A DNA stretch of 63,395 nt, counting the filler. It is 5 parts of 5 records of this genome, joined end to end, with 100 filler letters (N's around TTAATTAATTAA, not from the genome) between each part and the next. Parts side by side here need not be neighbours in the genome. Positions count along the whole stretch, not along the records: positions 1 to 16,427 come from SRR31156797_3255; 4 more parts are not named here. One strand, given 5' to 3'. The notes beneath the pieces are model-generated. The model had not been told where the DNA came from, did not search any database, and saw only the letters and a program-made list of their open reading frames with translations. Shown here one piece after another: positions 1 to 63,395 of the stretch. How positions within the stretch are numbered: the stretch's first letter is position 1; each line of letters begins with the position of its first letter. A program made the position numbers and the translations under genes.

Positions 1-679
1 TTTTCTTTTTCACCATCTCTGTAGCACTTAGTCCTTTTTCAAATAAAGAACCAGTTGGACAAACCTGAACACATTTTCCACAACTTGTGCAGCTTTCACT
101 ATCTGCCCAAGGTTCATCCATATCATGAATTATTTTAGCATCAATTCCTCTTCCAAAAATATCAAGGGCATGGGCTCCTTCAACTTCATCACAAACTCTC
201 ACACATCTAGTACAAAGAATACATCTATTTGGGTCATATACATAGTCTTTATGGGAAGCATCAATATCAAAGTGTTTATGGATATAAGGAACATGACTAT
301 GTTCAAGTCCTAGTTCTATTGCTTGGTTTTGAAGTTCACAGTGACCATTTGAAACACAAACACTACAAGTGTGAGTTCTTTCTGCAAATATCATTGATAA
401 AACCATTTTTCTATGGCTTTGAAGTTTTAGTGAGTTTGTTATAACTTCCATTCCCTCTTTTATTTTTGTAGTACATGAAGGAACTAGATTTTTACTACCT
501 TTTACTTCAACCAAACACATTCTACAGGCTCCAACACTTGTAAGTCCTTCTAGATAACATAAAGTAGGGATTTTTATTCCGTGCTCACTTGCCACTTCAT
601 AAATTGTTGCATCTGACCTTCCTGTAACATCTATATCATCTATTTTAAAGGTTTTAACTCTAACTTTATCTTTAAGCAT
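1..679 (-). CDS. hoxU: Bidirectional NAD-linked [NiFe]-hydrogenase diaphorase Fe-S subunit HoxU (runs off window start)
   Basis: Manual translation from ATG at 679: MLKDKVRVKTFKIDDIDVTG...IPTLCYLEGLTSVGACRMCLVEV...HTCSVCVSNGHCELQ...RCILCTRCVRVCDEVEGAH...CTSCGKCVQVCPTG; directly downstream of hoxEF. Confidence 0.88.
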   Translation of the reverse strand, partial: MLKDKVRVKTFKIDDIDVTGRSDATIYEVASEHGIKIPTLCYLEGLTSVGACRMCLVEVKGSKNLVPSCTTKIKEGMEVITNSLKLQSHRKMVLSMIFAERTHTCSVCVSNGHCELQNQAIELGLEHSHVPYIHKHFDIDASHKDYVYDPNRCILCTRCVRVCDEVEGAHALDIFGRGIDAKIIHDMDEPWADSESCTSCGKCVQVCPTGSLFEKGLSATEMVKKK

Positions 680-2291
680 CTTTAATCCCTTCTAAGTATT
701 CATTTTCAAAATATTTTATTGTACTTAGTACTGGATTTGGTGCTGTTTGACCCAAGCCACATAACGAACTATCTTGTACAACTTCACATAAATCTTTTAG
801 TAAAGAATAATCACTTCTAGTAGCTTCTTTTGCAATAAATTTATCTAGAAGTGAAGTTAATTCGGCAGTTCCTACTCTACAAGGTACACATTTTCCACAA
901 GATTCACTTTGACAAAAGTCCATAAAAAATCTTGCAACTTCAACCATATTAGAGTTTTCATCCATCACAATAAGTCCACCACTTCCCATAATAGAACCAA
1001 TAGATTTTAAAGACTCATAATCAACAGAAATATCAAGCAACTCTTCAGGAATACATCCACCACTAGGACCTCCTGTTTGTATAGCTTTTAGTTTTGTACC
1101 CTTAGTTAGTCCACCACCAACTTCATATATAAGTTCTCTAAGAGTTATTCCCATTGGAACTTCTACTAAACCAGTATTCTTTATATGTCCTGTTAGGGCA
1201 AATACTTTTGTTCCTGGAGATTTTTGGGTTCCTATACTTTTAAACCATTCCCCACCATTTCTAATTATTGGTGCAATATTTGCAAAGGTTTCTACATTAT
1301 TTAAAACTGTTGGTGATTTCCACAATCCATAATCACTTAAATGTGGAGGTTTTTGTCTTGGGTTTCCTCTGTTTCCTTCAATTGAAGTAACTAAAGCAGT
1401 AGCTTCACCACAAACAAAAGCTCCTCCACCAAGTCTAACTTCTAAATCGAAGCTAAAGCCACTTTCCGCAATTTGGTTTCCTAATATCCCTTTGTTTCTT
1501 GCTTGTTTAATAGCTTTATTTAGTTTTTGAACTGCAATTGGATATTCGGCTCTTACATAAATAAAACCTTTGCTTGCTCCACATGCATATCCTGCAAGTG
1601 TCATCCCTTCAATTATTTTATGTGGGTCTGCTTCCATAATTGCTCTATCCATAAAAGCACCAGGGTCACCCTCATCACCATTACAAATAATATATTTTTG
1701 TTCAGCATCAACTTTTGATACAGATTCCCACTTTAATCCAGTAGGGTAACCTCCACCACCTCTACCTCTTAAACCTGAAGTTTTAACCTCATTTAGTACA
1801 TCTTGTGCAGTCATATCATCAAGGGCTTTGTAAAGAGCTTGATAACCATCATAAGCGATATAATCATCAATATCATCGGGGTCTACTATTCCTGCATTTT
1901 CTAATACAATCTTTTTTTGTTTTTTGAAAAAGGCTTGTGAAGTATCGCATTTTTTATCTGCTATTGGAGTTTTTGTGTTTAAAGTTTCAATAAAATCCTC
2001 AGAGTTAGTAGATGAGATTTTACTATAGATAGATGTTCTATTGGTATCTTTATGGTAGTGTGCGACCATAATTCCTTCTGAACATAAACCACTGCACCCA
2101 ACGCCTTTTACTTTACATCTACTTTCTAACTTATTATCTTTTACATCTTTTTTTAGAGTTTTTAATAAATCCTCAGAGTTTAGAGAACAGCATCCACTTC
2201 CTACACAAACTCTTAACTCTTCATGGGAATTTCTTTTTAAGTCTCTTTTCTCTTGGGCTAGTTTTTGTAAGTCTTCCAGTGAATCAATCAT
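672..2291 (-). CDS. hoxF: Diaphorase flavoprotein subunit HoxF (NuoF-like, with N-terminal thioredoxin-like 2Fe-2S domain)
   Basis: SGLRGRGGGGYPTG, CNGDEGDPGAFMDR, GAFVCGEATAL, ESCGKCVPCRVG motifs; N-terminal CVGSGC..GCSGLCSEG. Confidence 0.88.
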   Translation of the reverse strand: MIDSLEDLQKLAQEKRDLKRNSHEELRVCVGSGCCSLNSEDLLKTLKKDVKDNKLESRCKVKGVGCSGLCSEGIMVAHYHKDTNRTSIYSKISSTNSEDFIETLNTKTPIADKKCDTSQAFFKKQKKIVLENAGIVDPDDIDDYIAYDGYQALYKALDDMTAQDVLNEVKTSGLRGRGGGGYPTGLKWESVSKVDAEQKYIICNGDEGDPGAFMDRAIMEADPHKIIEGMTLAGYACGASKGFIYVRAEYPIAVQKLNKAIKQARNKGILGNQIAESGFSFDLEVRLGGGAFVCGEATALVTSIEGNRGNPRQKPPHLSDYGLWKSPTVLNNVETFANIAPIIRNGGEWFKSIGTQKSPGTKVFALTGHIKNTGLVEVPMGITLRELIYEVGGGLTKGTKLKAIQTGGPSGGCIPEELLDISVDYESLKSIGSIMGSGGLIVMDENSNMVEVARFFMDFCQSESCGKCVPCRVGTAELTSLLDKFIAKEATRSDYSLLKDLCEVVQDSSLCGLGQTAPNPVLSTIKYFENEYLEGIKDA

Positions 2292-2767
2292 TTTATCAAC
2301 TCCTCTGCTTGGGCAACTGCATCATCAATCTCTAGGTGTCCAACAGTTTTATCATCATATATAGCAATTGGTGCAAGGGAACAGGCACCAACACATCTTG
2401 CACTTATTAAAGATATGAGGTTGTCTTTTGTTGTTTCACCAGCTTTTATTTTAAATCTATTTTCTATTTTTTCAAGTATTTTATTTGCATTTTTAATATA
2501 ACAGGCTGTACCCATACATACAACAATAGTATGTTCCCCTTTTGGTTTTAATCTAAAATAGTGATAAAAAGTTGCCACTCCAAAAACTTTTGAATATGGA
2601 AGTTTTAATCTTCGAGCAATAAATTTAAGGGTTTCATTTTCTAAATAACCAAAACTTTCTTGGGCAATATGTAAAGCTTCAATCAAGGCACTTCTGTCAT
2701 AATTTAACTTCTTCATTGTCTTTTCAACCATTTTGTATCGGGAATCATTGGGAACTGTAGCTATCAA
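2288..2767 (-). CDS. hoxE: HoxE (NuoE-like 2Fe-2S subunit)
   Basis: VATFYHYF, VCMGTACYIK, RCVGACSLAP; TTG start with AAGGA SD. Confidence 0.85.
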   Translation of the reverse strand: MIATVPNDSRYKMVEKTMKKLNYDRSALIEALHIAQESFGYLENETLKFIARRLKLPYSKVFGVATFYHYFRLKPKGEHTIVVCMGTACYIKNANKILEKIENRFKIKAGETTKDNLISLISARCVGACSLAPIAIYDDKTVGHLEIDDAVAQAEELIK

Positions 2768-3003
2768 AATAGATCCTTTGTAGGTTTTTATAATTATAGT
2801 AAGATTTAGTTACAAAATATCACTAATTTGTTTATTTATTATAAAATAACTACTTTAAAAAATAATAAAATAAAGAAGATTATAAAAGTAAGGAATAAAA
2901 TAAAATGAAAATATTATAAGTAAAATTTATATTAAATTAAGTAGTTTTTTAAGTATTTAGGGGTATTATTATTTTGATTAATTTCATGCATATCAAAAGA
3001 GTA

Positions 3004-3231
3004 TCATAAGAGATTTTTATGATACTCTTTTTTTTGTATTCTCAATATTGCGATATCCCAAACAATGTTTATTAATAGTCCTATAATTAGTGCGTATAAA
3101 ACATTAACACCAAAAATATCTCTATTTTTCAAAGTATTTAAAATGATAACACAAAGGGGCATACTCCAAATAAAAAAACTTTGGGCGATATGAATAACAA
3201 CAGGTTTCATTAAAGTAATTGCAGCAGCCAT
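3004..3231 (-). CDS. Small hydrophobic (two-TM) hypothetical protein downstream of c-di-GMP riboswitch
   Basis: 75-aa ORF, strong AAGGAG SD, two hydrophobic segments. Confidence 0.6.
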   Translation of the reverse strand: MAAAITLMKPVVIHIAQSFFIWSMPLCVIILNTLKNRDIFGVNVLYALIIGLLINIVWDIAILRIQKKEYHKNLL

Positions 3232-3280
3232 AATAATCTCCTTTTATAGGAGTCTCTTTGTTTAATTAGAATATTTTAAG

Positions 3281-3352
3281 TGGGTGCAACCCGACTATCT
3301 ACTTGAGACTCGTGGCTTTCCGTCCCTAAATCACTTTAGGTTTGGCAAAATA
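3281..3352 (-). ncRNA. c-di-GMP-I (GEMM) riboswitch
   Basis: Minus strand GCCAAACCTAAA-GTGA-TTTAGGGACGGAAAGCCACGAGTCTCAAGTAGATAGTCGGGTTGCA matches GEMM consensus (P2 with GYRA loop, GGGAC..AAAG junction, P3 ending GGGTTGC); equivalents of G20, A47 and C92 are present. Confidence 0.88.
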
Positions 3353-3417
3353 ATTATAATCTTATCATAAAAAATTATTTTTGTAAAGTAGTTTACTATT
3401 TTAAGGTGAGTATGGAA

Positions 3418-3693
3418 TTATTTTATATATTTTGTATAAAAATAAATGTGAGGACATTTCTCTTTTATAGTTGAGAGTGTAAATTTCATTTTTTCTAGAA
3501 CAAAATTACAACTTTGTATATTTTCTTCTGTGGGATTTGATATTATCAGTCCTGTACAAAGGGCATAGGTATCATTTAATACATCAATTTCATAAGTTAA
3601 AGAATAATATGTAATCAATTCGCCTTTCATCTTATAGTGTAGATAGTTTGATGAAATAATAGTCAGAGCAACAATTGAAAAAATAAAAATCAA
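3418..3693 (-). CDS. Hypothetical membrane-anchored/exported protein with Cys residues
   Basis: 91-aa ORF, N-terminal hydrophobic stretch; start uncertain. Confidence 0.5.
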   Translation of the reverse strand: MIFIFSIVALTIISSNYLHYKMKGELITYYSLTYEIDVLNDTYALCTGLIISNPTEENIQSCNFVLEKMKFTLSTIKEKCPHIYFYTKYIK

Positions 3694-3992
3694 TCCAATT
3701 TTAAATTTTTTGTTTATAACTTACCCTTTAAAATATAATACTTTTAATTTATCAGAAATGTCATAATAAAGTGCTGATTATGAAATAATAGAAAACAATA
3801 ATAATATAAATATTTAAAGACATTAAATAAATAAGAAAATAAAAAAAATTTTGATTTCATATTATTATTTACAATAGAAGTAGATAAATAATAATTGTAT
3901 AGTTTATTTAAACAGTCAATTATTAAATGCAGTTTAATAAAATATTAGCTTCTAATGAGTATAATAATTTTATTTTTTATTAAAGGGCATTT

Positions 3993-5297
3993 ATGGTAAA
4001 ACAATTTTTATTTTCTATTTCTACAGTAGCCATAATTTTTTCAGGGTGTACGCCTGCAAATAATAGAATAGACACTTCTACACTAACTGAATTACAAAAA
4101 CAACAATTATATAAAACATCTTTACACGAGGCAGTAAGGATTAATGATTTAGAAAAAGTTAAAGAGATATTAGCTGAAGGAAAAGATATTAATAGTAAAG
4201 ATAGGTTTGGTTATACCCCTTTACATCTTGCAGCAAGATTTAATCACTATGATATTGCAAACTATTTAATAGAACACGGTGCAGAAGTAAACTCAAAAGA
4301 TAAATATGGAGATTCTGCATTAATAGATACTACAAGAAATGGATATACAAACTTATCTAAACTTCTAATTTGTAATGGAGCAAAAAGGGATATTTTAGAT
4401 AAGTATGGAATGTCTGCATTACATTATGCTTCAAAAGTAAATGATGTTTTAATAGCAAAAATTCTAAGAGCAAAAGATATTGAACCTTTATGTAATAATA
4501 CTGCAAAAAAACAAGTTCAAAACAAAGAACAGTTTTATAATTTAATCACAATAGACGACTATAATGTTATTAATTCAGCTTCACCAAAAATTTGTGGAGA
4601 TATTCTTGATTTAGATGTGAGACAGGTACAAATAACTTTTGATGGAGGAAGAACAGTTACAAATGCAAAGTTAGATGACAAGAGATGGTGTGCAATCCCT
4701 TCTGAAAAAATCAAAAATGGAAATTATAATGTAATGGCCATGGCAATCAACTCTGCTAGACAAAAGGGTTTAGTAAAAGATGACTTAATCATAAAAGTTG
4801 AAAATATGTTGAGTAATACTTTAAAAAAAGAGTTTGAGAATGATTTAGAAAAATGGAATGCACAGTTTGACGAAGAGAGTTTAACAATAAGATTTAAAAA
4901 TCCTTCTGCTTTATTTGAAAGGGGAAGTATAAAAATCCAAGATAGATTTAAAAATATTCTAGATAGTTTTCTTCCAAGATATATAAATATTTTAAAAGAC
5001 TATAAGTCAAAAATATCAAGTGTACATATTGAAGGACACACTTCTTCAAGATATCGTTCAGCTTCAACTGATGAAGAAAAATTTGAGAAAAATAAAGTTC
5101 TTTCTCAAAAAAGAGCAGATTTAATTCTTAAATATCTAAACGAAAATAATGACCCTTTAATCTCAGAAAACTTGAACTTTATAAAAGAAAAATTCATTGC
5201 AATAGGAAAATCTTCTTCTGAACTAATTTACAAAGAAGATGGAAGTGAAGATTATGATTTATCTAGACGAGTTGAATTTAAGATAGAAAGTAAATAA
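3993..5297 (+). CDS. Lipoprotein: ankyrin repeats + Ig-like domain + OmpA/MotB-type peptidoglycan-binding domain
   Basis: Lipobox FSGC; GYTPLHLAA, GMSALHYAS ankyrin motifs; C-terminal IEGHTSS...LSQKRA...SRRVEF. Confidence 0.85.
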   Translation: MVKQFLFSISTVAIIFSGCTPANNRIDTSTLTELQKQQLYKTSLHEAVRINDLEKVKEILAEGKDINSKDRFGYTPLHLAARFNHYDIANYLIEHGAEVNSKDKYGDSALIDTTRNGYTNLSKLLICNGAKRDILDKYGMSALHYASKVNDVLIAKILRAKDIEPLCNNTAKKQVQNKEQFYNLITIDDYNVINSASPKICGDILDLDVRQVQITFDGGRTVTNAKLDDKRWCAIPSEKIKNGNYNVMAMAINSARQKGLVKDDLIIKVENMLSNTLKKEFENDLEKWNAQFDEESLTIRFKNPSALFERGSIKIQDRFKNILDSFLPRYINILKDYKSKISSVHIEGHTSSRYRSASTDEEKFEKNKVLSQKRADLILKYLNENNDPLISENLNFIKEKFIAIGKSSSELIYKEDGSEDYDLSRRVEFKIESK

Positions 5298-5303
5298 ACT
5301 ACT

Positions 5304-8300
5304 GTGGATAAAATTCAAAATATAATAAAAAGTATTAGAGAAGACCTTTGTGGTAATAAAGACTTTTCTCTATCTTTAAAAGATTTTATTGATTATAATC
5401 CAAATATTTCACAAACATATATAACTCTTTTTCAAGAGGGTGTTAAACCTATTAGGTGGGGTTCTAAAAAACAAACTTTAGAAGAGACTATCAAAAGAGA
5501 TATCTATAAACTAAAAAGTCATTCAAGATTTTCCTCTTTTGATGTAGAAGATAATAAAAAGTGTAGAATTCTTTTTGAGATGGTAACTGATGAAAAGCCA
5601 TGCAACATAAGAAACCTAACAAGTATTAAAATGCACTCTTCAAATAGATTTGAACCAGGAGTTACAGGATTAAAGTATACCTATGAAGGCATAACAAGAT
5701 TTTTTATGCCGACAGATGGGTATATCAAATCAATAATGAATGTAAAACAACTATTAAATTTCTTATCTAAACAGTGTGGCATAGCTAAAAAAACAAATCA
5801 AATTAGTGAACGAGCAAACTTGATGCGTAGAGAAGCTATTAAATACACTGCTTTAGAGTCAATTGCATATATAAGTTATGAAAATGAAGCATATAAGTTA
5901 GAAAGAGGATATCCTGTTCCTTTAGAGTTTTCAAAACAAATTGTTGAAGACAAACTTTTTAAAAGTCTTGATTGGCTCATAAATAATATGAATGATGATG
6001 GAAGTTTTTTATACTTTTATGACCCTTATGAAGATTCAGTAGTTGATTATCTTCATCCAGATATGAAAAACCCTTTATATAACAATATTCTAAGACATAG
6101 TGGTGGAACAATATCATTACTTAGAGGATACGAACTAAGTAAAAATAAAATCTATTTAGAAAGTGCAAAAAAATCTATTGATTTTTTTATATCAACTTTT
6201 AAAGAACACACTTATAAAAATGACTATGCTTGTTTCCCATTTTTTAACAAAAAATCAAAACTAGGTGGTGCAGGGATTGGTTTAGTTGCAATGATGCACT
6301 ACTATATTCACACACAAGATGAAAAGTATAGAAAATATTTAGATGGACTAGTAAGACATATCTTAAGTAGAGTTGATGAGCAAGGTGAGATGATAGGTTA
6401 CTACATACATCCAAAATTTAACAATGGAAATCCTATTATTAATCCAAGTGATGAAGTAAAAAAAGAGTTATTTTCTTTTTATTATCCAGGAGAAGCCTTA
6501 TTAGGACTTGCTTTATATTATTTAAATATAAAAAACTTAGATGAAAGCTTAAAAAAAGATATTCTATCAAAAAGTGAAAAAGCATTAGATTTTTTAGTTG
6601 ACGTTCGACCTACAAAGTATAGTTATATGTTTAAGTCTTTGCCTTCAGACGCTTGGCTTATGCAAGCAATAGAAGAATGGGTAAAAGTAGAAGGACTAAA
6701 GAAACAAAGTTATATAGATTTTGTTTTTGATGATACAAAGCAGATGTTAAGACATATGTATAGAGATGAAAATACACTAGATGTAAACAAAGACTACATT
6801 GGTGGTTTTTATTATAACTATGGAGATCATGTATATCATGACGCATCAAGATGTGAAGGTGTTATTAGTGCATACTATTTAGCAAAATATTTAAATGATG
6901 AAGAAAAAGCAAGTTGGATAATGAACAGTATGATGTTAAGTGCAAAAGGTTTAATGAAAACTTTTCACGATGAGAAATCGAACTATTGTCATATAAATCC
7001 TAAAAAAGCATTACATAGCTTTAGGTTTAAACTAACTAGACAATGGGTTAGAGTAGATTCTGTTCAACATGCAGCTTGCTTTTTTTCTAGACTTTTACCA
7101 ATATATTCTGAGTGCGAGAAAGCATTAGAAAATTACTCATTGATTTGTGGAAAATACCAAATATTAGAAGAGATAGATAAAGCAGGTTATAGCACTGTAT
7201 ATAAAGTTGAAGATATATATTCAAAAAAAGTTTATGCTTTAAAACATATAACCCATCCAAGATTTATGCAACTTGTAGAAAATGAACAAAAAGCCTTAGA
7301 AATAGTAAATGAACACTTACCTTTGAAGTTCTATGAAAAACTTGTTTCTGGAGGAAATGTATATTTTCTATTTGATTATGCAAAAGGAAAAAACCTAAAA
7401 AAACAAGTTGAAACAAAGGGTGCTTTTAGCCAAGATGAGGTAGAAAAATTTACTTTTGATATATTAAATACTTTAGAGTTTATAGCAGAGAAAAAACTTT
7501 TACATCTAGATTTAAAACCTGCAAATATTTTAAAGTATAAAGATTCTTATGCTTTGATGGATTGGGGAACTTCTCAAAGGATTTGGGTAAGTAATTCTGT
7601 TCACTTAAAAGGAAACCCTATTTATATAGCTCCTGAATACTATTTTGGAAAAAGAAATATTAAAAGTGAGTTATACTCTTTAGGATGTTCTATATATTTT
7701 CTTTTAGTTGGAAAACATATTTTTGGTTTACGAAAAAGAGATAATCTAGCAAAAAAAGTCTATCTACATCTTTATATAAAACCCGATTTATCGCAAATAA
7801 AATCAAAAAAAATGAGATATTTACTTTATAGACTTTTAGATAAAAACCCTTTTACTAGAGCAAACTTTGATGAAGTTAAACAGATACTAAAAGGTAAATA
7901 TGAAGATTTTGAGTACAAACAAGAAAAGATTTTAATTGACCTAAACGATGAGTATAAACTTTATGAAAGAATGGCAAACGATTCAGTTGCTTTTGCGCAA
8001 AATAAATATGCAAGATATTTTTTAGAAAAAGATAAAAATACTGCAATGTTATGGTTAGAAAAAGCTTCACAAGCTTCATATTCTATTGCACAAAATAAAT
8101 TAGCCTATATATATTTTACAGATAAAAAAGATTTAAATAAATCATTTTATTGGTTTAAAAAAGCAGCATTAGATGAACACGATATGGCATTGTATTATAT
8201 GGGTGTTTTTTATGAAAATGGGTATGTTGTTGAAAAAAATAAAGATATAGCAATCAAATACTATAAAAGCTCTGCAAATAAAGGTTATATACCTGCTTAT

Positions 8301-8342
8301 GAAAGATTGAATCAATTAGGAATTTATAATGAGTTCTTCTAA
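5304..8342 (+). CDS. Four-domain protein: AMMECR1-like + (alpha/alpha) toroid + Hanks-type Ser/Thr kinase + Sel1 repeats
   Basis: FEPGVTGL..FFMPTD (AMMECR1-like); DGSFLYFYDP..YNNILRHSG..KLGGAGIGL..YYPGEALLGL..RVDSVQH (toroid); ALKH, HLDLKPANIL, DWG, YIAPE (kinase); WFKKAA, YYMGVFYENGYVVEKN (Sel1). GTG start. Confidence 0.75.
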   Translation: MDKIQNIIKSIREDLCGNKDFSLSLKDFIDYNPNISQTYITLFQEGVKPIRWGSKKQTLEETIKRDIYKLKSHSRFSSFDVEDNKKCRILFEMVTDEKPCNIRNLTSIKMHSSNRFEPGVTGLKYTYEGITRFFMPTDGYIKSIMNVKQLLNFLSKQCGIAKKTNQISERANLMRREAIKYTALESIAYISYENEAYKLERGYPVPLEFSKQIVEDKLFKSLDWLINNMNDDGSFLYFYDPYEDSVVDYLHPDMKNPLYNNILRHSGGTISLLRGYELSKNKIYLESAKKSIDFFISTFKEHTYKNDYACFPFFNKKSKLGGAGIGLVAMMHYYIHTQDEKYRKYLDGLVRHILSRVDEQGEMIGYYIHPKFNNGNPIINPSDEVKKELFSFYYPGEALLGLALYYLNIKNLDESLKKDILSKSEKALDFLVDVRPTKYSYMFKSLPSDAWLMQAIEEWVKVEGLKKQSYIDFVFDDTKQMLRHMYRDENTLDVNKDYIGGFYYNYGDHVYHDASRCEGVISAYYLAKYLNDEEKASWIMNSMMLSAKGLMKTFHDEKSNYCHINPKKALHSFRFKLTRQWVRVDSVQHAACFFSRLLPIYSECEKALENYSLICGKYQILEEIDKAGYSTVYKVEDIYSKKVYALKHITHPRFMQLVENEQKALEIVNEHLPLKFYEKLVSGGNVYFLFDYAKGKNLKKQVETKGAFSQDEVEKFTFDILNTLEFIAEKKLLHLDLKPANILKYKDSYALMDWGTSQRIWVSNSVHLKGNPIYIAPEYYFGKRNIKSELYSLGCSIYFLLVGKHIFGLRKRDNLAKKVYLHLYIKPDLSQIKSKKMRYLLYRLLDKNPFTRANFDEVKQILKGKYEDFEYKQEKILIDLNDEYKLYERMANDSVAFAQNKYARYFLEKDKNTAMLWLEKASQASYSIAQNKLAYIYFTDKKDLNKSFYWFKKAALDEHDMALYYMGVFYENGYVVEKNKDIAIKYYKSSANKGYIPAYERLNQLGIYNEFF

Positions 8343-10707
8343 TTTAACTTTTACATTAAAAGAGATGGAGTCACTTGTAAATGGAAAATGGATAAATCTG
8401 TCCCCCAATCTTTTAATAAACGATTTTGTTCACATACTAAGTCAAGTGAAACAAGGTGATATTTTTGTTGTATCTTATGAATCTTGGTACAATAAAAAAA
8501 ACAGTAATGAAGACGAAATCCCACAAGCAATAAAAAATGGTGCAAGTGCATTATTCGTTGAAGAGCAAACAGATATCTCAAATATCAATATTCCTGTATT
8601 TGTAGTAAAAAACAGTTATGAAGCTTTGAAAAAGTTAGCAAAACACTCTTCTTTGAACTCAAAAGCAAAAAAACTTTTAATAACAGGAAGTTACGGTAAA
8701 ACAGGTTTTAAAAATCATCTTTATACTCTAAGTAATCAAAAAAACATATATGCAAGACTTCATAGTTCTAATAGATTTGCAACAACTTTATGCACTTTAG
8801 TTTCTATAAAAAAAGACACAAAACTTTTTTTAATAGAAGTTCCAATTAGAAGAAAAGATAGAATTCAAAAAAGCTCAAAGTATATTAAACCCAATATGTG
8901 TGTTATCACATCAATTGGACATGAACATATAGAGATACATGGTTCAATAGAAGAGATAATAAGACAAAAATGTTTAGTTGCAAGTAGCTTAAAAGAGGGT
9001 GAAAAAGTTATAATTCCAGGAGATTCTGAGTATACAAAACTTTTAAAAAAAGAGTTGAAAAAATATAAAGGAATAGTAGTTTTAACTTTTGGTGAAAGTG
9101 AAAATTGCAATGCTCAAATCCTTAACAAATATTTTATAGATAACAAATGGGTAATAACTGCAAGAATTGAGTTTGAGATTATTCAGTATGAAGTTCATTT
9201 TGTAGAAGAGCATGCACCTTCAAGTTCTGTTGCAGAACTATTGTGTTTAAAACACATGGGAGAAGATATTTATTCTTGTGCAAATAAATTTATTAAGTGT
9301 AAAAACTATAAAAGTAGTGGAAAACTATACAAAATAGAGTATAAAAACAAAGAGTTACTTCTTTATGACCAAAGCTCTAGAGGTGGAGTTGAAGGTTATA
9401 AATCTTTTTTTAAAACTATAAGAAGACTAGACTTTAAAAAAAACAGTAGAAAAATTGTTTTAAGTTCAGAGTTTGTTGATTTAAAAGATGGAGAGGATAA
9501 GTTTTTAGATATTCAAAGATTCCAAGAGTTGATTACAAAAGCAGAAATAACTCAATTTTATGGAGTTGAAAACTTTAATCATCATGAAGAAGTTATTAGT
9601 GATAAAACCATATATAAAGGTAATTACCCAAATCCAAATGAACTAGCAGAGAGTTTTTTTGATACTTTAAAAGATGGAGATATTATTTGTATAAAAGGTA
9701 TCTTTGAAAGTAATATTAACAAAGTAGTAAAAAAGCTTTTATCTAGTAGTAAACCTTTACCACGATATTTAATAAAAGAGTTTGATACTAACACTTTAAA
9801 AGGGTGTGAGGTTTTAAGTATAAAACATAAAGAGCTTTTTAAAACCTATTTAAAAGAAAAAAAAGTAGCTTTATGGTGTCAGTTTTTCCCTTTCTTATTC
9901 TCTTTTTCAAAATCAAAATCTAAAAAAATCTTAGTAAAAAAAGATGAAAGTTCACTAAGTGTTTTTTACCTAAGAAATATTAATAAAGCAGAAAAAATCT
10001 CTTTACAATTGTTTTTTATCCCTTTTCCTTTTAATTTTGAAGTATTAAAAAAGAGTTTAAATATAGTAAAACAATTTAATAAACAATCCCAAGTTACAGT
10101 AACTTGGTTAGATGATGAAGATATTTCAAATATAAAAAAACATAAAGAGTTTGCAGAAAATATTGAGTTTATACAAAAAGAGTATGAGTTTATTTTTGAT
10201 TCATCGTTATATTATAATCTTGCAGGTGGAAAATTAAGAAGTTTAAGGCAGCAAATAAATTGGGTAAATAGATTAGAAGATGTTAAAATTGTACCTTATA
10301 AAAAAGAATATTTAGATGATGCCTTAAAACTATATGACAAATGGAAAAAGTTTCAAGAAGATAAATATGATTTAATAACAGATGAAAATTATACTAAAAA
10401 TGCATTGTTTTTTTATGAAAGCTTTAAAGATGAATTAAAAGGTTTAGTTGTTTTAATAAAAGGTGAATTAAAAGCTTTTGGTTTTTATGGAAATATAAAT
10501 GAAACTACAATAAATATGTTTATTGCAAAGAGTGATTTAGAAATAAAAGGTTTACAACAGTTCTTAAAATACAATATTTTGTTGAATTCAAAAGATTTAA
10601 TTGTAAATGATGGAAGTGCAGAAAGTCAAGGTTTGTTTGATTCTAAAAAGAAATTAAATCCACTTTTTTTAAAAAAAGTTTATAAAGCAAGATATAATTT
10701 TATTTAA
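8329..10707 (+). CDS. MurF-like Mur ligase fused to DUF2156 (aminoacyl-tRNA-dependent transferase/LPG-synthase C-terminal-like) domain
   Basis: ITGSYGKT P-loop, VITSIGHEHIE, DIICIKG; C-terminal YEFIFD..LAGGKLRSLRQQIN..KGLQQFL..GLFDSKKKLNP. Confidence 0.75.
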   Translation: MSSSNLTFTLKEMESLVNGKWINLSPNLLINDFVHILSQVKQGDIFVVSYESWYNKKNSNEDEIPQAIKNGASALFVEEQTDISNINIPVFVVKNSYEALKKLAKHSSLNSKAKKLLITGSYGKTGFKNHLYTLSNQKNIYARLHSSNRFATTLCTLVSIKKDTKLFLIEVPIRRKDRIQKSSKYIKPNMCVITSIGHEHIEIHGSIEEIIRQKCLVASSLKEGEKVIIPGDSEYTKLLKKELKKYKGIVVLTFGESENCNAQILNKYFIDNKWVITARIEFEIIQYEVHFVEEHAPSSSVAELLCLKHMGEDIYSCANKFIKCKNYKSSGKLYKIEYKNKELLLYDQSSRGGVEGYKSFFKTIRRLDFKKNSRKIVLSSEFVDLKDGEDKFLDIQRFQELITKAEITQFYGVENFNHHEEVISDKTIYKGNYPNPNELAESFFDTLKDGDIICIKGIFESNINKVVKKLLSSSKPLPRYLIKEFDTNTLKGCEVLSIKHKELFKTYLKEKKVALWCQFFPFLFSFSKSKSKKILVKKDESSLSVFYLRNINKAEKISLQLFFIPFPFNFEVLKKSLNIVKQFNKQSQVTVTWLDDEDISNIKKHKEFAENIEFIQKEYEFIFDSSLYYNLAGGKLRSLRQQINWVNRLEDVKIVPYKKEYLDDALKLYDKWKKFQEDKYDLITDENYTKNALFFYESFKDELKGLVVLIKGELKAFGFYGNINETTINMFIAKSDLEIKGLQQFLKYNILLNSKDLIVNDGSAESQGLFDSKKKLNPLFLKKVYKARYNFI

Positions 10708-10751
10708 AGAGATAAATGATAAAGTTATTATTTTAAAATGAAAGGCATAAA

Positions 10752-11771
10752 ATGAGTAATCTATTTTCAAATATTTTAAAAAGTAAGTTTTTATTACTAA
10801 GTATCTTTTTTATTTTTAATCTTTATGGAAATATTGAAGTAAAACTAAACAAGTTAACTGCTACTATCATATTTACAGAGTCTTTGATGGATAAAGCAGG
10901 AAGACCTAAAGAGTTAAAAAAGATATATCTCGAAAGTTATAAAGATGACAATAGATTAAAAAATATTTTAAGAGAAACAAAACCCTTATACAAGAAATTA
11001 AGAGTATCAAAAATCTATAATCACCCAAAAACAGAAAGACTTTTTTCTGCAATTATGATAGAAAGTACATTTACAAATGATATAAATACTTTAGAATCAA
11101 AAATATTAAGTTATAAACTAGCTGTCTCTTCAAAAATGATAAAAAACTATTTCTCTATGCTTAAAGAGTTTGCACCTATTTATGATGAGTTAATTTGGAA
11201 ACCAAATTATCAAAAACTTTCAGAAGCAAAAGCACAAATAGAAGGTTTGATTGAGCAATTAAAAAAATCAAATGTACAAAGAAAAGTAGAAAACTTCTAT
11301 CATATAAAAGAGGGTGAAGCAAGACCTTTTTATGTAAATCTTTATCCTATTCCAAATGCAAAAGGTTTTAAAGCTTTAAGAATAGAAAATACTGCACCAG
11401 TTGGAATCATAATAAACAACAAAAAACTAAACTTAAAATGGTTTTTTAGTGCAGTAATTTTCCACGAGCAATGTCATGAGTATTTTGCACAATATAAAGA
11501 AAACATTAGACAAATGATTAAAAAAAATAAAAAATCAAGTGCAAAAGCATTTTTTAGAACTTTTGATGAAAGCTTACAAACTTCTATAGGTGCAGGATAT
11601 ACATATTATACATTGAGAGGAAAACTTTCTAAAGGTAAATGGTATAATAATAAAGTATATGATAACTTAGCAAAACGAATTCTACGAGAAGTAAGTATTT
11701 ATCTAAATAATAATAAACAAATTGATGAAGAATTTATTAAAAAAACAATTCAAGAATATAAGAAAATTTAA
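10752..11771 (+). CDS. Exported putative zinc metallopeptidase (HEXXH)
   Basis: Signal-like N-terminus; IFHEQCHEYF followed by FDESLQTSIG (possible third-ligand Glu). Confidence 0.55.
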   Translation: MSNLFSNILKSKFLLLSIFFIFNLYGNIEVKLNKLTATIIFTESLMDKAGRPKELKKIYLESYKDDNRLKNILRETKPLYKKLRVSKIYNHPKTERLFSAIMIESTFTNDINTLESKILSYKLAVSSKMIKNYFSMLKEFAPIYDELIWKPNYQKLSEAKAQIEGLIEQLKKSNVQRKVENFYHIKEGEARPFYVNLYPIPNAKGFKALRIENTAPVGIIINNKKLNLKWFFSAVIFHEQCHEYFAQYKENIRQMIKKNKKSSAKAFFRTFDESLQTSIGAGYTYYTLRGKLSKGKWYNNKVYDNLAKRILREVSIYLNNNKQIDEEFIKKTIQEYKKI

Positions 11772-11780
11772 AGGGCAAAA

Positions 11781-13676
11781 ATGAAGCAAACTTTAGAAAA
11801 TATATCAGTTGTAATACCTTGTTATCCACCTGATATAAAGAGTTTAAAAGAGAACTCTATTCCATCATTTAAAAACTCAACTTATAATCCTTTGGAGATT
11901 ATTGTAGCTTTAAGTGAAACAAATGATGAAGATGCCTTAAATTTAGAAAATGAGTTAAATAAACTATACGATTTTAAAATCAAAATATCAAATACCCCAG
12001 AACAAAAATATGCAGGTGAAAATAGAAACAGAGGGGCAGAAATCTCACAAGGTGAGATAATTGTATTTTTTGATTCTGATGATGAAATACATCCTCAAAA
12101 GTTAGAAATCACTGATTATATATTTAAAAAGTATAAACCTAAAATGTTTATGCACCATTGGCAAGGGTATTCAAGAAGATACCAAGAATATGATAAAGAG
12201 AATTTAGAGATAGTAACTTCTGATACTTTGAGTGAATTCACTTATGGAAAAAATGAAAACCCAAAGTGGATATTTGTAGATACTTATGCAAAAAGTGAAT
12301 GGGGACAAAACAAAAGTCATCCTCACCATGGACATGTTGCAATAGAAAGATCTGTTTTTGATGAGATTCAATACACTAACAAAAAAAGAGGTCAAGATGT
12401 TGAGTTTTGTCTAAAAGTTCTTAAAAAATACAATAACACAGTTTTTGCAAATGTAAAACTTGTAAACTATATCATGGACGATAGTAAAAAGATTTTAGAG
12501 CCAATTGTAAAATGGTGGGAAGATGACTATAAAGTTGAAGTAACTGAAATAAAAAATGACCCAAATCATAAGTATGCAATCTTAATGTTAGATGCCTTTA
12601 CTGATGAAAACTATAAACAATACAACGAATATAACTCTTTACTGTCAAAGGCAAGTGCTGATGAAGTATGGTCTTACTATCCAGTTATGGGCAAAAAATA
12701 TAAAGCAGATGATAAACTAGTTAGAAAAGCAAGTGTTATTGAGCCTTATTTACTTTATGAATACTTTAGAGACAACAATATCAAGCATAAAATTTGGTAC
12801 AAAAACTCACTTTTTATTTTAAATGATTCATTATATAGAATCACAAATTATAAGGTTTATAAAGAGGATTTAACAAACCTAAATATAGCTTGTTTAAGAG
12901 AGAGTTGGTCTCATCCATTTTTTGGATTTTTAGAGATAATTTTAGAAAAAGCAAACGGTAAGTTATGTAAACCAAATATGGGAACATTGAGAAATGCTGG
13001 ATGTATGAACAAACTTTATGGTTTAAGGGAGTTATATTCAAAAAGAGATGAATATATACAAGATATTGTAATTCCTTACAATATAGCTCCATATCAATAT
13101 GATGTTTTTTTATCTTTTTTAAGAGATTATTTTGGAAAAGAGTTAGTTTTCAAGATTGATTGTATCCAAGAAGGGCGTGGAGTTATTTTCAAAAACATAG
13201 AAAAGTCACTTCAACTAGATAAAATTGGACCAATTTTAGATAAACAAGGTCAAAAATCAAAAGAGATTTTTATAACACCAGCATTTACTATAGCTGAAGA
13301 GTTTAGGTGTTATTTCACAAAAGATAAACAAAATAATGTAACTGTTTATTCCATAAAACAAAGAAACAACAAATCATCAAAAGAGGAACTTTTCAAAACA
13401 GATAACATCCATATTTATAAAAACATTGATGTTTCATGGAGAGAGATTAAGTTTGGTAGTGATGATTTTATAAAAGCTTCAAATATAGCAAAAGATATGG
13501 TTTCTATGATGACTTATACATCAGGAAGTATTGAGTTTGGTATAACAAAAGAGGGCAAAATTGTATTCTTTGAAGTGAATCAAATGGCAGGACCTTTACC
13601 ATTTGTTGGTGAAGATTTAAAAAATATGAATAAATACTATAAAGCAATTTTTGATCAAATGTTTGAAGATGCATGA
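11781..13676 (+). CDS. GT2 glycosyltransferase fused to C-terminal RimK-like ATP-grasp domain
   Basis: ISVVIPCY, NRNRG, FFDSDD, GQDVEF (GT2); LVFK..QEGRGV..EEFRCY..IEFG..FFEVNQMAG (ATP-grasp). Confidence 0.75.
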   Translation: MKQTLENISVVIPCYPPDIKSLKENSIPSFKNSTYNPLEIIVALSETNDEDALNLENELNKLYDFKIKISNTPEQKYAGENRNRGAEISQGEIIVFFDSDDEIHPQKLEITDYIFKKYKPKMFMHHWQGYSRRYQEYDKENLEIVTSDTLSEFTYGKNENPKWIFVDTYAKSEWGQNKSHPHHGHVAIERSVFDEIQYTNKKRGQDVEFCLKVLKKYNNTVFANVKLVNYIMDDSKKILEPIVKWWEDDYKVEVTEIKNDPNHKYAILMLDAFTDENYKQYNEYNSLLSKASADEVWSYYPVMGKKYKADDKLVRKASVIEPYLLYEYFRDNNIKHKIWYKNSLFILNDSLYRITNYKVYKEDLTNLNIACLRESWSHPFFGFLEIILEKANGKLCKPNMGTLRNAGCMNKLYGLRELYSKRDEYIQDIVIPYNIAPYQYDVFLSFLRDYFGKELVFKIDCIQEGRGVIFKNIEKSLQLDKIGPILDKQGQKSKEIFITPAFTIAEEFRCYFTKDKQNNVTVYSIKQRNNKSSKEELFKTDNIHIYKNIDVSWREIKFGSDDFIKASNIAKDMVSMMTYTSGSIEFGITKEGKIVFFEVNQMAGPLPFVGEDLKNMNKYYKAIFDQMFEDA

Positions 13677-13688
13677 AGGGTGAGTGAG

Positions 13689-15548
13689 ATGGAAGAAACG
13701 ATTTTTATACAAATAGCAAGCTACAGGGATCCAGAGTGTAGAAATACAGTAAAAGATATTTATGAAAAAGCACAAAATCCTGAGAATATTTTTATTGGTA
13801 TTAATTGGCAATACCATGAAGATGATGACTTTGATGCAATATATGAAGACCAACCATATTCTAAAAATGTAAGAATAGCAAGATTTCATTGTACTGAGTC
13901 AAAAGGTGTTTGTTGGGCAAGAGCTGAAACTCAAAAACTATATAAAGACGAGAAATACACTTTACAACTTGATTCACATATGATATTTATCAATAATTGG
14001 GATATAGAACTACTTGCAATGTATAAACAGTTACTTGATAAAGGTATTGAAAAACCAGTTATTTCTCACTATCCACCAAACTATACTTTAGACGGAAAGT
14101 TTGATAACTGGCAAGGTAAAATGGCTCCTTATATTAGAGAGAGTGAAAAGATTATCTATTTTAAATTAACAGGTTACCAAATCAAACAAGATAATTCTCC
14201 TTTGATACCTTCTGCTTGTATTGCAGGGGGAATGTTTTTTGCCGATGCAAGTTGTATAAAAGAGATTCCTTATGACCCAAATATCTATTTTTATGGAGAA
14301 GAGATAACTTTAAGTACAAGATTTTGGACACATGGTTGGGATATTTATAACCCTTCAAAAATTGTATTATGGCATCTTTTTAAATCAGAAGAAAAAAATG
14401 GTACAAAAATAGAAACAAGAAAAATAGATACTCACTGGTACGACCAGCCAGATGAATATGAAAGATTAAATCAGCGTTCTATAAAGAGAACAAGACACTT
14501 TTTTGGTACAGAATTTAGTAACGACAAAGGTGTAACTATTGATTTAGATAAATATAAATTAGGAACAAAAAGAACACTTCATCAATATGAACTTTTTGCA
14601 GGTGTAGATTTTTATCAGTTAGAAAGAACACAGTTTGCATCTTCAGGGATTGTATTTGAAAACAAAGAAGAGAACAAAACTGCATATAAACAAGAAAATG
14701 AATCTTTTTATGAGATAAAAAAATATGATAAAGATAGCATAAAATCAGTTTATGATTTCATCTCTAAGTTAGATATAAAAAAAGTTGCAAGCCTAATTTC
14801 GTATGGGTATGATAACTTTGTAAATATCTACAACAAAGATATTGAATATATTGGGCTTGATTTGTTTGAAAATAATTGTGAACAAAATAGATATTTCTAT
14901 AGACATATAAAAAATGTTTATCATTCTCAAGTAAACTTTTTCAAAGAACCATTGCCTTGTGTTGATTTACTTTTAGCGGTAGATTTATTTGAAAAAATAG
15001 ATAAATATGAGATATCAAAAATTCTTTTAAGTGCTTCAAAATCTGGGATAAAATATGTTGCAACAAGTTTAAATAAAGATGATAAAAAGCTTGATTCTCT
15101 TCCAAATACTTGTTTTTCTATCCCTTTTACAGATAAAAAGGTTTTAAATTTCTGGAATATTGAAGATTTAAAAATTTATTTTTACTATTTAACAGGAAAA
15201 GAAGATTCTTTGAGAAAACAAATTATTCCTGTTTTGAAAAAGCAATTAAAAATTGTTGAAGAGAGTATGAAAGGATTAGAAAAAGATTACAAAAATATTA
15301 TTTTTTATATTTTTAGTTTAAGAAACTCTAAAGAAGCAAGAAAAATATACAATAAACCTGAAGTTCAAGAAAAATTATTATTTGATATGTCAAAGGGAAA
15401 AAATAGTATTAATTATATTTTCAACCTAAGATATTTCTCAAATCTTGATATTATAAATCGAGATTTTCCTTCAATAAAAAAAGAGGATTCAGATTTCGTT
15501 ACATCCCTAATTTGCGAATATTTACGAATTTATTATAAAAGTTTGTAG
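13689..15548 (+). CDS. GT60/'GlcNAc' family (Skp1 Gnt1-like) protein GlcNAc transferase with degenerate SAM-methyltransferase-like C-terminal domain
   Basis: IFIQIASYRDPEC, SKGVCWAR, LQLDSHMIF, PYDPNIYFYGEEI..RFWTHGWDIYNP; C-terminal YIGLDL..VDLLLAVDLF. Alternative GTG start at 13680. Confidence 0.8.
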   Translation: MEETIFIQIASYRDPECRNTVKDIYEKAQNPENIFIGINWQYHEDDDFDAIYEDQPYSKNVRIARFHCTESKGVCWARAETQKLYKDEKYTLQLDSHMIFINNWDIELLAMYKQLLDKGIEKPVISHYPPNYTLDGKFDNWQGKMAPYIRESEKIIYFKLTGYQIKQDNSPLIPSACIAGGMFFADASCIKEIPYDPNIYFYGEEITLSTRFWTHGWDIYNPSKIVLWHLFKSEEKNGTKIETRKIDTHWYDQPDEYERLNQRSIKRTRHFFGTEFSNDKGVTIDLDKYKLGTKRTLHQYELFAGVDFYQLERTQFASSGIVFENKEENKTAYKQENESFYEIKKYDKDSIKSVYDFISKLDIKKVASLISYGYDNFVNIYNKDIEYIGLDLFENNCEQNRYFYRHIKNVYHSQVNFFKEPLPCVDLLLAVDLFEKIDKYEISKILLSASKSGIKYVATSLNKDDKKLDSLPNTCFSIPFTDKKVLNFWNIEDLKIYFYYLTGKEDSLRKQIIPVLKKQLKIVEESMKGLEKDYKNIIFYIFSLRNSKEARKIYNKPEVQEKLLFDMSKGKNSINYIFNLRYFSNLDIINRDFPSIKKEDSDFVTSLICEYLRIYYKSL

Positions 15549-15550
15549 TG

Positions 15551-15569
15551 GAAACTTTATAGAAACTTT
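15551..15569 (+). promoter_or_regulatory. Tandem GAAACTTT direct repeat with 11-bp period upstream of adhesin gene (OmpR/PhoB-type box candidate)
   Basis: GAAACTTT-ATA-GAAACTTT at 15551 and 15562. Confidence 0.4.
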
Positions 15570-15614
15570 TTTTATATATAGTTAAGCTATAGGAATATAC
15601 TTAAAGGCTTAACT

Positions 15615-16427
15615 ATGACACTTATAATCAGACACATTAACGGCGAGATAGAAGAATTAAATGTTACAGGAAATATGGAGATTAAACCTCTTGAAGGGGA
15701 ACAACTATATTTTTTAGGTGCAGATAAATATTCGTTTTCATTAGCAGATGGCGAAGAAACAATCAAACTTAATTTAGTAGAGGGTACACAAAGATTTGAA
15801 ATAACTCTTGACCAGATGGCAGAGTTAATTAAAAACAATAAACCTGATGATATTTTTGCCTTAAATACTGCACTTGGTGTGTCTGCCACAGTTGACGGTG
15901 AAAAAGAGATTATGGATGCTGTTAATAATCCTGACTTCGAAAGTGGAGAGATTATTAATGCATTAAAAGAGAGTCTAGCTTTAAGTACTTTGGCTGATAT
16001 GGATGGGTCAATCATAGATAATTTTGGGTCTTTAGCAGAATATTTAGAGGCTGCAGCAGCTGGTGAAGAGTCAAGTGATGGGTCTTTGTTTATTGAAGAA
16101 GATAGAAATCAAGAGGTAACACCTGCAGAGGAGACTGAGAGAAGCGAAAGAATTGAAACAGAAGAAGATTCAACTACAACAGAAGATACCACGACTACAG
16201 AAGATACCGAAACTACAGAGGATACTGAAACTCCTGAAGATACAGAAACTATAGAAGATACTACTACTGATGAAGATACTACAACTTCTGAAGATACAAG
16301 TTCAGATGAAGATACATCAACAACAGAAGATACAAGCTCTGACGAAGACACAGAAACAATAGAAGATACAGAAACAACTGAAGATACAAGTTCAGATGAA
16401 GATACAGGTACGACTGAAGATACAAGC
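15615..16427 (+). CDS. N-terminal part of a LapA-like/T1SS adhesin (retention region + acidic Thr-rich repeats), truncated by contig end
   Basis: No signal peptide; LEAAAAG resembles the di-alanine LapG cleavage motif; followed by an acidic linker and EDTxxx repeats. Confidence 0.65.
16164..16427 (+). repeat. 18-bp/6-aa tandem repeat (EDTxxx), 14 full units plus a partial one, running into contig end
   Basis: EDSTTT EDTTTT EDTETT EDTETP EDTETI EDTTTD EDTTTS EDTSSD EDTSTT EDTSSD EDTETI EDTETT EDTSSD EDTGTT EDTS. Confidence 0.95.
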
Positions 16428-16527
16428 NNNNNNNNNNNNNNNNNNNNNNNNNNNNNNNNNNNNNNNNNNNNTTAATTAATTAANNNNNNNNNNNNNNNNN
16501 NNNNNNNNNNNNNNNNNNNNNNNNNNN
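16428..16527. other. Artificial contig linker
   Basis: N44-TTAATTAATTAA-N44 (stops in all six frames); composition changes across it. Confidence 0.98.
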
Positions 16528-16971
16528 CGACATTAAATACTTTCTTTTTAGGGTAGCTATGATTTTTGCTTAAAAAATAGAAATCCCCCAGATTTTGGAA
16601 GTGATCCAATTTATTTTCTGGTTAATGTTAAAAGCCGGAATTCTGTTGTAGGCATTTTATCCTTATATATGAATTAGGAAATGAATTCACAATAAATTAT
16701 TATCTTAAAACCTCATGCTCATATTTTATATCTAACTTATGCTCTCTTTTGAATTTCATTCAACCAAAACTTTTCTATACCTGGAAGTGGAGTATATGAT
16801 TATATTTTATGGTAAGTTAGCTTACTAACTGGAGTAAAGACGAAGAGAATACTTATTCTTGCAAGAATAAGTTGAGTTGATGAATATTTCTAAACTTTTT
16901 TTCAAAGTGTAAATTGCTGAAATAGAAAAGATAAACAACTTTGTTAAAGAAAATAATTATTTTTTTGATTG

Positions 16972-17078
16972 AAAGGGTAGGGTAGAAGTTACTTTATCTG
17001 TATTATAATTGTTTTCAGGCAGAGGCCGAAGACTAGAAACAGTTTGGTTAGAATCCGCCCTGTTGGGCGGATTTTTTT
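16972..17078 (+). ncRNA. Candidate Bacteroidota small RNA with AGGCCGAAGAC core and intrinsic terminator
   Basis: TGTATTATAATTGTTTTCAG-GCAGAGGCCGAAGA-CTAGAAACAGTT stem, then AATCCGCCC-TGTT-GGGCGGATTTTTTT terminator; no CDS ends just upstream on this strand. Confidence 0.5.
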
Positions 17079-17225
17079 AGAAAATGTTCCGCAGACAAGC
17101 AACTTTAACAACTCTTAATACATCTTAAGAATTGTTAGGTGGGGTTTTGGGACATTTAGCTGTATTAGTTATAAATTGCGGCTTCGTTTGAGCTGCAAAG
17201 ACAAAAAAACGAATACCTCAAAAGA

Positions 17226-17951
17226 ATGAATTGTATTATACTGGAAAGAACACATACGCAAAGCACTTTAAGGGAAATGATTAATATGGTACCGTATTTT
17301 AATCTGGTATCGTATTGTTCATCCGTTTTTGATGCATATGAGATACTAAGACGAGAAGAAATAGATATCATTTTTGTTGATACAGCTTTGCCAAAGGTTT
17401 CAGGTATCGATTTTATTAAGAGTCTTGAACATAAGCCGCAGTTTGTGTTTATTTCAGATGTAGCTGAACTGGCAGTGGAGGCATTTAATTTAAATGCCCT
17501 GGATTTTCTTTTAAAACCACTTCGTTTTGATCGGTTTCTAAAAACTGCTAATAAGGCCTACGAAGCTCAATCGTACGTGGAGAAAAAAGCTTTACCTATT
17601 AACGAATCAGAACAGCAAGATGTAAACAATAAAAATATTTTGGTTAAAACCGATTATAAAACAATTTTGATAAAATTGAACCACATTCTGTACATCGAGG
17701 GACTAAAAGATTATATTAAAATTTACACTTCGGAGAATACAAAACCTGTTATCACTTTAAATTCATTAAAGAAACTACAACAAAATCTTCCATCTGATAA
17801 ATTTTCCCGTATACATAAATCGTACATTGTGGGATTAGACCACATTCATGCGATAAATAAAACACAGGTAATGATTCAGGAAAAATATATTCCTATTGGG
17901 GAAAGTTACCGAAATGTATTCAGTCAGAAAATTGAAGAACTTCGTATCTGA
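17226..17951 (+). CDS. LytTR-family response regulator
   Basis: Receiver (IIFVD..P..SGIDF, DFLLKP) + LytTR (ILYIEGLKDYIKI, FSRIHKSYIV, IPIGESYR). Confidence 0.92.
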   Translation: MNCIILERTHTQSTLREMINMVPYFNLVSYCSSVFDAYEILRREEIDIIFVDTALPKVSGIDFIKSLEHKPQFVFISDVAELAVEAFNLNALDFLLKPLRFDRFLKTANKAYEAQSYVEKKALPINESEQQDVNNKNILVKTDYKTILIKLNHILYIEGLKDYIKIYTSENTKPVITLNSLKKLQQNLPSDKFSRIHKSYIVGLDHIHAINKTQVMIQEKYIPIGESYRNVFSQKIEELRI

Positions 17952-17991
17952 TTTGCTAAAAGTTCGTTTATAAATAACTAATAGGCATATT

Positions 17992-18040
17992 AAAAATCCA
18001 ACCAGGACAAAAAGAAAACTTTTGTATTGGTTGGATTTTT
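17992..18040. terminator. Inverted repeat, likely intrinsic terminator after LytTR gene
   Basis: AAAAATCCAACCA...TGGTTGGATTTTT. Confidence 0.7.
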
Positions 18041-18298
18041 AATTTTTCAGTTGATGGTTAAAATCCCGCAAATTGGTCTGATGGATTTCCTTCTGTAGGG
18101 AAGGCAGTTAGGTTTATTGCTGCAACTTTTTTGTCTCGCGACTTATGTCTTTTTCTTTGTTCATTTATGAATTCCCTTTCTGCCCGACAGAGACAGGTAG
18201 GCATTTAACTTTAAACTGATGTGCTACCAGTGCATTTAGGTTGAGTTGTGTCAGTCAGTAAGGATTCACAGTCTAAAGTGTAAGAGTGCAACTACGCT

Positions 18299-18328
18299 AT
18301 AATTACATTGAGCTGTTAATGTAATTAT
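18299..18328 (-). terminator. AT-rich hairpin downstream of outer-membrane protein gene
   Basis: ATAATTACATT-N8-AATGTAATTAT. Confidence 0.45.
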
Positions 18329-18366
18329 ATAATTTAATTGGTTATGAAATTGAACTCTGGTACTGA

Positions 18367-19620
18367 TTAATCAATTGTACGTTTAAAGAATGCAAATTCA
18401 TTTAAGCTAAAACCAATATCCAACATCAGAAATTTCTCTTTGGTAAGGTTTCCGTTTTTATCACCGTTAACACCACCGGTTAGCGAGATATTTAAATCGG
18501 ATATTGCCCCATAAATTGGAATACCCAAACCAAATGTAACTTCATGGCTTGTTAAATTGTTATTCTTGAATTTAAGATAAGAAGATTCATAGCTGTAACC
18601 TGCACGGTAGGTCCAGTTCTTAAAGCCCGGGTTTATAGGACTGGGTTCCCACAGGTTTGTTGCAACACCCACTGCAAAACGTTGTGCATCAACAAATGGA
18701 TCAACCTGTATTGGGTATTCCACTTTCGACCATTGCTGATATGTATAGTCCATGGCAAGTGTTAACCTATCACGACTCATACTTACTCCTGCCCCAAAAA
18801 TCTGAGGAATTACTACATAGTCGGTATTCGTTTCTTCTTCTTCAATTGTAGTCATCTCCGAGTTATAAGCCGTTACAATATGTTTCGAATTCAGGTTTTG
18901 TTCGGGTGCATAGGTGAAACCAAATGAATAATCTGTTTTTGGGCTTGAGAACTTGTACTGTAACCCAAAATCAAAGTATAAACTTCGCATATAATCTTTT
19001 CGTTCTATTGTAACTTCGGGAACAATAGAGGTTGGAATAACGTGTTCTTCCTGAATAAGTGGACCAAACATGTAAGAAACGTTAGCCCCTAACGATAATT
19101 TTTTAAATAACTTAATTGCATTGGAATAGTAAAAACGTGTAATTCCACCACTTCCCTCATAGTTCGATGTGTACGTTTCGTTCATTCCTTCCACATACTT
19201 TTCCCGGTTTATAGAGTAACCAACACTAGTGAATGGTACAAGTCCAAAGGAGCCAGCCAGCCAGGGAGTATATTTAAATCCCAGGGCAAAATAAGACAGA
19301 TTTGCCTCAAAACCCGAAACTGTTTGATTTGAGTTAGTAATACTGTAACCTTTAGCTGAGAGTCCAAATTCAAAAATAAGTTTCAAGCTATCCATGCCCG
19401 CATACGAAGCCGGGTTAAGGTTGTTCAGGTGGTTGTCAGATGCAATTGCAATACCGGTTCCTCCCATTCCTCGTTGCGTTCCAAATCCTCCACTCTGGAT
19501 CTCGCCGGGGCCAAATATTGAGTATGGAGAAACGGTATTTTGTGCGCCAATATCTTCTGAGCTAAGAATAGCCAATAATAAAAGGGGGAGAAATATTAAA
19601 AATTGTGACTTGATTTTCAT
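18367..19620 (-). CDS. Outer-membrane beta-barrel protein (FadL/OmpP1-like, Bacteroidota)
   Basis: Signal peptide; SPYSIFGPG, GMGGTGIA, NNLNPASY, PFTSVGY, YEGSGG motifs. Confidence 0.8.
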   Translation of the reverse strand: MKIKSQFLIFLPLLLLAILSSEDIGAQNTVSPYSIFGPGEIQSGGFGTQRGMGGTGIAIASDNHLNNLNPASYAGMDSLKLIFEFGLSAKGYSITNSNQTVSGFEANLSYFALGFKYTPWLAGSFGLVPFTSVGYSINREKYVEGMNETYTSNYEGSGGITRFYYSNAIKLFKKLSLGANVSYMFGPLIQEEHVIPTSIVPEVTIERKDYMRSLYFDFGLQYKFSSPKTDYSFGFTYAPEQNLNSKHIVTAYNSEMTTIEEEETNTDYVVIPQIFGAGVSMSRDRLTLAMDYTYQQWSKVEYPIQVDPFVDAQRFAVGVATNLWEPSPINPGFKNWTYRAGYSYESSYLKFKNNNLTSHEVTFGLGIPIYGAISDLNISLTGGVNGDKNGNLTKEKFLMLDIGFSLNEFAFFKRTID

Positions 19621-19643
19621 TTAAATATATTTTAGTCTGAAGA

Positions 19644-20963
19644 CTATTCGTAAAAAACATAATACAAGTTAAGTCGGGGGCGATAGCTATTGCCTGAACG
19701 TGCATCGAAAACAACACCATTTAGTGTACTGCAATAATCCGATTCAGAGAACATAACTAAAAGGCCGGCTTCTTCTTCAACGTAGCCATCGCTAAGCTCA
19801 TCGTATAAATAATCTGTAATGTCGAACAGGTAACGGGTGTTTTCGTTGTAGTAATCATCGTAGTACAATGTCCCGGTTAGTGTATTACCATCGTCATCTG
19901 TTAAAGCCGTTAATACGTTGTTTCTTTTATCTGTGGTATAAAGAACAGGTGCTTCAGGCAGTTGGTCTTTCAGGAAACTTCCTGGTAATGGTTTTAAAAC
20001 CAGTTCTGCTTTATACAATATGTTTTTTCTGTATTCTTCAAAAATCATATTAATGTTCGGAAAATCGATTCGGGTTGTGTATCCGGTTCCTGCTTGTACA
20101 AAGGCCCTTTTATTTAAAGCACCTGAACCTATTGCTTCCTTTTGAGAAGTTACAAGCTCTAGACCTGTGCCAGTAACGTCATTGGTAATTTTATTGTAAT
20201 GATTGTAAGAGTCTCCTAGTGTGAATTTGTAAACATTCTCAATTTTAGTTTCTTCAATCACATGAGTGTAAAGTTTTACTTGAATTGAAGTATCTGCATC
20301 AAAACTAAGAACAGAATTGTTTTCTTCTCCCGGAACCAGAGCTATTCCCTTAAAATATTCAAGAAATTCGGTTACATCGTCCAATTCGTCATTATCATCT
20401 CTTAACAATTCAAGAAACTCAAGTCCAACTTCATCTGAGAGTCTGATTTGTAGAGTATCGTGAAAATTTGGTTTGGGTACAAAAGTTTTTTCTCCCAAAG
20501 GTGTCGATGCATACTTCAGTGATGTGGTATTAAACAAATAGGGTAAATCATCGTATTCATCATTTGGCTCAATTTCTTCGGTTACCCGATGTACGCGGAT
20601 GGTTTGTGGTAATAATGTATCACCATAGGCTAATCCACTGTATTTAAGTCGTACAACGATTGAATCAAATATTTCTTCATCGTCAATTTCTGCCGATGGC
20701 ATTCCTGTTTGTGCATAGGCTGTCACCGAAATTTTTCCAAAATTCGGATCGGTATAACCACCACAAAGTAAATAATCACTTGTTGAAGTCGCTATTGAGT
20801 CAATCTTAACAGTTGACATCACCACTGAAATACTATCAACTAAGGCAACTGTAGTTTGATTGTTTAAGTAATTATCACCAAGAGACACCATTAAGGCTTC
20901 ATCTTCATGACAGGATAATAAAAATATAAGCCCCACTAGGGCCATTACTGCTTTTTTCTTCAT
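19644..20963 (-). CDS. DUF4270-family lipoprotein
   Basis: Lipobox LLSC; GGYTDPNFGKI, FDSIVVRLKY..YGDT, FLEYFKGIAL. Confidence 0.75.
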   Translation of the reverse strand: MKKKAVMALVGLIFLLSCHEDEALMVSLGDNYLNNQTTVALVDSISVVMSTVKIDSIATSTSDYLLCGGYTDPNFGKISVTAYAQTGMPSAEIDDEEIFDSIVVRLKYSGLAYGDTLLPQTIRVHRVTEEIEPNDEYDDLPYLFNTTSLKYASTPLGEKTFVPKPNFHDTLQIRLSDEVGLEFLELLRDDNDELDDVTEFLEYFKGIALVPGEENNSVLSFDADTSIQVKLYTHVIEETKIENVYKFTLGDSYNHYNKITNDVTGTGLELVTSQKEAIGSGALNKRAFVQAGTGYTTRIDFPNINMIFEEYRKNILYKAELVLKPLPGSFLKDQLPEAPVLYTTDKRNNVLTALTDDDGNTLTGTLYYDDYYNENTRYLFDITDYLYDELSDGYVEEEAGLLVMFSESDYCSTLNGVVFDARSGNSYRPRLNLYYVFYE

Positions 20964-21198
20964 TCCATTTTTCTGTTTTCAGGGTCAAATGAAGAAAAGA
21001 ATTGCCGTACACGAAAAGAATATATACCAATTGGCGATAGTTGCAGACGAGAGCTCAATTTCTCTTTCTTTTAGAATATTTTAACTAAAATGAGGGGGGA
21101 AATCAGATACTATGGGGAGATAATAGATAAAAAAGGCGTATTCATCTATACAAATGTCCTTGTAGTCCAAATTCCTTTTTTATGACTATAACTAGACC

Positions 21199-21206
21199 TA
21201 GGTTTG
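21199..21206 (+). promoter_or_regulatory. Bacteroidota -7 promoter box
   Basis: TAGGTTTG matches TAnnTTTG, ~38 bp upstream of kelch gene. Confidence 0.5.
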
Positions 21207-21243
21207 CGTTATTAGAAGTAAACAATTTAAATTTTTTTTAGTC

Positions 21244-22263
21244 ATGATGAGAACAGAAAAACGAATTCTTTTATACTTTCTTTTTATCACTATGGCCACA
21301 GTGCTGATTTCTTGTGGTGATGATGATGATGATGAGATTACTGATGGAGACTGGTGGGAAATGTCTGGTTTTGATGGAGTAGAAAGAAGTGGAGCCGTTT
21401 CGTTTGTGATAAATGATATGGGATATGTTGGTTTAGGCTACGATGGTGATGATCGTTTAAGCGATTTTCATAGATTTGATGCAGATGATAATTCATGGAT
21501 AGAAGTTGCAGAATTTCCGGGGACAGCCAGACAAGCGGCAGTTGCTTTTAGTGTAAATGGTAAAGGATATATTGGAACCGGTTACGACGGTGAAGATGAG
21601 TTAAAGGATTTTTGGGAATATGATCCGGATGCAAATGCCTGGACACAAAAAACTGATTTTCCTGGTGATGCCCGAAAAGATGCTGTTGCATTTGCGATAG
21701 GAGATAAGGGGTATATAGGAACCGGTTATAACGGACATTATTATAAAGATTTTTACGCTTATTCACCGGAAACTGATACTTGGGAACAGGTAAAAAGTCT
21801 TGGTGGATCGAAAAGAAGAAACGCCAACTGTTTTGTAATTGATAGCAAGGCTTACGTTTTCTCAGGATTAGATAATGGGGCTTATGAGAACGATTTGTGG
21901 GAGTATGATCCATCGTCAGATACTTGGACAGAAAAACGTAAAATTACCGATTATGATGATGATAACAGTTACGATGATGATTATATTTCAATTGCACGTA
22001 TGGATGGAGCCTGTTTTGCAATGGACGGATTAGGTTATGTAGCTACCGGGAGTTCAGGATCGTTGCTTAGTAATGTGTGGAAGTATGATCCATCAACTGA
22101 CTTATGGGCAGAGAAAACCTCATTTGAAGGTACAACACGTAAAGACGCTGTTGGATTTGCAATTGGTAAATATGGTTATGTATGCTCAGGTAAAAGTTCA
22201 AGTTATTATATGTATGATATTTGGGCTTTTGATCCTGATAAAGAATACGACGAAGACAATTAA
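21244..22263 (+). CDS. Kelch-repeat beta-propeller lipoprotein
   Basis: Lipobox LISC; repeated R..AVAF.I..KGYIGTG...DFWEYDP..W units. Confidence 0.9.
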   Translation: MMRTEKRILLYFLFITMATVLISCGDDDDDEITDGDWWEMSGFDGVERSGAVSFVINDMGYVGLGYDGDDRLSDFHRFDADDNSWIEVAEFPGTARQAAVAFSVNGKGYIGTGYDGEDELKDFWEYDPDANAWTQKTDFPGDARKDAVAFAIGDKGYIGTGYNGHYYKDFYAYSPETDTWEQVKSLGGSKRRNANCFVIDSKAYVFSGLDNGAYENDLWEYDPSSDTWTEKRKITDYDDDNSYDDDYISIARMDGACFAMDGLGYVATGSSGSLLSNVWKYDPSTDLWAEKTSFEGTTRKDAVGFAIGKYGYVCSGKSSSYYMYDIWAFDPDKEYDEDN

Positions 22264-22298
22264 TATTTTTTGAACAGTTAGTTATATTTCTTGTGTAT

Positions 22299-22329
22299 AA
22301 GACGTCAGGCATTTGTCTGGCGTTTTTTT
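22299..22329 (+). terminator. Intrinsic terminator of kelch gene
   Basis: AAGACGTCAGGC-ATTT-GTCTGGCGTTTTTTT. Confidence 0.75.
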
Positions 22330-22356
22330 ATACAATAATGTAGGATGAGGGAGAGT

Positions 22357-22389
22357 AAAAAAAGGACGACATTATGTCGACCTTTTTTT
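22357..22389 (-). terminator. Intrinsic terminator of DUF2264 gene (bidirectional form)
   Basis: A7-GGACGACA-TTA-TGTCGACC-T7. Confidence 0.7.
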
Positions 22390-22406
22390 ACTCAAATTGA
22401 AATTGA

Positions 22407-24461
22407 TTAACTTGAACGTTTACCGTCAATGTCTTTGTAATCTACCAGGTATTCTTCATCGTTTGTAAGTTTTATAAAAACACCCATTGGCGAAAGACTT
22501 GGTGTAATATCCATGATTTTAAAATCTTTTATGGGGGATAACTCTTCCTTGGTCCATTCACTATCATCTGTCTTATGCACCATGGCCATAATCATTAATT
22601 CCATTGGCGGATTTTTCTGCATACGTTTTTTGTAAGCATAAATTACAGTACTCTCACCTGCTTCAGCATTATAATCTTTGTGTTCTATCGAGGCTAGTTT
22701 ATCCCAGCCATGGTAGCTAATTAATGCCACTTGTCTTCCTTTTATTTTTGCGGTTATAATTTGTTTACCATCCAGTTTAAACCGGTTAATTTTGGCTTTT
22801 TCCCCATTTCTGAGCGGAAGTCCAAAATGCCCTAGAGTAAGTTCGTATTCAAAAGCCAAACGCGACCGATCGATACGTATAATCCCACCCGGAATTGTAA
22901 CTTCTGCCAAATCGATAATATAGCCAACACCATTATTGGGCGGTTTTCTCATAATTGCCTGGCGGTAAAGAATACCATTCTCAACACCGTTGTATAGCAT
23001 GCTTTGAGAGGTGGTGTAATAGCGGTTTTTTTCAGAACTGTTATTTACTGTTAAACCCGTTAGGTAGAAATTAACATCATCACCTCTAACATCTCTCGGA
23101 TCCTGGCTGCGGTAACTGTACTCCATTGAAGTTCCTCCATTCGGGTCATGATCTTCCCAGGGAAAATGGGTGTTATAGGCCAATTTTGAATAGTTAGGAT
23201 CATCGTAGTACACTTTTCCCGGTATAATCTCTGAGGTGCCGGTTTTACCGTGATTAACCAAAACAAGACCTGGATTGGGTAAAATAACTTTATTGGAGTT
23301 ATTACCCAGAGTTTCCCACATCCCTTCGTTTTCTTTGGCGGTCCAAAACGGAGAACTGTCAGGTAGGGCAAGGCAAATAAATGGCAGGAACATTAAAAAA
23401 GGACTACCTGAACAACTGTAGTTTTGGACCATGTATTCTTTCTGTTCATAAAAACCCAGGCTGGGAATATCATTACAAAAGAATTCTTCGCGGGTAACAA
23501 ATTGTAGTAACGAACCGGAACATAAACGTCTGGCCCATCCCGGATCAAGCTGGGTTACTTCTTTTAGCATAAATGCAACGGGAAATGCACCTGAAACCCA
23601 TGTTCGGTAACAAATGCTCCTTGACCACATGTTAATGTAACCATCACGTCCAAAAAAGCTTGTGATGGATTCCATAAGTTTTCTTGCCGACTCTTCAATA
23701 ATCTCTGCTATTTCGGGATAATATTGATCTCCAAAAGTTCTGTTCCAAATAGTTGTGTATACAATAAATAAGCTGATAGAATAATAATTATAGGTTTGTT
23801 CCAGGTACCATCCGTTACCTGAGTGATAAGAGGCTACCCATAATAAATGACTTTTTAACAATTCGTCATCAATTTCGTAACCGTATTTTTTCAGAAACGA
23901 GAGTGTGACAATATTAAAGATACGCCAGTTGTTTTGTGTTGTACGATGATGGGCCCATTTGGAAATACAAGTAACCATCTCATTTCTTTCCGTTTCGGTA
24001 TAATCATTCCAAATGGTATCAGGCATTAGCAAAAGGGTTTTAAACAATCCCCCAAATTCGCAGGTATATTGATAATTTGAATCGGGTAACTCTTCTGGTA
24101 ATGGCAACGAGTTTGAATGACCGGGAGTAAATGTTCTGTAGATATGTAGCTTATAGTAATCACGAAGCTTTATATTTTTTATTTTCACATCCGGATCAAC
24201 ATGGATTAAAGGACCGGCAAGAGTAAAAGTCCGTTCGAGTGCTTCAAATTCAGCCGAACGATAACGCCAGTCGGGGGCATTAGGTTGAGGATATGTTTTT
24301 CCGGGTATGATGGGAAAGGTTAAGGGAGTCTCAATATCATTTATATGTGAAAAAGCTCTTGTCAGCAGGTATTTAGCTAAATCAATATAATGTTGTTTTG
24401 TCATTCCGGTGAAAGGACTTTTCTTATAATCCGGATTCTCAACTTGGAATGCTTTCTTCAT
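22407..24461 (-). CDS. DUF2264-family protein (probable glycoside hydrolase, GH154-related)
   Basis: SPFTGMT..H, FEALERTF, QNNWRIF, GNGWY..YNYYS, WSRSICYR, SLGFY..QNYSCSGSP; downstream of SusD. Confidence 0.72.
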   Translation of the reverse strand: MKKAFQVENPDYKKSPFTGMTKQHYIDLAKYLLTRAFSHINDIETPLTFPIIPGKTYPQPNAPDWRYRSAEFEALERTFTLAGPLIHVDPDVKIKNIKLRDYYKLHIYRTFTPGHSNSLPLPEELPDSNYQYTCEFGGLFKTLLLMPDTIWNDYTETERNEMVTCISKWAHHRTTQNNWRIFNIVTLSFLKKYGYEIDDELLKSHLLWVASYHSGNGWYLEQTYNYYSISLFIVYTTIWNRTFGDQYYPEIAEIIEESARKLMESITSFFGRDGYINMWSRSICYRTWVSGAFPVAFMLKEVTQLDPGWARRLCSGSLLQFVTREEFFCNDIPSLGFYEQKEYMVQNYSCSGSPFLMFLPFICLALPDSSPFWTAKENEGMWETLGNNSNKVILPNPGLVLVNHGKTGTSEIIPGKVYYDDPNYSKLAYNTHFPWEDHDPNGGTSMEYSYRSQDPRDVRGDDVNFYLTGLTVNNSSEKNRYYTTSQSMLYNGVENGILYRQAIMRKPPNNGVGYIIDLAEVTIPGGIIRIDRSRLAFEYELTLGHFGLPLRNGEKAKINRFKLDGKQIITAKIKGRQVALISYHGWDKLASIEHKDYNAEAGESTVIYAYKKRMQKNPPMELMIMAMVHKTDDSEWTKEELSPIKDFKIMDITPSLSPMGVFIKLTNDEEYLVDYKDIDGKRSS

Positions 24462-24755
24462 AAATTGTTTTATTTTATTGGTGTAGTATTATCTAACTAT
24501 CATCTGTAACATTACTGATGAAGAAGGTTTTGTGCAAAGGGTACCCAAAAACCTAAATAAAGTTTGTGGTTTATTATTCTGATTAATCAGATTGGTAAAT
24601 CTTTTGGTTGAAATTAGGCAGTAGTATTTATAGAATTAGACGATAATCGTTTTTCTTCGGTTGCATTCTTTAAATATTGCATGGTTTAATATAATACCCG
24701 CTCAAAAAGATGAAATGATTTAAAAGGACAAGCTTTTCTTTAAGTTAAGATGAGA

Positions 24756-24778
24756 GCGTTGCCCATAAAGGGCAACGC
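24756..24778 (-). terminator. Hairpin after susD-like gene
   Basis: GCGTTGCCC-ATAAA-GGGCAACGC. Confidence 0.65.
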
Positions 24779-24817
24779 AATCAAATAATCTAACCAAACT
24801 AAGAAACTATAGAAGTA

Positions 24818-25367
24818 CTAGTATCCATCGTTTTGTCTCATTTCGTTTGTTACACGAGTTAATTGTTTTTCCGGAATTGGTCTCAACAAGTGATAAGTTT
24901 GTATATAAGTGTTTAACTGACCTTCCGGGTTGTAATTTGTATACCTTTCAATTAATTTTCCGGTACGTTTTAGGTCGAACCAACGTTTTTGCTCGCCATA
25001 AAACTCTCTTGAACGTTCATCAAGGATAAAGTCGATGGTAACGTCACCGGTTGTAATTGTCATTTCATTTTCTTTTCCATCATAGGCCGCTCTTTCGCGA
25101 ATGGCATTGATATAAGGTACAGCTTCCGATGCTTTATTGTCGTTCAGTAATGCTTCTGCCAGTAACAGGTAAGTTTCTGATAGACAATAAACAATCAAGT
25201 CGCGCGATCCTTCTGCATAGTTTACAGAAGGACGTTTATTATCTTCCTGTTTCCATGGAGTAGGGAAGATGTTGATACTGTTGTTATCTGTATCATCTTC
25301 AGTATACCACGACCAAGCTTTTCCTTTAGCATTTGGATGCCAGCTATAAAGGTTTTTACCTCCGATA
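24818..25367 (-). CDS. RagB/SusD-family lipoprotein, C-terminal fragment (5' end lost at contig edge)
   Basis: ETYLLLAEA..INAIRERA..ILDERSREFYGEQKRWFDLKRTG..LRPIP..QNDGY. Confidence 0.92.
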
Positions 25368-25467
25368 NNNNNNNNNNNNNNNNNNNNNNNNNNNNNNNNN
25401 NNNNNNNNNNNTTAATTAATTAANNNNNNNNNNNNNNNNNNNNNNNNNNNNNNNNNNNNNNNNNNNN
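25368..25467. other. Artificial contig linker
   Basis: N44-TTAATTAATTAA-N44. Confidence 0.98.
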
Positions 25468-25523
25468 AGAGAACCCTTTTTCAAAAGGGTTCTTTGGTCT
25501 CGCTGAAAGCGCCGCCGGAGGCA
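25468..25523. repeat. Partial REP-like palindromic intergenic element at contig edge
   Basis: AGAACCCTTTT-TC-AAAAGGGTTCT hairpin plus CGCCGGAGGCA end; resembles intergenic repeats I recall from Desulfovibrionaceae; contig breaks here. Confidence 0.45.
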
Positions 25524-26366
25524 TTACATAGACATGAGTCTGGCAATGCGGTCCTCGGTTGAGGGATGGGTGCTGAACCAGTTAGCCATGTTTCCGCCGC
25601 TGAAGGGGTTGACGATAAACATATTCTCGGTAGCCGGATTGGCATCCATGGGAATATTGCGCGCAGTTGCATCCAGCTTGTAAAGTGCGGACGCCAGCGC
25701 CTTGGGATCACTTGAAATCTGCGCTCCGGTAGAATCAGCAAGATATTCACGGGAACGGGAGATAGCCATCTGGATCAAGGAGGCGGCAATGGGTGCAAGT
25801 ATTGCCACAAGAATCGCAGCCAGCGGGTTGGTTCCACCTTCCTCATCATCACCTCCGCCGAAACCGAAAATTGCGGCCCACTGCATCATGTTGGCAATCA
25901 TCATAATCGCCCCGGCCAGAACTGCAGCAACGGACTGAATCAAAATATCACGGTTAGCAATATGGCCGATCTCGTGGGCGATGACACCGCGCAACTCTTC
26001 AGGGGTCAGAATACGCATGATCCCGCTGGTCACCGCTACAACAGCATTTTCAGGATTACGGCCGGTGGCGAATGCGTTGGGGGAATCCTGATCAACCACG
26101 TAAAGACGCGGAGTGGGGATTCCAGCATTGGCTGCCAGTTCCTCAACCATGGCGTGCACCTGAGGTGCATCGTTGGGAGAAAGCTGACGTGCTTTATACA
26201 TGGAAAGAACGATTTTATCAGAATACCAGTAGCTACCCACGTTCATAAACATGGCAAGTCCAAAGGCAATGACAAGCCCGGTCCGTCCCCCCATCAATCC
26301 CCCGAGAAAGAGAATAATAGCCGTAAGCGCGGCGAGCAGGAAAAAAGTCTTGATCTGACTGGTCAT
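25524..26366 (-). CDS. htpX: Zinc metalloprotease HtpX (M48)
   Basis: PNAFATGR, VIAHEIGHI, ISRSREYLAD, FSTHPSTEDRI; ATG at 26366 with CAGGAG SD. Confidence 0.95.
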   Translation of the reverse strand: MTSQIKTFFLLAALTAIILFLGGLMGGRTGLVIAFGLAMFMNVGSYWYSDKIVLSMYKARQLSPNDAPQVHAMVEELAANAGIPTPRLYVVDQDSPNAFATGRNPENAVVAVTSGIMRILTPEELRGVIAHEIGHIANRDILIQSVAAVLAGAIMMIANMMQWAAIFGFGGGDDEEGGTNPLAAILVAILAPIAASLIQMAISRSREYLADSTGAQISSDPKALASALYKLDATARNIPMDANPATENMFIVNPFSGGNMANWFSTHPSTEDRIARLMSM

Positions 26367-26395
26367 ATTAAAAGCTCCTGTTTTTATCTTGATAG

Positions 26396-26425
26396 AAAAA
26401 TACCGCACCGGAATCGATGCGGTAT
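26396..26425 (-). terminator. Intrinsic terminator after histidine kinase gene
   Basis: ATACCGCA-N10-TGCGGTAT followed by T-run on minus strand. Confidence 0.6.
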
Positions 26426-26477
26426 ATGAAAGATATGATTTAAAACCGCCCAGTCAAGGGCTCGTAAATCAATAAAA

Positions 26478-28799
26478 TCAGTCTTCAACAATAGTATCTG
26501 TGGGCAGAACAATAGTAAAGGCTGTACCCTGACCTTCAACACTGGAACAGGTAATAGTGCCCCCAAGACGGGTATGAATCAGATTGTAGACGATGCTCAT
26601 CCCCAACCCTGTTCCGCCTGCTCCGCGTTTAGTGGTAAAAAAAGGTTCGAAAATCTTATTAACATTGGCCTCACTCATTCCCCGGCCATCGTCAGTATAC
26701 CGAATAACTATGCCTTCATCGGAGATCTCTACTCCGATATCAATATTTCCAGCCTCAACACCTTCAAATCCATGGATCAAGGTATTTATAATGAGATTGG
26801 AAAAGATCTGCATGAACGCACCGGGATAAGTGTTCAGAATAAGATCATCGGCACAATTGATGTTAATTTTATGCTGGGTTCGCTTGTACTTCGAACGCAG
26901 ACTGAGCAGGATCTCATCCAAGTATTCACGGAAATTAATAGTCCTTTTCTGGCCTGAGGCCTGATCCGCAGCCACCTGCTTGAATGTACCGATAAGTTCT
27001 GCGGCCCGGTGCAGGTTAAGCATACTGGATTTGGTGGCCTCCCGGGCTACAGATATGAACTTATCAAAATCAGACTTACGCAACTGCCCGGACTCAAGTT
27101 TCTTTGAAATATCGTTCAACTTCTCTTCCATGAAGCTGATGCTGGTTACACTGATACCTACCGGGGTGTTGATCTCATGGGCAACTCCGGCCACAAGGTC
27201 ACCGAGAGCGGCCATTTTTTCAGACTGAATAAGCTGGTTTTGGGCATTCTCAAGACTTTCCACAGAACTGCGCAACTCAGCGGTCCGCTCCTCAACCTTC
27301 TGCTCAAGATCACGATTCAACGTACTCAACTGATCCTGAACCGAACGCAATTCAGAAATATCCTTGCCCTCAGCAAGCAGGAAAAGCATTTTTCCCTCGG
27401 CATCAAAAGCAGGCTTCAAGGAAAAATCAACATACCGGGAACCGCCTTCAAGAATATTTGTCCTCACTTCCCTGCGGATAATATGACCGTTTGCAGCATT
27501 TTTAATATCTTCCTTCAAATTTTCCATAAGTGAAGGCGGGTTCTGCCACCACGGCCCTTCCCAAAAAGGACGGTCCAGCACATCCTCAGCAGCAACATTT
27601 CTAATATCAAGTGCGGCCTTATTCACTTCCTTAAGATTGCCTTCCAGATCAACTACCCCCATGAACTGAAGGGACTGGCTGAATACACCCCTGAACATGG
27701 CTTCACTCAAGGCAATCTGTTCCTGTGCCTCCTTAAGCTCTGTAACATTATGGCCTTCGGCGATGAGAAAAAGGACTTTACCATTGTCATCGAACACCGG
27801 TTTTGCTGAAAAATCAACATAGATGAATCGTCCGTCCATTCCTTCATGCTTGAAAATCCCCTTTCCAACCCCGCCAAAGGAAGCAACCTGAATCAACTCC
27901 TTGAGTTCGCGCTGTGAAGCAAGGGAATCGTCCCACCAAGGGGTTTCCCATAAATAATGCCCGATGACCTTGTCATTTTCACGTCCGGCAAAATCCAGCG
28001 AAGCCTGATTAGCGAGCAACAGGACCCCCTCGGGACTGAGCACGCCTATGAACTGCTGGCTGTGATTGAATATTCCCTTGAACAGGGCCTCACTTTCCTG
28101 AATATCTTTCCCGGCTCTTCTACTTTGGACGATGGTATAAAAAGAAAGCAGGGAAATCAGCCCCAGAATCCCAATGGTCATCATGATCAGTTCACGGTTA
28201 CGGGCAGCAGCTTCAGATTCAATATCATCAAGATACAACCCGGTTCCCACTATCCACTTCCATGGATAGAACCTCTGCACATAAGAAATCTTAGGAGCTA
28301 TCTTATTCGGCTGATCCTGCCACTGCCAGTGATAATCAACATATCCGGCGCCATCCTTCTCCGTAGCATTGATCATTTCAACAATAAGCAGCTTGCCCTT
28401 GAAGTCCGCAAATTTAGACATGTCCCGGCCATCCAGCTCAGGCATATATGGATGCATGACCATTTTGGCTTCAAAATCATTAATCCAGAAGTAATCCTTG
28501 CCGTCAGGCCCAAAGCGCATCATCCCGATTATCTCGGCACCTCTTCTGCGGGCTTCCTCAGAAGAAATAATTCCTTTAACTTCCTGATCCCGCAAATGGT
28601 CAAGAACTCCAATGGCCACCTGAGTCATATGTTTCAAGGATTCTCTACGCTGGACAAGCAGGGCATCCCGGACCGCAGGCATATGAATAGCAAAAATAAC
28701 AATGATAAAAAGCATTAAAGAGGCAACCGTGGGGACAGCGACCCTTAACCAGACAGGACTTCTGCGCCCTATTCCTTTGCTTTTTTCAAAAACACCCAT
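26478..28799 (-). CDS. Sensor histidine kinase: Cache_2 + two PAS + HisKA/HATPase
   Basis: DYFWIND..MVMHP..GYVDYHW..KISYV..WIVGTGLY; two PAS with W.TPWW; VAHEINTP; DDGRG, FEPFFTTK, GTGLG. Confidence 0.93.
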   Translation of the reverse strand: MGVFEKSKGIGRRSPVWLRVAVPTVASLMLFIIVIFAIHMPAVRDALLVQRRESLKHMTQVAIGVLDHLRDQEVKGIISSEEARRRGAEIIGMMRFGPDGKDYFWINDFEAKMVMHPYMPELDGRDMSKFADFKGKLLIVEMINATEKDGAGYVDYHWQWQDQPNKIAPKISYVQRFYPWKWIVGTGLYLDDIESEAAARNRELIMMTIGILGLISLLSFYTIVQSRRAGKDIQESEALFKGIFNHSQQFIGVLSPEGVLLLANQASLDFAGRENDKVIGHYLWETPWWDDSLASQRELKELIQVASFGGVGKGIFKHEGMDGRFIYVDFSAKPVFDDNGKVLFLIAEGHNVTELKEAQEQIALSEAMFRGVFSQSLQFMGVVDLEGNLKEVNKAALDIRNVAAEDVLDRPFWEGPWWQNPPSLMENLKEDIKNAANGHIIRREVRTNILEGGSRYVDFSLKPAFDAEGKMLFLLAEGKDISELRSVQDQLSTLNRDLEQKVEERTAELRSSVESLENAQNQLIQSEKMAALGDLVAGVAHEINTPVGISVTSISFMEEKLNDISKKLESGQLRKSDFDKFISVAREATKSSMLNLHRAAELIGTFKQVAADQASGQKRTINFREYLDEILLSLRSKYKRTQHKININCADDLILNTYPGAFMQIFSNLIINTLIHGFEGVEAGNIDIGVEISDEGIVIRYTDDGRGMSEANVNKIFEPFFTTKRGAGGTGLGMSIVYNLIHTRLGGTITCSSVEGQGTAFTIVLPTDTIVED

Positions 28800-29048
28800 G
28801 CATTTCTCCAGACTATACGAGGAATTTATATTAGTTCTGCAAAGTTAAGTGTACACCATATGATGGACAGAATACAACTTCTAAATTCAACGGAGAAACA
28901 GCAGGGTGTTTACCCGCTCCGACCTTCTGTAATTTAGCCCGATATTACTTGCTCGTGTTTCATTTTTATTTTAATAATATATATTCCTTCATAATCTATT
29001 TTTAAGATAAACAAATTTACCAAACAATACATAAACCAAAAGACCACA

Positions 29049-32000
29049 ATGCCTGTTGAACAAAGCAATCATCAAGAGATCGGAGTCGTCACCGGAGTAT
29101 CCGGCGAAGCATACGCTCAAACCGCTTCCGGACCACGTGTTCTTGAACCGGGAAGCCCTATCTATCAGGGTGAAGAACTGGTCACCGGAAACAACGGTAA
29201 CATTGAGGTGCGCTTTGTTGATGACACCCTGATTTCACAGGGCGGAAACTCACGCATTGCCCTTGATGACTATGTGTATGATCCCGATGGCGGGGCTTCC
29301 AGTTTTCTGGGTGATATTGCCGAAGGCACCTTCCGTACAGTCACAGGCAAAATTGCCGAACAAAACCCGGACCGTTTCAAACTAGGTTCACCACTAGCAA
29401 CCATCGGTATCCGCGGCACAATTATCCTTAGTGAAGTAACCGGTGACGGCGAAAAGCACGGTGTCGAACAAATCCACGCCGGAAAGGCCATGCTCCTGCA
29501 GAGTAAAGCAACAGGAGACATACGCCAGCTATTCTCCGGGCAGATGGTCGACGTCGGCAGCTCCGGTCTACTCAGTCCTGTACGTTCCCTCTCCGCGCAG
29601 GAACGCGATAGTTTCCGTAAAATAGCCTCCCAAAACATCAGGCAGGAACAGGAAATCCACGAACAGCAAGATGACGACCAGAAAGATGACGATCAGGTCG
29701 ATGAACAAAATGACGAGCAGAACGATGAACAGCAAGAGGGCGAACAGCAGGGAGAACTCCCCGGTGATGTTGATCCGGGAGGGGGAGACCCCGGAGAAAC
29801 CGGAGGAGACGGTGGAGTACTTCATCCGGGACAGGGCGTACTGAACCCGGGCGATGATGCCCTCGTCGGACAACAAAGATTTGATCCTAATAAGATTGAC
29901 GAGCCTCCTCAAGCATTTGAAAAGCCAGAAGTTGAAGAACAGGAAGAAGGCGAAGGTCAACAGGAAGAACAACAGCAAGAAGAAGGTGAAGGCGATAGCT
30001 CTGGAGACACCGACGGAGATGGAACTGAAGAAGGTAACAATGCTAACCAGCAGAACCAGCAAGATGAAAACGAAGCTGATGATGCAGACACAGGCACTGA
30101 TGATAATGAAGCCGGGGACGACGATACCGACGGTGATTCTGAAGACAACCCGCACGACATCCACGGCAGCGGACTGATCAGAGGAACTGCTGCGAATGAA
30201 ACTCTTACCGGCAGCTCTTCCCAAGATACTGTTTATGGCGAAGGCGGCAACGACACCCTCTACGGCGAAGCCGGGGATGACGAACTTTTCGGCGGCACAG
30301 GAAATGACTCCATGTATGGCGGCGCGGGCGAAGACATGCTCAACGGAGGTAGCGGAAACAACTATTTAGACGGTGGTTCCGGCGCGGCTGATGAAACAGA
30401 TTTTGCTTCTTTTGACGGGCAGGAACACGGGGTTACTGTAGACCTCAGCAACAAAAATGATGCTGGTGAAGTAACTGTCAGCACTGACGACGGCCATGAT
30501 ACTCTGGTCAATATTGAAGGTGTGATCGGGACCGCCCATAAAGACACTCTCACTGGGGATGACAACGTAAACAGGTTTGAACCGGGATTGAACGCGGAAT
30601 ATGAGAGTGCCGGAGCTGAATTGGTTGATGGCGGCAGCGGTAGCGAAGAAGACTGGGTGCAATTTGAGACACTGGACAGCAAATATTACGTGAATGTTTC
30701 CATGACCGGAGTAAACGGCACAGCTAAAATTTACGATTCAACCGACGGTAACAAAAAAGTCAACGAAGTATCGCTTTCCAACATAGAAAATATTATTGGC
30801 TCCTCCGGTAATGACAAGTTGTCAGGCAACAACAGCGACAACGTTCTCCTAGGCGGCGATGGTAATGATTCAATAAGCGGCGGTGGCGGCAATGACTCCA
30901 TTGATGGCGGCACAGGCAATGACTACATCTCCGGCGAAGCAGGAGTCGACAGTATCGACGGCGGTGCAGGCACAGACTCCTTAAGCTACGATTACATCAC
31001 TGTCGGAAGTGATTTCGGCATGGACATAAGCCTTTCAGCTGCCGGGACAGGAACGGCAACCTCAACAGCACCTAGTTCCACCATTGAGGACACCTTCCAA
31101 AACATCGAAAGAATCTTCGGAACCGGAAGCCACGATAAATTCAACGGCAGCAGTTCAAGCGACACCTTTGATGGAAATGCGGGAGATGACACCATTTACG
31201 GCAATGGAGGAGACGATATTCTGGCTGGTGGAGCTGGCAATGACGAAATTACCGGTGGCGCAGGCGCCGATTCTATCTCAGGCGGCGGTGGTGACGACAC
31301 CATCTACGGTGGTGACGGTAATGATATCATCAGCGGGGGGGCCGGAAACAACCATCTCTACGGCGGAAGCTCAGATGGCGGTTCAGGCACAGACACTGTA
31401 TCCTATGCCGGACATACAAAGGTAAATATTGACCTCGGCGCCACTACCTCCCACACTATAGGCGGCACAACATACACTGACACCCTCAAATTTTTCAGCA
31501 CATACATTGGATCTGACGGAAACGATTCATTCATGGGTGATGTCAACGGTGATACCTTTGTGGGCGGAAAGGGGAATGACTCTTTCTATGGAGAAGGAGG
31601 TAACAACCTGTTTGTAGGCGGAGAGGGCACCGATACCATTTCATTCGCCAATTCCAGCTCCGCAGTCACAGTAAGAGTTGCAGACAGCACAGCTACCCAT
31701 TCAGACGGCTATGACACCTTCAGCCAAGTTGAATCCTTTGAGGGTTCAAGCCACGGGGACACTTTTTATGGTGGCGACAATGACGAAACATTTTCCGGCG
31801 GAGGTGGTGATGATACCGTCTACGCCGGAACAGGCAACGACACTTTGATCGGAGGAACCGGCACAAACCTCCTTGACGGTCAGGGTGGCACAATGGACTT
31901 TGTGTCCTTTGCCAATGCTAGTTCAGGTATGAATGTCACTTTAGACGGAGCGAATGAAGTCACAGTCGGCACCGGAATCGGTACTGATGTTATCAAGAAC

Positions 32001-33407
32001 ATTGAAGGCATAATCGGTTCGAACTTCCGAGATGAATTCACTGGCGATAGTAATAACAACTACTTTAGAATGGGACTGAACAGCGATTTTGTTTCCGACA
32101 CCTCCGCAACATATGAATCAGTAACCGGGGGAGATGGTTCGGACTGGGTCATGTTCGACGATCTTTCCAGCCAATATTACGTTGTTGCTGAAGTGAACAA
32201 CGGCTATGTTTATATAAAAGACTCCAGCGATTCAAATGCTAAAGTAAACAAGGTTATGCTCTCCAGCATAGAAAATGTGCTCGGATCATCAGGTAACGAT
32301 ATTATGACCGGAGCCGGGGGGAATACACTGGATGGAGCAGCAGGCAATGACCGCCTCACCTATGCCGCTTCAGACTTCGGCGTGACTTTCAATATAAATG
32401 ATTCCGACGGTTCGGTAGTCCATAATGGAGGTACGGACCAGTTCAGCAATTTTGAAATTTTTGAAGGCTCAAACAACGACGATACCTTCAACGGCAGTTC
32501 CAATAGTGAAACCATGTTTGGTGGCGAAGGAGCCGACTCCTTTAGTGGCGGAGACGGAAACGATGTAATCACTGGCGGTCTGGGTAACGACTCCATCGAC
32601 GGTGGAGCAGGGATCGACACCCTTGACTATAGTGACCAGAACAAAGCCGTGACAATCATTGCTGACACCGGAAGTGGCAACGGAACTGCGGAACGCACGG
32701 ACCTCGGTGAAATCGACGATTTCACAGGAATCGAAAATTTCATCGGTTCTTCATGCGACGACAGTTTCACAGGATCAGATGCTGCAGAAATATTTGAAGG
32801 CGGCGACGGCACTGACAATATCGACGGCGGAGCCGGAACAGACTTCATCAGCTTTGCAGGGCTTGGGACAGGGATAACCATTGATCTCAGTAACAATGCT
32901 GAAGGATCAGGAAACCTCTGCACAGTTACACTAGGAGGTGGGAATGACACCTTTAAAAATATTGAGGGTGTCATCGGCTCCAACTACTCTGACAACATCA
33001 CTGCAAGTTCATCCGGAGCTTCCACCATACAAGGTGGCGGAGGATCTGACACCATAACACTTGGTGGTGATGACGGAAACAGAACCACGCTTGTCTACAC
33101 ATCCCTCAGCGAGGGTGGAGATACAATCAACAGCTTTCAAAACCATGATTCCGATGCTGACCACAGTGACAAATTCTACTTCAGCGGTTCAGACTTTGAC
33201 AGCTCTGCAGGCTTCGAGACCTATTCCAGCGGGGCATACACCGGCAACGCAGACGCAGGGACAACAGACGCCTACTTTGTTTTTGATAACGACAACCAGC
33301 TTTGGTACGACTCCAACGGTGATAGTGCCGGAGGAGCGACCTTGATCGCCAGCCTGTCCGGCGGTGATCCAGTTACAGCCGACGACATTAATTTGCATAA
33401 TAACTAA
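29049..33407 (+). CDS. FecR-domain, RTX (GGxGxD) calcium-binding repeat protein, probable T1SS substrate
   Basis: N-terminal ATIGIRGT FecR motif; acidic linker; many GGxGND nonapeptides; C-terminal LWYDSNGD. Confidence 0.88.
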   Translation: MPVEQSNHQEIGVVTGVSGEAYAQTASGPRVLEPGSPIYQGEELVTGNNGNIEVRFVDDTLISQGGNSRIALDDYVYDPDGGASSFLGDIAEGTFRTVTGKIAEQNPDRFKLGSPLATIGIRGTIILSEVTGDGEKHGVEQIHAGKAMLLQSKATGDIRQLFSGQMVDVGSSGLLSPVRSLSAQERDSFRKIASQNIRQEQEIHEQQDDDQKDDDQVDEQNDEQNDEQQEGEQQGELPGDVDPGGGDPGETGGDGGVLHPGQGVLNPGDDALVGQQRFDPNKIDEPPQAFEKPEVEEQEEGEGQQEEQQQEEGEGDSSGDTDGDGTEEGNNANQQNQQDENEADDADTGTDDNEAGDDDTDGDSEDNPHDIHGSGLIRGTAANETLTGSSSQDTVYGEGGNDTLYGEAGDDELFGGTGNDSMYGGAGEDMLNGGSGNNYLDGGSGAADETDFASFDGQEHGVTVDLSNKNDAGEVTVSTDDGHDTLVNIEGVIGTAHKDTLTGDDNVNRFEPGLNAEYESAGAELVDGGSGSEEDWVQFETLDSKYYVNVSMTGVNGTAKIYDSTDGNKKVNEVSLSNIENIIGSSGNDKLSGNNSDNVLLGGDGNDSISGGGGNDSIDGGTGNDYISGEAGVDSIDGGAGTDSLSYDYITVGSDFGMDISLSAAGTGTATSTAPSSTIEDTFQNIERIFGTGSHDKFNGSSSSDTFDGNAGDDTIYGNGGDDILAGGAGNDEITGGAGADSISGGGGDDTIYGGDGNDIISGGAGNNHLYGGSSDGGSGTDTVSYAGHTKVNIDLGATTSHTIGGTTYTDTLKFFSTYIGSDGNDSFMGDVNGDTFVGGKGNDSFYGEGGNNLFVGGEGTDTISFANSSSAVTVRVADSTATHSDGYDTFSQVESFEGSSHGDTFYGGDNDETFSGGGGDDTVYAGTGNDTLIGGTGTNLLDGQGGTMDFVSFANASSGMNVTLDGANEVTVGTGIGTDVIKNIEGIIGSNFRDEFTGDSNNNYFRMGLNSDFVSDTSATYESVTGGDGSDWVMFDDLSSQYYVVAEVNNGYVYIKDSSDSNAKVNKVMLSSIENVLGSSGNDIMTGAGGNTLDGAAGNDRLTYAASDFGVTFNINDSDGSVVHNGGTDQFSNFEIFEGSNNDDTFNGSSNSETMFGGEGADSFSGGDGNDVITGGLGNDSIDGGAGIDTLDYSDQNKAVTIIADTGSGNGTAERTDLGEIDDFTGIENFIGSSCDDSFTGSDAAEIFEGGDGTDNIDGGAGTDFISFAGLGTGITIDLSNNAEGSGNLCTVTLGGGNDTFKNIEGVIGSNYSDNITASSSGASTIQGGGGSDTITLGGDDGNRTTLVYTSLSEGGDTINSFQNHDSDADHSDKFYFSGSDFDSSAGFETYSSGAYTGNADAGTTDAYFVFDNDNQLWYDSNGDSAGGATLIASLSGGDPVTADDINLHNN

Positions 33408-33413
33408 AACAAA

Positions 33414-33447
33414 AAGCGCCCTATCTTATTTAAAAGATAGGGCGCTT
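33414..33447. terminator. Bidirectional terminator between convergent genes
   Basis: AAGCGCCCTATCTT-N6-AAGATAGGGCGCTT. Confidence 0.85.
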
Positions 33448-33452
33448 AACTT

Positions 33453-33713
33453 TTATCCATTTAAATTCTGTTCGCCGCCTTTCATCTGCGAATCCACAAC
33501 CATATTCTCATAGGTAGTGATCTGATTCTTCAACCGTCGCAGCTTAATCAAGGCTTTCTTCTGCTCACTCATGGCACTTGCATGACGGCTGCGCAGACTA
33601 GCCTCCTCAGCCTTAAAGGCTTTAATGGTCTCCTTGTGCCAGCTGGTAATCATCCTGTTTATGACCAGTGCTGAGAGCATAATCGCTGCGCAAATGCCTA
33701 GCATAAAAATCAT
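33453..33713 (-). CDS. Small TM + coiled-coil hypothetical protein
   Basis: N-terminal hydrophobic helix, heptad-like tail; 4-bp overlap with upstream ORF. Confidence 0.65.
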   Translation of the reverse strand: MIFMLGICAAIMLSALVINRMITSWHKETIKAFKAEEASLRSRHASAMSEQKKALIKLRRLKNQITTYENMVVDSQMKGGEQNLNG

Positions 33714-33955
33714 TTTTCGCTCCTTGCATCATTCAAACTGCTCTTCAGGTCATCGAGACTTCTGGTGGCATCTGTAATTTCGCGGTTGATCTGTATTGTG
33801 CCCTTTTTAAGCCTGCCAACCTTGAATTCCACTTCATCACGCAGATTTTCAATTTGAATTCGCCGTTGGCCTATATTTCCGCTAACATTCATATAGCGCC
33901 CATAAAGAATCATAAAGATGAGAAATCCAAAGACAAGTGCAACTAGAAAATACAT
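33710..33955 (-). CDS. Small TM + coiled-coil hypothetical protein
   Basis: N-terminal hydrophobic helix, coiled-coil tail. Confidence 0.65.
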   Translation of the reverse strand: MYFLVALVFGFLIFMILYGRYMNVSGNIGQRRIQIENLRDEVEFKVGRLKKGTIQINREITDATRSLDDLKSSLNDARSEK

Positions 33956-33986
33956 GAAAAATCCTAATAAACCTGAAGTGTCTGAA

Positions 33987-35324
33987 CTAGGTCTGCGGCG
34001 GTTCGCTCTTCTTGAGCAAAGCCTTCAACTTGGCATCATCCGGAAATTCAGTAAGTGCTTCTCCAAGTACAACACGGGCTTCGTCGTTCATACCGACCTT
34101 GATAAAAATCCCGGCAATATTGCGAGCCACCGACGCTGCACTTTTATGGATCATTCCATCCGAACGCACTGCACGCTTAAAATACTTGGCACACTTAGCG
34201 TATTCCTTACCATCACTGTAGGCCAAACCGATATTATAAAACAGTCCCGGTTCATTGGGAGCAACCTTAAGCGCAGACTGATAGTTTTCCACAGCCTGCT
34301 GCCATTTTCCCTGCTTACGCAGAGCAATACCGAGCTTGTTGTATGTTTCCAAATCATCCGCACTCAAACTTGAAGACTTAACCTTCAGCAGCTTGGAATA
34401 GTATTTCTCAGCTTTATCCGGGGCCACATCAAAAAGTGACTCCGCGATACCGCTCATGACCTGTGAAAGATAATTGTGCGCTTCTTTCACTGCACAACGC
34501 ACAGCCTGATCAAAATATGTTTCCGCGTCATCAAGTTCTTCACGCTCCAGATGAACACGACCGATCTCGCACTTACGCTCGGTATTGAGCGGGCTGATGG
34601 AATCAAGCTTTTTCAGATAATGTAAGTACTGATCGTTGTCGTTATCCTTATAAAACTCAGCCAGTTTCTTGATCGGCTCCATGAATACCTTGGACTGTTC
34701 ATGGGCCTGCAAATAAGATTTCAAGGCCTCATCACGCTGACCCATGCCGGACTGGGCATCACCCTGCAACATCAAGGCGGCGGGACTATCCGGTTTGATC
34801 TCAAGGATCTTGGCACTGACCAACAAAACCTTATCAAGTTCGCCGTTGCGTAAAAATGTCTTACCCGCTTCAACCAGTTGGGCAAGCTTGCCCTGCGGTT
34901 TGATTGTGAAGGCCAGTTTCTGAACCAAACTGTCCACAGAAACAGGCTTGGTGATAATGTTGTTGGCTCCCAATTCATGGAGAAAGATAAGTTCTTCCTG
35001 ACTAGTCTCATCAGTCAGGACCACCACTTTTATTTCTGGAAATAATCTGCGGATGTTCAGAATAAATTCAGCCGTAGGCTTACCCCTGACCAGCCTTTCC
35101 ACAAAAACAAGCACCGGCTGGTTAGCCCCGACCTTATCCTTGATTTCGGACAAACAAGGAGCCTGTTCCTGATAATAAGCTAAACAATCCCGACGGATAG
35201 CCAAAATTTTATGTAAGGTACCGCGCAGCAGTTTGTAGAACGAAGGTTCATCACTTAGCAGAACAGTAAAACCAGCCTGTTCCTCATAAAATTCACGTAC
35301 TATCTGATCATATTTAGTTGCCAC
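33987..35324 (-). CDS. Atypical receiver domain + TPR repeat protein
   Basis: VVVLT..GANNIITKP receiver with VFVE at the phospho-Asp position; TPRs (YNKLGIALRKQGKWQQAVENYQSAL). Confidence 0.85.
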   Translation of the reverse strand: MATKYDQIVREFYEEQAGFTVLLSDEPSFYKLLRGTLHKILAIRRDCLAYYQEQAPCLSEIKDKVGANQPVLVFVERLVRGKPTAEFILNIRRLFPEIKVVVLTDETSQEELIFLHELGANNIITKPVSVDSLVQKLAFTIKPQGKLAQLVEAGKTFLRNGELDKVLLVSAKILEIKPDSPAALMLQGDAQSGMGQRDEALKSYLQAHEQSKVFMEPIKKLAEFYKDNDNDQYLHYLKKLDSISPLNTERKCEIGRVHLEREELDDAETYFDQAVRCAVKEAHNYLSQVMSGIAESLFDVAPDKAEKYYSKLLKVKSSSLSADDLETYNKLGIALRKQGKWQQAVENYQSALKVAPNEPGLFYNIGLAYSDGKEYAKCAKYFKRAVRSDGMIHKSAASVARNIAGIFIKVGMNDEARVVLGEALTEFPDDAKLKALLKKSEPPQT

Positions 35325-35362
35325 TTAAGCCTCACTACACAGCAATCGTACTACCGTAACTA

Positions 35363-36127
35363 TTACAGTTCGACACAACACCCTTCTTCAGGCATAAAAA
35401 TTTCACATTCATCAACCTGTGTCAGCATCTTCAGAATCTGATCACTACGGCAGGTTCGCACAAAAGGTTCCAAATGCACAAGGGCTACTTTCCCCATTCC
35501 TGCTGAAATTGCAAAATCAATACAGTCAACAACGCTGGAATGACCTTTGACAGTTTCATCCAGTCCGTAAGATTCAAGTATGCCCAGATCAGCATTTAGT
35601 CCATTGCTCACGCAATCTTCAGTCAGCCTTCCGTCACCACTATAAAAAACAACCTTTCCCGCACGCTCAAGACGTAATGCCTGAGCAGACTCCGAATGGT
35701 TCATCGCACAAGTTCGCATCTTAAATCCAGCCACACTCTTCTCATCTCCGGGACTGAATTCATGGAAGACAACTTCAAAGCCAAGCTTTGCCCGCATGGT
35801 GGGGTAAGCAAGGTCAATGACTTGAGCAACCTTGTCCTCAATCCCAGACGGACCGCAGACATGGAATTCCCTTGAGCGTCCCGCTGTAAGAAACGAACCG
35901 AAAAGAAAAGGCAGCCCGAAAAAGTGGTCTCCGTGAAAATGGGAAATCCAAACCGCATCAAGTAGGGAGGGATCTTGAAGCACACCCATGCATACGTGTC
36001 CGGAGTTGAACCCGCAATCCAGCAGAAGATTCTGCCCTTGGGCATCCACCAGAACGGAAACATTGGTCTGTCTCGCGTCAAACGCAGACCCCACACCCAA
36101 AAAAGTGCACTTCATATATACTGCCAC
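35363..36127 (-). CDS. MBL-fold metallohydrolase (RNase Z-like)
   Basis: FLGVGSAF, LLDCG, SHFHGDH, YSGDG, GHSS, LVH. Confidence 0.88.
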   Translation of the reverse strand: MAVYMKCTFLGVGSAFDARQTNVSVLVDAQGQNLLLDCGFNSGHVCMGVLQDPSLLDAVWISHFHGDHFFGLPFLFGSFLTAGRSREFHVCGPSGIEDKVAQVIDLAYPTMRAKLGFEVVFHEFSPGDEKSVAGFKMRTCAMNHSESAQALRLERAGKVVFYSGDGRLTEDCVSNGLNADLGILESYGLDETVKGHSSVVDCIDFAISAGMGKVALVHLEPFVRTCRSDQILKMLTQVDECEIFMPEEGCCVEL

Positions 36128-36137
36128 CCTACTTGAA

Positions 36138-37019
36138 TCAGTAAGAAAAGATCAGTCCGTCTCCGGTGGCGGAACCTTCCGGGGTAATTCCCAGATACCC
36201 TAAGATTTCCTTGAGCAATGGCTTATCTTCTTCCGGTCCTTCAATGACCTTCACATCACCTTCAATGTTGCAAAGGGCCTTAAGCACAGTCACCGAATCT
36301 TCAAACCCGCCGATGCGATCGACTAACCCCAGCTCCTTTGCTTCACGCCCGGTAATAGCCCTACCGTCAGCAACCTTTTCCACTTGTTCACGGTCAAGCT
36401 TACGTGCTGAAGCAACGTCGTCTACAAACTGGTTATGCATGTCCATGATCAGCGCAGTCAGGTATTCCCGCTGTTCCGAGGTCAGTTCAGAAAAAGGAGA
36501 ACCTGCGGCCTTCATCTTTCCGCTAGTGATGACTATCGGTTTGACCCCGACTTTCTCCATCAGCTGGTGGAAATTGGCATATTCGGCCTTAACCCCGATG
36601 GAACCGGTAATGGAGCCGGAACTGGCCATAATCTTGGTTGCCGGAGCTGCAGCATAATATCCGCCGGACGCCGCAACAGTGCCGAAGGAAGCCACAATGG
36701 GTTTAACCTCAGCAAGTCGCTTAACCGCATGATAAAGCTCCTGTGAGGGGGCGATTGTCCCGCCTGGAGAGTTGACCCGTAGCAGAACGCCCTTCACGGA
36801 ATCGTCCCGGCGCAGATCACGTAAAAATTTAACAGTAGGCAATGAATTGATTATGGTTCCCTGCACATTGACCACCCCGATCTTTCCGGCGCTGAAAAAG
36901 TCCACTTTTCCATGAAAAAAGGCTGCGGCTCCCCATAGGAGAGCCACAGCCATAATAAGCAGACTGAAACCGAATAAAATCGGATGTCTTACAGAGAAAC
37001 CTTTCTTAGGATTCTTCAT
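36138..37019 (-). CDS. sppA: Signal peptide peptidase SppA (36K type)
   Basis: RVNSPGG, AASGGYY, TGSIGV, GKMK, ADGR; probable start MKNPKK at 37019. Confidence 0.93.
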   Translation of the reverse strand: MKNPKKGFSVRHPILFGFSLLIMAVALLWGAAAFFHGKVDFFSAGKIGVVNVQGTIINSLPTVKFLRDLRRDDSVKGVLLRVNSPGGTIAPSQELYHAVKRLAEVKPIVASFGTVAASGGYYAAAPATKIMASSGSITGSIGVKAEYANFHQLMEKVGVKPIVITSGKMKAAGSPFSELTSEQREYLTALIMDMHNQFVDDVASARKLDREQVEKVADGRAITGREAKELGLVDRIGGFEDSVTVLKALCNIEGDVKVIEGPEEDKPLLKEILGYLGITPEGSATGDGLIFSY

Positions 37020-38043
37020 CCTCAGTCTCTGCAGCTGCTTTAGCTTCGCTTGCATCAGCAAGTTTCTGCTTCAGCAGTTCGCCCAGAGTGTTACCGCTGT
37101 CGGCAGGACCGGAACGGAATTCTTTAGGCTGACGTTTTTCAGTGTCTTCCTTGAGCTGCTTGATGGAGAGGCCGAGGCGACGCTCATCAGCAGATACGTG
37201 GATGACTTTAGCCTGGATGGTAACGCCTTCTTTAAACATCTCAGAAGGATTCTTGATCTTCTTGTGAGAGATTTCAGAAACGTGAACCAGACCTTCAATA
37301 CCTTCTTCAACTTCTACGAAGAGGCCGAAGTCGGTGATGTTGGTAACGAGACCATCAAGGGTGCAGCCAACGGGGTACTTGTTGGGTACCTGAGACCAGG
37401 GGTCTTCGGAAAGCTGTTTAACACCGAGGGTGAACTTCTCGTTTTCTTTATCAACAGTGAGGACTTTAGCCTGAACGGAGTCGCCCACTGCGTATACTTC
37501 TGAAGGATGGCGAACCTTGCGGGTCCAGGAGATATCGGAAACGTGAATCAGGCCGTCAATGCCGTCTTCGATGCCGATGAACACACCAAATTCGGTGATG
37601 TTCTTGATCTGGCCTTCAAGGATAGTACCTTCAGGGAATTTCTCAGCAACAACATCCCAGGGGTTAGGCTTAACCTGTTTCATACCGAGGGAGATGCGCT
37701 TTTTGTCGGGATCAACACCCAGAACAACTACATCGACTTCATCGCCAACGCGGACCATCTGGGAGGGGTGACGAAGCTTGCGGGTCCAGGACATTTCAGA
37801 AATGTGAACCAGACCTTCAACGCCAGCTTCCAGCTCAACGAATGCACCGTAGTCAGCGAGGTTGGTAACCTTACCAGTGTACTTGGCACCTTCGGGGTAT
37901 TTTCCGGAGATGTCTTCCCACGGATCAGGAACGAGCTGTTTGAGGCCGAGAGAAACTTTCTGGCCTTCTTTGTCGAAGTTCAGAACTTTCAGTTCGAGCT
38001 CATCACCGAGTGCGACCATTTCCTTGGGATGCTTGATGCGCTT
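37006..38043 (-). CDS. rpsA: 30S ribosomal protein S1, C-terminal part (5' end lost at contig edge)
   Basis: Repeated S1 domains YGAFVELE.GVEGLVHISE, FGVFIGIEDGIDGLIHVSD. Confidence 0.97.
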   Translation of the reverse strand, partial: KRIKHPKEMVALGDELELKVLNFDKEGQKVSLGLKQLVPDPWEDISGKYPEGAKYTGKVTNLADYGAFVELEAGVEGLVHISEMSWTRKLRHPSQMVRVGDEVDVVVLGVDPDKKRISLGMKQVKPNPWDVVAEKFPEGTILEGQIKNITEFGVFIGIEDGIDGLIHVSDISWTRKVRHPSEVYAVGDSVQAKVLTVDKENEKFTLGVKQLSEDPWSQVPNKYPVGCTLDGLVTNITDFGLFVEVEEGIEGLVHVSEISHKKIKNPSEMFKEGVTIQAKVIHVSADERRLGLSIKQLKEDTEKRQPKEFRSGPADSGNTLGELLKQKLADASEAKAAAETEDEES

Positions 38044-38143
38044 NNNNNNNNNNNNNNNNNNNNNNNNNNNNNNNNNNNNNNNNNNNNTTAATTAATTAAN
38101 NNNNNNNNNNNNNNNNNNNNNNNNNNNNNNNNNNNNNNNNNNN
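38044..38143. other. Artificial contig linker
   Basis: N44-TTAATTAATTAA-N44. Confidence 0.98.
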
Positions 38144-38371
38144 TTCCTGAGTTCCTGGAACGAGTTCACCCTGGCCCTTATCCTGATCTCTGACAACGCC
38201 ATCAAGACCCTGCCCCTGGGACTGATCGCCTTTCAGGGGCAGTTCACCACGGACTGGGGGGCCATGGGGGCGGCCCTGACCATCGCCAGCCTGCCCACCC
38301 TGCTCATGTACCTCGCCTTCAGCAATCAGGTGGAGAAGGCCATGTCAGCCGGATCGGCGGTGAAGGGATAG
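38144..38371 (+). CDS. Carbohydrate ABC permease, C-terminal fragment
   Basis: Manual translation FLSSWNEFTLALILISDNAIKTLPLGLIAFQGQFTTDWG...AGSAVKG*. Confidence 0.9.
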   Translation, partial: FLSSWNEFTLALILISDNAIKTLPLGLIAFQGQFTTDWGAMGAALTIASLPTLLMYLAFSNQVEKAMSAGSAVKG

Positions 38372-38426
38372 ACTGGCTGCATTGATTATTCCGGCGCCCC
38401 CCTATATAACAGAGAGGGGGCCGCCG

Positions 38427-40211
38427 GTGAATTTAAGAGTACATAGCCTGTCCATTCGCTTCCTCCTCTTCTTTTTCGTCCTGGTCATCCTTCCGGTCTT
38501 TCTGTTCATCATCCTGGTGAATCACTCCTACAGCAAGTATCAGGGCTCTATGATGGAGTTGCAGCTCCAAGAGACTCTGGAGCAGATGGCCGTGAATCTC
38601 GATGAAGAGATCGCCGCCGTTTCCATCCTGTCCAGTGCTCTGAGCCACAATGCCGAGTTTCTCAAGGTCTGTGACGGTTACGATGCCGCCGTGGAATCCA
38701 TGGAGGTGTACAATCTTTATGAGGAGATGGATCGACAGCTGAGCAATCTCTTTCTCTATACAAACAAGACAGGCCTTATCTTTGTGTATACCAGGAACAA
38801 GCCCCCTTATCCCTTTGGTAATTTCCCTCTCAAGAGTTCTCTTCGCAATCTGCCCGAACCGAGGGCCGGCCTGCTTGAAAGCCTGGACGGGGATGCGGGG
38901 ATGATACGCTTCAGCGGAGATTTTTTCGCCCTTTACGATGTGGGGACGCCTCATCAGGATCGTTTTCCGCCCCTTATGACCATGGTTATCCAGCCCAATG
39001 AAAGGGGGGCCGGGTACTCGGTGATCCGCCTGCTTTTCGCCTATAAGCTGAAACTTCTGGAGCAGATCTATCGTGAGAACTCTCTCAGACAGTTTGCCTT
39101 CCTGACGGATGAAGAGGGGCATATCCTGCTGGAACCTCTTTCCCACGGCCGGGCAGGGGAGTTGTGGGATAGCTTCAAAAAAGGCGATATCGACCGCTCC
39201 CGGTGGATGCTCCTTTCTGAGGATATCCCGTCATCAGGCTGGCGTCTTCACCTGGTGGCCGACCTTCATGCCTTTATGGAACCCTTCAACCGGATCAGGC
39301 AGTTCTCCTTCCTTATTCTTCTGGGAATTATCATCAGCTTTGTGATTTATACAATACTTTTCTTTCAGAGCATGATCTCTCCCCTGAATATGCTGAGCGA
39401 GAGGATGAGTCGCGTGGAGTCGGGAGATTATAACGTGAGGGTTCCTGAGTCGGGGGAGTCGGAAATCCGGCAGCTATTGCAGAGTTTCAACCGTATGATC
39501 GCTCAGGTGAAGGATCTTACCGAGTTCAAGTTCAGGCAGGACAGAGAGCGGGCCCAGCTTGAGTTTCAGGCCCTTCAGTATCAGATAAACCCTCATTTCG
39601 TAGCCAATACCCTCAATGCGATACGCCTGATGGCCGTAGTGAAGAAGAATGAAAACATTAAGAATATGACGACTTCTTTGATGCAGCTGGTGAATAACAG
39701 CTTCCGGGGAGAGGGAAATCGAACGACCCTGAGAGAGGAGATTGATTCCCTGAGCAGTTATATCCATATCATGAAGGTCCGCTTCAGTAATCCGGTGGAA
39801 CTCCGTTTTTCGGTGGATGATGAACTAAAGGACATGCCTCTTCTCAGGATGCTGCTGCAACCGATTGTAGAGAATGCCGTCGTCCACGGGCTGGCTGAAA
39901 AGCGCAGTAAAGGGATCATCCAGGTGCAGGTGAACCAGAATACGGATCGTGTCGGAGGCCGGTCTACCCTTATCAGGATTACGGATAACGGAAAGGGAAT
40001 GGAGCTGCCCGAAGACTCTCTTCCAACCCGTCCGGTGAACCGGGCTTCCGGCGGTTTTACGGGTATAGGTATCCGGAATGTGGACAGGAGGATCAGGCTG
40101 AACTATGGTGAGGAATACGGCCTGACCGTAAAGAGCAGGAGAGGGCATTTTACGACTGTGGAGATAAGACTGCCTTACGGCGAAAAACATGGGACCGAGG
40201 AAGAATTATGA
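38427..40211 (+). CDS. YesM/LytS-like sensor histidine kinase (HAMP + His_kinase)
   Basis: ALQYQINPHFVANTLN, LQPIVENAVVHG, DNGKG, GIGIRNV; probable GTG start 38427 (ORF open from 38382). Confidence 0.92.
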   Translation: MNLRVHSLSIRFLLFFFVLVILPVFLFIILVNHSYSKYQGSMMELQLQETLEQMAVNLDEEIAAVSILSSALSHNAEFLKVCDGYDAAVESMEVYNLYEEMDRQLSNLFLYTNKTGLIFVYTRNKPPYPFGNFPLKSSLRNLPEPRAGLLESLDGDAGMIRFSGDFFALYDVGTPHQDRFPPLMTMVIQPNERGAGYSVIRLLFAYKLKLLEQIYRENSLRQFAFLTDEEGHILLEPLSHGRAGELWDSFKKGDIDRSRWMLLSEDIPSSGWRLHLVADLHAFMEPFNRIRQFSFLILLGIIISFVIYTILFFQSMISPLNMLSERMSRVESGDYNVRVPESGESEIRQLLQSFNRMIAQVKDLTEFKFRQDRERAQLEFQALQYQINPHFVANTLNAIRLMAVVKKNENIKNMTTSLMQLVNNSFRGEGNRTTLREEIDSLSSYIHIMKVRFSNPVELRFSVDDELKDMPLLRMLLQPIVENAVVHGLAEKRSKGIIQVQVNQNTDRVGGRSTLIRITDNGKGMELPEDSLPTRPVNRASGGFTGIGIRNVDRRIRLNYGEEYGLTVKSRRGHFTTVEIRLPYGEKHGTEEEL

Positions 40212-41383
40212 TCAGGATACTAATGGTGGACGACGAACCCCTTGTGAGGGCTTCGATACAGTCATTCCTTGATTGGGAAAGCGAGGGGTTTTTATTCTGC
40301 GGTGAGGCCTCAAACGGACGGGAGGCCCTGGATGAGCTGAGTCGGGGAGAGTTCGATCTCATCCTGCTGGATATCTTTATGCCGAAGATGGACGGCCTGG
40401 AGTTTCTCGAGGAGCTTGCCGGACATGAGAATCCTCCGGCGGTTATCGTCCTCAGCGCGGGAGATCAGTACAGCTCCGTTCGCAAGGCCTTCCGTCTGGG
40501 AGCCATGGACTATGTTCTGAAATCCGACATGGATGATATAAAGCTCCTGGAGATCCTGAAAAAGGCGGCCTCCTCACTGCGCAATCAGGGGCATGAGCCC
40601 AAAAGGGCTGAGGACCGGGAGCTCAATTACATGCGGCAGATGGTGTTTATGGATCTGTTGAGGGAGAGGAATCCCGAGATGACCCGGAACCTTATGTCCG
40701 CGACGGGTATGCTGCCACCCTTCCCTCTGAGACTGTGTTCTCTGCTCGCCGATATGAAGCAGGAGGTTTCGACCTGTCAGGTCGTCCGTATACAAGCTGA
40801 GCAATTCTTAAAGAAACGGGGACTCTCCGGTTTTATCGCCTCAGCCGGAGACGGTGAGTTCTTTCTGGCCCTGGAGGTTAAAGCCGCCGGGGATCGGGGG
40901 CAGGTGCTTTGCGAATCCTTCTGCAGGGATTTTGTCTCGGTAATACGGGATGGGATGGATGTGCGGCTGGATTTTTCGGTCGCTCCCGTTTGCGACAGTC
41001 TCGCCGATCTGCCTCGTCAGTACCGTTATCTCTGCTCCCTGCGGAATCAGGAAAGCCGATTGGTCCGCAGGGCGAAAAAATATATCCGCTCCCGTTCTGC
41101 CGATGCGGCCCTTGCCCTTGAGGATGTAAGCCGTCATGTGGAGGTCTCCAAATCCCATCTGAGCGCTCAGTTCCGCAAGGAGACGGGAATGACCTTCCGG
41201 GAGTACCTGACAAGGCTCAGGATCGAACACGCGGAGCGGCTGTTGAGGGAGACGGGGATGAAGGTCTATGAGGTGAGCGAGGCCGTAGGCTATCCCAATG
41301 TGGAGCATTTCTCCCGGATATTTAAAAAACAGACAGGCCAGTCCCCCGCCCGTTTTGGTGAGGATCGCGTCAGTTCATCCTGA
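40208..41383 (+). CDS. YesN-like response regulator (receiver + AraC HTH)
   Basis: VDDE..LLDIFMPKMDG; VYEVSEAVGYPNVEHFSRIFKK. Confidence 0.93.
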   Translation: MIRILMVDDEPLVRASIQSFLDWESEGFLFCGEASNGREALDELSRGEFDLILLDIFMPKMDGLEFLEELAGHENPPAVIVLSAGDQYSSVRKAFRLGAMDYVLKSDMDDIKLLEILKKAASSLRNQGHEPKRAEDRELNYMRQMVFMDLLRERNPEMTRNLMSATGMLPPFPLRLCSLLADMKQEVSTCQVVRIQAEQFLKKRGLSGFIASAGDGEFFLALEVKAAGDRGQVLCESFCRDFVSVIRDGMDVRLDFSVAPVCDSLADLPRQYRYLCSLRNQESRLVRRAKKYIRSRSADAALALEDVSRHVEVSKSHLSAQFRKETGMTFREYLTRLRIEHAERLLRETGMKVYEVSEAVGYPNVEHFSRIFKKQTGQSPARFGEDRVSSS

Positions 41384-41505
41384 AAAAGATCATGAAATCA
41401 TAATTCCGTTCATTTCGCGCAGCTGAATTCCGGTGTTAACCTGAATATATGATCAAATATTTACAGGCGCCGGAACAGATTCAGAGGCGCCCAAAGGAGT
41501 ATGAT

Positions 41506-42801
41506 ATGAATAAAATCCGGAAGTATTTCTGCATCCTTATGATGTTTATAATGGTTGTTGGATTTACGGCGGCTGAGGGACAGAAGGATGAGTCAGGTAA
41601 GCCCGTGGTTATCAAGATGGGGGACAATCTCCCCGACAGATCCAATGGACTGGGCGCCGTTGCCGAGACGGTCAATCAGGAATTTATCAGACTTCATCCC
41701 GAGGTGAGCTTCGAGGTGGAGAGCTATCAGGATCAGGCTTATCAGCAAAAGATCAAGATCTATGCGACCGCAGGTCAGTTGCCTGATGTTATGAAGTACT
41801 GGAGCTTTTCGACTCTTCTGCAGCCCCTGGTGGAGAGCAAGCTGGTTGAGCCTCTGGACCGCAATGCCGTCAAGGATCTGCCCTGGCTGCCCGGCGCCCT
41901 TGAAGGGAATGTCTACGATGGTGAACTCTACGGCATACCTACTTCCGCCGACCTCTGGGTCGTCTTTTACAACGAAGCCATCTTCGATGAGGTGGGTGTG
42001 GAGATTCCTACAACCTTTGCCGGTATGAAGGCCGCCGCAGCCAAGCTTTCCGCCGCAGGATACGTTCCTGCCGTTACCGATGGAAAGGACGGCTGGCCCC
42101 TGAGCATCAGCTATGACAATATCCTGTGGCGCGTGACCGGTGACTACTCGGTTATGGAGGAGGCCCTTGCCGGGAAGAAGAGTTTTACCGATCCCGAGTT
42201 CCTGAAGGCTGCTGAGCTTTATCAGGAGGTCTTCCACAGCAGCGGTATCTTCCGGAACGACCTGGTGACCACCGACTACGGCGCCGCCAGAAACCTCTTC
42301 GGACAGGAGCAGGCGGCCATGTACATTATGGGCGCCTGGGAGCTGGGGATGGCCAGTGATCCCAACTTTTCCGAGCGTTTCCGTTCCAATGTCCACGCCA
42401 CCAGGTTTCCGGTACTCAAAGGCGGCGAAGATCAGAGAGACAATCTGGTCGCCTGGTACGGCGGTAATTACATCGTTAAAGCCGACAGCAAGCATAAGGA
42501 TCTGGCCATGGAGTATATCAAGCTATACTCCGAGATCTACGCCGATGTAATGTGGGACCTTCAGGCCGGGTTTCCCGCACAGGCCATTCAGCCCAGTGAT
42601 AAGGACAACGATCTGGCCAAGGATCTGCTGCAGATTGCAGGAGAGGCCAAAGAAACCAGCGGAACTACCTCTCTGGACCGTCTGGACGCCGCCTTCAAGG
42701 AAGCCCATCAGAAGCTTTGCAAGGATCTGGCCGCAGGCGTTATCACTCCCGAGCAGTTCTGCAAGGACATGGATGTCGCTCTGAAAAAGGCCCTGAAGTA
42801 A
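41506..42801 (+). CDS. Carbohydrate ABC transporter substrate-binding protein
   Basis: AGQLPDV, YDGELYGIP, FYNEAIF, AAMYIMGAW; ATG 41506 with AAGGAG SD. Confidence 0.9.
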   Translation: MNKIRKYFCILMMFIMVVGFTAAEGQKDESGKPVVIKMGDNLPDRSNGLGAVAETVNQEFIRLHPEVSFEVESYQDQAYQQKIKIYATAGQLPDVMKYWSFSTLLQPLVESKLVEPLDRNAVKDLPWLPGALEGNVYDGELYGIPTSADLWVVFYNEAIFDEVGVEIPTTFAGMKAAAAKLSAAGYVPAVTDGKDGWPLSISYDNILWRVTGDYSVMEEALAGKKSFTDPEFLKAAELYQEVFHSSGIFRNDLVTTDYGAARNLFGQEQAAMYIMGAWELGMASDPNFSERFRSNVHATRFPVLKGGEDQRDNLVAWYGGNYIVKADSKHKDLAMEYIKLYSEIYADVMWDLQAGFPAQAIQPSDKDNDLAKDLLQIAGEAKETSGTTSLDRLDAAFKEAHQKLCKDLAAGVITPEQFCKDMDVALKKALK

Positions 42802-42817
42802 GCAAATCGCCCATATG

Positions 42818-42837
42818 CGCCCCGGAACTCCGGGGCG
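42818..42837 (+). terminator. GC hairpin after SBP gene (mRNA stabiliser/attenuator)
   Basis: CGCCCCGG-AACT-CCGGGGCG. Confidence 0.5.
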
Positions 42838-42862
42838 GTTTCAATTCAATACAGGTATCCCA

Positions 42863-43750
42863 ATGAATCAACTATTCAGTACTAAAAGGACCATCCTATG
42901 GCTGACCGGGCCAGGCGTCCTGATCATGATGTTTGCCATCGTGGCCCCCATCATCCTCTCGGCCTACTACAGCCTGACCGACTGGTCCGGCTTCGGTGCC
43001 AAGGAGTTCATAGCTCTGGCAAACTACAAAGAGATCCTGACCGAGGATCCCACATTCTGGCGCTCACTCTTAAACGCCCTTCTGCTTTTGATCGTGACCG
43101 TTTTTATTCAGAATCCCCTGGCCTTTGCCCTGGCTGCGGTTCTGAAGCAGATTAAGGAATGGCACTCCCTCTGGCTGAGGACCATATACTTTGTACCCGC
43201 CATCCTGACGGTCGTAGTCATCACCAAGCTCTGGATGAATATGATGAATCCCGGCTACGGCCTGGTGAACAAGCTCCTCGGTTTCTGCGGATTGGAGCTG
43301 TGGCAGCACAGCTGGCTGAGCGATCCGAGCACCGCTCTGGGGGCCGTGATCTTTATCACCGTATGGCACGGCTTCGGCTGGGCCCTCCTCTTCTACTATT
43401 CGGGGCTGACCACCGTTCCTTCCGAGCTCCATGAGGCCGCTCTTATGGACGGCGCCAATGCCTTTCAGCGTTACACATCGGTAATCATCCCCTACATGCT
43501 TCCCGTCATACAGGCCGTTATCATCATCGATATCACATCCTGTCTGAAACAGATGGAGATCGTTATGCTGGCCACGGAGGGCGGACCGGGAAACAGTACT
43601 CAATTCGTGGCCTATCACCTCTATGAGCAGGCCTTCAAGTACTCGCGCTACGGCTACGGGAATGCCATCTCCATCCTCTTCGTCGTGATTGCCCTCAGCA
43701 TCACGATCCTGGCTAATAAATACCTTGCGTCAAAGGAGGAGTCTCTGTGA
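42863..43750 (+). CDS. Carbohydrate ABC permease (MalF-like)
   Basis: EAA motif ELHEAALMDGA; YGYGNAIS. Confidence 0.92.
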   Translation: MNQLFSTKRTILWLTGPGVLIMMFAIVAPIILSAYYSLTDWSGFGAKEFIALANYKEILTEDPTFWRSLLNALLLLIVTVFIQNPLAFALAAVLKQIKEWHSLWLRTIYFVPAILTVVVITKLWMNMMNPGYGLVNKLLGFCGLELWQHSWLSDPSTALGAVIFITVWHGFGWALLFYYSGLTTVPSELHEAALMDGANAFQRYTSVIIPYMLPVIQAVIIIDITSCLKQMEIVMLATEGGPGNSTQFVAYHLYEQAFKYSRYGYGNAISILFVVIALSITILANKYLASKEESL

Positions 43751-44592
43751 TGAGGATTAACAAGACATCTGTCAAACCGGGGCATGTGGCGCTCTTTCTC
43801 TTCCTGCTGCTCATGGCCCTGGCCCAGCTCTTTCCCCTCTTCTGGCTTTTCAACTACTCCCTTCAGAAGAGCAGCCGCTTGTTCGGGGATAAGCTGATCG
43901 ATCTGCCCGATGTTCCCCAGTGGGGGAACTATCTGAGGGCCTGGACCGACGGCCGCATCGCACAGTATCTGTGGAACAGCATCGTCGTTGTCTCCCTTTC
44001 CATCATACTGATCATGGTCTTCTCCTTTACCATAGCCTATGCCTGTACTAGGATGCAGTGGAAGCTCAGGAAAGCGGTTTACAGCTTCGTCCTTCTGGGG
44101 ATGGTCATCCCCATCCATACCACCCTTCTGCCCAACTTCGTCTGGTTTAAGAACTTCGGTCTGATCAACAGCCATCTGGGATTGATCATTCCCTATACGG
44201 CCTTCTTTCTGGCCTTCAGCGTCCTTATGTTTTCGGGCTTCCTTCACTCCCTCCCCTTCGCCATGGAGGAGTCGGCCTACCTGGAGGGCGCCGGGCTCGG
44301 AAGCATCCTTTGGAGGATCATCGCCCCTATGGCGAAGTCGGGCTTCGTCACCGTGGGAATCATGGCCTTTCTGAACTGCTGGAACGAGTTCATCATGGCC
44401 AATACCTTCCTGGCCTCCGAGTCGAAGCGGACCCTTCCCTTCTCCATTATCCGCTTCGAGGGGGAGTATGCCTCGGACTATGCGGTGCAGTTCGCCTGTA
44501 TGGTAATCGTGGCCGTCATTCCCATTGTGCTCTACTTTATCTTTTCAAAACGGATTATCGCCGGGGTCACCGCCGGCGCCGTGAAGGGCTAG
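43747..44592 (+). CDS. Carbohydrate ABC permease (MalG-like)
   Basis: MEESAYLEGA; WNEF; GAVKG end. Confidence 0.92.
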   Translation: MMRINKTSVKPGHVALFLFLLLMALAQLFPLFWLFNYSLQKSSRLFGDKLIDLPDVPQWGNYLRAWTDGRIAQYLWNSIVVVSLSIILIMVFSFTIAYACTRMQWKLRKAVYSFVLLGMVIPIHTTLLPNFVWFKNFGLINSHLGLIIPYTAFFLAFSVLMFSGFLHSLPFAMEESAYLEGAGLGSILWRIIAPMAKSGFVTVGIMAFLNCWNEFIMANTFLASESKRTLPFSIIRFEGEYASDYAVQFACMVIVAVIPIVLYFIFSKRIIAGVTAGAVKG

Positions 44593-44595
44593 GCC

Positions 44596-46266
44596 ATGGT
44601 TGAAATCAGAAATCCTATTCTGCCGGGCTTCAACGCCGATCCCTCCGCCCTGAGGGTGGGGGAGGACTATTATGTGGTCACCAGCAGCTTCAACTGGTTC
44701 CCCGGGGTTCCCCTCTACCATTCCCGGGATCTGAAAAACTGGACGCTCAAAACCCATCTGCTGACCCGAAAGGAGCAGCTGGATCTCCGGGGGAATCCCG
44801 AATCCTGCGGCGTCTGGGCCCCTCAGATCAGCTACAATGCCGTGACCGGGCTCTTCTATCTGGCGTACACCGATGTGAAGTCCCTGAGCGGTAGCTTCTT
44901 CGACCTGAATAACTACGTGATTACCGCGCCCGATCCCGAGGGCCCCTGGTCCGATCCGACGTATTTGAACTCCAGCGGATTCGATCCCTCACTCTTTCAT
45001 GATGAGGACGGCAGCAGCAGGCTGCTGAATCTTGCCTGGGAGTTCCGGGAGGGGTATCCCCATCCCGGTCCCATCATCATGCAGGACTTCGACCCCGGGG
45101 ATCTGAGACTGAAGGGGGAGAGCCGAATCATCTACAGGGGAAATCCCCGCTTCGGCTGTACCGAAGGACCCCATCTTTATAAGCGGAACGGGCTCTATTA
45201 CCTGATGACCGCCGAGGGAGGGACGGGCTATGGCCATGCGGTTATGATCGCACGCTCAAGCCGCCCCGAAGGCCCCTACGAGGAGAGTCCTCACGGCCCC
45301 CTCTTGACGGCCCGGATGAACCCGGATCCCGAACCGCCCCGTGCGGACCCGAGTTTTCTGAAACCCCGCTTCTACAATCCCGAACTGGGGCTGCAGAAGA
45401 CGGGACACGGCTCCCTCCTGGAAACCCCCGCCGGAGAAACGGCCCTTTTTCATCTCTGCGCCCGTCCGGTTATGCCTGCCATGCGCTGCACCCTGAACCG
45501 GGAAACCGGTCTTCAGAAGGTACTCTGGGATGAGGAAGGGTGGCCCCGCCTTTGCGGAGGGACTCCCTGGCCCTCGGACAGGGTTACCTTTCAGCTTCGC
45601 GAGGGGGAGCCCGCCGATCCGGCCGCGCCGGGACGCGTGAGCTTCCGCAGCGGCGTCATCCCTCAGGAATTCTATTCCCTGAAAGGGTGCAGAGACGAGA
45701 GCTGGTGCTTCCTGGACAGAAAGAAGGGAGTCCTGAGTATGAGAGGGCGGAACTCACCTTACTCGGCCCATGATCTTTCCCTCCTGGCCAGAAGGATTCA
45801 GCACTTCGACTGCGATATAGAGCTTCTTATGGATTTTAAACCGGAGAACTACAGGCAGATGGCCGGGCTGGTGTTGCAGACCGGCAGCAGGACCTTCTTC
45901 TATCTGCGCTACTACTTCAGCGACTCCCTCGGCTGCCCCTGCCTGGGGCTGATGGTGAGTCTGAACGGAGAGAAGCGTGAAGAGGCCCGGACTTCCGTGC
46001 CCTATGGAGGAGCCTTGTATCTCAAGGCAGAGCTGCGGACCAGAACCCTCTCCTTCTTTTTTTCCCGTGACGGTCTGTCCTATTTACCCGTCGGGACGGC
46101 CCAGGATGCCACGGTGCTGTCCGATGAGTTTACCAACAGCGGGCCCGGAGCCTTCGACGGCAGTTTCGCCGGGATGACGGTCCAGGACCTTGACAGGCGT
46201 ACGGCCCAGGCGGAATTCCAGAGCTTCAGCTACCTGCCTTTGGACGACGGGGAGGTAACGGCATGA
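44596..46266 (+). CDS. GH43 beta-xylosidase/arabinofuranosidase
   Basis: NPILPGFNADPS, SSFNWFPG, GVWAP, GFDPSLF, TEGPHLYK, AEGGTG. Confidence 0.93.
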   Translation: MVEIRNPILPGFNADPSALRVGEDYYVVTSSFNWFPGVPLYHSRDLKNWTLKTHLLTRKEQLDLRGNPESCGVWAPQISYNAVTGLFYLAYTDVKSLSGSFFDLNNYVITAPDPEGPWSDPTYLNSSGFDPSLFHDEDGSSRLLNLAWEFREGYPHPGPIIMQDFDPGDLRLKGESRIIYRGNPRFGCTEGPHLYKRNGLYYLMTAEGGTGYGHAVMIARSSRPEGPYEESPHGPLLTARMNPDPEPPRADPSFLKPRFYNPELGLQKTGHGSLLETPAGETALFHLCARPVMPAMRCTLNRETGLQKVLWDEEGWPRLCGGTPWPSDRVTFQLREGEPADPAAPGRVSFRSGVIPQEFYSLKGCRDESWCFLDRKKGVLSMRGRNSPYSAHDLSLLARRIQHFDCDIELLMDFKPENYRQMAGLVLQTGSRTFFYLRYYFSDSLGCPCLGLMVSLNGEKREEARTSVPYGGALYLKAELRTRTLSFFFSRDGLSYLPVGTAQDATVLSDEFTNSGPGAFDGSFAGMTVQDLDRRTAQAEFQSFSYLPLDDGEVTA

Positions 46267-48302
46267 GGATAGGAGTACCCTATTATCCGGAGCACTGGGG
46301 AGCCGAAAGGCTCGCCGAGGATATCGACCTGATGCGGGAGGCGGGAGTCTCCATGGTCAGGATGGGAGAGTTCGGCTGGGCTATGATGGAGCCCGAAGAG
46401 GGGCGTTATGATTTTCAATGGCTGCTTCAGGCTGTAGAGGCCTTTCATGCCACCGGAATCGCCGTGATCCTCTGCACGCCGACGGCCTGTTACCCGCCCT
46501 GGCTGAAGGAGAAATACCCCGACATCCATCAACGTTTCTCTGACGGTTCCCTCAAGCACTGGGGACAGAGACAGGACGCCTGTCTCAACCATGGGGGATA
46601 CAGAAAAGCCGCTCTGGCTATAACGGAGAAGATGAGCTCTTTCTTCGGGAACCATCCCGCCGTATACGCGTGGCAGATCGATAATGAACTGGGCTGCCAC
46701 GACACCCATATGTGCTGGTGCGACCACTGCCGCAGGGCCTTCGGAGTCTGGCTTGAAAAGAAATTCGAAGGGAATATCGCAGGGCTGAACCGCGCCTGGG
46801 GTACGGTCTTCTGGAGTCAGAGCTATGACTCCTTTCATCAGATCGAGCCCCCCAGGGATACGGTGGACTGTCGGTCGACGGCCGGTCAGAATCCGGGACT
46901 GAGTCTGGACTTCTACCGCTTCAGCTCGGACACTCAAATCGATTTCCTTGAAGAGCAGACCTTCCTGTTGAGGCGGAACTCTCCCTCCCCTCTGATCACC
47001 CATAACTTTGTGGGCGGCTTCACGGGGATAGATTATTTCAGGATGGCAAAAAATCTGGATGTGGTTTCATGGGATAATTACCCCTTCTTCGAATTGAGGG
47101 GAGAGCCCAGGAAACCCTCCTCCCTGAACCAGGATCTGAACCGGGGCTTCAAACACCAGAACGTCTGGGTTATGGAACAGGCCGCCGGGGGAGGGGGCTG
47201 GACGACCTTCCATCCCTCTCCTGAGCCAGGGCAGATGCGCCTCTGGGCCTGGCAGTCCGCCGCCAGAGGAGCCGACTTTGTCTGCTTCTTCCGCTGGAGA
47301 ACCTCCCGCTGGGGGGCCGAGCAGTACTGGCATGGGATCCTGGATCACCACGGTGTTCCCGGCAGACGCTACCGGGAGCTTGGACGAATCGGAGAGGAAT
47401 TCGGCCGCCTGAGTGCGGAACTGGAGGGGACGAAGGTTCATGCGGATGCGGCCGTCCTTTATGATTATAACAGTCTCTGGGCACTGGAGATCCAGCCCCA
47501 TGTTGAAGGGGACCAGGCTCTTGATTTCAGTGATCTCTGCCGCCGTTGGACAGAGGCCCTTGACGGGCTGGGGATCACGGCGGATATAGTTTCATCCGAG
47601 GATGACCTTTCCGCGTATCCGCTGCTGATCGCCCCGACTCTCCATGTCTGCACGGATGAGTTGGCCCTTAAACTGCGGGGCTATGCTGAATCGGGAGGGT
47701 GCCTTGTCGCGGGTTTGAGGACCGCAGCCAAGACCATTGATAACGCTGTCAGTGCTGAAGTTCTTCCCGGCGGGATTCTGACTGGGCTCTTTGGTATTGA
47801 GGTGGAAGAGTATGATGCCTTCGGCGCTGTACCAGGCTCTCCCGTGTCATTACTGGATAGGTCGGGGAAGAGTTATAATGCAGCGTCTTTGGCAGAGATC
47901 CTCACTCTTCAGGATAACAGTGAGCCTCTGATGTACTATCAGGGTCGTTATTACAGCGGGAAAACGGCAGTGAGCTTACGGGCTGCCGGAACGGGCTGGA
48001 GCTGCTACGTCGGGACGGTTCCCGATGAGCCGGGCTGCCGGTTCATCTTGGAAACGCTCCTTCCCAAGGCGGGCCTCCGCTCCGCCTCCCGGGAAAATGA
48101 GAGCCTGGAGATCGTAGCCAGGGTCAGGGAGGGGCAGGTCTTCCGCTTCTATCTGAACCACTCTCATGCTCCTCAGGAGATCGCCCTTCTCTGCGGCGGC
48201 AGGGAGCTGATCTCCGGACGGGAGCTTCATGATCTTATCAGCCTGGAAGCCTTTGGCGTTGCCGTTGTGAAGGAGACGGGCAAGGAGCCAGCTCTTTCTT
48301 GA
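46263..48302 (+). CDS. GH42 beta-galactosidase
   Basis: YYPEHW, GEFGW..EP.EG, WQIDNE, WVMEQ, FRWR..GAEQYWHG. Confidence 0.93.
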   Translation: MRIGVPYYPEHWGAERLAEDIDLMREAGVSMVRMGEFGWAMMEPEEGRYDFQWLLQAVEAFHATGIAVILCTPTACYPPWLKEKYPDIHQRFSDGSLKHWGQRQDACLNHGGYRKAALAITEKMSSFFGNHPAVYAWQIDNELGCHDTHMCWCDHCRRAFGVWLEKKFEGNIAGLNRAWGTVFWSQSYDSFHQIEPPRDTVDCRSTAGQNPGLSLDFYRFSSDTQIDFLEEQTFLLRRNSPSPLITHNFVGGFTGIDYFRMAKNLDVVSWDNYPFFELRGEPRKPSSLNQDLNRGFKHQNVWVMEQAAGGGGWTTFHPSPEPGQMRLWAWQSAARGADFVCFFRWRTSRWGAEQYWHGILDHHGVPGRRYRELGRIGEEFGRLSAELEGTKVHADAAVLYDYNSLWALEIQPHVEGDQALDFSDLCRRWTEALDGLGITADIVSSEDDLSAYPLLIAPTLHVCTDELALKLRGYAESGGCLVAGLRTAAKTIDNAVSAEVLPGGILTGLFGIEVEEYDAFGAVPGSPVSLLDRSGKSYNAASLAEILTLQDNSEPLMYYQGRYYSGKTAVSLRAAGTGWSCYVGTVPDEPGCRFILETLLPKAGLRSASRENESLEIVARVREGQVFRFYLNHSHAPQEIALLCGGRELISGRELHDLISLEAFGVAVVKETGKEPALS

Positions 48303-48449
48303 GGACATAAGGATGGTACTATTTTGCGAAAGGGGTAAACTTTTGACATAATAAGAAAGCTGCCTATGACAGGAAGCGACTCTGGCGCCTCCGGGCGGGC
48401 CGGGAGAGAATGGATAATCAAACAATAAACATTTGAAAGGAGTTCTGAA

Positions 48450-49985
48450 ATGAAAAGGTTGTTATTCGTTCTGTTCCTTCTGCCCGCTCTGCTCTTCGCC
48501 AACGGTCAGCAGGAGTCCGGTGAAGGAGAGGGCGTGGAGATCGTTGTTTATAATAACAGCGGCGCCATGAGCGCGGCCCAGGGCGGCGCCTCCAGCGATC
48601 CCGAGCATGTGGAGTTCGTCAGGAACTATATCAAAGAGAAAACCGGCGTCAATGTTGTCGTCATTCCCCCCGTCGTGGGCCAGGAGGACCAGAAACTCAA
48701 TATGCTGCTGGCCTCCGGCATGCAGCTTGACGCCTTCTGGGGGAACTGGGACCAGTACTACAGCAAGAACGTGATCATGCCCATCAACGATCTGATGGAA
48801 GAGCATGGCACCCATATCCTGAGCCACTGGCCCGAGGCCTCCGTGACGGCCATGAGCGACGCCGACGGCAATCTCTGGGGAATCCCCCGTGTAACCCCCA
48901 CCCTGGGATGCAATCCCTGGGTCAGACGGGACTGGGCCGAGACCCTGGGTGTGAAGTTCCCCGAAACCGTCGCCGAGCTGGAGACCTTTATGGAGGCCGC
49001 CGCCGCGAACAAGGACAAGCTGGCGGGGGACGATACCATCATCATGCTGGCCGAGATCAACGGAAAGCACGGTTCCCAGGGTATCTATCAGACCTTCGTG
49101 GGCGCTTTTACAGAGAACGGTTTTTCCAACTGGATGGACGCCGACGGCAAGCTGAAGCCCTACTACCTCCAGGACGGCTACACGGACTTCCTGAAGACCA
49201 TGAACCGCTGGTACACCAAAGGATATATGTACCCCGAGTTTGCCTCTCTGAACCGCCAGAAGGTGCGGGAGCTGGTTAAGACCGGAAACGTAGCCACCAC
49301 TGCCACCTGGTACTCCAATGTGGCCAACGTCCATTGGGACATGAACCAGACCAATCCCGACGCCGAGTTCATCCTGATCCAGGAGGGAATCGACGGACCC
49401 AAGGGCAAGGCCGAGACCATCAAACCCGCGAACTCTCAGGGAATGCTGATTTCATCCAGAAGCAAGCACCCCGAAGCCGTTGTCAAGGTGATGGATCTGT
49501 TCTACTCCTCTCCCGAGGCCTTCGCCACCTCCCAGAAAGGACCCGAGAATGTGAACTGGGCCTGGGCCGACGAGTCCAGGGGGCTCTACAACCTGCTGAC
49601 AGAGAAGCTGAACTACATCCGGGACTTCGACTTCGCCGTGGGGCTGCCCGCCGCCGCTACCGCCGGTACGGCCAATCCCATGTATGTGAAGGAGAACGAG
49701 GTCTGGGGACTGGCCGGATGCGGTGATAACCCTCCCACCGGTCTGGACCCCTCCCGCGGGAAGATGCCCTTCGATGTGGGGGTGAAGTACGATCCCAACG
49801 TCCTGTCCGATCAGATCGCCGCCTACAACGATATCAAGCGTATGGTCGAGGAAGAGCAGATCAAGTTCATCATCGGCGAGCGCCCTCTGAGCGAGTGGGA
49901 CGCCTTTCTCGGCGAACTCTACGACGCGGGTCTGCAACAGTGGATAGACGTCCATACGGATATCTATAACCAGGCCGTAAACTAG
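48450..49985 (+). CDS. ABC substrate-binding protein (LplA-like, spirochaetal ANGQQE N-terminus)
   Basis: LLFANGQQE; KLNMLLASG; WVRRDW; KFIIGERPLSEWD. Confidence 0.88.
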   Translation: MKRLLFVLFLLPALLFANGQQESGEGEGVEIVVYNNSGAMSAAQGGASSDPEHVEFVRNYIKEKTGVNVVVIPPVVGQEDQKLNMLLASGMQLDAFWGNWDQYYSKNVIMPINDLMEEHGTHILSHWPEASVTAMSDADGNLWGIPRVTPTLGCNPWVRRDWAETLGVKFPETVAELETFMEAAAANKDKLAGDDTIIMLAEINGKHGSQGIYQTFVGAFTENGFSNWMDADGKLKPYYLQDGYTDFLKTMNRWYTKGYMYPEFASLNRQKVRELVKTGNVATTATWYSNVANVHWDMNQTNPDAEFILIQEGIDGPKGKAETIKPANSQGMLISSRSKHPEAVVKVMDLFYSSPEAFATSQKGPENVNWAWADESRGLYNLLTEKLNYIRDFDFAVGLPAAATAGTANPMYVKENEVWGLAGCGDNPPTGLDPSRGKMPFDVGVKYDPNVLSDQIAAYNDIKRMVEEEQIKFIIGERPLSEWDAFLGELYDAGLQQWIDVHTDIYNQAVN

Positions 49986-50003
49986 ATTCCCGACCAGTCT
50001 TAT

Positions 50004-50098
50004 ACCGGTGCCCTGACGGGCTCCGGTCTCGTAACTTCTCAAACGCAAATATGCTTTTTCGCCGCGGCTTCCCGATCTCCCAAATGGGGGGCTGCGGC
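50004..50098 (+). other. Two GC-rich hairpins between SBP and permease genes
   Basis: ACCGGTGCCC-TGAC-GGGCTCCGGT and GCCGCGGCTTCCC...GGGGGGCTGCGGC. Confidence 0.45.
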
Positions 50099-50112
50099 TT
50101 TCGGAGTCATCT

Positions 50113-51030
50113 ATGAAAAAAATCAAAAAAGTAAAGAGCGAGGCGGCGGCCCTCTACTGGATCATGCTTCCGGGGCTGCTCTACTTCTTTCTGTTCCGTT
50201 ACGTCCCCCTCCTGGGGACGATCGTCGCCTTCAAGGATGTCGCTCCCTTCGAGGGCCTGGAGGCCATGTTCACGGCACCCTGGGTGGGGCTGAAACATTT
50301 TAAAAAGTTCATCTCATCCATCTTCTTCTGGAACATCATGGGGAACACCTTCGCCCTGGCGGGCCTGAGGATGATCTTCGAGTTCGGTCTGCCCATCTTG
50401 GTGGCCCTTATGATCAATGAGATCCGCCTGTTGAAATTCAAAAAGGCGGTACAGACCATCTCCTACCTTCCCTATTTCATCTCCAACGTCGTTCTGGCGG
50501 GGATGGTATTCAATATCCTCTCCCTTCACGGGGGACTGATCCCCGAGATCATCCGCTTCTTCGGCGGCCAGCCCGAGTATTACGTAGGCAAGGCCGGAAC
50601 CTTCCGCCCCGTCCTTGTGGCGGCCATCGTCTGGAAGAACCTTGGGTGGGGGACCATTCTCTATCTGGCCGCTCTGAGCGGGATCGATCCCCAGCTCTAC
50701 GAGGCCGCTGAGATTGACGGGGCCAACCGCTGGCAGCAGACGGTGAGGATCACCCTGCCCAGCATTAGCTACGCGGTGGTGATCATGTTCCTCCTCAGGA
50801 TCTCGGTCGTTCTGAACCAGGGCTACGAAGAGACCCTTCTCCTCTACAGCCCTCCTGTCTACAAGACGGCGGACATCATAGACACCTATGTCTTCCGTGT
50901 CGGTCTGGAAGAGATGAACTTCTCCTTCGCCACCGCCGTAGGGCTCTTCAAGTCCCTGCTGGCTCTGGCCCTGGTGGGCCTGTCCAACTGGACGACGAAA
51001 AAGATGGGGCAGGACAGCCTCTATTCCTAG
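50113..51030 (+). CDS. ABC permease (LplB-like)
   Basis: PWVGLKHF, QTISYLPYFIS, IDPQLYEAAEIDGA, ATAVGLFKS. Confidence 0.93.
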   Translation: MKKIKKVKSEAAALYWIMLPGLLYFFLFRYVPLLGTIVAFKDVAPFEGLEAMFTAPWVGLKHFKKFISSIFFWNIMGNTFALAGLRMIFEFGLPILVALMINEIRLLKFKKAVQTISYLPYFISNVVLAGMVFNILSLHGGLIPEIIRFFGGQPEYYVGKAGTFRPVLVAAIVWKNLGWGTILYLAALSGIDPQLYEAAEIDGANRWQQTVRITLPSISYAVVIMFLLRISVVLNQGYEETLLLYSPPVYKTADIIDTYVFRVGLEEMNFSFATAVGLFKSLLALALVGLSNWTTKKMGQDSLYS

Positions 51031-51039
51031 GAGCGTATA

Positions 51040-51918
51040 ATGAGTTACAGATTTCCCACCGCCGGCGAGCGGTGCTTCCGATTCGTCAATGCGGGACTGC
51101 TGATCCTTATGTCTCTGCTTTTCCTTATCCCCTTTCTGACGGTGCTGATGACCAGCTTCGTTTCCGAGCAGGAGTACCTGGCCAGGGGCCCTTTTATCCT
51201 TTTCCCTCAGAAGATCGACCTGGGGGCCTACAAGATGCTTCTCTTTCAGGGTGACGCCGTACTGAAGGCCTATTGGATCACCATCGCCAGGACGGTTCTG
51301 GGGACGGCGCTTCAGGTTCTGGCCACCAGCCTTCTGGCCTACGGCCTGAGCAAGCCCTGGCTACCCGGTCGCAAAATCATCATCTCCGCCCTGGTCCTGT
51401 GCATCGTGTTTCCGGTGCAGATCATACCCCTGTTTCTGATGAACAAGAGCCTGGGGCTGATCGACTCCTTCTGGTCTCTTATCTGGCCCCGTCTGATCAA
51501 TACCCAGTACGTCTTTATCATGATGGCTTTTTTCCGTCAGATCCCCGAGAGCCTGGAGGAGTCGGCCCGGCTGGACGGCTGCAAGGTTCATCAGGTCTTC
51601 TTCCGGATCATCCTGCCTTTGAGCCTGCCTTCCCTGGTAACCATCGGCATGTTCTACGCCGTCTGGCAGTGGAACGACTGGTTTGACGCGGCCATGTTCC
51701 TTATCTCTCAGGACAAGCTGCCCGTGCAGAACCTGATGCGGACCATCCTGCTCTCCTCCTCCATGAGCGAGGTCATCACCACCGGCCAGACTCCCCCTCC
51801 CGGCGAAGCCATCAAGGGGGCTATGATCGTGATCTCCACCCTCCCGATACTTATGGGCTATCCCTACATCCAGAAATATTTCGTAAAGGGGATGATGATA
51901 GGCTCTGTTAAGGGGTAG
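51040..51918 (+). CDS. ABC permease (LplC-like)
   Basis: IPESLEESARLDG, YAVWQWNDWF, YPYIQKYFVKG. Confidence 0.93.
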   Translation: MSYRFPTAGERCFRFVNAGLLILMSLLFLIPFLTVLMTSFVSEQEYLARGPFILFPQKIDLGAYKMLLFQGDAVLKAYWITIARTVLGTALQVLATSLLAYGLSKPWLPGRKIIISALVLCIVFPVQIIPLFLMNKSLGLIDSFWSLIWPRLINTQYVFIMMAFFRQIPESLEESARLDGCKVHQVFFRIILPLSLPSLVTIGMFYAVWQWNDWFDAAMFLISQDKLPVQNLMRTILLSSSMSEVITTGQTPPPGEAIKGAMIVISTLPILMGYPYIQKYFVKGMMIGSVKG

Positions 51919-51958
51919 AATTAAGATCCGGAGGGCCCGGACTCCGGGATGAGGGCGC

Positions 51959-54166
51959 ATGAAGAAGCATTACTATGTCAGAATACTCTTTTTTCTCTCC
52001 CTGGCATCTCTCCTTCCCGTCCTGGGGTTGGGTACAGCTCTTATTCGAAGCAATGAGGCCCTGATCAGCCGTTCCGGCGAGGCCGCCGCCCTCCACTCCC
52101 TGAAGCAGATCTCTTCTACCACGGAGATGGTCTTCAAGAGCATCGACGATACGATCCTCCTCTTTCGACAGAACAGGGCCTTCAGGAGCTACGAGGGATT
52201 TCCCGACAAGGAGTACTTCCGAAACTTCCAGTCCCATTACAATCTGGAAAGGATAGAAGAGTATTCCGCCTTTCTGGATCTCAGGGCCGAGATAAACCGG
52301 AGCCTTGAGCAGCTGGCCGTGACCCGGGAGTATATCCGCTCGGTCTACTACTTCGACAGCGACTCCCGTGAGGTCTTCTCTCTGGAGTATATCCCCACGC
52401 CCATTCAGGCCTTTCCCCACAGGGAGTGGTACGATGAGCTTCAGGGCCTGCGGGAACCGACGGTGTTCGGCCCCGTTCTCAACAGCAAGCGTCAGAAGGT
52501 GCTCTATCTGATATACCCCGAGTCCATCGGAAGCTCCTCCGTGTTTATCGTGGATGTGGACCTCAACGGGCTCTATGCCTTCCTTTCCAGGCGCGCAGCC
52601 CCTGAGGATACGGATATGTTCTTTGTGCTCCGTCCGGGAGGCAATCCCCTGATCTACGATCCCTCCAGGGAGAGGGAGGTCTACGCCCTGGCCTGGAACG
52701 ACGGAACCCGGGAGGACGGTCTCAGAACGCTGCGTGACGGAGACAGAACCTTTCTCCTCAGCTCCTACAGGAGCCGCCTTTCGGGGCTGAGCTTCAACGC
52801 CCTTCTCGATAAGAGCGAATTTTCCCGTATCCTGAATGGAAACAGACGCTTCCTCCTCTTCCTCGCTCTGCCTCTGTTCACCCTCAACATCCTGCTTCTT
52901 TTTCTATTGGGCAGGATGCTTTATTCTCCCATTAATCGTCTTGTAGGCGCCGTGGGCGACGAGGGGGTCGAAAACCTTAGTGCCCTGGAGTCCTGGATCG
53001 GGCGCTCCGTATCGACCATGAAGCGGAACGAGCGGCTTCTGGAGGAGACGGCGCCGGTGGTCCGCCTCAGCTATCTGAGCGCCCTTCTGGACGGGGACGA
53101 CTGGGAGAGACATCCCCCGGAGCTGCCCTTCGGCGGAGGCGAACTTCGCATCCTCTGCGGCTTTTTCGATCAGCCTGGGACAAAGGGGATGGAGGCGCTC
53201 CGCCAGTGGGGACGATCTCAGGGGAAGAGCCTCTGTTTTTCAAGGGAAGGTCTGATCGTCCTGATTCTGGAAGAGGGGAAGATGAGTTACGAAGACTTCT
53301 GCCTTGAAACGGAGCGCTTTACCGGGGAGCTCTATGAAAGGGATTCGATACGCCTCTACATTGCCGTTTCGGAGCGGAACTGGCCCCTGTCCCTGCTGAA
53401 CCGGGGCTATGAGGAGGTTCTGGTCAAGCTGAAAGACTGGCTCAAATACCCCTGGGGGAGTCCTTTGCAGCTCCTGGGAAGCGGGGCGACGGGCCCTGGA
53501 GAGCTCCTGATCCTTCCCGAAGGCTTCTGCGTCCGTCTGCTGGACGCCCTGAAGGGAGAGAAGGACTACAAACCCCTTCTTAAGGAGCAGTTCGAGAGGA
53601 TAGACCTGAGCGTCCATTCCGCCTCCGAGGCGCATTACTTCTACGTTCATATCCTCAGTGCCATCCTGCTGCGCCTGAGCGACAGGGGCCTGGATTACTA
53701 TACCTCCTCCTCCCAGGGAGAGGAGCTGTTCGTTTCCCTGGTAAACCTGAAAACCCGGGACGCCGTGGAGGCCTGGTTCCATGCCCTTTGCGAGGATCTC
53801 GCCCAGAGGCTGAGAGGGCAGGGCAGCCGGATCTCGGGGGAGCGTTATATCCGTCAGGCGGAGGTCCTTATCGAGGAGTCCCTGGGGGAGGATCTGACCC
53901 TGGCCTCGGTAGCCGAGGGGATCGGCATATCCTCGTTCTATCTCAGCCGCCTGTTCAAAGAGGTGCGGGACGAGTCTTTCACCCAGTATCTGACGGGGCA
54001 GAGGATGAAGCGGGCGAGGCGGCTCCTGGAGGAAAGAGACAACAAGGTCAAAGATGTCAGCCGCCGGGTGGGCTACTGGAGCAGCAATTACTTTATCAAG
54101 GTGTTCAAGAAGTACTACGGCGTCACTCCGGGGGAGTTTCGAAGCCGTGTGATGAAAGATTCCTGA
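51959..54166 (+). CDS. Membrane-spanning AraC-family regulator (YesS-like)
   Basis: Two TM segments flanking an extracytoplasmic domain; C-terminal YLSRLFKE..VGYWSSNYFIKVFKKYYGVTPGEFR. Confidence 0.88.
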   Translation: MKKHYYVRILFFLSLASLLPVLGLGTALIRSNEALISRSGEAAALHSLKQISSTTEMVFKSIDDTILLFRQNRAFRSYEGFPDKEYFRNFQSHYNLERIEEYSAFLDLRAEINRSLEQLAVTREYIRSVYYFDSDSREVFSLEYIPTPIQAFPHREWYDELQGLREPTVFGPVLNSKRQKVLYLIYPESIGSSSVFIVDVDLNGLYAFLSRRAAPEDTDMFFVLRPGGNPLIYDPSREREVYALAWNDGTREDGLRTLRDGDRTFLLSSYRSRLSGLSFNALLDKSEFSRILNGNRRFLLFLALPLFTLNILLLFLLGRMLYSPINRLVGAVGDEGVENLSALESWIGRSVSTMKRNERLLEETAPVVRLSYLSALLDGDDWERHPPELPFGGGELRILCGFFDQPGTKGMEALRQWGRSQGKSLCFSREGLIVLILEEGKMSYEDFCLETERFTGELYERDSIRLYIAVSERNWPLSLLNRGYEEVLVKLKDWLKYPWGSPLQLLGSGATGPGELLILPEGFCVRLLDALKGEKDYKPLLKEQFERIDLSVHSASEAHYFYVHILSAILLRLSDRGLDYYTSSSQGEELFVSLVNLKTRDAVEAWFHALCEDLAQRLRGQGSRISGERYIRQAEVLIEESLGEDLTLASVAEGIGISSFYLSRLFKEVRDESFTQYLTGQRMKRARRLLEERDNKVKDVSRRVGYWSSNYFIKVFKKYYGVTPGEFRSRVMKDS

Positions 54167-54171
54167 GAGGG

Positions 54172-54351
54172 TTATATCTGTAGCAGATGCTTCGTATATC
54201 CGGCCTCCAATAATTTTCTTCGACAGGCCCGGGAACCTCCTGGGCGGCGTAGTCGGCCACCCTGAGATCGTGGCTGCCCAGCACCAGGATGAGATCCGAT
54301 GGGACGGGGGACTCTCCCATACGGTGGTAGTCCCAGAGAAGGCGGGCCGCC
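54172..54351 (-). pseudogene. YdcF/DUF218-family pseudogene with large internal deletion and frameshift
   Basis: LLWDYHRM..DLILVLGSHDLRVADYAA joined directly to QEVPGPVEENY, then LEAGYTKHLLQI* in another frame. Confidence 0.65.
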
Positions 54352-54451
54352 NNNNNNNNNNNNNNNNNNNNNNNNNNNNNNNNNNNNNNNNNNNNTTAAT
54401 TAATTAANNNNNNNNNNNNNNNNNNNNNNNNNNNNNNNNNNNNNNNNNNNN
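54352..54451. other. Artificial contig linker
   Basis: N44-TTAATTAATTAA-N44. Confidence 0.98.
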
Positions 54452-55361
54452 TACCTTTTTCCACAATGGCGATTTCGGCGCCCCGGTCAATGATGATTTC
54501 CCCCCTAGGGGATTTGGTAAAGGCGATCCAGTGTTTTCGGCTGCACAGGGAAACCGGTTCCGGCAGAAAAAGGGTTCCTTCCCCGTGGCCCGCAAAGAGA
54601 TGTTTTATAATGCAGGGCTTCAGGCCGTTGGCGATAATGGTGGGAACGCCCCCCAAGGCGACTTTTTTGGCGGCCCTGATTTTGCTTCCCATACCGCCCG
54701 TTCCCAGGAATCCCGGTATGGCGCCGGCAAACTGGGTGATTTTTCGATTTACCTTTTCCACCACGGAAATGAGGCGGGCATCTTCGTGATCTCTCGGGTC
54801 TTTATCAAAGAGACCATCGATATTGGTCAGGTTGATCAGGAAATCGGATTCGGACAGGTTTGTCACCATGGCGCTGAGGTTATCATTGTCGCCGAATTTA
54901 AGTTCATCCACAACCACCGTGTCGTTTTCATTGACAATGGGAATAATGTTCCAGGAAAGAAGGGTGAAGATCGTGTTGCGTGCATTCAGATAACGGCGCC
55001 TGTGGGTCAGATCGTCACGGGTTAACAGGACCTGCCCCACGCGATAACCGTGTTGCTCAAAGGCATTTTCCCAGGCCCTGATCAGATCTCCCTGGCCCAC
55101 GGCCGCCGTCGCCTGTTGCTCGGAGACGGAACGGGGTCTGCGGGTCATTCTTAATTTCCTGATGCCTGCCGCAATGGCGCCGGAAGAGACCAGGACCACC
55201 TCCATTCCTGAATTTCTGAGGGCACTGATATCAGCGGTCAGATCATCCATGACGGGCATGTTGAGGCCGTCATCGGCGGTCAGGACACCGCTGCCGATTT
55301 TAATGACAACCCGTTTGACCGATTTCAGCAGGTCTTTTCTGGAATTTATGTTTTCGGGCAT
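54452..55361 (-). CDS. proB: Glutamate 5-kinase (3' end lost at contig edge)
   Basis: VVIKIGSGVL, VSSGAIAAG, PIVNENDTV, FGDNDNLSA, GTGGMGSK; probable ATG 55361. Confidence 0.96.
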
Positions 55362-55380
55362 TTCACTGCACCTTATATCT

Positions 55381-56400
55381 TTATGCCTCATACCCAATTC
55401 CGGATTTCCAGTTTTCAAAAATGAACCGGGTCAAATCTTCAATCCCCTCGCCGGTCAACGCTGAGATACACATGGATTTTGTGCCGATTTTGTCAAGCGC
55501 TTTTCGTAGCGCTTTAATGTCTTTATGCCCTGGATCGCAGAGATCAATTTTATTAATTAACACAAAGTAAGGTTTATGGGCAAGGTCGGTGGAATAGGCC
55601 GACATCTCCTTCCTGAGCATTAAAAAATCACCCAGGATATCCTTTTCCGATGAATGGGTTGCATCCAGTAGGTGCAACAGGAATTGGGTCCGTTCGATAT
55701 GCTTCAAAAAGCGGTGCCCCAGACCGCGACCCAGTCTCGCGCCTTCCACGAGTCCGGGGATATCGGCCACCACCAGGGTCTGCTCATTGTCAAAGGTCAT
55801 GACGCCCAGATTGGGGACCAGCGTAGTGAAAGGGTAACTGCCAACCTTGGGACGGGCCTGGGTGAGGCAGGAGAGAAGCGTCGATTTCCCGGCGTTGGGC
55901 AGGCCCACCAATCCCACATCCGCCAGGAGCTTCAGGGTTAATTTGAGTTTCAGTGTGTTGCCGGGAAGGCCGGGCTGTGCCATGCGTGGCGCCCGGTTGG
56001 TGGATGTGGCAAAATGCTGGTTCCCTCTCCCGCCCTTACCACCGGGAATGAGAACGATTTCCTGCTGATCAAGGACCAGATCGGCCAGTATACGGCCGGA
56101 TTCATGCTCTTCTATGATGGTGCCCACAGGCGTTTCAAGAATACAATCCGCTCCGTTGGCGCCGGATTTATTCTTTCCCTTTCCCGGTTCACCATTTCGA
56201 GCACTCAGATTCCTTTTCGATCTGTAGTCTTCAAGGGTGAAAAGTTTGCGGGTGCTTCTGACGATGACGCTTCCGCCATCTCCCCCGTCCCCGCCGTCCG
56301 GCCCGCCCCTGGGGATGAACTTCTCTCTTCTGAAGCTGACGCAGCCACTTCCCCCGTTTCCGGACCTGGCCGTGATGACGGCTTCATCTAAGAAAAACAT
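55381..56400 (-). CDS. obgE: GTPase ObgE/CgtA
   Basis: SFRREKFIPRGGPDGGDGG, GLPNAGKST, YPFTT, DIPG, NKID. Confidence 0.97.
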   Translation of the reverse strand: MFFLDEAVITARSGNGGSGCVSFRREKFIPRGGPDGGDGGDGGSVIVRSTRKLFTLEDYRSKRNLSARNGEPGKGKNKSGANGADCILETPVGTIIEEHESGRILADLVLDQQEIVLIPGGKGGRGNQHFATSTNRAPRMAQPGLPGNTLKLKLTLKLLADVGLVGLPNAGKSTLLSCLTQARPKVGSYPFTTLVPNLGVMTFDNEQTLVVADIPGLVEGARLGRGLGHRFLKHIERTQFLLHLLDATHSSEKDILGDFLMLRKEMSAYSTDLAHKPYFVLINKIDLCDPGHKDIKALRKALDKIGTKSMCISALTGEGIEDLTRFIFENWKSGIGYEA

Positions 56401-56436
56401 GTCTCAACTCTTTGGGGTAAATGGCGTCTTTGGAAT

Positions 56437-56691
56437 TTATGCGGCGTAAACGCTGACCTTTTTCCGATCTCTGCCCATCCGCTCAAAGGTCACAATGCCG
56501 TCGATCTTGGCAAAGATTGTATAATCTCGACCTAACCCCACATTTTGCCCAGGGTGAATATGGGTTCCCCTTTGCCTGACAATGATGCTTCCGGCATTGA
56601 CGGTTTGCCCCGAATAGCGCTTGATACCCCGCCTCTGGCCGTTACTGTCTCTTCCGTTTCTGGAGCTGCCGCCCGCTTTTTTATGTGACAT
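56437..56691 (-). CDS. rpmA: 50S ribosomal protein L27
   Basis: [24 protein letters not shown]. Confidence 0.98.
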
Positions 56692-56704
56692 ATCTTTTTA
56701 CCCC

Positions 56705-57028
56705 TTAATTCTGAACGCCCGATCCGATTTCGCCGATTCTAACAAGCGAAAAATGCTGGCGGTGTCCATTCTTGCGTCGATATCCTTTGCGCCGTTTATA
56801 TTTGTAGACCAACACTTTCCGATTTTTGCCGTGACCGGTAATATGGCCGGCCACTCTTGAATTTTCAAGAAAAGGTTGACCCACCTCGACGGTCTCGCCA
56901 TCCGAGGTTAGCAGAACTTGGTCAAACATTACCGCATCACCCACATCTCCCGGCAGTTTTTCGACCCGAATCTCATCACCCTCGGCAACCCGATATTGTT
57001 TTCCGCCAGTCTTTATGACCGCATACAT
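56705..57028 (-). CDS. rplU: 50S ribosomal protein L21
   Basis: MYAVIKTGGKQYRV..KYKRRKGYRRKNGHRQ. Confidence 0.98.
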   Translation of the reverse strand: MYAVIKTGGKQYRVAEGDEIRVEKLPGDVGDAVMFDQVLLTSDGETVEVGQPFLENSRVAGHITGHGKNRKVLVYKYKRRKGYRRKNGHRQHFSLVRIGEIGSGVQN

Positions 57029-57063
57029 AGCTTCGTCTCCTCACTGATTAAAATGAATTGATT

Positions 57064-57092
57064 ACTATAAAGGCTCTCTTGATTTGAGTCAA
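57064..57092 (-). promoter_or_regulatory. Sigma70 promoter of rplU operon
   Basis: TTGACT-N17-TATAGT on minus strand. Confidence 0.75.
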
Positions 57093-57107
57093 GTATAAAA
57101 TCGGTTT

Positions 57108-58076
57108 TCATGCGAACGGTTGCCTGTTTTGAAAATCAGGGAGAAATGCCGGGCGGTCCCGTGAACAGTCTTGATAATTTTCGGGAAACTGAAGGAACAT
57201 ATGTGTAAATCCCAACTGTTTTGCATGGTCATGGACCTTCTCAAATTCCTGATCCGTAATGGTCCGGTTCAGCTCCGAATCTTCATGCTGAACAACGGGA
57301 TGATATTGAGACATGAGGCTGATGGGCAGATGGGGACCGAACTCGATGAAAAGGGTGGTCAGTGCGTTAATGGAATTTCCAATGGCTCCCGGCAATATCA
57401 GATGTCTTACCAGAACCCCTTTGGTAGCCAATGATTCTTCAGAAACCAGGCAGTCCAGGAACCCTTTTTGCCGGACCATTTCAGAGATGGCATCGATTGC
57501 CTTTCCGGGATAGTCCGGGCACCCGGAAAGCTTTTTGGCCAATGCGCTATCCGAATATTTGAAGTCCGGCAGGTAGATGTCGGCATACCTTTCCAGCCTT
57601 TTGAGCACATTCACAGACTGGTATCCCGAAAAGTTGTACAAAATGGGAAGGCCCGGGTATTCTTTTTTCAAATGGGAGACCGCCCCTACGGCATGGGGCA
57701 TGAAATGATCCGGTGTAACAAAATTTACATTATGAACCTTATTTTTGAGGATCATTTGTCGTATTTTATCAACCAGCCGGTGAAAATCAAGGGTCTCTCC
57801 CATGCCGCCGAGGGAAATCTGGTGATTCTGGCAGAATTTACATTTCAGGCTGCAACCTGAAAAGAAAACGGTGCCCGATCCCCGGGACCCCGTAATGGGC
57901 GGTTCCTCTCCAAAGTGTGGACCCACATGGGCAACGCGAACCTGGTCGGTTTCACCGCAAAAACCGGTTCCTTTTCCATCGCGGATAAGTGTGCGGTCGA
58001 CCTTGCAGGCCCGCGGACAGAGTTCGCAGGATTTATAAAGGTCGGCAAAATCCGTTTCTTGGTTAATGAAAAACAT
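57108..58076 (-). CDS. PflX-like radical SAM protein
   Basis: CELCPRAC, HFGEEPPI, FFSGCSLKCKFCQN, DIYLPDFKY, VRHLILPG, LMSQYHP. Confidence 0.9.
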   Translation of the reverse strand: MFFINQETDFADLYKSCELCPRACKVDRTLIRDGKGTGFCGETDQVRVAHVGPHFGEEPPITGSRGSGTVFFSGCSLKCKFCQNHQISLGGMGETLDFHRLVDKIRQMILKNKVHNVNFVTPDHFMPHAVGAVSHLKKEYPGLPILYNFSGYQSVNVLKRLERYADIYLPDFKYSDSALAKKLSGCPDYPGKAIDAISEMVRQKGFLDCLVSEESLATKGVLVRHLILPGAIGNSINALTTLFIEFGPHLPISLMSQYHPVVQHEDSELNRTITDQEFEKVHDHAKQLGFTHMFLQFPENYQDCSRDRPAFLPDFQNRQPFA

Positions 58077-58133
58077 ATTTTCAGCATTTCCTCAATGAGG
58101 AGACTTGATGAATCCCAAGTAATGTTTACATTG

Positions 58134-58151
58134 TTGTGAATAATATCACAA
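58134..58151. promoter_or_regulatory. Palindromic operator (CRP/FNR-family HcpR-like or Rex-like) just upstream of a TTGACA -35 box at 58159-58164
   Basis: TTGTGA-ATAATA-TCACAA. Confidence 0.65.
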
Positions 58152-58258
58152 AAGGTGCTTGACACCCAAGGGTATTATTTCATAAAGGAAGATACTAGAA
58201 AGGTTTCCGGAAAGATGGTAACTTTCAAATGTTTTGAATCAAGGAGGATTCTTAAGCC

Positions 58259-58648
58259 ATGAAAGATGGAAGAATAGCGGTACCGAGCATGGGAACTGGT
58301 GGTCTGGATGGGGAAAGATCAGGCCATTTTGGTCATTGCGATGTGTTTACATTTGTGGATGTGGAGGACGGTGAGGTGAAACAGGTCTCAACCATCCCCA
58401 ACGAGGGTCATGTGCAGGGTGGATGCATGGTGCCCGTTAATTTACTGGCCGGCCACAATGTGAACGCTCTGATCGTCGGCGGCATCGGCATGCGGCCCCT
58501 GATGGGTTTTAAACAGGTTGGGGTTGATGTATTTTATGATGCCACCCGGCCTCAAATCAGGCCGGTGGTTGAAGACCTGATTGCCGGAAAGCTTCAGATG
58601 ATCAGTGATGATCAGGTTTGTGGCGGCGGCGGTGGCGGCGGACACTGA
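58259..58648 (+). CDS. NifB/NifX (FeMo-co-binding-like) family protein
   Basis: RIAVPS..HFGHCDVF..GGCMVPV..GGIGMRP; ends CGGGGGGGH. Confidence 0.88.
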   Translation: MKDGRIAVPSMGTGGLDGERSGHFGHCDVFTFVDVEDGEVKQVSTIPNEGHVQGGCMVPVNLLAGHNVNALIVGGIGMRPLMGFKQVGVDVFYDATRPQIRPVVEDLIAGKLQMISDDQVCGGGGGGGH

Positions 58649-58699
58649 TTGGGTGTTCCCTGCATTTTTTTAGGAAAATCTGAGAAAAGGATCGTTTTT

Positions 58700-59137
58700 A
58701 TGGAGAATGAAAAACCCAAAGACGATGTCTACGGCATGCTTTCCGAATCCGGATATGCGGATAAGGCCATTGAGTATTTTCAGAATCAGAATAACCTGGG
58801 GGTTATTGAAGGCGCCGATCACTGTACGGATCTCACCGGGCCTTGCGGCGACACCATGAAGATTACCATGAATGTCAAAGGCGATCGGATCGAGGATGCC
58901 AAAATACAGGTCATGGGTTGTCCGGGAGCCGTGGCATCGGGTAGTGCCACCGTGGCACTTGCCAAGGGAAAAACCCTGGATGAGGCTGAATCACTGACCC
59001 TGGATGAACTGTACAGCGAACTGGAAAAAATGCCTGACCAGAAAGTACATTGTGCCCGTCTGGCCATTAAAACCCTGCAAAAAGCCGTGGCCAAGTATCG
59101 TGAAGATCATTCAACCGCCGTGGTCAACGAAAATTAG
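58700..59137 (+). CDS. NifU/IscU-like Fe-S scaffold
   Basis: GPCGDTM, GCPGAVASGS, KVHCA; probable ATG 58700. Confidence 0.9.
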   Translation: MENEKPKDDVYGMLSESGYADKAIEYFQNQNNLGVIEGADHCTDLTGPCGDTMKITMNVKGDRIEDAKIQVMGCPGAVASGSATVALAKGKTLDEAESLTLDELYSELEKMPDQKVHCARLAIKTLQKAVAKYREDHSTAVVNEN

Positions 59138-59145
59138 GAGGGCCC

Positions 59146-59505
59146 ATGAAAATTGCGGTAACATCCAAAGGGAAGACCCTGGATTCCGAAGTGGATCCCC
59201 GATTCGGTAGAGCCGCCTACATCCTGGTGGTGGATTCGGAGACCCTCTCATTTGAGGTGTTGGACAATAAAGAGAATGTGAACGCCTTTAAGGGTGCGGG
59301 CATACAGGCGGCCAAAATGGTGAGCGAGAAGGGTTCGGAGGTTCTTTTGACCGGGTATTGCGGTCCCAACGCCTTTAAGGCCATGAAAGCCGCGAAAATC
59401 GGCGTGGCCAACGATGCCGCGGGTACGGTTCGTGAAGCCGTGGCCGCCTATGAGGCAGGAAAAATGACCCTGGCGGAAGATGCCAATGTTGAGGGTCAAT
59501 GGTAA
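59146..59505 (+). CDS. NifB/NifX family protein
   Basis: MKIAVTS..VDPRFGRA..GAGIQAA..TGYCGPNAF. Confidence 0.9.
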   Translation: MKIAVTSKGKTLDSEVDPRFGRAAYILVVDSETLSFEVLDNKENVNAFKGAGIQAAKMVSEKGSEVLLTGYCGPNAFKAMKAAKIGVANDAAGTVREAVAAYEAGKMTLAEDANVEGQW

Positions 59506-59520
59506 GGGGAGGTAGAAACC

Positions 59521-59766
59521 ATGCCGATTTTTGAGTTTGAGTGCCTTGACTGCGGTCAAAATACGGAAATACTGATGGCAAGCAGCGAAACCGACCTGGT
59601 TGCCTGTGGAAAATGCGGCGGTAAAAATCTCAAGAAATTATTATCGGCCCATGCCTCCGTAAGTCCCACCGGGAGGTTTCCAGAAAATGCGGCGGATCGA
59701 TGTTGTGGTTCGGGCGGGCCTCCTTCCGGTTGCGCGGGCCCGGGCAGTTGTTGCGGCCATTCCTGA
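59521..59766 (+). CDS. FmdB-family zinc-ribbon protein with Cys-rich tail
   Basis: MPIFEFECLDCG..CGKCG..LLS; tail CCGSGG..CAGPGSCCG. Confidence 0.9.
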   Translation: MPIFEFECLDCGQNTEILMASSETDLVACGKCGGKNLKKLLSAHASVSPTGRFPENAADRCCGSGGPPSGCAGPGSCCGHS

Positions 59767-59791
59767 TGGTAACCCATTGCACCCGTTATAA

Positions 59792-59830
59792 ACCGTTCCG
59801 GGACTGATCTGTTTTCGGTCCCTGAACGGT
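59792..59830 (+). terminator. Strong intra-operon hairpin
   Basis: ACCGTTC-C-GGGACTGA...TCGGTCCC-T-GAACGGT; no T-tail. Confidence 0.5.
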
Positions 59831-59960
59831 GGTTCCGCCACATCCCCTCCAAAATGTCCGGCACTTGACTTTTCAGGAATAATGCCTATTTAAAGCGTGT
59901 TTCAAGAACAGAGCCACACAAAAATTGTGCCGGTTTTTCCGGTAAAGGAGAAAGGTTATA

Positions 59961-60830
59961 ATGGCAGACAATATGCAGGGTGGTTGCGCCATGAGCAACC
60001 AGAACGAGCAGCAGCAGGCCCAGGATAAGGAAATCGAGCAGAGCCTGGGTCGCATCAAACATAAAATCCTGGTGATGAGCGGCAAGGGCGGTGTGGGTAA
60101 AAGCAGCGTGGCCACCTATTTGGCCGGTGCACTGGCAAAAAAAGGTAAGAAGGTGGGACTCATGGATGTGGATCTTCATGGTCCCAGTATCCCCCGCATG
60201 TTGGGGCTTAAGGGGAACATCCGGAGCGGTGCCAATGGTGATAAGGCCAAACCCATCGAATATCTTCCCAACCTGCAGGTTATCTCCGTTGAACCCCTCA
60301 TGGGAGAGAACAAGGATGCCGCCACCATCTGGCGGGGACCCTTGAAAATCGGCGTTATCCGACAGTTCATTTCCGATATTGAATGGAATGATCTTGATTA
60401 CCTGATTATTGACTCCCCTCCCGGTACGGGCGATGAGCCTTTGACCGTGGCCCAGACCATCCCCGGGGCCGAAGCCCTGGTTGTGACGACCCCCCAGGAA
60501 GTATCTCTGGCGGATGTGCGTAAATCCATCAGCTTCTGTCGCCAGGTCAACATGAAGATCTTGGGTATGGTGGAAAACATGAGTGGTCTGAATTGTCCCC
60601 ACTGTGGAAAAAGTATTGAACTCTTTAAAACCAATGGTGGCATGCTGACCGCCAAGAAGGAAAGCCTCAGGTTCCTGGGGCGCCTGCCTTTGGATCCGGA
60701 AGTGGTCATGCAGGGGGATGCCGGTGGGCTGGCCATACTGGAAAAGGAATCAATTGCATTCTCCCGGGAATTTAACAAAATGGCGGATGAAATTGTGAAT
60801 GTCCATGACCGAGAAGATGGACTTCATTGA
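59961..60830 (+). CDS. mrp: Mrp/NBP35 (ApbC) Fe-S carrier ATPase
   Basis: SGKGGVGKS, DVDLHGPS, IWRGP, DSPPGTGD, ENMS..CPHC. Confidence 0.93.
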   Translation: MADNMQGGCAMSNQNEQQQAQDKEIEQSLGRIKHKILVMSGKGGVGKSSVATYLAGALAKKGKKVGLMDVDLHGPSIPRMLGLKGNIRSGANGDKAKPIEYLPNLQVISVEPLMGENKDAATIWRGPLKIGVIRQFISDIEWNDLDYLIIDSPPGTGDEPLTVAQTIPGAEALVVTTPQEVSLADVRKSISFCRQVNMKILGMVENMSGLNCPHCGKSIELFKTNGGMLTAKKESLRFLGRLPLDPEVVMQGDAGGLAILEKESIAFSREFNKMADEIVNVHDREDGLH

Positions 60831-60880
60831 GATCATGTAAGACGCCCAACAATGGTGCGCCAATGTAAGGGATAAGTACA

Positions 60881-61327
60881 ATGGCTGACGATCTGAATGA
60901 TGATGTGAAAAATTTGCAGAAAGAAATCCTTCCCAAAAAAGATGGCTACGGCATACCGGCCTTTGACAGAATGCTCAACCCGCTTTACCGCGGCGCCTTT
61001 TCAAATCCTGACGGTTACGCCCGCGTAACCGGTCCCTGCGGTGATACCATGGAAATTTTTCTACGGTTTACCGACGATCGGATCAACAAAGCGGCGTTTG
61101 AGACGGACGGGTGTGGGTCCAGTGCCGTATGCGGGTCCTTTGCGGCGGAGATGGCTTTGGGGAAGACCCCTGATGAGCTTCTGGCGGTTACCGGGGATGC
61201 GATTCTCGAAAAACTGGAGGAATTTCCGGAAAAAGAACAACATTGCGCTTTCCTGGCAGGGGAGACCCTCCAGGAGGCGCTCAGCAACTACATGATAAAG
61301 ATTACGTCATCGAAAAAAAAGAGGTGA
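60881..61327 (+). CDS. Second NifU/IscU-like scaffold
   Basis: TGPCGDTM, DGCGSS, QHCAFLA. Confidence 0.9.
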   Translation: MADDLNDDVKNLQKEILPKKDGYGIPAFDRMLNPLYRGAFSNPDGYARVTGPCGDTMEIFLRFTDDRINKAAFETDGCGSSAVCGSFAAEMALGKTPDELLAVTGDAILEKLEEFPEKEQHCAFLAGETLQEALSNYMIKITSSKKKR

Positions 61328-61341
61328 AGCACTACTCACGC

Positions 61342-61373
61342 TCTCATTCCCACGCCACAACGTGGGAATGAGA
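61342..61373. repeat. REP-like palindrome between convergent genes
   Basis: TCTCATTCCCACG-CCACAA-CGTGGGAATGAGA (13-bp perfect stem). Confidence 0.65.
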
Positions 61374-61412
61374 TATTTTCGAGCGAGCCCTAAAGAAATG
61401 CCGAGGGTTCCT

Positions 61413-62273
61413 TTATTCCCCTTTCTTGGGTTTCTTGAAGACCAGAAAACTACACAGCTTGCAGATATCGAAGCCCGGATAGGTTTCCCCCGTGCGCGGA
61501 AAAGAAACCCCGCCGTCGCGAACCGTTCGCTCCAGGGTCCAGTGAAAAGTCTTCTCAAATTGCTCGTAGGGCCATATGTAGTTCATTTCCCCCTGTTCGG
61601 TTTTGCCGGCAGTCTTGCTGCTGCTGCACATCTGGGTGACGTTAGGCTTCCGGGTGACATGACATTGGACGCACCCGTGGCAGATGGAGGAATTCATGGT
61701 CATGACCGTTTCAAATGGATGGGTGTCATGGGCCGCGCACCAGTCATTGGCCAGATGATAGGACTGGAGCGGGTCGCACATGCCATGAATCAGATCGGGT
61801 TCAAAGGGCGCAGCATGAAGGGGCGCCGTGGCAAAGGCCAACAACCCCGGCGGCAGGCGCTTTTTGGTTTTGATGAATTTTTCGGCCTGTTCCCGGCTCT
61901 TGGTGTATTTCAAGTGGCTTTTTATTTCCCCTTCATCCAGATCTTTCCAGCCGAGTACGTATTTTGCATTGGAACACCCTAACTTGTCCTTTGTTCCCAG
62001 CAGTATATCTCCCCGTTGCCTGGATGCGGCCACAAAGTGGCAAAAGGTATACGGCCTGAATCCCACCTGATAATCGGTATTTGCCTTGAAATCGGCCAGC
62101 TCCGCTTCTTCAAAAAAATATTTTACGGCTACGGGATAATATTTCATTTTGAGAAGATTTCGAAGGCCGAAAACCATGTCCGAGGGGCTCAGTTTTTCGT
62201 TGTTTGCTGCTGCATTTTCAAGCAATCCCCTGGCTAAACTCACATCATCCATCAAAAGTTGCGTATCCAGCAT
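61413..62273 (-). CDS. DUF169-family protein
   Basis: YPVAVKYF, FCHFVAASR, GCSNAKYVLG, FEPDLI, Cys motifs. Confidence 0.75.
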   Translation of the reverse strand: MLDTQLLMDDVSLARGLLENAAANNEKLSPSDMVFGLRNLLKMKYYPVAVKYFFEEAELADFKANTDYQVGFRPYTFCHFVAASRQRGDILLGTKDKLGCSNAKYVLGWKDLDEGEIKSHLKYTKSREQAEKFIKTKKRLPPGLLAFATAPLHAAPFEPDLIHGMCDPLQSYHLANDWCAAHDTHPFETVMTMNSSICHGCVQCHVTRKPNVTQMCSSSKTAGKTEQGEMNYIWPYEQFEKTFHWTLERTVRDGGVSFPRTGETYPGFDICKLCSFLVFKKPKKGE

Positions 62274-62465
62274 AATTTTTCTCTCCTATGGCTTATTGGT
62301 TCCGTCAGCTTAATTTTTTTTATTGCCCTCTTTGAGACGCACAAATCCTATTTTAAGCGTCGATCAAAGTCAAAGGATGTTTCCTGCTGATTCAACAGTC
62401 TTGACTGAAACAGGCCTATTCATTAAGCTGGAAACAAACCGGACTTTTTTGAGGATATCTATGTT

Positions 62466-63245
62466 ATGCCCTACGAAACCATTGAATATGAAATTGCTGA
62501 ACCGGGAATCGGGATATTATCCCTGAACCGGCCGAGAAAGTACAATGCCGTGAGCATTCAGATGATGGAAGAACTGGAGGCTTTCTGGAAAGAGCGTCTT
62601 TATGACCTGGAGACCCACGTGGTGGTTTTCAGGGGCAACGGGAACCGGGGATTTTGTGCGGGTCTGGACATGAAAGAAACCATGAAATCGGCTCCTCACA
62701 TGTCGCCGGACCAGTTTTACCGATTCCAAGGCCGTCTGGCTCGGCTCAATCTGGCCATGCGCCAGGCCCCGCAACCCATTGTTACGGCGGTTCACGGGGC
62801 CGCCGCCGGTTTGGGCTTCAGTTTCGCCATGGCCTCGGATTTAAGGGTGATCACCCCCGATGCCCGTTTTTCAGCGGCCTATATCAACATCGGCCTGGGC
62901 GGGGCGGACATGGCGTGCAGCTATTTTCTGCCGCGCTTGATCGGCGCCGGACGGGCCTATGAATTCATGCTCACGGGCAATTTCATGACGGCCCATGAGG
63001 CCATGGATTTGGGTTTTTGCAGCCGGCTGGTGGAGCCTGATCAGCTCCTGGAAACGGCCCTGGAACTGGCCAAAACCATGAACAGCAAAAACCCCATGGG
63101 GTTGCGTCTCACCAAGGAAGCCATCAACGTGAATCTGGATACGGGCGGCCTGGAGCAAGCCCTGCAGGTGGAGGATCGAAACCAGACCCTGCTACTGCTT
63201 CGGGGGATGGTCGGTAAAGAGGATAAAACAAGCCGATATTTCTGA
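62466..63245 (+). CDS. Enoyl-CoA hydratase/isomerase family protein
   Basis: LNRPRKYNA, FCAGLD, VHGAAAGLG, LPRLIG. Confidence 0.93.
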   Translation: MPYETIEYEIAEPGIGILSLNRPRKYNAVSIQMMEELEAFWKERLYDLETHVVVFRGNGNRGFCAGLDMKETMKSAPHMSPDQFYRFQGRLARLNLAMRQAPQPIVTAVHGAAAGLGFSFAMASDLRVITPDARFSAAYINIGLGGADMACSYFLPRLIGAGRAYEFMLTGNFMTAHEAMDLGFCSRLVEPDQLLETALELAKTMNSKNPMGLRLTKEAINVNLDTGGLEQALQVEDRNQTLLLLRGMVGKEDKTSRYF

Positions 63246-63272
63246 TAAACCATGAAAGTCAAAACGGATGGA

Positions 63273-63359
63273 ATGAAAAAGAAAGGATGGGTCAGCCGCA
63301 TTCTGGCGTGGGTTGCCGAGGGTCAGGAGGGTTCATCGGCTCCACTGTGCGGCCATTGA
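63273..63359 (+). CDS. Putative micro-protein MKKKGWVSRILAWVAEGQEGSSAPLCGH (TGA stop or Sec)
   Basis: Manual translation; amphipathic basic N-terminus; alternative ATG at 63252. Confidence 0.35.
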   Translation: MKKKGWVSRILAWVAEGQEGSSAPLCGH

Positions 63360-63395
63360 GGAATTCCACCCACGCCGCGTGCCGGCACCAAGAAA

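Follow-up and report, generated by a model that had tools for sequence, protein, structure and literature searches.

The window examined here, the whole 63,395-nt stretch of DNA analysed, is composed of five contigs joined by N linkers, with GC content ranging from 27% to 58% across contigs. Seven plus-strand open reading frames (p1 to p7, 3993 to 16427) form a cassette that fills a 27% GC, Arcobacteraceae-like contig ending at 16427. Because the adjoining segment is an artificial linker between unrelated contigs and not biology, p7 stops within its repeats at a break in the assembly, and the sequence past 16427 is not from the cassette's organism. The intergenic gaps from p1 to p7 are, in order, 6, -14, 44, 9, 3 and 66 bp, which agrees with the original prediction of six co-oriented, tightly spaced genes leading to a repeat protein. 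The features are as follows.

3993..5297, + strand: p1, ankyrin-repeat lipoprotein that also carries Ig-like (Big_13) and OmpA/MotB-type peptidoglycan-binding domains (Pfam)
5304..8342, + strand: p2, AMMECR1-fold domain, (alpha/alpha)6 toroid, Hanks-type Ser/Thr kinase and Sel1 repeats (Pfam, AlphaFold2, Foldseek)
8329..10707, + strand: p3, fusion of a MurF-like Mur-family ligase with a domain of the DUF2156/MprF-C type (aminoacyl-tRNA transferase fold; Pfam)
10752..11771, + strand: p4, exported or membrane-anchored, family-less protein with an HEQCH (HExxH) motif (motif)
11781..13676, + strand: p5, GT2 glycosyltransferase fused to a probable ATP-grasp ligase domain (Pfam, ESM atlas)
13680..15548, + strand: p6, GT60-family (PF11397) polypeptide GlcNAc-transferase-like domain with a partly methyltransferase-like C-terminal region (Pfam)
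15615..16427, + strand: p7, first 271 codons of a giant, LapA-like surface protein without a signal peptide (translation, orthologues)
16044..16064, + strand: LEAAAAG, candidate di-alanine (LapG-type) processing site (sequence read directly)
16163..16427, + strand: array of 18-nt tandem repeats, translated as (E/D)(E/D)T-x-(T/S)-x hexapeptides, that runs into the contig end (Tandem Repeats Finder, translation)
16428..16527, no strand: inter-contig linker, N44-TTAATTAATTAA-N44

The p7 protein has no signal peptide and begins with an N-terminal module (aa 1 to ~150) that includes LEAAAAG at residues 144-150, followed by a stalk of 6-aa E-D-T-rich units (Tandem Repeats Finder period 18, 7.5 to 10.7 copies, 68-77% matches), as had been proposed from the sequence. 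The same module starts at residue 1 in 42 representative proteins, many of them 2,000-8,000 aa long. The motif [LIVMFE][ED]A[ATPS]AAG is found at about residues 139-147 in 12 of these representatives and at residues 68 and 83 in two N-terminally truncated fragments of the family, and A148 is nearly invariant in the alignment (A6). None of the 42 passed the repeat filter, which indicates that the repeats belong to cluster-linked members in particular and do not characterise these adhesins as a whole. A search of p7 with the curated LapA retention-module HMM gave no match at E<=0.1, and its structural model found no solved relative (none at E<=1e-3 with Foldseek; best Z 4.2 with VIA). In two Halarcobacter genomes, proteins with (TD)n/(SD)n repeats begin with a p7 orthologue: one of 2563 aa in G001 (57% identity) and one of 1402 aa in G002 (55%).

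At the other end of the cassette, p1 has a lipoprotein-type N-terminus (...FSGC) and Pfam matches to Ank_2 (133 bits) and OmpA (37 bits), with Big_13 at 24.7 bits falling just short of the cut-off of 27. Its orthologues were found solely in two Halarcobacter loci (L001 and L004; 48-49% identity). In p2, an AMMECR1-fold domain (aa ~1-200) and a toroid (aa ~210-600) precede a kinase (Pfam Pkinase, 109 bits, residues 618-860) and Sel1 repeats that extend to residue 1005. The AlphaFold2 model of residues 1-610 (pLDDT 83.7, pTM 0.85) matches the AMMECR1-fold proteins 1zq7 and 1vaj (Foldseek E 2e-5 and 3e-4) as well as (alpha/alpha)6 toroids of the GH76, GH88 and 2-epimerase types (E 3e-5 to 1e-4). 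Identity over these N-terminal 610 aa is 67-76% in eight Campylobacterota loci, 56% in L006 and 31% in three distant loci (L013, L019 and L107). The kinase motifs K, E, HxDxKxxN, DWG and APE are retained across 10 aligned homologues, one of which (L002) is N-terminally truncated. For p3, Pfam identifies Mur_ligase_M (71 bits) and LPG_synthase_C (DUF2156, 38.8 bits), and the closest named family is MurF at 121.7 bits, under its cut-off of 288.6. We found 27 homologues at E<=1e-60, and the P-loop GSYGKT is invariant across 14 homologues. A p3 homologue is present in Halarcobacter bivalviorum, which has been cultured.

Almost all of the domains originally predicted were recovered by Pfam or model matches; the weaker calls concern p4, the C-terminal part of p5 and the methyltransferase part of p6. 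The p4 protein, predicted as an HEXXH peptidase, has a hydrophobic N-terminus and the expected motif (HEQCH), but the peptidase assignment depends on the motif, as neither Pfam nor NCBIfam gave a family at E<=0.01 and PADLOC gave no match, and relaxing the threshold to E<=10 gave just scattered chance-level matches (E 0.045 or weaker). Its one known orthologue (L027, 37% identity) has HEICH, and p4 has no relation to the HExFH proteins present elsewhere (probability 0.6% in hhalign). The GT2 domain of p5 (aa 9-196, with a DSDD motif) scores 55 bits in Pfam, while aa ~240-631 are weakly ATP-grasp-like (R2K_2 at E 0.004, under the cut-off), with 'ATP-grasp domain protein' as the best ESM atlas cluster (score 0.91, 184 shared features). 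The L027 orthologue of p5 is 56% identical. The GT60 domain of p6 (aa 1 to ~320) scores 215 bits against a cut-off of 21, and D98 and H100 of its DxH motif are invariant in 18 full-length homologues; L027 (50% identity) and L107 (32%) each have a full-length relative. Support for a methyltransferase in its C-terminal region of ~300 aa comes only by way of ~517-aa relatives, which have weak class I methyltransferase matches where p6 aligns.

Comparison across genomes shows that the cassette is a composite of a core, p2 and p3, and an accessory set, p4-p5-p6. The core is found again at 19 loci in Campylobacterota, Methylococcales, Oceanospirillum and Geobacteraceae, accompanied by further Mur ligases, by ATP-grasps and by a secreted protein of the HExFH family, and the toroid protein usually carries the Hanks kinase-Sel1 part. 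Gene fusions tie the parts together: toroid with kinase in the window, toroid with Mur ligase (L004), toroid with DUF2156 (L005), and kinase with Mur ligase and Sel1 (P0024). The accessory trio occurs together in one other locus, L027, again beside an (EDT)n protein. GT60 without p4 and p5 accompanies the toroid and kinase in L038 and L107, short contigs on which no repeat protein is visible. Most relatives of the cassette have (SD)n or (TD)n repeats and no GT60 or GT2, which makes glycosylation a variable extra and the ligase/kinase chemistry the conserved part. The proposal of a cassette dedicated to a Thr/Glu/Asp-repeat LapA-like protein therefore holds for the pairing but not for a single six-gene unit, since p2/p3 are a widespread core, p4-p6 an accessory set and p1 restricted to Halarcobacter-like genomes; likewise, O-glycosylation as the cassette's role fits the enzymes in the window but not most relatives.

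The core travels with stalks whose regular arrays set Asp/Glu beside Ser/Thr, and the accessory trio travels with the E-D-T hexapeptide version. At nine loci, which come from at least five lineages, a protein with (SD)n, (TD)n, (SDDD)n or (EDT)n repeats stands next to the cluster, in varied gene order and orientation. The carriers are Arcobacteraceae, Sulfurimonas, Sulfurovum, Methylobacter, Oceanospirillum and an unclassified Pseudomonadota MAG. In the window, p7 follows p6 after 66 bp; an (EDT)n protein lies directly upstream of p4-p5-p6 in L027; a (DT)n(DS)n protein stops 3 bp ahead of the p3 homologue in L006; an (SDDD)n protein precedes the toroid gene in L013, an (SD)n protein of >880 aa a Mur ligase in L016, and an 863-aa (TSP)n(DA)n(DS)n protein the toroid-DUF2156 gene in L005; a (DS)n protein stands at the cluster end in L012; and the Halarcobacter p7 orthologues lie 1-2 kb downstream of the cluster on the same strand. 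Homologous cassettes thus sit beside repeat proteins, as the adhesin link had implied, and none was found in LPS, capsule or cell-wall loci. Repeat ORFs are present in 5 of 19 Mur-cluster loci versus 1 of 158 GT60-only loci (Fisher p 5e-5), the latter being the true p4-p6 orthologue locus. Among 201 sampled Campylobacteria, the toroid gene and (D-S/T)8 coding repeats occur in the same two genomes, neither is found alone and 199 have neither; we take p as 0.005, since one of the two positives is the chosen centre, and these counts are not independent draws because related genomes share labels by descent. The (D-S/T)8 pattern is also present in four of five cluster-bearing Sulfurimonas genomes and three of five gammaproteobacterial or Geobacter genomes, and absent from cluster-bearing G008, G209 and G211, all draft MAGs.

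Several loci are also linked to type I secretion. The L005 repeat protein carries the LapA retention module (NF033682, 100 bits versus a cut-off of 50), and L010, L012 and L014 begin with an ABC transporter and an HlyD-family gene, those of L010 being LssB-type (775 bits versus 693) and type I HlyD (374 versus 208). In G001 and G002 a TolC-family gene comes after that of the adhesin, and LapG-family genes exceed the cut-off in all five cluster-bearing genomes searched.

We consider the best reading, at slightly better than even chances, to be that the repeat stalk is decorated in the cytoplasm, ahead of type I secretion. The chemical steps, namely O-GlcNAc on Thr, amino acids on Asp/Glu and phosphorylation, are all inferred from the enzyme families. 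Before export, the kinase would phosphorylate Ser/Thr of the stalk, and the Mur-type and ATP-grasp ligases would turn Asp/Glu side-chain carboxylates into acyl phosphates and then join amino acids or amines to them through isopeptide bonds, while the DUF2156 domain may add an aminoacyl group from tRNA. In the window, p6 would also place GlcNAc on Thr, and p5 may extend the sugar and amidate a carboxylate. The decorated protein would then exit by the type I system and stay on the cell surface, retained by its N-terminal module, until cleavage at the AAAAG site. Both p1 and p4 carry export signals, and would thus act on the stalk protein in the periplasm. The proposed ligation resembles that of cyanophycin synthetase, whose Mur-like M domain modifies poly-Asp, and the role suggested for p5 resembles that of Cj1438, a GT2 and ATP-grasp enzyme described as amidating a sugar carboxylate (PMC11800379), which acts on capsule. 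GT60 includes a polypeptide alpha-GlcNAc transferase of T. cruzi (PMC6939170), and staphylococcal SD repeats receive GlcNAc from SdgA and SdgB (PMC3794999).

Several points count against decoration of the stalk. Among those given above are the lack of a match of p7 to the LapA retention-module HMM or to a solved structure, the occurrence of the p4-p6 trio in just two loci, and the three cluster-bearing draft genomes without the (D-S/T)8 pattern; in G003, the repeat genes and the cluster are on different contigs. The AMMECR1-toroid, the most conserved component, figures in none of these steps, and relatives of the toroid fold act on sugars, not proteins (Foldseek). Type I systems pass unfolded chains through a narrow channel, so that bulky side-chain peptides or glycans might block export. 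The toroid also suits a different product, which we regard as unlikely though deserving consideration: a separate non-ribosomal peptide or glyco-peptide polymer, similar to cyanophycin, poly-gamma-glutamate or a murein stem and built on a nucleotide or lipid carrier, that leaves the cell along with the repeat protein and does no more than associate with it, as a cationic polymer could by binding the acidic stalk in a biofilm matrix. The loci hold several Mur-ligase paralogues each, along with ATP-grasps, an NTP-transferase with an aminotransferase, a PGA_cap (CapA-like) gene and ABC-2 or ABC/HlyD exporters, the kit of precursor-based polymer pathways, and MurF is the closest named family of p3. 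However, a polymerase, flippase or lipid-carrier transferase was not seen in the annotated loci, and such a polymer leaves unexplained both the E-D-T variant's own enzyme trio and the constant Asp/Glu and Ser/Thr partner array, in which sequences differ but the chemistry agrees across five lineages.

We give a small chance to cross-linking of the stalk, in which ATP-dependent ligases, like the graspetide (microviridin-type) ATP-grasp enzymes, would form Ser/Thr-Asp/Glu ester or isopeptide bridges and produce a stiff, protease-resistant rod. The repeats supply both graspetide partners, hydroxyl and carboxylate, and ATP-grasp proteins are found in the loci, yet to our knowledge Mur-family ligases join a carboxylate only to an incoming amine and not to a hydroxyl of the same chain. 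Nor would cross-linking call for a kinase, glycosyltransferases, a tRNA-dependent transferase or as many as three or four paralogous ligases, and a bridged stalk would scarcely pass through a type I channel. It is distinctly improbable that the adjacency is coincidental or merely regulatory, with two surface-related islands that happen to cluster: G003 has its cluster on contig C4 and repeat genes on C9 and C10, and the related genomes in the profile represent few independent events, but the nine adjacencies differ in gene order and orientation and none of the 199 genomes that lack the toroid has the repeat pattern. A defence or conflict system with a ZorB-like anchor and a MADS/PD-T4-6-like kinase, unrelated to the repeat protein, is the most remote reading, for although the C-terminal 165 aa of p1 resemble the ZorB2 periplasmic domain (PADLOC E 5.6e-51), the p2 kinase resembles the mad6 (E 6.5e-32) and PD-T4-6 models and L001 and L008 contain a Fic-like gene, the matches are limited to a generic OmpA/MotB-type wall-binding domain and a Hanks kinase, score far under curated cut-offs (136 versus 400 bits for p1 against NCBIfam ZorB2; 74 versus 460 bits), and come with no ZorA, other Zorya or MADS components, no PADLOC match for p3 to p7 and no p1 in most loci.

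The literature searched contained no description of such a cassette. As the pairing recurs in several unrelated bacterial groups, the cassette is probably an undescribed machine that chemically decorates the acidic-repeat stalk.

Four linkers of the form N44-TTAATTAATTAA-N44 (16428-16527, 25368-25467, 38044-38143 and 54352-54451) join five contigs in the window, with GC contents of about 27%, 36%, 48%, 57% and 51% (a span of about 27% to about 58%), and the whole reads as a bin pieced together end to end and probably mixed, not as a single genome. All of the finding lies within the first contig (1-16427), where GC is 24-34% in 2-kb windows. The open reading frame of p7 continues directly into the first linker (end at 16427), and no sequence past 16427 can be used as context for the finding. 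The seven genes are all on the + strand and are separated by successive gaps of 6, -14, 44, 9, 3 and 66 bp:

3993-5297, + strand, p1, ankyrin-Ig-OmpA protein
5304-8342, + strand, p2, AMMECR1-toroid-kinase-Sel1 protein
8329-10707, + strand, p3, MurF-like ligase with a DUF2156 domain
10752-11771, + strand, p4, protein with an HEQCH motif
11781-13676, + strand, p5, GT2 glycosyltransferase with a putative ATP-grasp part
13680-15548, + strand, p6, GT60 glycosyltransferase
15615-16427, + strand, p7, 5' part of a LapA-like repeat protein, running to the contig end

The closest relatives of these genes belong to Halarcobacter (75-76% identity for the p2 N-terminus and 55-57% for the p7 N-terminus), which makes the original prediction of an Arcobacteraceae origin reasonable. 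Scans for promoter-like sites (72 found vs 84.7 expected from shuffles) and terminator-like sites (7 found, none in the gaps between p1 and p7) were uninformative in this AT-rich DNA. Upstream of the cassette, across a 1.2-kb gap and in divergent orientation (window 2-2767, - strand), lie NuoE-, NuoF- and NuoG-like iron-sulfur/flavin genes with 2Fe-2S thioredoxin-like, 51-kDa FMN and Fer2_4/4Fe-4S domains, which are outside the finding.

The domain assignments originally proposed for p1 to p3 are largely borne out. The kinase and Sel1 parts of p2 are matched in Pfam and NCBIfam; its Pkinase domain scores 109 bits vs a cut-off of 31.7, and the Lys, Glu, HxDxKxxN, DxG and APE kinase motifs are kept in 10 aligned homologues (one of them, in locus L002, N-terminally truncated). 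The p2 N-terminus has no family match and no AMMECR1 match in Pfam, and sequence search against solved structures returned GH76 mannanases alone (E 0.2-0.9). An alignment of 13 homologues served to model residues 1-610 (pLDDT 83.7, pTM 0.85). In Foldseek searches, residues 1 to ~200 of this model matched 1zq7 (E 2.4e-5, TM on target 0.56) and 1vaj (E 3.1e-4, TM 0.63), which we take to be AMMECR1-type proteins, while residues ~210-600 matched (alpha/alpha)6 toroids, including GH76 mannanases, GH88 glucuronyl hydrolase, cellobiose/GlcNAc 2-epimerases and squalene-hopene cyclase. The AMMECR1/toroid description of p2 is thus supported by the model for both folds, but not by Pfam for AMMECR1. The combination of toroid and kinase was also considered as a lanthipeptide synthetase, a reading rejected with no LanC-type chain among the 44 Foldseek matches listed (to rank 50), no Cys in the visible p7 stalk and a LanL match confined to the kinase domain.

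In p3, the expected union of a Mur-type ligase with DUF2156 was recovered as matches to Mur_ligase_M (71 bits vs a cut-off of 24) and LPG_synthase_C (DUF2156, PF09924; 38.8 bits vs 27.5, residues 612-756). The P-loop (GxxGKT) reads GSYGKT and is invariant in 14 homologues. Against the MurF model TIGR01143, p3 reaches 121.7 bits, below the cut-off of 288.6; it is a paralogue and not the housekeeping MurF (UDP-MurNAc-tripeptide:D-Ala-D-Ala ligase). The DUF2156 part is predicted to adopt an aminoacyl-tRNA transferase fold, a fold that transfers aminoacyl groups from tRNA. For p1, ankyrin, Big_13 and OmpA matches in Pfam and NCBIfam agree with the proposed ankyrin-Ig-OmpA architecture. Residues 268-432 of p1 (window 4794-5297) are much nearer to the ZorB2 periplasmic domain (PADLOC E 5.6e-51) than to ordinary OmpA/MotB models.

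We found 27 clear homologues of p3 (E<=1e-60), with the Mur and DUF2156 parts either fused or split. Cultured carriers include Halarcobacter bivalviorum, which has a homologue of p3, and Oceanospirillum beijerinckii DSM 7166, the source of locus L019. A locus search with p3 as a single protein gave 35 pattern matches, none of them confirmed, and an alignment query was used instead. With one genome per species, this query returned 26 loci, 19 of which (L001-L019) are true relatives, in Halarcobacter, Aliarcobacter, Sulfurimonas, Sulfurovum, Methylobacter, other Methylococcaceae, Oceanospirillum and a Geobacteraceae MAG. The conserved content, as determined by searching the ORFs of these loci with BLAST and profiles, is as follows: Mur-type ligases occur in all 19 loci (one to three each), a secreted protein of ~320 aa with an invariant HExFH motif in 16, the AMMECR1-toroid protein in 12 (often as a stand-alone gene of ~610 aa), DUF2156 in 10 and the kinase in seven. 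Further Pfam content includes ATP-grasp (RimK/ATPgrasp_ST) and Fic-like genes, and an NTP-transferase with aminotransferase. Gene fusions tie the components together, in the combinations toroid plus kinase, toroid plus Mur ligase (L004), toroid-like plus DUF2156 (L005) and kinase plus Mur ligase plus Sel1 (protein P0024). The Sulfurimonas loci L010, L012 and L014 are headed by an ABC transporter, an HlyD-family adaptor and a LuxR-type regulator, and the LssB-type ABC protein and HlyD adaptor of L010 score as type I secretion components. Orthologues of p1 are confined to the two Halarcobacter loci, and p4, p5, p6 and p7 have no BLAST match at E<=1e-5 in any of the 19 loci. What had been read as a single dedicated cassette is therefore composite: the p2/p3 core recurs across L001-L019, but the p4-p6 trio is separate and was found in one further locus (L027).

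The larger clusters also keep 945-1134-aa proteins with a region matching the HExFH profile (L010:13586-16963, L012:13928-17332, L004:15095-18412 and L018:6334-9171); those of L010 and L018 additionally have a Receptor-L/leucine-rich-type domain, and that of L004 an ATP-grasp. The toroid gene at G073:C15:43042-44859 has one in-frame TAA, which may reflect a sequencing error or else a gene that is split or has decayed to a pseudogene.

The accessory trio was described less securely. The view of p4 as an HEXXH peptidase holds as far as its HEQCH motif, which is kept as HEICH in the single orthologue and follows an export-type N-terminus, but Pfam and NCBIfam gave no credible family match beyond the motif. 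As a diverged member of the HExFH family, p4 was rejected (hhalign probability 0.6%). The GT2 part of p5 is matched in Pfam, but its ATP-grasp part stays below cut-off, with a weak R2K_2 match (17.3 bits vs 26.2, E 0.004) and atlas look-alikes in ATP-grasp/RimK clusters (0.89-0.91). A sequence search of solved structures with the p5 C-terminus found nothing meaningful, and there was no TupA-type match, only the weak one to the R2K clade.

The GT60 part of p6 is strong (PF11397, 215 bits vs a cut-off of 21), but the methyltransferase-like part proposed with it is visible only via relatives of ~517 aa. D98 and H100 of the DxH motif, which we take to be the metal-binding motif of GT60, are invariant in 18 full-length homologues; Thr, Ser or Hyp would be the candidate acceptor of p6. 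Among prokaryotic data, PF11397 has 1908 matches, many fused to prolyl-hydroxylase-type oxygenases, GT2 or methyltransferases. Such bacterial fusions with prolyl-4-hydroxylase-type 2OG oxygenases, GT2 and methyltransferases (P0057-P0167; L028-L106) are carried mainly by Rickettsiales-like Alphaproteobacteria and filamentous cyanobacteria; the GT60 plus prolyl-4-hydroxylase-type fusion places the eukaryotic Skp1 hydroxyproline glycosylation enzyme pair in one bacterial polypeptide. L027, from a Pseudomonadota MAG, is the only species-representative locus with a full-length p6 relative. It has p4 (37% identity), p5 (56%) and p6 (50%) in the same order as the window, and directly upstream of them, running off the contig start, the C-terminal end of an E-D-T hexapeptide protein. 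A metagenome scan for p6 relatives, from which 78 distinct loci were kept, added one further full-length relative (L107). Both L107 and a short Gallionellaceae contig (L038) have the order toroid, kinase-Sel1, HExFH protein, GT60, so that GT60 is linked to the core in three loci. A search for p6 in five cluster-bearing genomes found it in none, which places GT60 outside the core.

The protein encoded by p7 has neither a signal peptide nor a hydrophobic N-terminus, and carries LEAAAAG at residues 144-150, presumably a LapG site motif. From 16163 onwards, as far as the contig end, the gene is a tandem array of 18-nt units that encode E-D-T-rich hexapeptides. Searching two Halarcobacter genomes with its N-terminus identified orthologues (57% and 55% identity) encoded on the strand of the cluster and starting 1-2 kb past its downstream end. 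They are 2563 and 1402 aa long, carry LDAAAAG or LDATAAG, and continue with some 700 to 1900 residues of (TD)n/(SD)n, a folded region near the C-terminus and an acidic end rich in Asp. They are followed by a sensor kinase, a response regulator and a TolC-family gene, which lies two genes downstream. LapG-family genes score above cut-off in all five cluster-bearing genomes searched vs one of 14 control genomes. The p7 N-terminal module heads 42 representative proteins, many of them giants, in a library of 1.84 billion proteins, and a motif similar to LEAAAAG occurs at about residues 139-147 in 12 of the 42 and also in two truncated fragments. Neither p7 residues 1-160 nor the orthologue in G001 (Halarcobacter) matched the LapA retention module NF033682 at E<=0.1, while the repeat protein of L005 did so with 100 bits vs a cut-off of 50. 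The module was modelled with a pLDDT of 84.3; Foldseek returned none at E<=1e-3, and the best VIA-align Z was 4.2, leaving it with no solved relative. Its weak top fold matches, to RTX block V of adenylate cyclase toxin, LipA and the repeats of large clostridial toxins (Z 4.0-4.2), were rejected as no better than chance. We have accordingly filed p7 as a protein that works like LapA, with membership unproven: the giant orthologue, the missing signal peptide, the di-alanine motif and the type I and LapG genes of relatives speak for the LapA-like description, but NF033682 does not match.

To relate the cluster to repeat proteins, every ORF of every locus was passed through a repeat filter (60-residue windows with Asp/Glu >=25%, Ser/Thr >=30% and a sum >=70%). 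A repeat ORF adjoins cluster genes in five of the 19 Mur-cluster loci, compared with one of 158 GT60-fetched loci, which is L027 (Fisher p 5e-5); a (TDTPx)n protein of another kind in the distant locus L022 was left out of the count. In L005 the repeat protein is complete, at 863 aa, and has runs of (TSP)n, (DA)n and (DS)n; L006 encodes a (DT)n(DS)n protein that ends 3 bp ahead of the p3 homologue, L012 a (DS)n protein beside cluster genes, L013 an (SDDD)n protein continuing into antifreeze-type repeats and L016 an (SD)n protein of >880 aa. Contig ends interrupt several of these proteins, which repeats of this kind would lead one to expect. When the 42 representatives with the p7 N-terminal module were put through the same filter, none passed, which makes acidic/hydroxy stalks special to cluster-linked members rather than general to these adhesins.

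Further observations concern individual repeat loci. In L005 (8795-11386, - strand), the three runs follow in succession behind a bona fide LapA retention module, and the (DA)n block has carboxylates with hydroxyls absent. The repeat ORFs at L012:21543-22373, L013:1-1740 and L016:1-2667, from Sulfurimonas and Oceanospirillum, have in common a brief non-repeat motif, GNNG(F/H)GNGDQ(E/D)APG..S..NNAEN, in or after the SD array, which could be a recognition or processing element. In G001, the adhesin gene is separated from the cluster by a PGA_cap (CapA-like) gene (L188:225-1337), which also resembles the lasso-peptide C-terminal epimerase MslH (E 2.9e-12), and its product might epimerise or process added residues.

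We also profiled whole genomes, using a degenerate pattern of eight Asp-(Ser/Thr) codon pairs. The sample comprised 201 genomes drawn evenly from the class of one cluster-bearing genome (G003), plus 15 individually chosen cluster-bearing genomes (G001-G008, G073, G209-G213 and the L027 genome, which has only p4-p6). Within the class, the toroid profile was found in two of 201 genomes (G003 and G073), and the Asp-(Ser/Thr) pattern occurred in the same two and in none of the 199 others. Because the sample was centred on G003 by choice, only one draw counts as independent evidence (p 0.005), and related genomes have features in common by descent. The pattern was also present in four of five further cluster-bearing Sulfurimonas genomes, mostly at contig ends, and in three of five gammaproteobacterial or Geobacter carriers.

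Export signals are present in p1 and p4 only. The remaining enzymes are without them and need ATP, nucleotide sugars or aminoacyl-tRNA, so their action has to precede export and take place in the cytoplasm. All that the partner proteins have in common is a regular lattice in which side-chain carboxylates lie beside hydroxyls. Ligases of the Mur and ATP-grasp types activate carboxylates for coupling to amines, and Hanks kinases phosphorylate Ser/Thr. In the cited accounts, the polypeptide alpha-GlcNAc transferase of T. cruzi belongs to GT60 (PMC6939170), Cj1438, a GT2 plus ATP-grasp protein, glycosylates and amidates a capsule sugar (PMC11800379), and staphylococcal SD repeats accept GlcNAc (PMC3794999). 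The Mur-like M domain of the cyanophycin synthetase CphA1 is described as phosphorylating the Asp side-chain carboxylate in poly-Asp and joining an amino acid by an isopeptide bond (PMC9262961). The lattice, the cytoplasmic enzymes and these family precedents led us to choose covalent decoration of the stalk as the reading, which we hold with moderate confidence, the function being drawn from genomic association and enzyme families. The conserved part would be side-chain aminoacylation or amidation of the stalk, plus phosphorylation, and stalks of the E-D-T type would in addition be O-glycosylated.

CphA1 also combines an ATP-grasp G domain with a Mur-type M domain, and its M-domain chemistry is that proposed for the stalk Asp/Glu; it is, however, one polypeptide that builds its own non-ribosomal backbone, whereas here a secreted protein of ribosomal origin is the candidate backbone and each ligase is a distinct paralogue. 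CphA family models gave no match to p3, so the link to CphA1 is by mechanism and not by membership.

A less likely alternative to decoration of the stalk is that the enzymes make a separate peptide polymer merely accompanying the repeat protein. It is a rather remote prospect that the Mur-ligase paralogues, to which MurF and MurE are the closest named relatives, build short peptidoglycan-stem-like peptides on the Asp/Glu of a ribosomal protein, with ATP-grasp and tRNA-dependent enzymes contributing to peptide assembly, so that the secreted stalk would form a ‘protein-templated murein brush’, covalently cross-linkable to the cell wall by periplasmic transpeptidases. Three neighbours would be in keeping with such an arrangement: p1 as a wall-binding lipoprotein, the HExxH proteins, which are exported, and a muramoyl-L-alanine amidase that adjoins the cluster in L010. 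If true, it would parallel sortase anchoring in Gram-negatives and would show Mur-family ligases at work on a protein for the first time. With carboxylates and hydroxyls side by side, graspetide-like self-cross-linking of the stalk was also weighed, and we consider it improbable to a still greater degree. Chance adjacency of cluster and repeat gene is very improbable: the repeat gene adjoins the cluster in nine cases from at least five lineages, upstream, downstream or convergent. In favour of chance, the repeat genes and the cluster of G003 are on different contigs. A defence system is hardly credible, as it draws on generic domains: ZorB2 scores p1 at 136 bits vs a cut-off of 400, with the match limited to the wall-binding domain, and PADLOC found no further Zorya component among p1-p7.

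Covalent decoration of the stalk has its nearest parallel in the staphylococcal SdgA/SdgB system, in which dedicated cytoplasmic enzymes are reported to put GlcNAc on the Ser-Asp stalk of ClfA and SdrC/D/E (PMC3794999), the same kind of stalk as in the p7 relatives. The stalk of the G001 orthologue scores against SdrC/SdrD/ClfA models via its repeats. SdgA and SdgB, presumably of the GT4 family, differ in glycosyltransferase family from the GT60 and GT2 enzymes here. The staphylococcal adhesins are Gram-positive, Sec-exported and sortase-anchored, whereas those considered here are Gram-negative type I substrates, and the Sdg system is without counterparts of the Mur-type/ATP-grasp ligases, the tRNA-dependent transferase fold, the kinase and the AMMECR1-toroid protein. 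Gram-positive serine-rich-repeat loci (GtfA/GtfB, accessory Sec), as we understand them, likewise have an adhesin gene amid repeat-decorating enzymes and dedicated export; they differ in enzyme families, in export (aSec vs type I) and in repeat chemistry, which is non-acidic and served by no ligases or kinase.

The LapA/LapG/LapD system has in common with p7 and its relatives the signal-less giants with an N-terminal module and then an Ala-Ala-Gly site, the ABC/HlyD/TolC genes in or beside related loci, the LapG-family genes in related genomes and the curated module in L005. The p7 module is, in contrast, unmatched by the curated model, and its stalk is low-complexity and acidic/hydroxy rather than made of Ig-like domains. 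Ehrlichia TRPs have repeats that we take to be acidic and Ser-rich, they are modified by host enzymes after secretion, and we know of no bacterial enzyme cassette that accompanies them. They resemble the proteins studied here as tandem-repeat proteins that leave by type I secretion, according to the sources cited (PMC8112483, PMC10225607). Within the same phylum, Cj1438 of the Campylobacter jejuni HS:2 capsule resembles p5 in its N-terminal GT2 and in a C-terminal ATP-grasp that forms amides on a sugar carboxylate, as described in PMC11800379, but p5 adjoins GT60 and a repeat protein outside any capsule locus.

The literature covered, with most subscription journals outside its scope, describes neither the cluster nor any enzymatic modification of repeat adhesins that leave by type I secretion, and no modification cassette for LapA-type adhesins was found there. 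The concept has Gram-positive precedents in the Sdg and serine-rich-repeat loci, but there is none for the set of enzymes, the route of secretion or the chemistry proposed. To our knowledge, the Mur-family ligases described so far act on cell-wall precursors, folate, poly-gamma-glutamate and cyanophycin. If the proposed decoration is correct, a ribosomal protein would be a new substrate class for this family, and giant adhesins of type I secretion would have in the cluster their first known dedicated modification machinery. The cultivable genus Halarcobacter offers a test of the prediction by knock-outs and mass spectrometry, and the cluster gives a testable context for two orphan components, the AMMECR1 domain and the bacterial GT60 enzymes. 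The system would also account for the retention, by unrelated bacteria from sulfidic, methane-rich and marine habitats, of (SD)n, (TD)n and (EDT)n genes that are kilobases long and interrupt most assemblies.

Follow-up and report, generated by a model that had tools for sequence, protein, structure and literature searches.

A putative system for tailoring and secreting an acidic repeat protein, encoded by a seven-gene row with a conserved AMMECR1-like/toroid core

Seven co-oriented genes at positions 3993-16427 of the window (the whole stretch of 63,395 nucleotides that was analysed) probably represent the local version of a conserved system for the making, tailoring, and T1SS export of a polyanionic repeat protein. 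That the cluster is functionally linked to the repeat protein is highly likely, and no published description of such a system was found in the literature. The features of the row are the following.

3993-5297, + strand: g1, 434 aa, a lipoprotein (signal ...IFSGC) combining ankyrin repeats and an Ig-like stretch with an OmpA peptidoglycan-binding domain of ZorB/MotB type
5304-8342, + strand: g2, whole ORF, 1012 aa
5304..7133, + strand: N-terminal 600-aa module of g2 (N600), AMMECR1-like (about residues 1-200) followed by an (α/α)6 toroid (about residues 206-610)
7155..8342, + strand: C-terminal part of g2, a Hanks-type Ser/Thr kinase (HLDLKPAN, DWG), then Sel1 repeats
8329-10707, + strand: g3, 792 aa, a Mur-ligase-like amide ligase (P-loop GSYGKT) fused to DUF2156/LPG_synthase_C (aminoacyl-tRNA transferase-type)
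10752-11771, + strand: g4, 339 aa, exported or membrane-anchored (hydrophobic N-terminus), HEQCH at residues 238-242
11781-13676, + strand: g5, 631 aa, a fusion of a GT2 glycosyltransferase (DSD at 98) and an ATP-grasp ligase
13680-15548, + strand: g6, 622 aa, GT60 (PF11397, D98-S-H100), a degenerate methyltransferase-like domain, and a helical tail
15615-16427, + strand: g7, an ORF of 271 aa and then N, cut by the contig end
15615..16109, + strand: N-terminal module of g7 with AAAAG (nt 16050-16064), common to giant secreted proteins of related bacteria
16155..16427, + strand: repeat region of g7, (E-D-T-x-x-T)n, period 18 nt, truncated at the contig end
16428..16527, no strand: artificial contig joint N44-TTAATTAATTAA-N44, one of four linkers, with another organism's DNA beyond

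The original prediction described a tight, co-oriented row of genes leading to the repeat protein, and ORF calling bears this out: all seven lie on the + strand, the gaps from g1 to g7 measure 6, -14, 44, 9, 3, and 66 nt, and a terminator scan found no terminator-like sites within them. The window chains unrelated contigs through four N-linkers in all, and GC content across the joint changes from about 0.27 to 0.31-0.39. Because the contig ends at 16427, g7 is cut there, and its C-terminus and the T1SS genes are not visible in the window.

The domains named in the row are also present, as seen in a Pfam search supplemented by a fold check of the two doubtful ones (the AMMECR1-like/toroid part of g2 and the ATP-grasp part of g5), and catalytic motifs are retained in the kinase, the Mur ligase, GT2, and GT60. 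The expected ankyrin-Ig-OmpA architecture of g1 stands for Ank_2 (5e-39) and OmpA (3.7e-9), but its Ig part gives only Big_13 at 24.7 bits, under the cut-off of 27. Orthologues of g1 are the first gene of clusters in L001 and L004, and a second copy comes after HlyD in G001 and G002. Pfam recognises Pkinase (3e-31, residues 618-860) and Sel1 (1.6e-12) in g2, whose AMMECR1-like and toroid parts were identified by fold. g3, which has 27 close relatives, matches Mur_ligase_M (1.7e-19) and LPG_synthase_C/DUF2156 (7.2e-10), carries no detectable Mur_ligase_C domain, and reaches 121.7 bits against TIGR01143 murF, under the cut-off of 288.6.

For g4, proposed to be an HEXXH peptidase, the motif HEQCH is there but a family match is not: Pfam, NCBIfam, and PADLOC returned none, the Atlas matches are unnamed clusters, a DUF4932 lead is weak, and the protein is unrelated to the HExxH family of other clusters. 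In g5, Glycos_transf_2 is matched in Pfam (9e-15) and R2K_2 ATP-grasp falls below cut-off (E 0.0044); the model of the C-terminal part (pLDDT 78) has an ATP-grasp fold according to Foldseek (459 matches at E<=1e-3; Ddl, RimK, synapsin), with RimK at rank 7 (7qys_L, E 1.8e-7) and rank 10 (5zct_A). A full-length relative 56% identical to g5 adjoins the best relative of g6. The GT60 assignment of g6 holds firmly (PF11397 GlcNAc, 2.3e-63, 215 bits, D-x-H motif retained), but the methyltransferase-like part predicted with it is degenerate, having lost the glycine-rich motif I that shorter relatives retain.

As anticipated, g7 has no hydrophobic N-terminus, bears AAAAG at residues 146-150, and runs into a repeat of 91 residues with T 36, E 22, D 19, and S 10 (40% T, 24% E, 21% D), for which TRF gives period 18 and 7.5-10.7 copies. 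Its description as a LapA-like adhesin survives in part: the AAAAG site and the T1SS genes beside orthologues agree with it, but the N-terminus does not match the NF033682 retention-module model. The N-module is 55-57% identical to the N-termini of proteins in G001 and G002, where the open frames measure 2577 and 1420 aa (2563 and 1402 aa from the first start), and in 9 of 401 genomes it stands at the start of open frames, which reach 7812 aa. It is a separate family found on giant proteins, apart from the LapA retention module.

The link between the enzymes and the repeats comes chiefly from other genomes. Within one sample of 401 Campylobacterota genomes, N600 (E<=1e-5) occurs in six (G001, G003, G070, G258, G398, and G399), and the nucleotide pattern (WSNGAY)x8, which encodes (T/S-D)8, occurs in the same six and in 0 of the 395 others; the Fisher p of 1.8e-13 for this co-occurrence is uncorrected for relatedness, the genomes not being phylogenetically independent. 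G258 and G398 each have their TD array on the N600 strand, about 350 bp upstream of it and beside HlyD and an ABC exporter, and N600 stands alone between the TD-repeat gene and the T1SS genes. The N600/Mur-ligase clusters of G001, G002, and G070 end in a g7 orthologue, with an N-module of 42-57% identity, the motif ...FGSL..AL.AAAAG, and then (TD)n/(SD)n; in all three, OEP, a C39-type ABC exporter, and HlyD flank this gene, and the orthologues also have RTX-like C-terminal motifs. With relatives of g1-g3 placed in such clusters, the cassette belongs with the repeat protein and not with LPS, capsule, or murein loci.

Among 14 proteins with the g7 N-module, all four beside an N600 cluster run into acidic low-complexity repeats, and the other ten, with no N600 nearby, have non-low-complexity repeats of about 100 aa (p 0.001). 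The Mur-ligase clusters of Methylobacter (L005), Oceanospirillum (L016), and Sulfurimonas (L012) likewise have a TD/SD/DA-rich protein next to them, with a LapA-like N-terminus and a TAAG site, and LapG-like peptidase C93 genes are found in all five related genomes. Members of the N600 family are fused to a kinase, a Mur ligase, GT4, PGA_cap, and YheCD/TTL-type ATP-grasps, and these fusions suggest that the partners work in one pathway. Outside Campylobacterota, the converse of the co-occurrence does not hold: among 181 genomes of the order to which G004 belongs, the x8 pattern is present in 22 and N600 at E<=1e-20 only in G004, which has 96 pattern matches vs 1-26 in the others, some of the latter being TGGGAT or TGCGAC units that do not code for S/T-D. 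G005 has N600 with only 4 matches of the x6 pattern vs 12 for the reversed control.

The two glycosyltransferases are distributed differently. Neither belongs to the conserved core: GT60 was found in none of the five genomes holding the g3 cluster and in only 3 of the 401 Campylobacterota genomes, and none of 19 related loci holds a relative of g4-g7. Therefore, glycosylation cannot be the conserved function and would be a local addition in this organism; it is the AMMECR1-like/toroid module that accompanies the repeats as their conserved partner. The GT60 and GT2 genes are accessory and recur with N600 in one metagenome contig, L030, which carries N600, kinase-Sel1, HExxH, a long-form GT60 (32% identical to g6 over 577 aa), and HExxH. 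Elsewhere, bacterial GT60 genes are often neighbours of Thr-rich repeat proteins: a Thr-rich low-complexity protein is encoded within two genes of GT60 in 16 of 75 metagenomic loci, Thr-rich ORFs make up 19/226 near GT60 vs 7/354 farther away (p 3.7e-4), and L037 combines a GT60-methyltransferase with a bona fide LapA-type adhesin (NF033682, 86.7 bits) bearing (APTE)n repeats, and with LuxR and the adhesin's own HlyD and ABC exporter genes. Fusion to 2OG oxygenases of the prolyl-hydroxylase type (PF13640, PF13661) is seen in many bacterial GT60 relatives.

In the mechanism that we propose, the cytoplasmic enzymes would act on the unfolded g7 repeats before or during export, and covalent modification of the repeats is, on balance, the favoured expectation. 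GT60 would add hexosamine to Thr hydroxyls, since protist GT60 enzymes act on proteins and bacterial GT60 genes have Thr-rich neighbours; by this analogy, O-glycosylation of g7 Thr is a tentative assignment. Extension of the sugar would fall to the GT2 domain, and Thr may also be phosphorylated by the kinase. Amino acids might be attached through amide bonds by the Mur-type ligase, the ATP-grasp, and the DUF2156 domain, the acceptors being Asp/Glu side chains or the added groups (compare the Mur-like domain of cyanophycin synthetase and Arg on Asp), and the placing of amino acids on Asp/Glu is possible but rather doubtful. N600 is the sole universal partner, with a toroid like that of sugar epimerases and hydrolases; its predicted role is to bind the repeats or their adducts, or to edit them. 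Anchoring of the secretion apparatus or the adhesin to peptidoglycan would be the part of the Ank-Ig-OmpA lipoprotein, and the exported g4 may process the product. T1SS substrates pass a narrow channel unfolded, and bulky adducts might hinder such export.

It is unlikely, but worth weighing, that the enzymes make something other than a modified protein (a poly-amino-acid, a glycopolymer that is peptide-decorated or phosphonylated, or a murein-like precursor) and that the acidic repeat protein serves as its unmodified matrix partner or anchor outside the cell. The related clusters do hold PGA_cap (CapA-type), Mur-type ligases, NTP-transferase, aminotransferase, and AEP phosphonate genes (PEP mutase, Ppd), L008 carries an ABC-2 exporter, and the toroid fold of N600 resembles sugar epimerases, GH76, and GH88. 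However, polymer-synthesis genes are absent from the G258 and G398 loci where N600 sits between repeat gene and T1SS, and no polymerase, flippase, or priming glycosyltransferase was noticed for the window genes and the related loci scanned, as read off Pfam tables and not from a dedicated search. Low-complexity repeats occur only in the N-module proteins beside the cluster, which fits a substrate better than a partner, and the characterised GT60 enzymes, acting on proteins, also speak against a separate product.

Far less probable is a giant precursor or scaffold whose tailored repeats are cut by HExxH proteins into many small acidic peptides for ABC/HlyD export, in the manner of a ribosomal natural product with multiple cores. 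Of the 19 g3-related loci (L001-L019), 16 hold a conserved HExxH family, as does L030; g4 has HExxH too, the ABC exporters bear a C39-like domain, and at the level of domains the g2 kinase is like the kinases of class IV lanthipeptide synthetases. Yet the HExxH proteins begin with hydrophobic, signal-like segments and would therefore act after export, a lyase or cyclase was not detected, and the orthologues, with their adhesin-type N-module, di-alanine site, and RTX-like C-terminal motifs, look like whole surface proteins. Least credible of all is a chance meeting of two unrelated modules or an anti-phage/signalling system, suggested by PADLOC matches of g1 residues 268-432 to ZorB2 (5.6e-51) and of the g2 kinase to the mad6 and PD-T4-6 kinase models and by the lack of conservation of GT2 and GT60 with g1-g3, but opposed by the single-domain nature of these matches, zero defence-model matches in g3-g7, recurrence of the same genes with TD-repeat proteins and T1SS across genera, and the return of GT60 with N600 in L030.

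The preferred reading, a tailored and secreted repeat protein, has several partial parallels. Staphylococcal SdgA/SdgB glycosylate the Ser-Asp repeats of Clf/Sdr proteins, and serine-rich-repeat adhesin loci combine GtfA/GtfB with accessory Sec; as there, cytoplasmic enzymes are encoded beside a surface protein, and its long Ser/Thr-rich or (S-D)n repeats would be the substrate; the SD arrays score against ClfB and SdrD models, on composition alone. Unlike those loci, the present ones belong to Gram-negative hosts, are linked to T1SS export, have GT60 and GT2 instead of GT4-type enzymes, and include the AMMECR1-like/toroid partner and Mur-type, ATP-grasp, and DUF2156 ligases. Known protist GT60 enzymes are Gnt1, acting on Skp1 hydroxyproline, and a mucin-type enzyme of Trypanosoma cruzi; g6 shares PF11397, D-x-H, and a Thr-rich candidate acceptor next door, but it comes from a bacterium and is joined to a degenerate methyltransferase-like domain. 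The LapA/LapG/LapD adhesins likewise have an N-terminal plug-like module, a di-alanine AAG at about 110-150, long repeats, and a T1SS (here beside the orthologues), but the g7 N-module falls outside NF033682, and its repeats are a low-complexity polyanion, not Ig-like domains; LapA is not known to have tailoring enzymes.

Another parallel is offered by cyanophycin synthetase CphA1 and the protein polyglutamylases RimK and TTLL (PMC9427784, PMC9262961): ATP-grasp and Mur-ligase-type domains make amide bonds on an acidic polypeptide, with Arg loaded on Asp side chains in cyanophycin. Both domain types are found here, with RimK among the g5 matches, but, unlike in CphA1, the backbone is predicted to be ribosomal and secreted, and g3 is fused to DUF2156. 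Poly-gamma-glutamate synthesis by CapB/CapA is echoed by PGA_cap and Mur-ligase-family genes that stand together in related clusters and are both N600-fused in other members; the window has no PGA_cap gene, CapC was not noticed, and a repeat protein and T1SS go with the clusters. The row, together with the co-travel of its core gene with repeat proteins in other bacteria, would suggest that a surface protein is decorated in a way not described before.

The seven plus-strand genes g1–g7 (3993–16427) are tightly packed, with gaps of 6, −14, 44, 9, 3, and 66 nt from one ORF to the next, and the original prediction named their domain content correctly almost domain for domain. A scan for promoters and terminators was uninformative (72 promoter-like sites vs. 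84.7 expected). The genes are as follows:

3993–5297 (+): g1, a lipoprotein with ankyrin repeats, a weak Ig-like stretch, and an OmpA-type domain
5304–8342 (+): g2, an AMMECR1-like domain and an (α/α)6 toroid, together forming the N-terminal 600-aa module (N600), and a kinase part
8329–10707 (+): g3, a Mur-ligase-superfamily protein that has kept the P-loop GSYGKT and is fused to DUF2156
10752–11771 (+): g4, a protein with a hydrophobic N-terminus and an HEQCH motif that matches no family
11781–13676 (+): g5, GT2 plus ATP-grasp
13680–15548 (+): g6, GT60 plus a methyltransferase-like domain
15615–16427 (+): g7, an N-terminal module (N-module) followed by acidic repeats

The likeness of g2 to AMMECR1 is limited to the fold. 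The hallmarks of AMMECR1 include the RGChG and DxRa motifs and a conserved cysteine (PMC2034487). The RGC.G motif is absent from g2, where the nearest string is IRWGS at residue 50, and Pfam AMMECR1 has no match in this protein; P0252, a distant family member, gives a weak one (2.9e-5). The toroid is left without a family label because matches to LanC-like, GH127, and GH88 are weak and occur in distant relatives only (for LANC_like, 3e-4 to 4.5e-4 in distant N600 relatives, with no Pfam match in g2). Protein g3 was rejected as a MurF (TIGR01143, 121.7 bits vs. a cut-off of 288.6); Mur_ligase_M is the sole Mur domain detected by Pfam, Mur_ligase_C being absent, and the DUF2156/LPG_synthase_C match at residues 612–756 scores 38.8 bits, above the cut-off of 27.5. 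The modeled fold confirms the assignment of the C-terminal part of g5 to ATP-grasp: in a fold search (model pLDDT 78), ATP-grasp enzymes are found all through the top list at modest TM scores of 0.35–0.54. The Pfam R2K_2 match of g5 lies below the cut-off (17.3 vs. 26.2 bits), and a PDB sequence search with its C-terminus returned nothing meaningful. The GT60 domain of g6 is far above its cut-off (PF11397 GlcNAc transferase, 215.2 vs. 21 bits), and D98 and H100 of the D-x-H metal-binding motif are invariant in 17 sequences; the methyltransferase-like domain of g6 has lost the DAGCGD motif that is retained in shorter relatives.

Four linkers cut the window into five pieces, and g1–g7 all lie within the first (1–16427):

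16428–16527, 25368–25467, 38044–38143, and 54352–54451: linkers, N44-TTAATTAATTAA-N44

The GC content is about 0.24–0.29 up to base 16000 and then, piece by piece, 0.31–0.39, 0.47–0.51, 0.50–0.585, and about 0.50. The pieces also differ in their genes (LytTR, DUF4270, and Kelch; an RTX protein; GH43/GH42 with AraC regulators). They look like different organisms, and therefore the sequence past 16427 is unusable as context for the cassette. Gene g7, the last of its piece, is broken off at the contig end, a common fate of repeats. The RTX protein, unrelated to the contig that carries g1–g7, has 1452 aa with eight stretches of RTX calcium-binding repeats (29049–33407, plus strand; HemolysinCabind, 1.8e-59) and lies in a piece of 47% GC. 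Upstream of g1, on the opposite strand, are NuoE-, NuoF-, and NuoG-like genes (2–2767, minus strand; 2Fe-2S thioredoxin-like, Complex1_51K, and Fer2_4/NADH-G); synteny with Halarcobacter begins only at g1, the upstream gene in Halarcobacter being IlvD.

The link between the cassette and repeat proteins is seen in the distribution of N600 among 401 Campylobacterota genomes. The module occurs in six of them (G001, G003, G070, G258, G398, and G399). The same six, and none of the other 395, contain a DNA pattern for (Thr/Ser-Asp)8, at 17–903 matches each; a reversed-pattern control gave 1, 3, and 10 matches in three genomes. Under independence, the association has p 1.8e-13, a value whose real weight is less because the genomes are related. 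Two genomes (G258 and G398) have a minimal system, in which N600 is preceded, in this order, by an ABC exporter, HlyD, and a TD-rich protein of 434 aa that has a TAAG site and an N-terminus weakly of the LapA type. Likewise, TD-, SD-, or DA-rich proteins adjoin the Mur-ligase clusters of one Methylobacter, one Oceanospirillum, and one Sulfurimonas locus. Clear arrays were present in eight of the nine N600-bearing genomes examined, the array of the ninth, G005, being doubtful (4 matches vs. 12 in the control). N600 implies long arrays, but the converse fails in places, and short arrays exist without N600: in the order of G004, 22 of 181 genomes contain the pattern, most in few copies and some with units other than S/T-D, and G004 (96 matches) alone has N600. 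Short (SD)n/(TD)n coding arrays, with 1–15 matches each, were noted in some 20 genomes of gammaproteobacteria without N600 at E ≤ 1e-20, including G440, G465, G475, G478, G529, G563, and G571.

The repeat protein itself, g7, has no signal peptide; its 165-aa N-module ends in ...NFGSLAEYLEAAAAG and passes into (EDTxxT)n repeats up to the contig end. Proteins of the LapA type are processed at a di-alanine (T/A/P)AAG motif, and g7 carries such a putative site after the N-module, AAAAG at residues 146–150. Among the 14 N-module proteins collected from the 401-genome sample, the window, and the Halarcobacter genome G002, this position reads AAAAG in ten and ASAAG, ATAAG, or TAAS in four. The N-module is not recognized as a LapA-type (NF033682) retention module: g7 residues 1–165 gave no match at E ≤ 5, nor did the N-terminus of the g7 orthologue from the Halarcobacter genome G001 at E ≤ 0.1, and the positive control, an adhesin from locus L037, scored 86.7 bits vs. 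a cut-off of 50. As BLASTP found no significant match between g7 and this adhesin, the two resemble each other in architecture only.

Orthologues of g7 in G001, G002, and G070 are flanked by genes of a type I secretion system (T1SS), namely OEP, ABC (C39), and HlyD. In Halarcobacter, the locus continues with a PGA_cap gene and a 2563-aa protein whose first 170 residues are clearly homologous to g7 (57% identity) and have ...NFGSLAEALDAAAAG at their end; (TD)n and (SD)n make up the next 2000 or so residues. The genes downstream encode a two-component pair, an outer-membrane efflux protein, an ABC exporter of the C39 type, HlyD, and another Ank-OmpA lipoprotein. The layout around the orthologue is identical in the second Halarcobacter genome. 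In G001, GxGDDTIN motifs were seen by eye near the C-terminus of the orthologue, a protein without Pfam matches. The order in G070 is OEP, ABC, HlyD, N600, ATP-grasps, a 1523-aa ATP-grasp/Fic/Mur-ligase fusion, an aminoethylphosphonate set, and, at the contig end, a (TD)n protein carrying the g7 N-module. Nine of the 401 sampled genomes contain the N-module, which opens reading frames as long as 7812 aa. The four N-module proteins (of 14) that lie beside an N600 cluster pass straight into acidic low-complexity repeats, and the ten without an adjoining cluster carry ordinary repeats of about 100 aa, as read by eye (Fisher p 0.001).

Ank-Ig-OmpA lipoproteins with a ZorB2-like peptidoglycan-binding domain were observed at L108 16071–17429 and L115 5384–6739 as well as at 3993–5297 of the window; each Halarcobacter cluster has two, one at its start and one directly after HlyD. 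In Sulfurimonas (L113, 16967–19513), TSP3 repeats and OmpA form part of the outer-membrane efflux protein itself. Such systems seem to include an inbuilt tether between the T1SS and peptidoglycan.

Close relatives of g3 number 27, among them P0001 of Halarcobacter bivalviorum (42% identical), and 19 loci around them (L001–L019) come from Halarcobacter, Sulfurimonas, Sulfurovum, Methylobacter/Methylococcaceae, Oceanospirillum, and a Geobacteraceae MAG. Twelve of these loci encode N600, which forms a protein of about 610 aa by itself or part of a fusion with a kinase or a Mur ligase; in Halarcobacter and Sulfurimonas, it is 67–76% identical and thus far more conserved than g3 (35–41%). The family comprises 1880 representatives (50% identity) at E ≤ 1e-3, and the 22 scanned yielded no characterized family name for this module. 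Its invariant residues include H251, R264-H265, K317/K319, E397, D449, D513, R516, E518, and R574-H589. Gene g1 is found again in both Halarcobacter loci. For g4–g7, BLASTP (E < 1e-5) gave no relative in the 19 loci, and pieces of the four proteins reached at best E 0.012 in phmmer --max against the ORFs of these loci, hence no relatives there. In their place, the related clusters carry further Mur ligases, RimK/YheCD-type ATP-grasp proteins, Fic-like proteins, an NTP-transferase paired with an aminotransferase, GNAT or DUF2156 domains, and a conserved HExxH family of about 320 aa:

L001 9024–9989 and ten relatives: HExxH family (alignment A5), with an invariant HExxH, a downstream Glu, and a signal-like N-terminus

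This family is present in 16 of the 19 loci and in locus L030, gives weak matches to the MXAN_6640 metalloprotease, and also occurs as a domain of proteins of about 1100 aa with a 'Receptor L domain' match; g4 was rejected as a member (hhalign probability 0.2%, BLASTP not significant). All five Sulfurimonas loci have an ABC exporter, HlyD, and LuxR directly upstream of N600. In G070 (L126, G070:C15:36000-55999), a complete 2-aminoethylphosphonate set at 15302–19536, comprising a cytidylyltransferase–PEP mutase, phosphonopyruvate decarboxylase (Ppd), an NTP-transferase, and a class V aminotransferase, lies inside the N600/ATP-grasp/Mur-ligase cluster and adjoins the (TD)n secreted protein; this lineage may possess a phosphonate decoration.

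To our knowledge, GT60 enzymes are so far known from protists only. GT60 is rare in Campylobacterota (three of 401 genomes, with the two strong matches spanning the catalytic half only) and was found in none of the five genomes with a g3 cluster. The original claim of an adhesin-modification system holds in part: the link to the repeat protein is strong, glycosylation is an accessory feature, and the chemistry is putative. By four lines of gene context, GT60 is nevertheless no stray neighbor. L030, a high-GC metagenome contig, combines N600 with kinase-Sel1, two HExxH proteins, and a long-form GT60 that shares 32% identity with g6 over 577 residues (E 2e-108); the closest relatives of g5 (56%) and g6 (50%) carry consecutive accession numbers (MFK5985947/48) and lie on one 31-kb contig; and N600 is fused to GT4 elsewhere in its family. 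In addition, a Thr-rich low-complexity protein lies at most two genes from GT60 in 16 of 75 metagenomic GT60 loci, Thr-rich ORFs amounting to 19/226 near GT60 vs. 7/354 farther away and 3/323 in control loci (p 3.7e-4, not corrected for relatedness). For example, in L032, a (TEAAT)n protein of >1731 aa stands directly upstream of a GT60-methyltransferase, and in L037, a retention-module adhesin with TAAG and (APTE)n adjoins a GT60-methyltransferase, LuxR, HlyD, and an ABC exporter.

Protists possess a hydroxyproline–GlcNAc pathway, which is echoed by the many bacterial GT60 proteins fused to prolyl-hydroxylase-type oxygenases. Short-form GT60 genes (about 415 aa), at times in tandem pairs, were also seen directly downstream of near-pure Thr/Pro-rich repeat proteins (TPI, TPA, TPV, TPE, or TPD) in metagenome loci L055, L057, L065, L066, L072, L074, L075, L079, L085, L089, L091, L102, and L104; such an arrangement looks like a bacterial or viral mucin-like glycosylation pair. 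A 267-aa ORF (L031 9944–10747, plus strand), with HDOD, HlyD, ABC, and OEP-SPOR neighbors, joins the N-terminal half of GT60 (62% identical to g6) to a LuxR-type GerE DNA-binding domain; it represents a leftover of rearrangement or else a regulator assembled from part of an enzyme.

It may be supposed that g7 is made in the cytoplasm and leaves via a T1SS encoded beyond the contig end, as with its orthologues. The N-module and AAAAG point to a protein that is held in the outer-membrane channel until a LapG-type protease releases it; genes for such proteases are present in all five related genomes. The unfolded acidic repeats would be the target of cytoplasmic enzymes: GT60 would modify Thr hydroxyls and GT2 lengthen the sugar; the g2 kinase would perhaps act on Thr; and the Mur-type ligase, ATP-grasp, and DUF2156 domain would attach amino acids through amide bonds, either to Asp/Glu carboxylates or to the added groups. 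N600, the sole universal partner, has a pocket like that of sugar enzymes and would therefore carry out or direct the core step, and other lineages would replace the accessory chemistry by more ligases, Fic, PGA_cap, or aminoethylphosphonate. Against such tailoring, the clusters contain many genes that resemble those of polymer synthesis, and a T1SS may not admit a chain so heavily decorated.

The tailoring reading may further be set beside known systems. In function, the nearest are the adhesin-tailoring loci of Gram-positive bacteria, and in chemistry, cyanophycin synthetase and the protein polyglutamylases; the cassette is a member of none of these. In a comparison with class III/IV lanthipeptide synthetases, which unite a lyase, a kinase, and a LanC-like cyclase in one protein, the kinase part of g2 alone matches LanL. 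The OmpA-type domain of g1 is closest to the peptidoglycan-binding part of ZorB/MotB, the C-terminus of g1 matching ZorB2 in this part only; no other Zorya model matches any of the seven proteins, and Zorya membership was rejected, as ZorA, ZorB, and accessory proteins do not occur jointly among g1–g7. A defense-system reading is rejected because the PADLOC matches cover single domains only. No description of the N600/repeat-protein system was found by a full-text search of literature with few subscription journals; the closest remark in the texts searched is one sentence in a survey of phosphonate gene clusters (PMC8942020).

Taken as an adhesin-tailoring locus, the cassette has a fair chance of representing entirely new protein chemistry. 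We know of no described precedent for Mur-ligase-family enzymes acting on protein as a class of post-translational modification. In its fullest form, the proposal is a tentative one that we hold to be rather unlikely: a ribosomally made, secreted (Ser/Thr-Asp/Glu)n backbone might bear grafts of amino acids or short peptides, joined in some lineages by sugars or aminoethylphosphonate, which Mur-type, ATP-grasp, and tRNA-dependent ligases would attach around the AMMECR1-like/toroid core, giving a branched polyanionic 'protein–polymer hybrid' on the Gram-negative surface.

If the repeats are tailored, a type I-secreted adhesin would for the first time be reported with modification machinery of its own, and about 1900 uncharacterized AMMECR1-like/toroid proteins (counted as representatives at 50% identity) would receive a first cellular role. 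Mur-ligase, ATP-grasp, and DUF2156 enzymes would then work on protein and not on murein precursors or lipids, and for bacterial GT60, the adjacent Thr-rich protein would become a substrate that can be tested. Should the product instead be a separate polymer, a core gene so tightly linked to polyanionic secreted repeat proteins still marks a new extracellular system, which occurs in Halarcobacter, Sulfurimonas, Methylobacter, and Oceanospirillum.

Follow-up and report, generated by a model that had tools for sequence, protein, structure and literature searches.

The question raised by this locus is whether a run of enzyme genes leading into a gene for an acidic Thr-rich repeat protein encodes a system that modifies that protein. 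The window (the whole 63,395-nt stretch of DNA that was analyzed) consists of five unrelated-looking contigs with N linkers between them. Seven genes (p1 to p7), all on the + strand and densely packed, span positions 3993 to 16427 of a contig with a GC content of ~27%; the contig stops at 16427, and a linker (N44-TTAATTAATTAA-N44) runs from 16428. The intergenic distances from p1 to p7 are 6, −14, 44, 9, 3, and 66 bp, and the gene coordinates and gaps thus agree with the first-pass annotation, which had described co-oriented, tightly spaced genes ahead of a repeat protein. The domains that had been proposed for the cassette were borne out by Pfam, NCBIfam, PDB-profile, and Foldseek searches.

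The first gene, p1 (3993 to 5297), encodes an ankyrin, Ig-like, and OmpA/MotB-type peptidoglycan-binding lipoprotein (Pfam Ank_2, E value of 5e-39; OmpA, 37 bits; Big_13, under the cutoff) that has a lipobox-like N terminus and is ZorB-like at the domain level. A p1 homologue with 50% identity lies upstream of a p2 homologue in another locus (L090). The p2 product (5304 to 8342) combines an AMMECR1-like domain and an (alpha/alpha)6 toroid with a Hanks-type Ser/Thr kinase (Pkinase, 109 bits; intact HLDLKPAN and APE motifs) and Sel1 repeats. Its N-terminal profile matched PDB chains 1zq7, 1wsc, and 1vaj (best E value of 1.3e-8, with 1zq7), which we take to be AMMECR1-family structures; the same chains were among the Foldseek matches of the p2 model (pLDDT of 92.5), whose toroid resembles sugar 2-epimerases and GH76. 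The p2 family, with 881 matches, includes fusions with Mur ligase (as in P0131), PGA_cap, GT4, and YheCD-type ATP-grasp domains. In p3 (8329 to 10707), a MurF-like Mur ligase (Mur_ligase_M, 71 bits; P-loop GSYGKTG, with GKT intact) is fused with DUF2156, an MprF C-terminal/FemX-like aminoacyl-tRNA transferase domain (LPG_synthase_C, 38.8 bits). MurF was the nearest NCBIfam family (TIGR01143), at 121.7 bits, under the cutoff of 288.6 bits. Among the best 80 of 165 AMMECR1-toroid matches, MurF-like genes lay downstream in 24 loci and p3-type fusions in 5.

The p4 product (10752 to 11771) is an exported HExxH protein, putatively a zinc metallopeptidase, that belongs to no named family and has a hydrophobic N-terminal segment (residues 4 to 22) and an HEQCH motif at residue 238. 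Pfam, NCBIfam, and PADLOC gave no match for it, and its homologue in a second MAG (L001) is 37% identical. A feature search returned unnamed clusters (0.96) and DUF4932 (0.93), which serve as a lead only. In p5 (11781 to 13676), a GT2 glycosyltransferase (Glycos_transf_2, 55 bits; intact DSDD motif) is fused with an ATP-grasp ligase domain. The model of its C-terminal 385 aa (pLDDT of 81) gave 380 Foldseek matches at E values of ≤0.001, and the top matches listed were all ATP-grasp proteins (Ddl, VanG, synapsin, RimK, and MdnB/C). The intact ExN motif (E352-x-N354) is invariant. Only 10 homologues of p5 were found among 5.8 billion clusters. The p6 product (13680 to 15548) joins a GT60-family polypeptide GlcNAc-transferase-like domain (PF11397, 215 bits) to a degenerate MTase-like domain and a helical C-terminal extension. 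D98-x-H100 is intact and invariant, and DxH is the signature of GT27 and GT60 (PMC7185993). The MTase-like assignment held as homology, since the C-terminal domain aligns to the Methyltransf_25 (SAM-MTase) domains of relatives, but the domain looks inactive and lacks their Gly-rich motif I (DAGCGD). No hydrophobic segment was found in p2, p3, p5, or p6, and p1 and p4 carry export signals; the predicted locations therefore agree with the model proposed below.

As translated, p7 (15615 to 16427) covers the 5' portion of a gene for a large, acidic repeat protein rich in Thr, in which an N-terminal domain (residues 1 to 140) is followed by LEAAAAG and then (EDTxxx)n. TRF located an 18-bp (6-codon) tandem array of EDTxxx units at 16163 to 16427, reaching the contig end; the 18-bp-period repeat (16163 to 16426) was reported at 7.5 to 10.7 copies with 68 to 77% matches. 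Because the contig ends at 16427, p7 is incomplete and ends inside the array, and as sequenced it is without a C-terminal T1SS part, which would lie beyond the contig end. No hydrophobic segment was predicted. The earlier description of a signal-less protein with an LEAAAAG site and (EDTxxx)n repeats was thus confirmed by translation, segment prediction, and TRF. The label "LapA-like" found no sequence support: p7 matched no retention-module model, and lapD and lapG are absent from the contig. Family and structure searches with p7 found neither a family nor a fold; its N-terminal domain is 47% identical to that of a protein of at least 2064 aa in a metagenome contig (L103).

Related loci divide these genes into two modules: M1 (here p2 and p3, to which we add p1), comprising AMMECR1-toroid (with or without kinase and Sel1) and MurF-like (with or without DUF2156) genes, and M2 (here p4, p5, and p6), comprising the secreted HExxH protein, GT2-ATP-grasp, and GT60 plus degenerate MTase-like genes. 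In L001, an EDT-repeat protein is followed by HExxH, GT2-ATP-grasp, and GT60 genes (37 to 56% identity); the repeat protein ends without RTX repeats, and this genome, a possibly incomplete MAG, had no close homologue of p2, p3, or the p7 N-terminal domain. In L103, AMMECR1-toroid, MurF-like, Ddl-like ligase, and hydrolase-TPR genes lead to the protein of at least 2064 aa, which keeps EAAAA and has ~200 DT dipeptides ahead of its EDT repeats. Toroid, kinase-Sel1, HExxH, and GT60 genes are consecutive in L002, and in L133 a GT60-MTase-PGA_cap gene and a PIG-L-MTase gene adjoin an AMMECR1-toroid gene and an SD/DT protein. Among the best 80 of 165 AMMECR1-toroid matches, only 3 loci had a GT60 gene and none had p4, p5, or the p6 C-terminal domain; M1 and M2 may therefore act in unrelated ways upon one kind of protein. 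Of the single dedicated cassette that had been proposed, the tie to a repeat protein stood (L001, L103, and the surveys below), but the two modules occur apart.

Neighborhoods were surveyed for the best 80 of 382 GT60 matches and the best 80 of 165 AMMECR1-toroid matches. The surveyed loci are phylogenetically nonindependent (near-duplicates L149/L150, L160/L161, and L133/L134), and ORFs were called crudely, from stop to stop by longest frame, with many spurious frames in high-GC loci; on this basis, the directly adjacent same-strand ORF was a Thr/Ser-rich repeat protein in 22 of 80 GT60 loci. The other 58, many on short contigs, had no directly adjacent repeat ORF. Of the 686 crudely called ORFs of ≥200 aa in GT60 loci, 33 had T/S-rich repeat windows (13 of these 33 being adjacent ORFs), as did 20 of the 673 nonadjacent ORFs of that length. 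The repeat units of the adjacent ORFs vary from lineage to lineage (PTDTPA, PVTTTEA, PTTTSA, VTETAT, EPPVTT, and SDPDTDPS), which argues for repeated independent retention, and adjacent repeat ORFs are also found in the free-living genera Magnetospirillum, Azospirillum, Noviherbaspirillum, and Pseudoduganella. In the AMMECR1-toroid survey, (DT)n or (DS)n ORFs were present in at least 20 of the 80 loci; ~60, again including many short contigs, had none. The repeat ORFs are long, reaching 1595 aa or more; they share the strand of the enzyme gene, mostly at no more than 100 bp from it, and besides the repeats they carry RTX, two-partner secretion (TPS), beta-helix, or RHS domains. The neighborhood survey that the first-pass annotation had suggested thus linked both families to T/S-rich repeat proteins, and the annotated loci showed no predominance of LPS, capsule, or peptidoglycan settings that lack an adhesin link. 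Together with L001 and L103, these surveys give strong comparative support to the claim that the enzymes are dedicated to the neighboring Thr/acid-repeat protein.

T1SS or TPS genes often accompany the related repeat proteins. T1SS ABC (TIGR03375, 765 bits) and HlyD (TIGR01843, 335 bits) genes lie directly upstream in L014 and L023, the repeat proteins of L013 and L048 carry RTX repeats, and L061 has a T1SS-143/BapA-like domain. TolC-like, ABC, and HlyD genes adjoin the AMMECR1-toroid gene in L105, L111, and L098, and L145, L149, and L160 have TPS domains together with TpsB partners. Judged by these sequences, repeat proteins neighboring related enzymes are exported, several as predicted T1SS or TPS substrates. 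We know of no well-studied precedent for T1SS export of a heavily glycosylated substrate. The domain identities are shown, and the conserved genomic link of the enzymes to Thr/acid-repeat proteins is well supported; we infer the chemistry, the substrate, and p7's own export route. Our main reading (probability of about 0.6) is that a secreted p7-like adhesin is modified in the cytoplasm by two modules, with O-GlcNAc on Thr and amide-linked amino acids.

Several known systems resemble parts of this arrangement. In serine-rich repeat protein (SRRP) loci (GtfA/GtfB and the accessory Sec proteins SecA2/SecY2), one gene cluster starts O-GlcNAc glycans on Ser/Thr repeats in the cytoplasm, extends them, and exports the giant adhesin. 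The cluster proposed here would likewise couple repeat glycosylation with adhesin export, as the first-pass annotation had suggested by analogy; however, GtfA/B, Asp, and SecA2/Y2 homologues are absent here (Pfam and NCBIfam), the initiator would be a GT-A fold GT60, and loci related to the cassette have T1SS or TPS export. SdgA and SdgB presumably belong to a glycosyltransferase family other than GT60. The DS/DT repeats of L080, L113, L133, and L162 resemble SD repeats, and L080 matches ClfA/Sdr models through its repeats. In the excerpts consulted of PMC3794999 and PMC8561734, SdgA and SdgB are, like the enzymes proposed here, dedicated soluble glycosyltransferases placing GlcNAc on hydroxyls of long acidic adhesin repeats (the staphylococcal serine-aspartate repeat adhesins ClfA, SdrC/D/E, and Pls). 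Their substrates are Sec-exported, sortase-anchored proteins of Gram-positive bacteria, and the system is not known to have partners of the Mur-ligase, FemX-like, ATP-grasp, AMMECR1, or kinase type. In protists, GT60 enzymes initiate mucin-type O-glycans by placing GlcNAc on repeats rich in Thr (PMC8724618, consulted in excerpt). Protist members, which are polypeptide alpha-GlcNAc-transferases (Dictyostelium Gnt1 on Skp1 hydroxyproline; Trypanosoma cruzi and Dictyostelium mucin-type initiation), resemble p6 in PF11397 and DxH, and L080 pairs GT60 with a 2OG oxygenase, a combination also present in the Skp1 pathway; p6 differs in its extra domains and in its proposed targets, which are secreted bacterial proteins. 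No published function of bacterial GT60 members was found in the literature searched. MurF-like, Ddl-like or Ddl-fold ATP-grasp, and FemX/MprF-C-like proteins co-occur as in the peptidoglycan precursor pathway (Ddl plus MurF, FemX type), but p3 scores far below the MurF cutoff, MurC/D/E, MraY, and MurG are absent here, and the linkage is to repeat proteins rather than to a dcw cluster. With LapA/LapD/LapG, p7 shares its large size, repeats, freedom from a signal peptide, and a poly-Ala-Gly motif after the N-terminal domain, and related loci have T1SS genes and a BapA/LapF-like domain; the retention-module match, C terminus, lapD, and lapG are the missing elements.

We consider it unlikely that the enzymes instead make a free or lipid-linked envelope glycopeptide or poly-amino-acid polymer (teichuronopeptide-like, poly-gamma-glutamate-like, or peptidoglycan-stem-like), with the repeat protein nearby as a fellow surface function. 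Mur ligase, ATP-grasp, FemX-like, and GT2 enzymes form the classic peptidoglycan, teichuronopeptide, cyanophycin, and O-antigen toolkit (PMC4431377, in excerpt). The GT2 half of p5 is nearest to TuaG and a glucuronosyltransferase (NCBIfam), AMMECR1-toroid proteins are fused with domains that typify polymer synthesis (PGA_cap, GT4, and YheCD ATP-grasp), and the Ddl-like gene adjoins the MurF-like gene in L103. Yet a flippase, a polymerase, a polyprenyl-phosphate priming transferase, and a polymer exporter are all absent from the seven genes; the p2, p3, p5, and p6 enzymes lack membrane segments; and two unrelated enzyme families are each tied to T/S-rich repeat proteins across many lineages, which co-location alone would not predict. 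Characterized GT60 members, moreover, act on polypeptides (excerpts of PMC8724618 and PMC7185993).

The eukaryote-like domains (ankyrin, Sel1, Hanks kinase, and GT60), the weak matches of the p1 ankyrin region with Legionella Ank effectors (NCBIfam), the origin of many GT60 relatives in Rickettsiales MAGs, and the contig GC content of ~27% would all suit effectors of a host-associated bacterium that target host proteins, with p7 unrelated. This is very unlikely, given the lipoprotein signal and peptidoglycan-binding domain of p1, the single tight operon ending at p7, and the occurrence of the same enzyme families beside repeat proteins in Magnetospirillum, Azospirillum, and other free-living genera; neither a secretion signal nor an effector-type secretion system was seen on the contig. 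It is highly improbable that the p7 adjacency is accidental and the survey signal an artifact of low-complexity ORFs, repeat assembly breaks, and recounted related genomes. The crude ORF calls, the duplicated or closely related loci, and the scope of the best 80 loci per scan would allow for it, but the length, placement, and additional domains of the repeat ORFs, their varied units, the 20/673 frequency in nonadjacent ORFs, and the recurrence of the p7 N-terminal domain beside M1 in L103 argue against it. That the first genes constitute Zorya-like or kinase-based antiphage defense is extremely unlikely. PADLOC matched p1 with ZorB2 (E value of 5.6e-51) and the p2 kinase with mad6 (6.5e-32) and many PD-T4-6 models, and the NCBIfam ZorB2 and MADS6 models match too; only generic domains were matched, however (the C-terminal OmpA/MotB-type peptidoglycan-binding domain of p1 and the Hanks kinase), far under the curated cutoffs (136 versus 400 bits for ZorB2 and 74 versus 460 bits for MADS6). 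In addition, p1 is a lipoprotein and lacks the ZorB N-terminal membrane part, no ZorA/C/D or MADS partner is present, and p3 to p7 had no PADLOC match.

If cytoplasmic modification of the adhesin is the function of these genes, soluble p6 would transfer GlcNAc from UDP-GlcNAc onto Thr/Ser hydroxyls of the repeats, as suggested by the protist family members and the gene neighborhoods, and the GT2 half of p5 would extend the sugar. The ATP-grasp half of p5 would form an amide bond, by either amino acid addition or dipeptide synthesis; the MurF-like half of p3 would ligate a carboxylate (a repeat Asp/Glu side chain or a sugar acid) with an amino acid or dipeptide, and the DUF2156 half of p3 would add an aminoacyl group from aminoacyl-tRNA. 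Recognition of the repeat, and maybe its phosphorylation, would fall to p2. The modified protein, p7, would be adhesin-like and would leave the cell, probably through a type I system, with p4 and the peptidoglycan-binding lipoprotein p1 acting in postexport processing or anchoring. No published description of such a modification system was found in the literature searched, and the locus points to an undescribed route of decorating secreted surface proteins.

The window consists of five contigs joined by four linkers (16428-16527, 25368-25467, 38044-38143, and 54352-54451), each N44-TTAATTAATTAA-N44. The G+C contents of the contigs spanned about 26% to 58% (contig 1, about 27%; contig 4, about 58%), and they may therefore derive from more than one organism within a single bin or sample. 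The seven genes studied here, p1 to p7, lie wholly inside contig 1 (1-16427), which terminates within the repeat array of p7; the right boundary of the region is therefore an assembly break and not a biological end. Upstream of p1, on the opposite strand, are NuoG/F/E-like iron-sulfur flavoprotein genes. All seven open reading frames (ORFs) are on the + strand with intergenic gaps of 6, -14, 44, 9, 3, and 66 bp, in agreement with the tight, co-oriented run ahead of p7 described in the first-pass annotation. An exact-sequence cluster look-up found none of the seven proteins in the collection.

The p7 gene (15615-16427, +) encodes a 140-residue N-domain, then LEAAAAG, and then an array of 18-bp period specifying EDTxxx to the contig end; a hydrophobic segment is absent, consistent with its initial description as a signal-less repeat protein. 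The N-domain belonged to no Pfam family at an E value of ≤10, had no PDB-profile match, and had no homolog among proteins of 476 to 2000 aa, a range that lies below the longer adhesins; its best Atlas feature search score (0.76) was meaningless. The description of p7 as "LapA-like" was not supported. LapA-like T1SS adhesins carry an N-terminal retention module, whereas p7 matched no LapA/BapA retention-module model in NCBIfam at an E value of ≤1 (one irrelevant match only) or in Pfam at an E value of ≤10. LapA-type proteins also have a di-alanine LapG cleavage motif; p7 has EAAAAG, which is EAAAAD in its homolog at the related locus L103, and neither lapG nor lapD was found by Pfam and NCBIfam searches of the 16-kb contig 1. 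Such adhesins further have C-terminal RTX repeats, a T1SS signal, and cognate ABC, MFP, and OMP genes; the p7 sequence stops at the contig end, and related loci do contain T1SS genes or RTX repeats.

The first 612 residues of p2 (5304-8342, +), used as a 29-sequence profile, matched 1zq7 (E value, 1.3e-8), 1wsc (8e-4), and 1vaj (1e-3) in the PDB, which we take to be AMMECR1-family structures; the AMMECR1-like part comprises residues ~27 to 205. The AlphaFold model of p2 (pLDDT, 92.5) matched the same three structures in Foldseek together with (alpha/alpha)6 toroids such as glucose/cellobiose 2-epimerases and GH76 enzymes. No Pfam family named AMMECR1 was matched at an E value of ≤10; thus, the domain is divergent. 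With a Hanks-type kinase (109 bits) and Sel1 repeats in Pfam, the AMMECR1/toroid/STK/Sel1 architecture initially proposed for p2 was recovered in full. A lanthipeptide-synthetase-like p2 was considered (kinase plus toroid, with weak LANC_like matches in relatives) and rejected, as sugar epimerases and GH76 were the top Foldseek matches; LanC was absent among the matches listed for the model.

The N-terminal half of p3 (8329-10707, +) matched Mur_ligase_M in Pfam (71 bits; cutoff, 24). It was closest to MurF, yet TIGR01143 scored only 121.7 bits against a cutoff of 288.6, and p3 fell far under the cutoff for all equivalog models in NCBIfam. Judged by these profile scores, this half is a Mur-ligase superfamily member and not a housekeeping MurF. 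The C-terminal half matched PF09924, LPG_synthase_C (38.8 bits; gathering score, 27.5), over 143 of 298 model positions, which substantiates the earlier MurF-like plus DUF2156 call.

Two of the products carry N-terminal export signals. p1 (3993-5297, +) has a lipobox-like N terminus, ankyrin repeats (Pfam E value, 5e-39), a subthreshold Big_13 Ig-like match, and an OmpA-type domain, and its last 160 residues resemble the ZorB peptidoglycan-binding domain (PADLOC E value, 5.6e-51). A full-length ZorB has an N-terminal membrane segment and a ZorA partner, and p1 is not a full ZorB2: the match covers only profile positions 40 to 196 of 210, and the NCBIfam score was 136 bits against a cutoff of 400. 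p4 (10752-11771, +) has a signal-like N terminus and an HEQCH motif, as the HEXXH assignment had it, and belonged to no family in Pfam (to an E value of ≤10), NCBIfam, or PADLOC. HExxH proteins of the p4 type were found only in the window and in a related locus, L001. A second secreted HExxH family (~280 to 350 aa), the L002 type, was found in 13 of the loci related by the AMMECR1-toroid gene; members of the family lie at L098:11782-12621, L113:6219-7268, L002:2598-3557, and in 11 more loci. Treating the two as a single family was abandoned, since there was no cross-match at an E value of 1e-4. An unnamed secreted family of ~400 aa (L111:11851-13050) was present in 12 AMMECR1-toroid loci.

Downstream of p4 are two glycosyltransferase fusions. 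p5 (11781-13676, +) combines a GT2 domain (Pfam, 55 bits) with a 385-residue C-terminal domain whose model (pLDDT, 81.4) had 380 Foldseek matches at an E value of ≤0.001; all top matches listed were ATP-grasp enzymes (probability, 1.0), and Ddl, VanG, synapsin, RimK, and MdnB/C were among those listed. TM-scores were just 0.33 to 0.51 because the domains are posed differently. E352 and N354 (E-x-N) and K212 were invariant in 11 sequences; on the basis of the ATP-grasp motif, we take the first two to be Mg-ATP ligands and K212 to be the central-domain lysine. The GT2 match, the fold match, and the invariant motif bear out the GT2 plus ATP-grasp reading of p5. The ATP-grasp domain is rare: a search of 5.8 billion clusters returned 10 matches, 9 of them stand-alone proteins of ~370 aa. 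p6 (13680-15548, +) is a PF11397/GT60 protein (E value, 2.3e-63; 215 bits against a cutoff of 21) in which D98-S-H100 was invariant in 20 sequences; DxH is the form that the metal-binding DxD motif takes in both GT27 and GT60 (PMC7185993). The C-terminal half (14640-15548) aligns with the Methyltransf_25 domain of ~520-aa GT60 relatives and lacks their DAGCGD S-adenosylmethionine (SAM)-binding loop. The ~620-aa GT60 subgroup (window, L001, P0002, and P0016) shares the loss of this Gly-rich loop and has an extra helical tail of ~120 residues. Of the proposed GT60 plus MTase-like architecture, the GT60 domain and the MTase homology therefore stand, and the MTase-like domain is probably inactive because the loop is lost.

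The first-pass annotation proposed one dedicated cassette. The enzymes do adjoin a repeat protein; however, the region is composed of two modules, each also found alone. Module M2 (p4-p5-p6) was recognized in L001, the best GT60 relative (50% identity), from a Pseudomonadota-labelled metagenome-assembled genome (MAG). The gene order there is the C-terminal end of an EDT-repeat protein, a p4 homolog (37%), a p5 homolog (56%), a p6 homolog, a 599-aa gene, and then tat/his genes. M2 thus travels with an EDT-repeat protein, though on the opposite side of it compared with the window. A search of the L001 MAG detected no close homolog of p2, p3, or the p7 N-domain; the last was likewise not found in the genome of L002. 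The 599-aa ORF (L001:5640-7439, minus strand), which converges with the GT60 gene, matched nothing in Pfam and may be a further component.

Module M1 (p2-p3, with p1) was surveyed in the best 80 of 165 relatives from a metagenome scan with the N-terminal part of p2. A MurF-like gene followed on the same strand in 24 of the 80 loci, and a MurF-DUF2156 fusion (5/80), a kinase (7/80), Sel1 (6/80), GT60 (3/80), and a p1-like Ank-OmpA lipoprotein (1/80; L090) were less frequent; p4, p5, or the p6 C-terminal domain occurred in none (0/80). P0131 (1964 aa) joins a p2-like protein and a Mur ligase in one chain, and L002, in a Gallionellaceae MAG, has a row of toroid, kinase-Sel1, HExxH protein, and GT60. 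In L102:14186-19261, a MurF-DUF2156 gene is followed by genes for a GNAT protein, a second Mur-ligase protein (1045 aa), and a radical-SAM/SPASM enzyme, which suggests additional chemistry in some M1 versions. The sole p7 N-domain match among the 80 loci was in L103 (47% identity, EAAAA kept). The order in L103 is AMMECR1-toroid, MurF-like, Ddl-family ligase, hydrolase-TPR protein, and an ORF that spans 2064 aa or more. This ORF encodes a p7-type N-domain, an unbroken run of ~200 DT dipeptides, extended repeats rich in EDT, and Gly/Asp-rich repeats that are RTX-like by eye, with no Pfam match at 1e-5. The D-Ala-D-Ala-ligase-like gene (L103:8581-9636; Dala_Dala_lig_C, 93 bits) directly follows the MurF-like gene, a pair that parallels the Ddl and MurF used in cell-wall synthesis, here in an adhesin locus. 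Thus, L103 has M1 alone, L001 has M2 alone, and the window has both, and each adjoins a p7-like protein.

The same association was seen in the neighborhoods of GT60 genes, surveyed in the best 80 of 382 genome matches. GC3-based frame choice was unreliable for repeats, and the longest directly adjacent same-strand ORF was used instead. Within 500 bp of GT60 and on its strand, the longest ORF encoded a T/S-rich low-complexity repeat protein in 22 of 80 loci (18 upstream, 4 downstream). More repeat ORFs were 0.3 to 7.6 kb off or on the opposite strand (L001, L013, L033, L058, L037, L007, L011, L043, and L057). For comparison, the 686 crude ORFs of at least 200 aa in GT60 loci included 33 with such a low-complexity segment, and 13 of these 33 were the adjacent ORFs. 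Repeat units differed between lineages (PTDTPA, PTETPA, PVTTTEA, PTTTGAPT, EPPVTT, VTETAT, KTPSPTHTNAPT, and SDPDTDPS), most with an acidic residue. In four Oxalobacteraceae loci (L015, L020, L025, and L028), ORFs upstream of GT60 combined PTDTPA/PTETPA with a second, Gly/Asn/His-rich repeat of ~45 to 50 aa (GGNNGHGNGDQDAPGNSG...). Among the M1 loci, at least 20 of 80 had long (DT)n or (DS)n ORFs, mostly right beside the AMMECR1-toroid gene (one further locus, L152, is ambiguous). The two neighborhood surveys linked both GT60 and the AMMECR1-toroid to repeat proteins. Several carriers of the GT60-repeat-protein pair are cultured isolates, with records from Pseudoduganella for L014, Noviherbaspirillum for L023, Novispirillum for L013, Azospirillum for L048, and Magnetospirillum for L030 and L061. 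Repeats break short-read assemblies at these loci, and the link may have been overlooked for that reason.

By their sequence features, the neighboring repeat proteins are exported, and by several routes. In L014 and L023, the repeat gene and the GT60-MTase gene are immediately preceded by genes for a T1SS ABC protein (TIGR03375, 765 bits; cutoff, 693) and an HlyD adaptor (TIGR01843, 335 bits; cutoff, 209). RTX repeats were matched in the L013 repeat protein (E value, 7e-50) and more weakly in L048, and L061 has a T1SS-143/BapA-like domain below the cutoff. ABC and HlyD homologs occurred together in 9/80 GT60 loci and 8/80 M1 loci, and a TolC-like-OmpA gene occurred in 5 of the 80 M1 loci. A TPS domain is part of the DT proteins of L145, L149, and L160, each of which loci also has a TpsB gene, and TpsB homologs were present in 9/80 M1 loci; the DT proteins of L135 and L143 are a beta-helix protein and an RHS protein, respectively. 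A Slam-type locus in a Methylococcales MAG (L080:214-7926) encodes an outer-membrane protein resembling Slam, a protein resembling FecR/CsgG, and an 815-aa protein that combines SDPDTDPS and PDPTPDPDPV repeats with a weakly Slam-lipoprotein-like C terminus. The adjoining GT60, after this SD/PD-repeat protein, is fused to a 2OG-Fe(II) oxygenase, a hint, by analogy with the Skp1 pathway of protists, at GlcNAc combined with prolyl hydroxylation. L133:3-10488, a high-GC metagenome locus, comprises an SD/DT-repeat ORF, CorA, a dehydrogenase-like ORF, AMMECR1-toroid, PIG-L plus MTase, and, convergent to the other genes, a 1428-aa GT60+MTase+PGA_cap fusion. PIG-L, a GlcNAc de-N-acetylase, would expose a sugar amine usable by amide ligases.

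We favor, at a probability of about 60%, a system that modifies the repeat protein and in which O-glycosylation depends on GT60; any particular amide chemistry is much less certain. Catalytic motifs are intact across the enzymes, p2, p3, p5, and p6 are devoid of membrane segments, and p1 and p4 have export signals. We infer that p6 is a UDP-GlcNAc:polypeptide Ser/Thr/Hyp transferase, the gene neighborhood being what points to a protein acceptor. In the cytoplasm, it would initiate O-GlcNAc modification at Thr/Ser residues of the repeats, in line with the role of GT60 enzymes in protist mucin-type and Skp1 glycosylation (PMC8724618). p5 would extend the sugar and form an amide, p3 would couple a carboxylate to an amino acid or dipeptide and also add an aminoacyl group from tRNA, p2 would recognize and perhaps phosphorylate the repeats, and p4 and p1 would act after export. 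By analogy to peptidoglycan precursors, the MurF-like and Ddl-like pair of L103 suggests dipeptide addition, for which the acceptor may be either a sugar or an Asp/Glu residue in the repeat. A broader scheme is tentative and rather doubtful: giant secreted (DT)n, (DS)n, and EDT proteins would widely receive cytoplasmic mucin-type O-GlcNAc from GT60 and peptidoglycan-stem-like branches on Asp/Glu or sugar carboxylates, with AMMECR1 plus toroid as the repeat-recognizing core enzyme. The amino-acid or dipeptide branches would come from MurF-like ligases, Ddl-fold ATP-grasp enzymes, and FemX-like transferases, and could let OmpA-type proteins (such as p1) or cell-wall transpeptidases anchor the adhesin to the wall.

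Other readings were weighed against repeat-protein modification. A free glycopeptide or poly-amino-acid polymer would suit the set of enzymes encoded here and the fusions to PGA_cap, GT4, and YheCD, but polymer-export genes are missing and the repeat-protein link is doubly conserved, making this product unlikely. We consider it quite improbable that the genes encode host-directed, eukaryote-like effectors. That the neighbor counts are an artifact of the surveys is highly improbable. Both surveys carry caveats: they used stop-to-stop ORF calls on the best 80 loci each, many contigs are just 3 to 6 kb, and some loci are near duplicates or come from related genera. Phage defense is hardly credible: the ZorB2, mad6, and PD-T4-6 matches that had raised it were at the domain level only and the reading was dropped, and a search among the neighbor genes of p1 did not find ZorA.

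The preferred system of repeat-protein modification resembles serine-rich-repeat protein (SRRP) loci in its working and is not a member of them. SRRP/accessory-Sec loci encode GtfA/GtfB, SecA2/SecY2, and Asp proteins, whereas the seven proteins had no match to these families in Pfam and NCBIfam; of the comparison made at the outset, the analogy stands and the relation goes no further. The system would likewise work as staphylococcal SdgA/SdgB do, which GlcNAcylate SD repeats (PMC3794999 and PMC8561734), and is not a member of that group. Searches of openly accessible literature turned up no account of a function for bacterial GT60, of AMMECR1 partnered by a Mur ligase or ATP-grasp, or of Asp-Thr repeat modification, and nothing relevant was found on DUF2156 with a Mur ligase or on glycosylated T1SS/RTX substrates. 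Dedicated modification of repeat adhesins is known; the Mur-ligase/AMMECR1 half could be categorically new.

If the reading is correct, GT60, functionally known only from protists, would start mucin-type O-GlcNAc on T1SS and TPS proteins of Proteobacteria, and dedicated adhesin glycosylation (SRRP and SD-repeat) would gain new enzymes and export routes; cultured carriers make the pairing of GT60 with repeat proteins testable. Mur-ligase, Ddl-fold, and FemX-like proteins are textbook cell-wall enzymes, and they would also act on proteins. To our knowledge, the function of the AMMECR1 domain is unresolved, and (Asp-Thr)n repeats would be its first concrete, testable substrate class.
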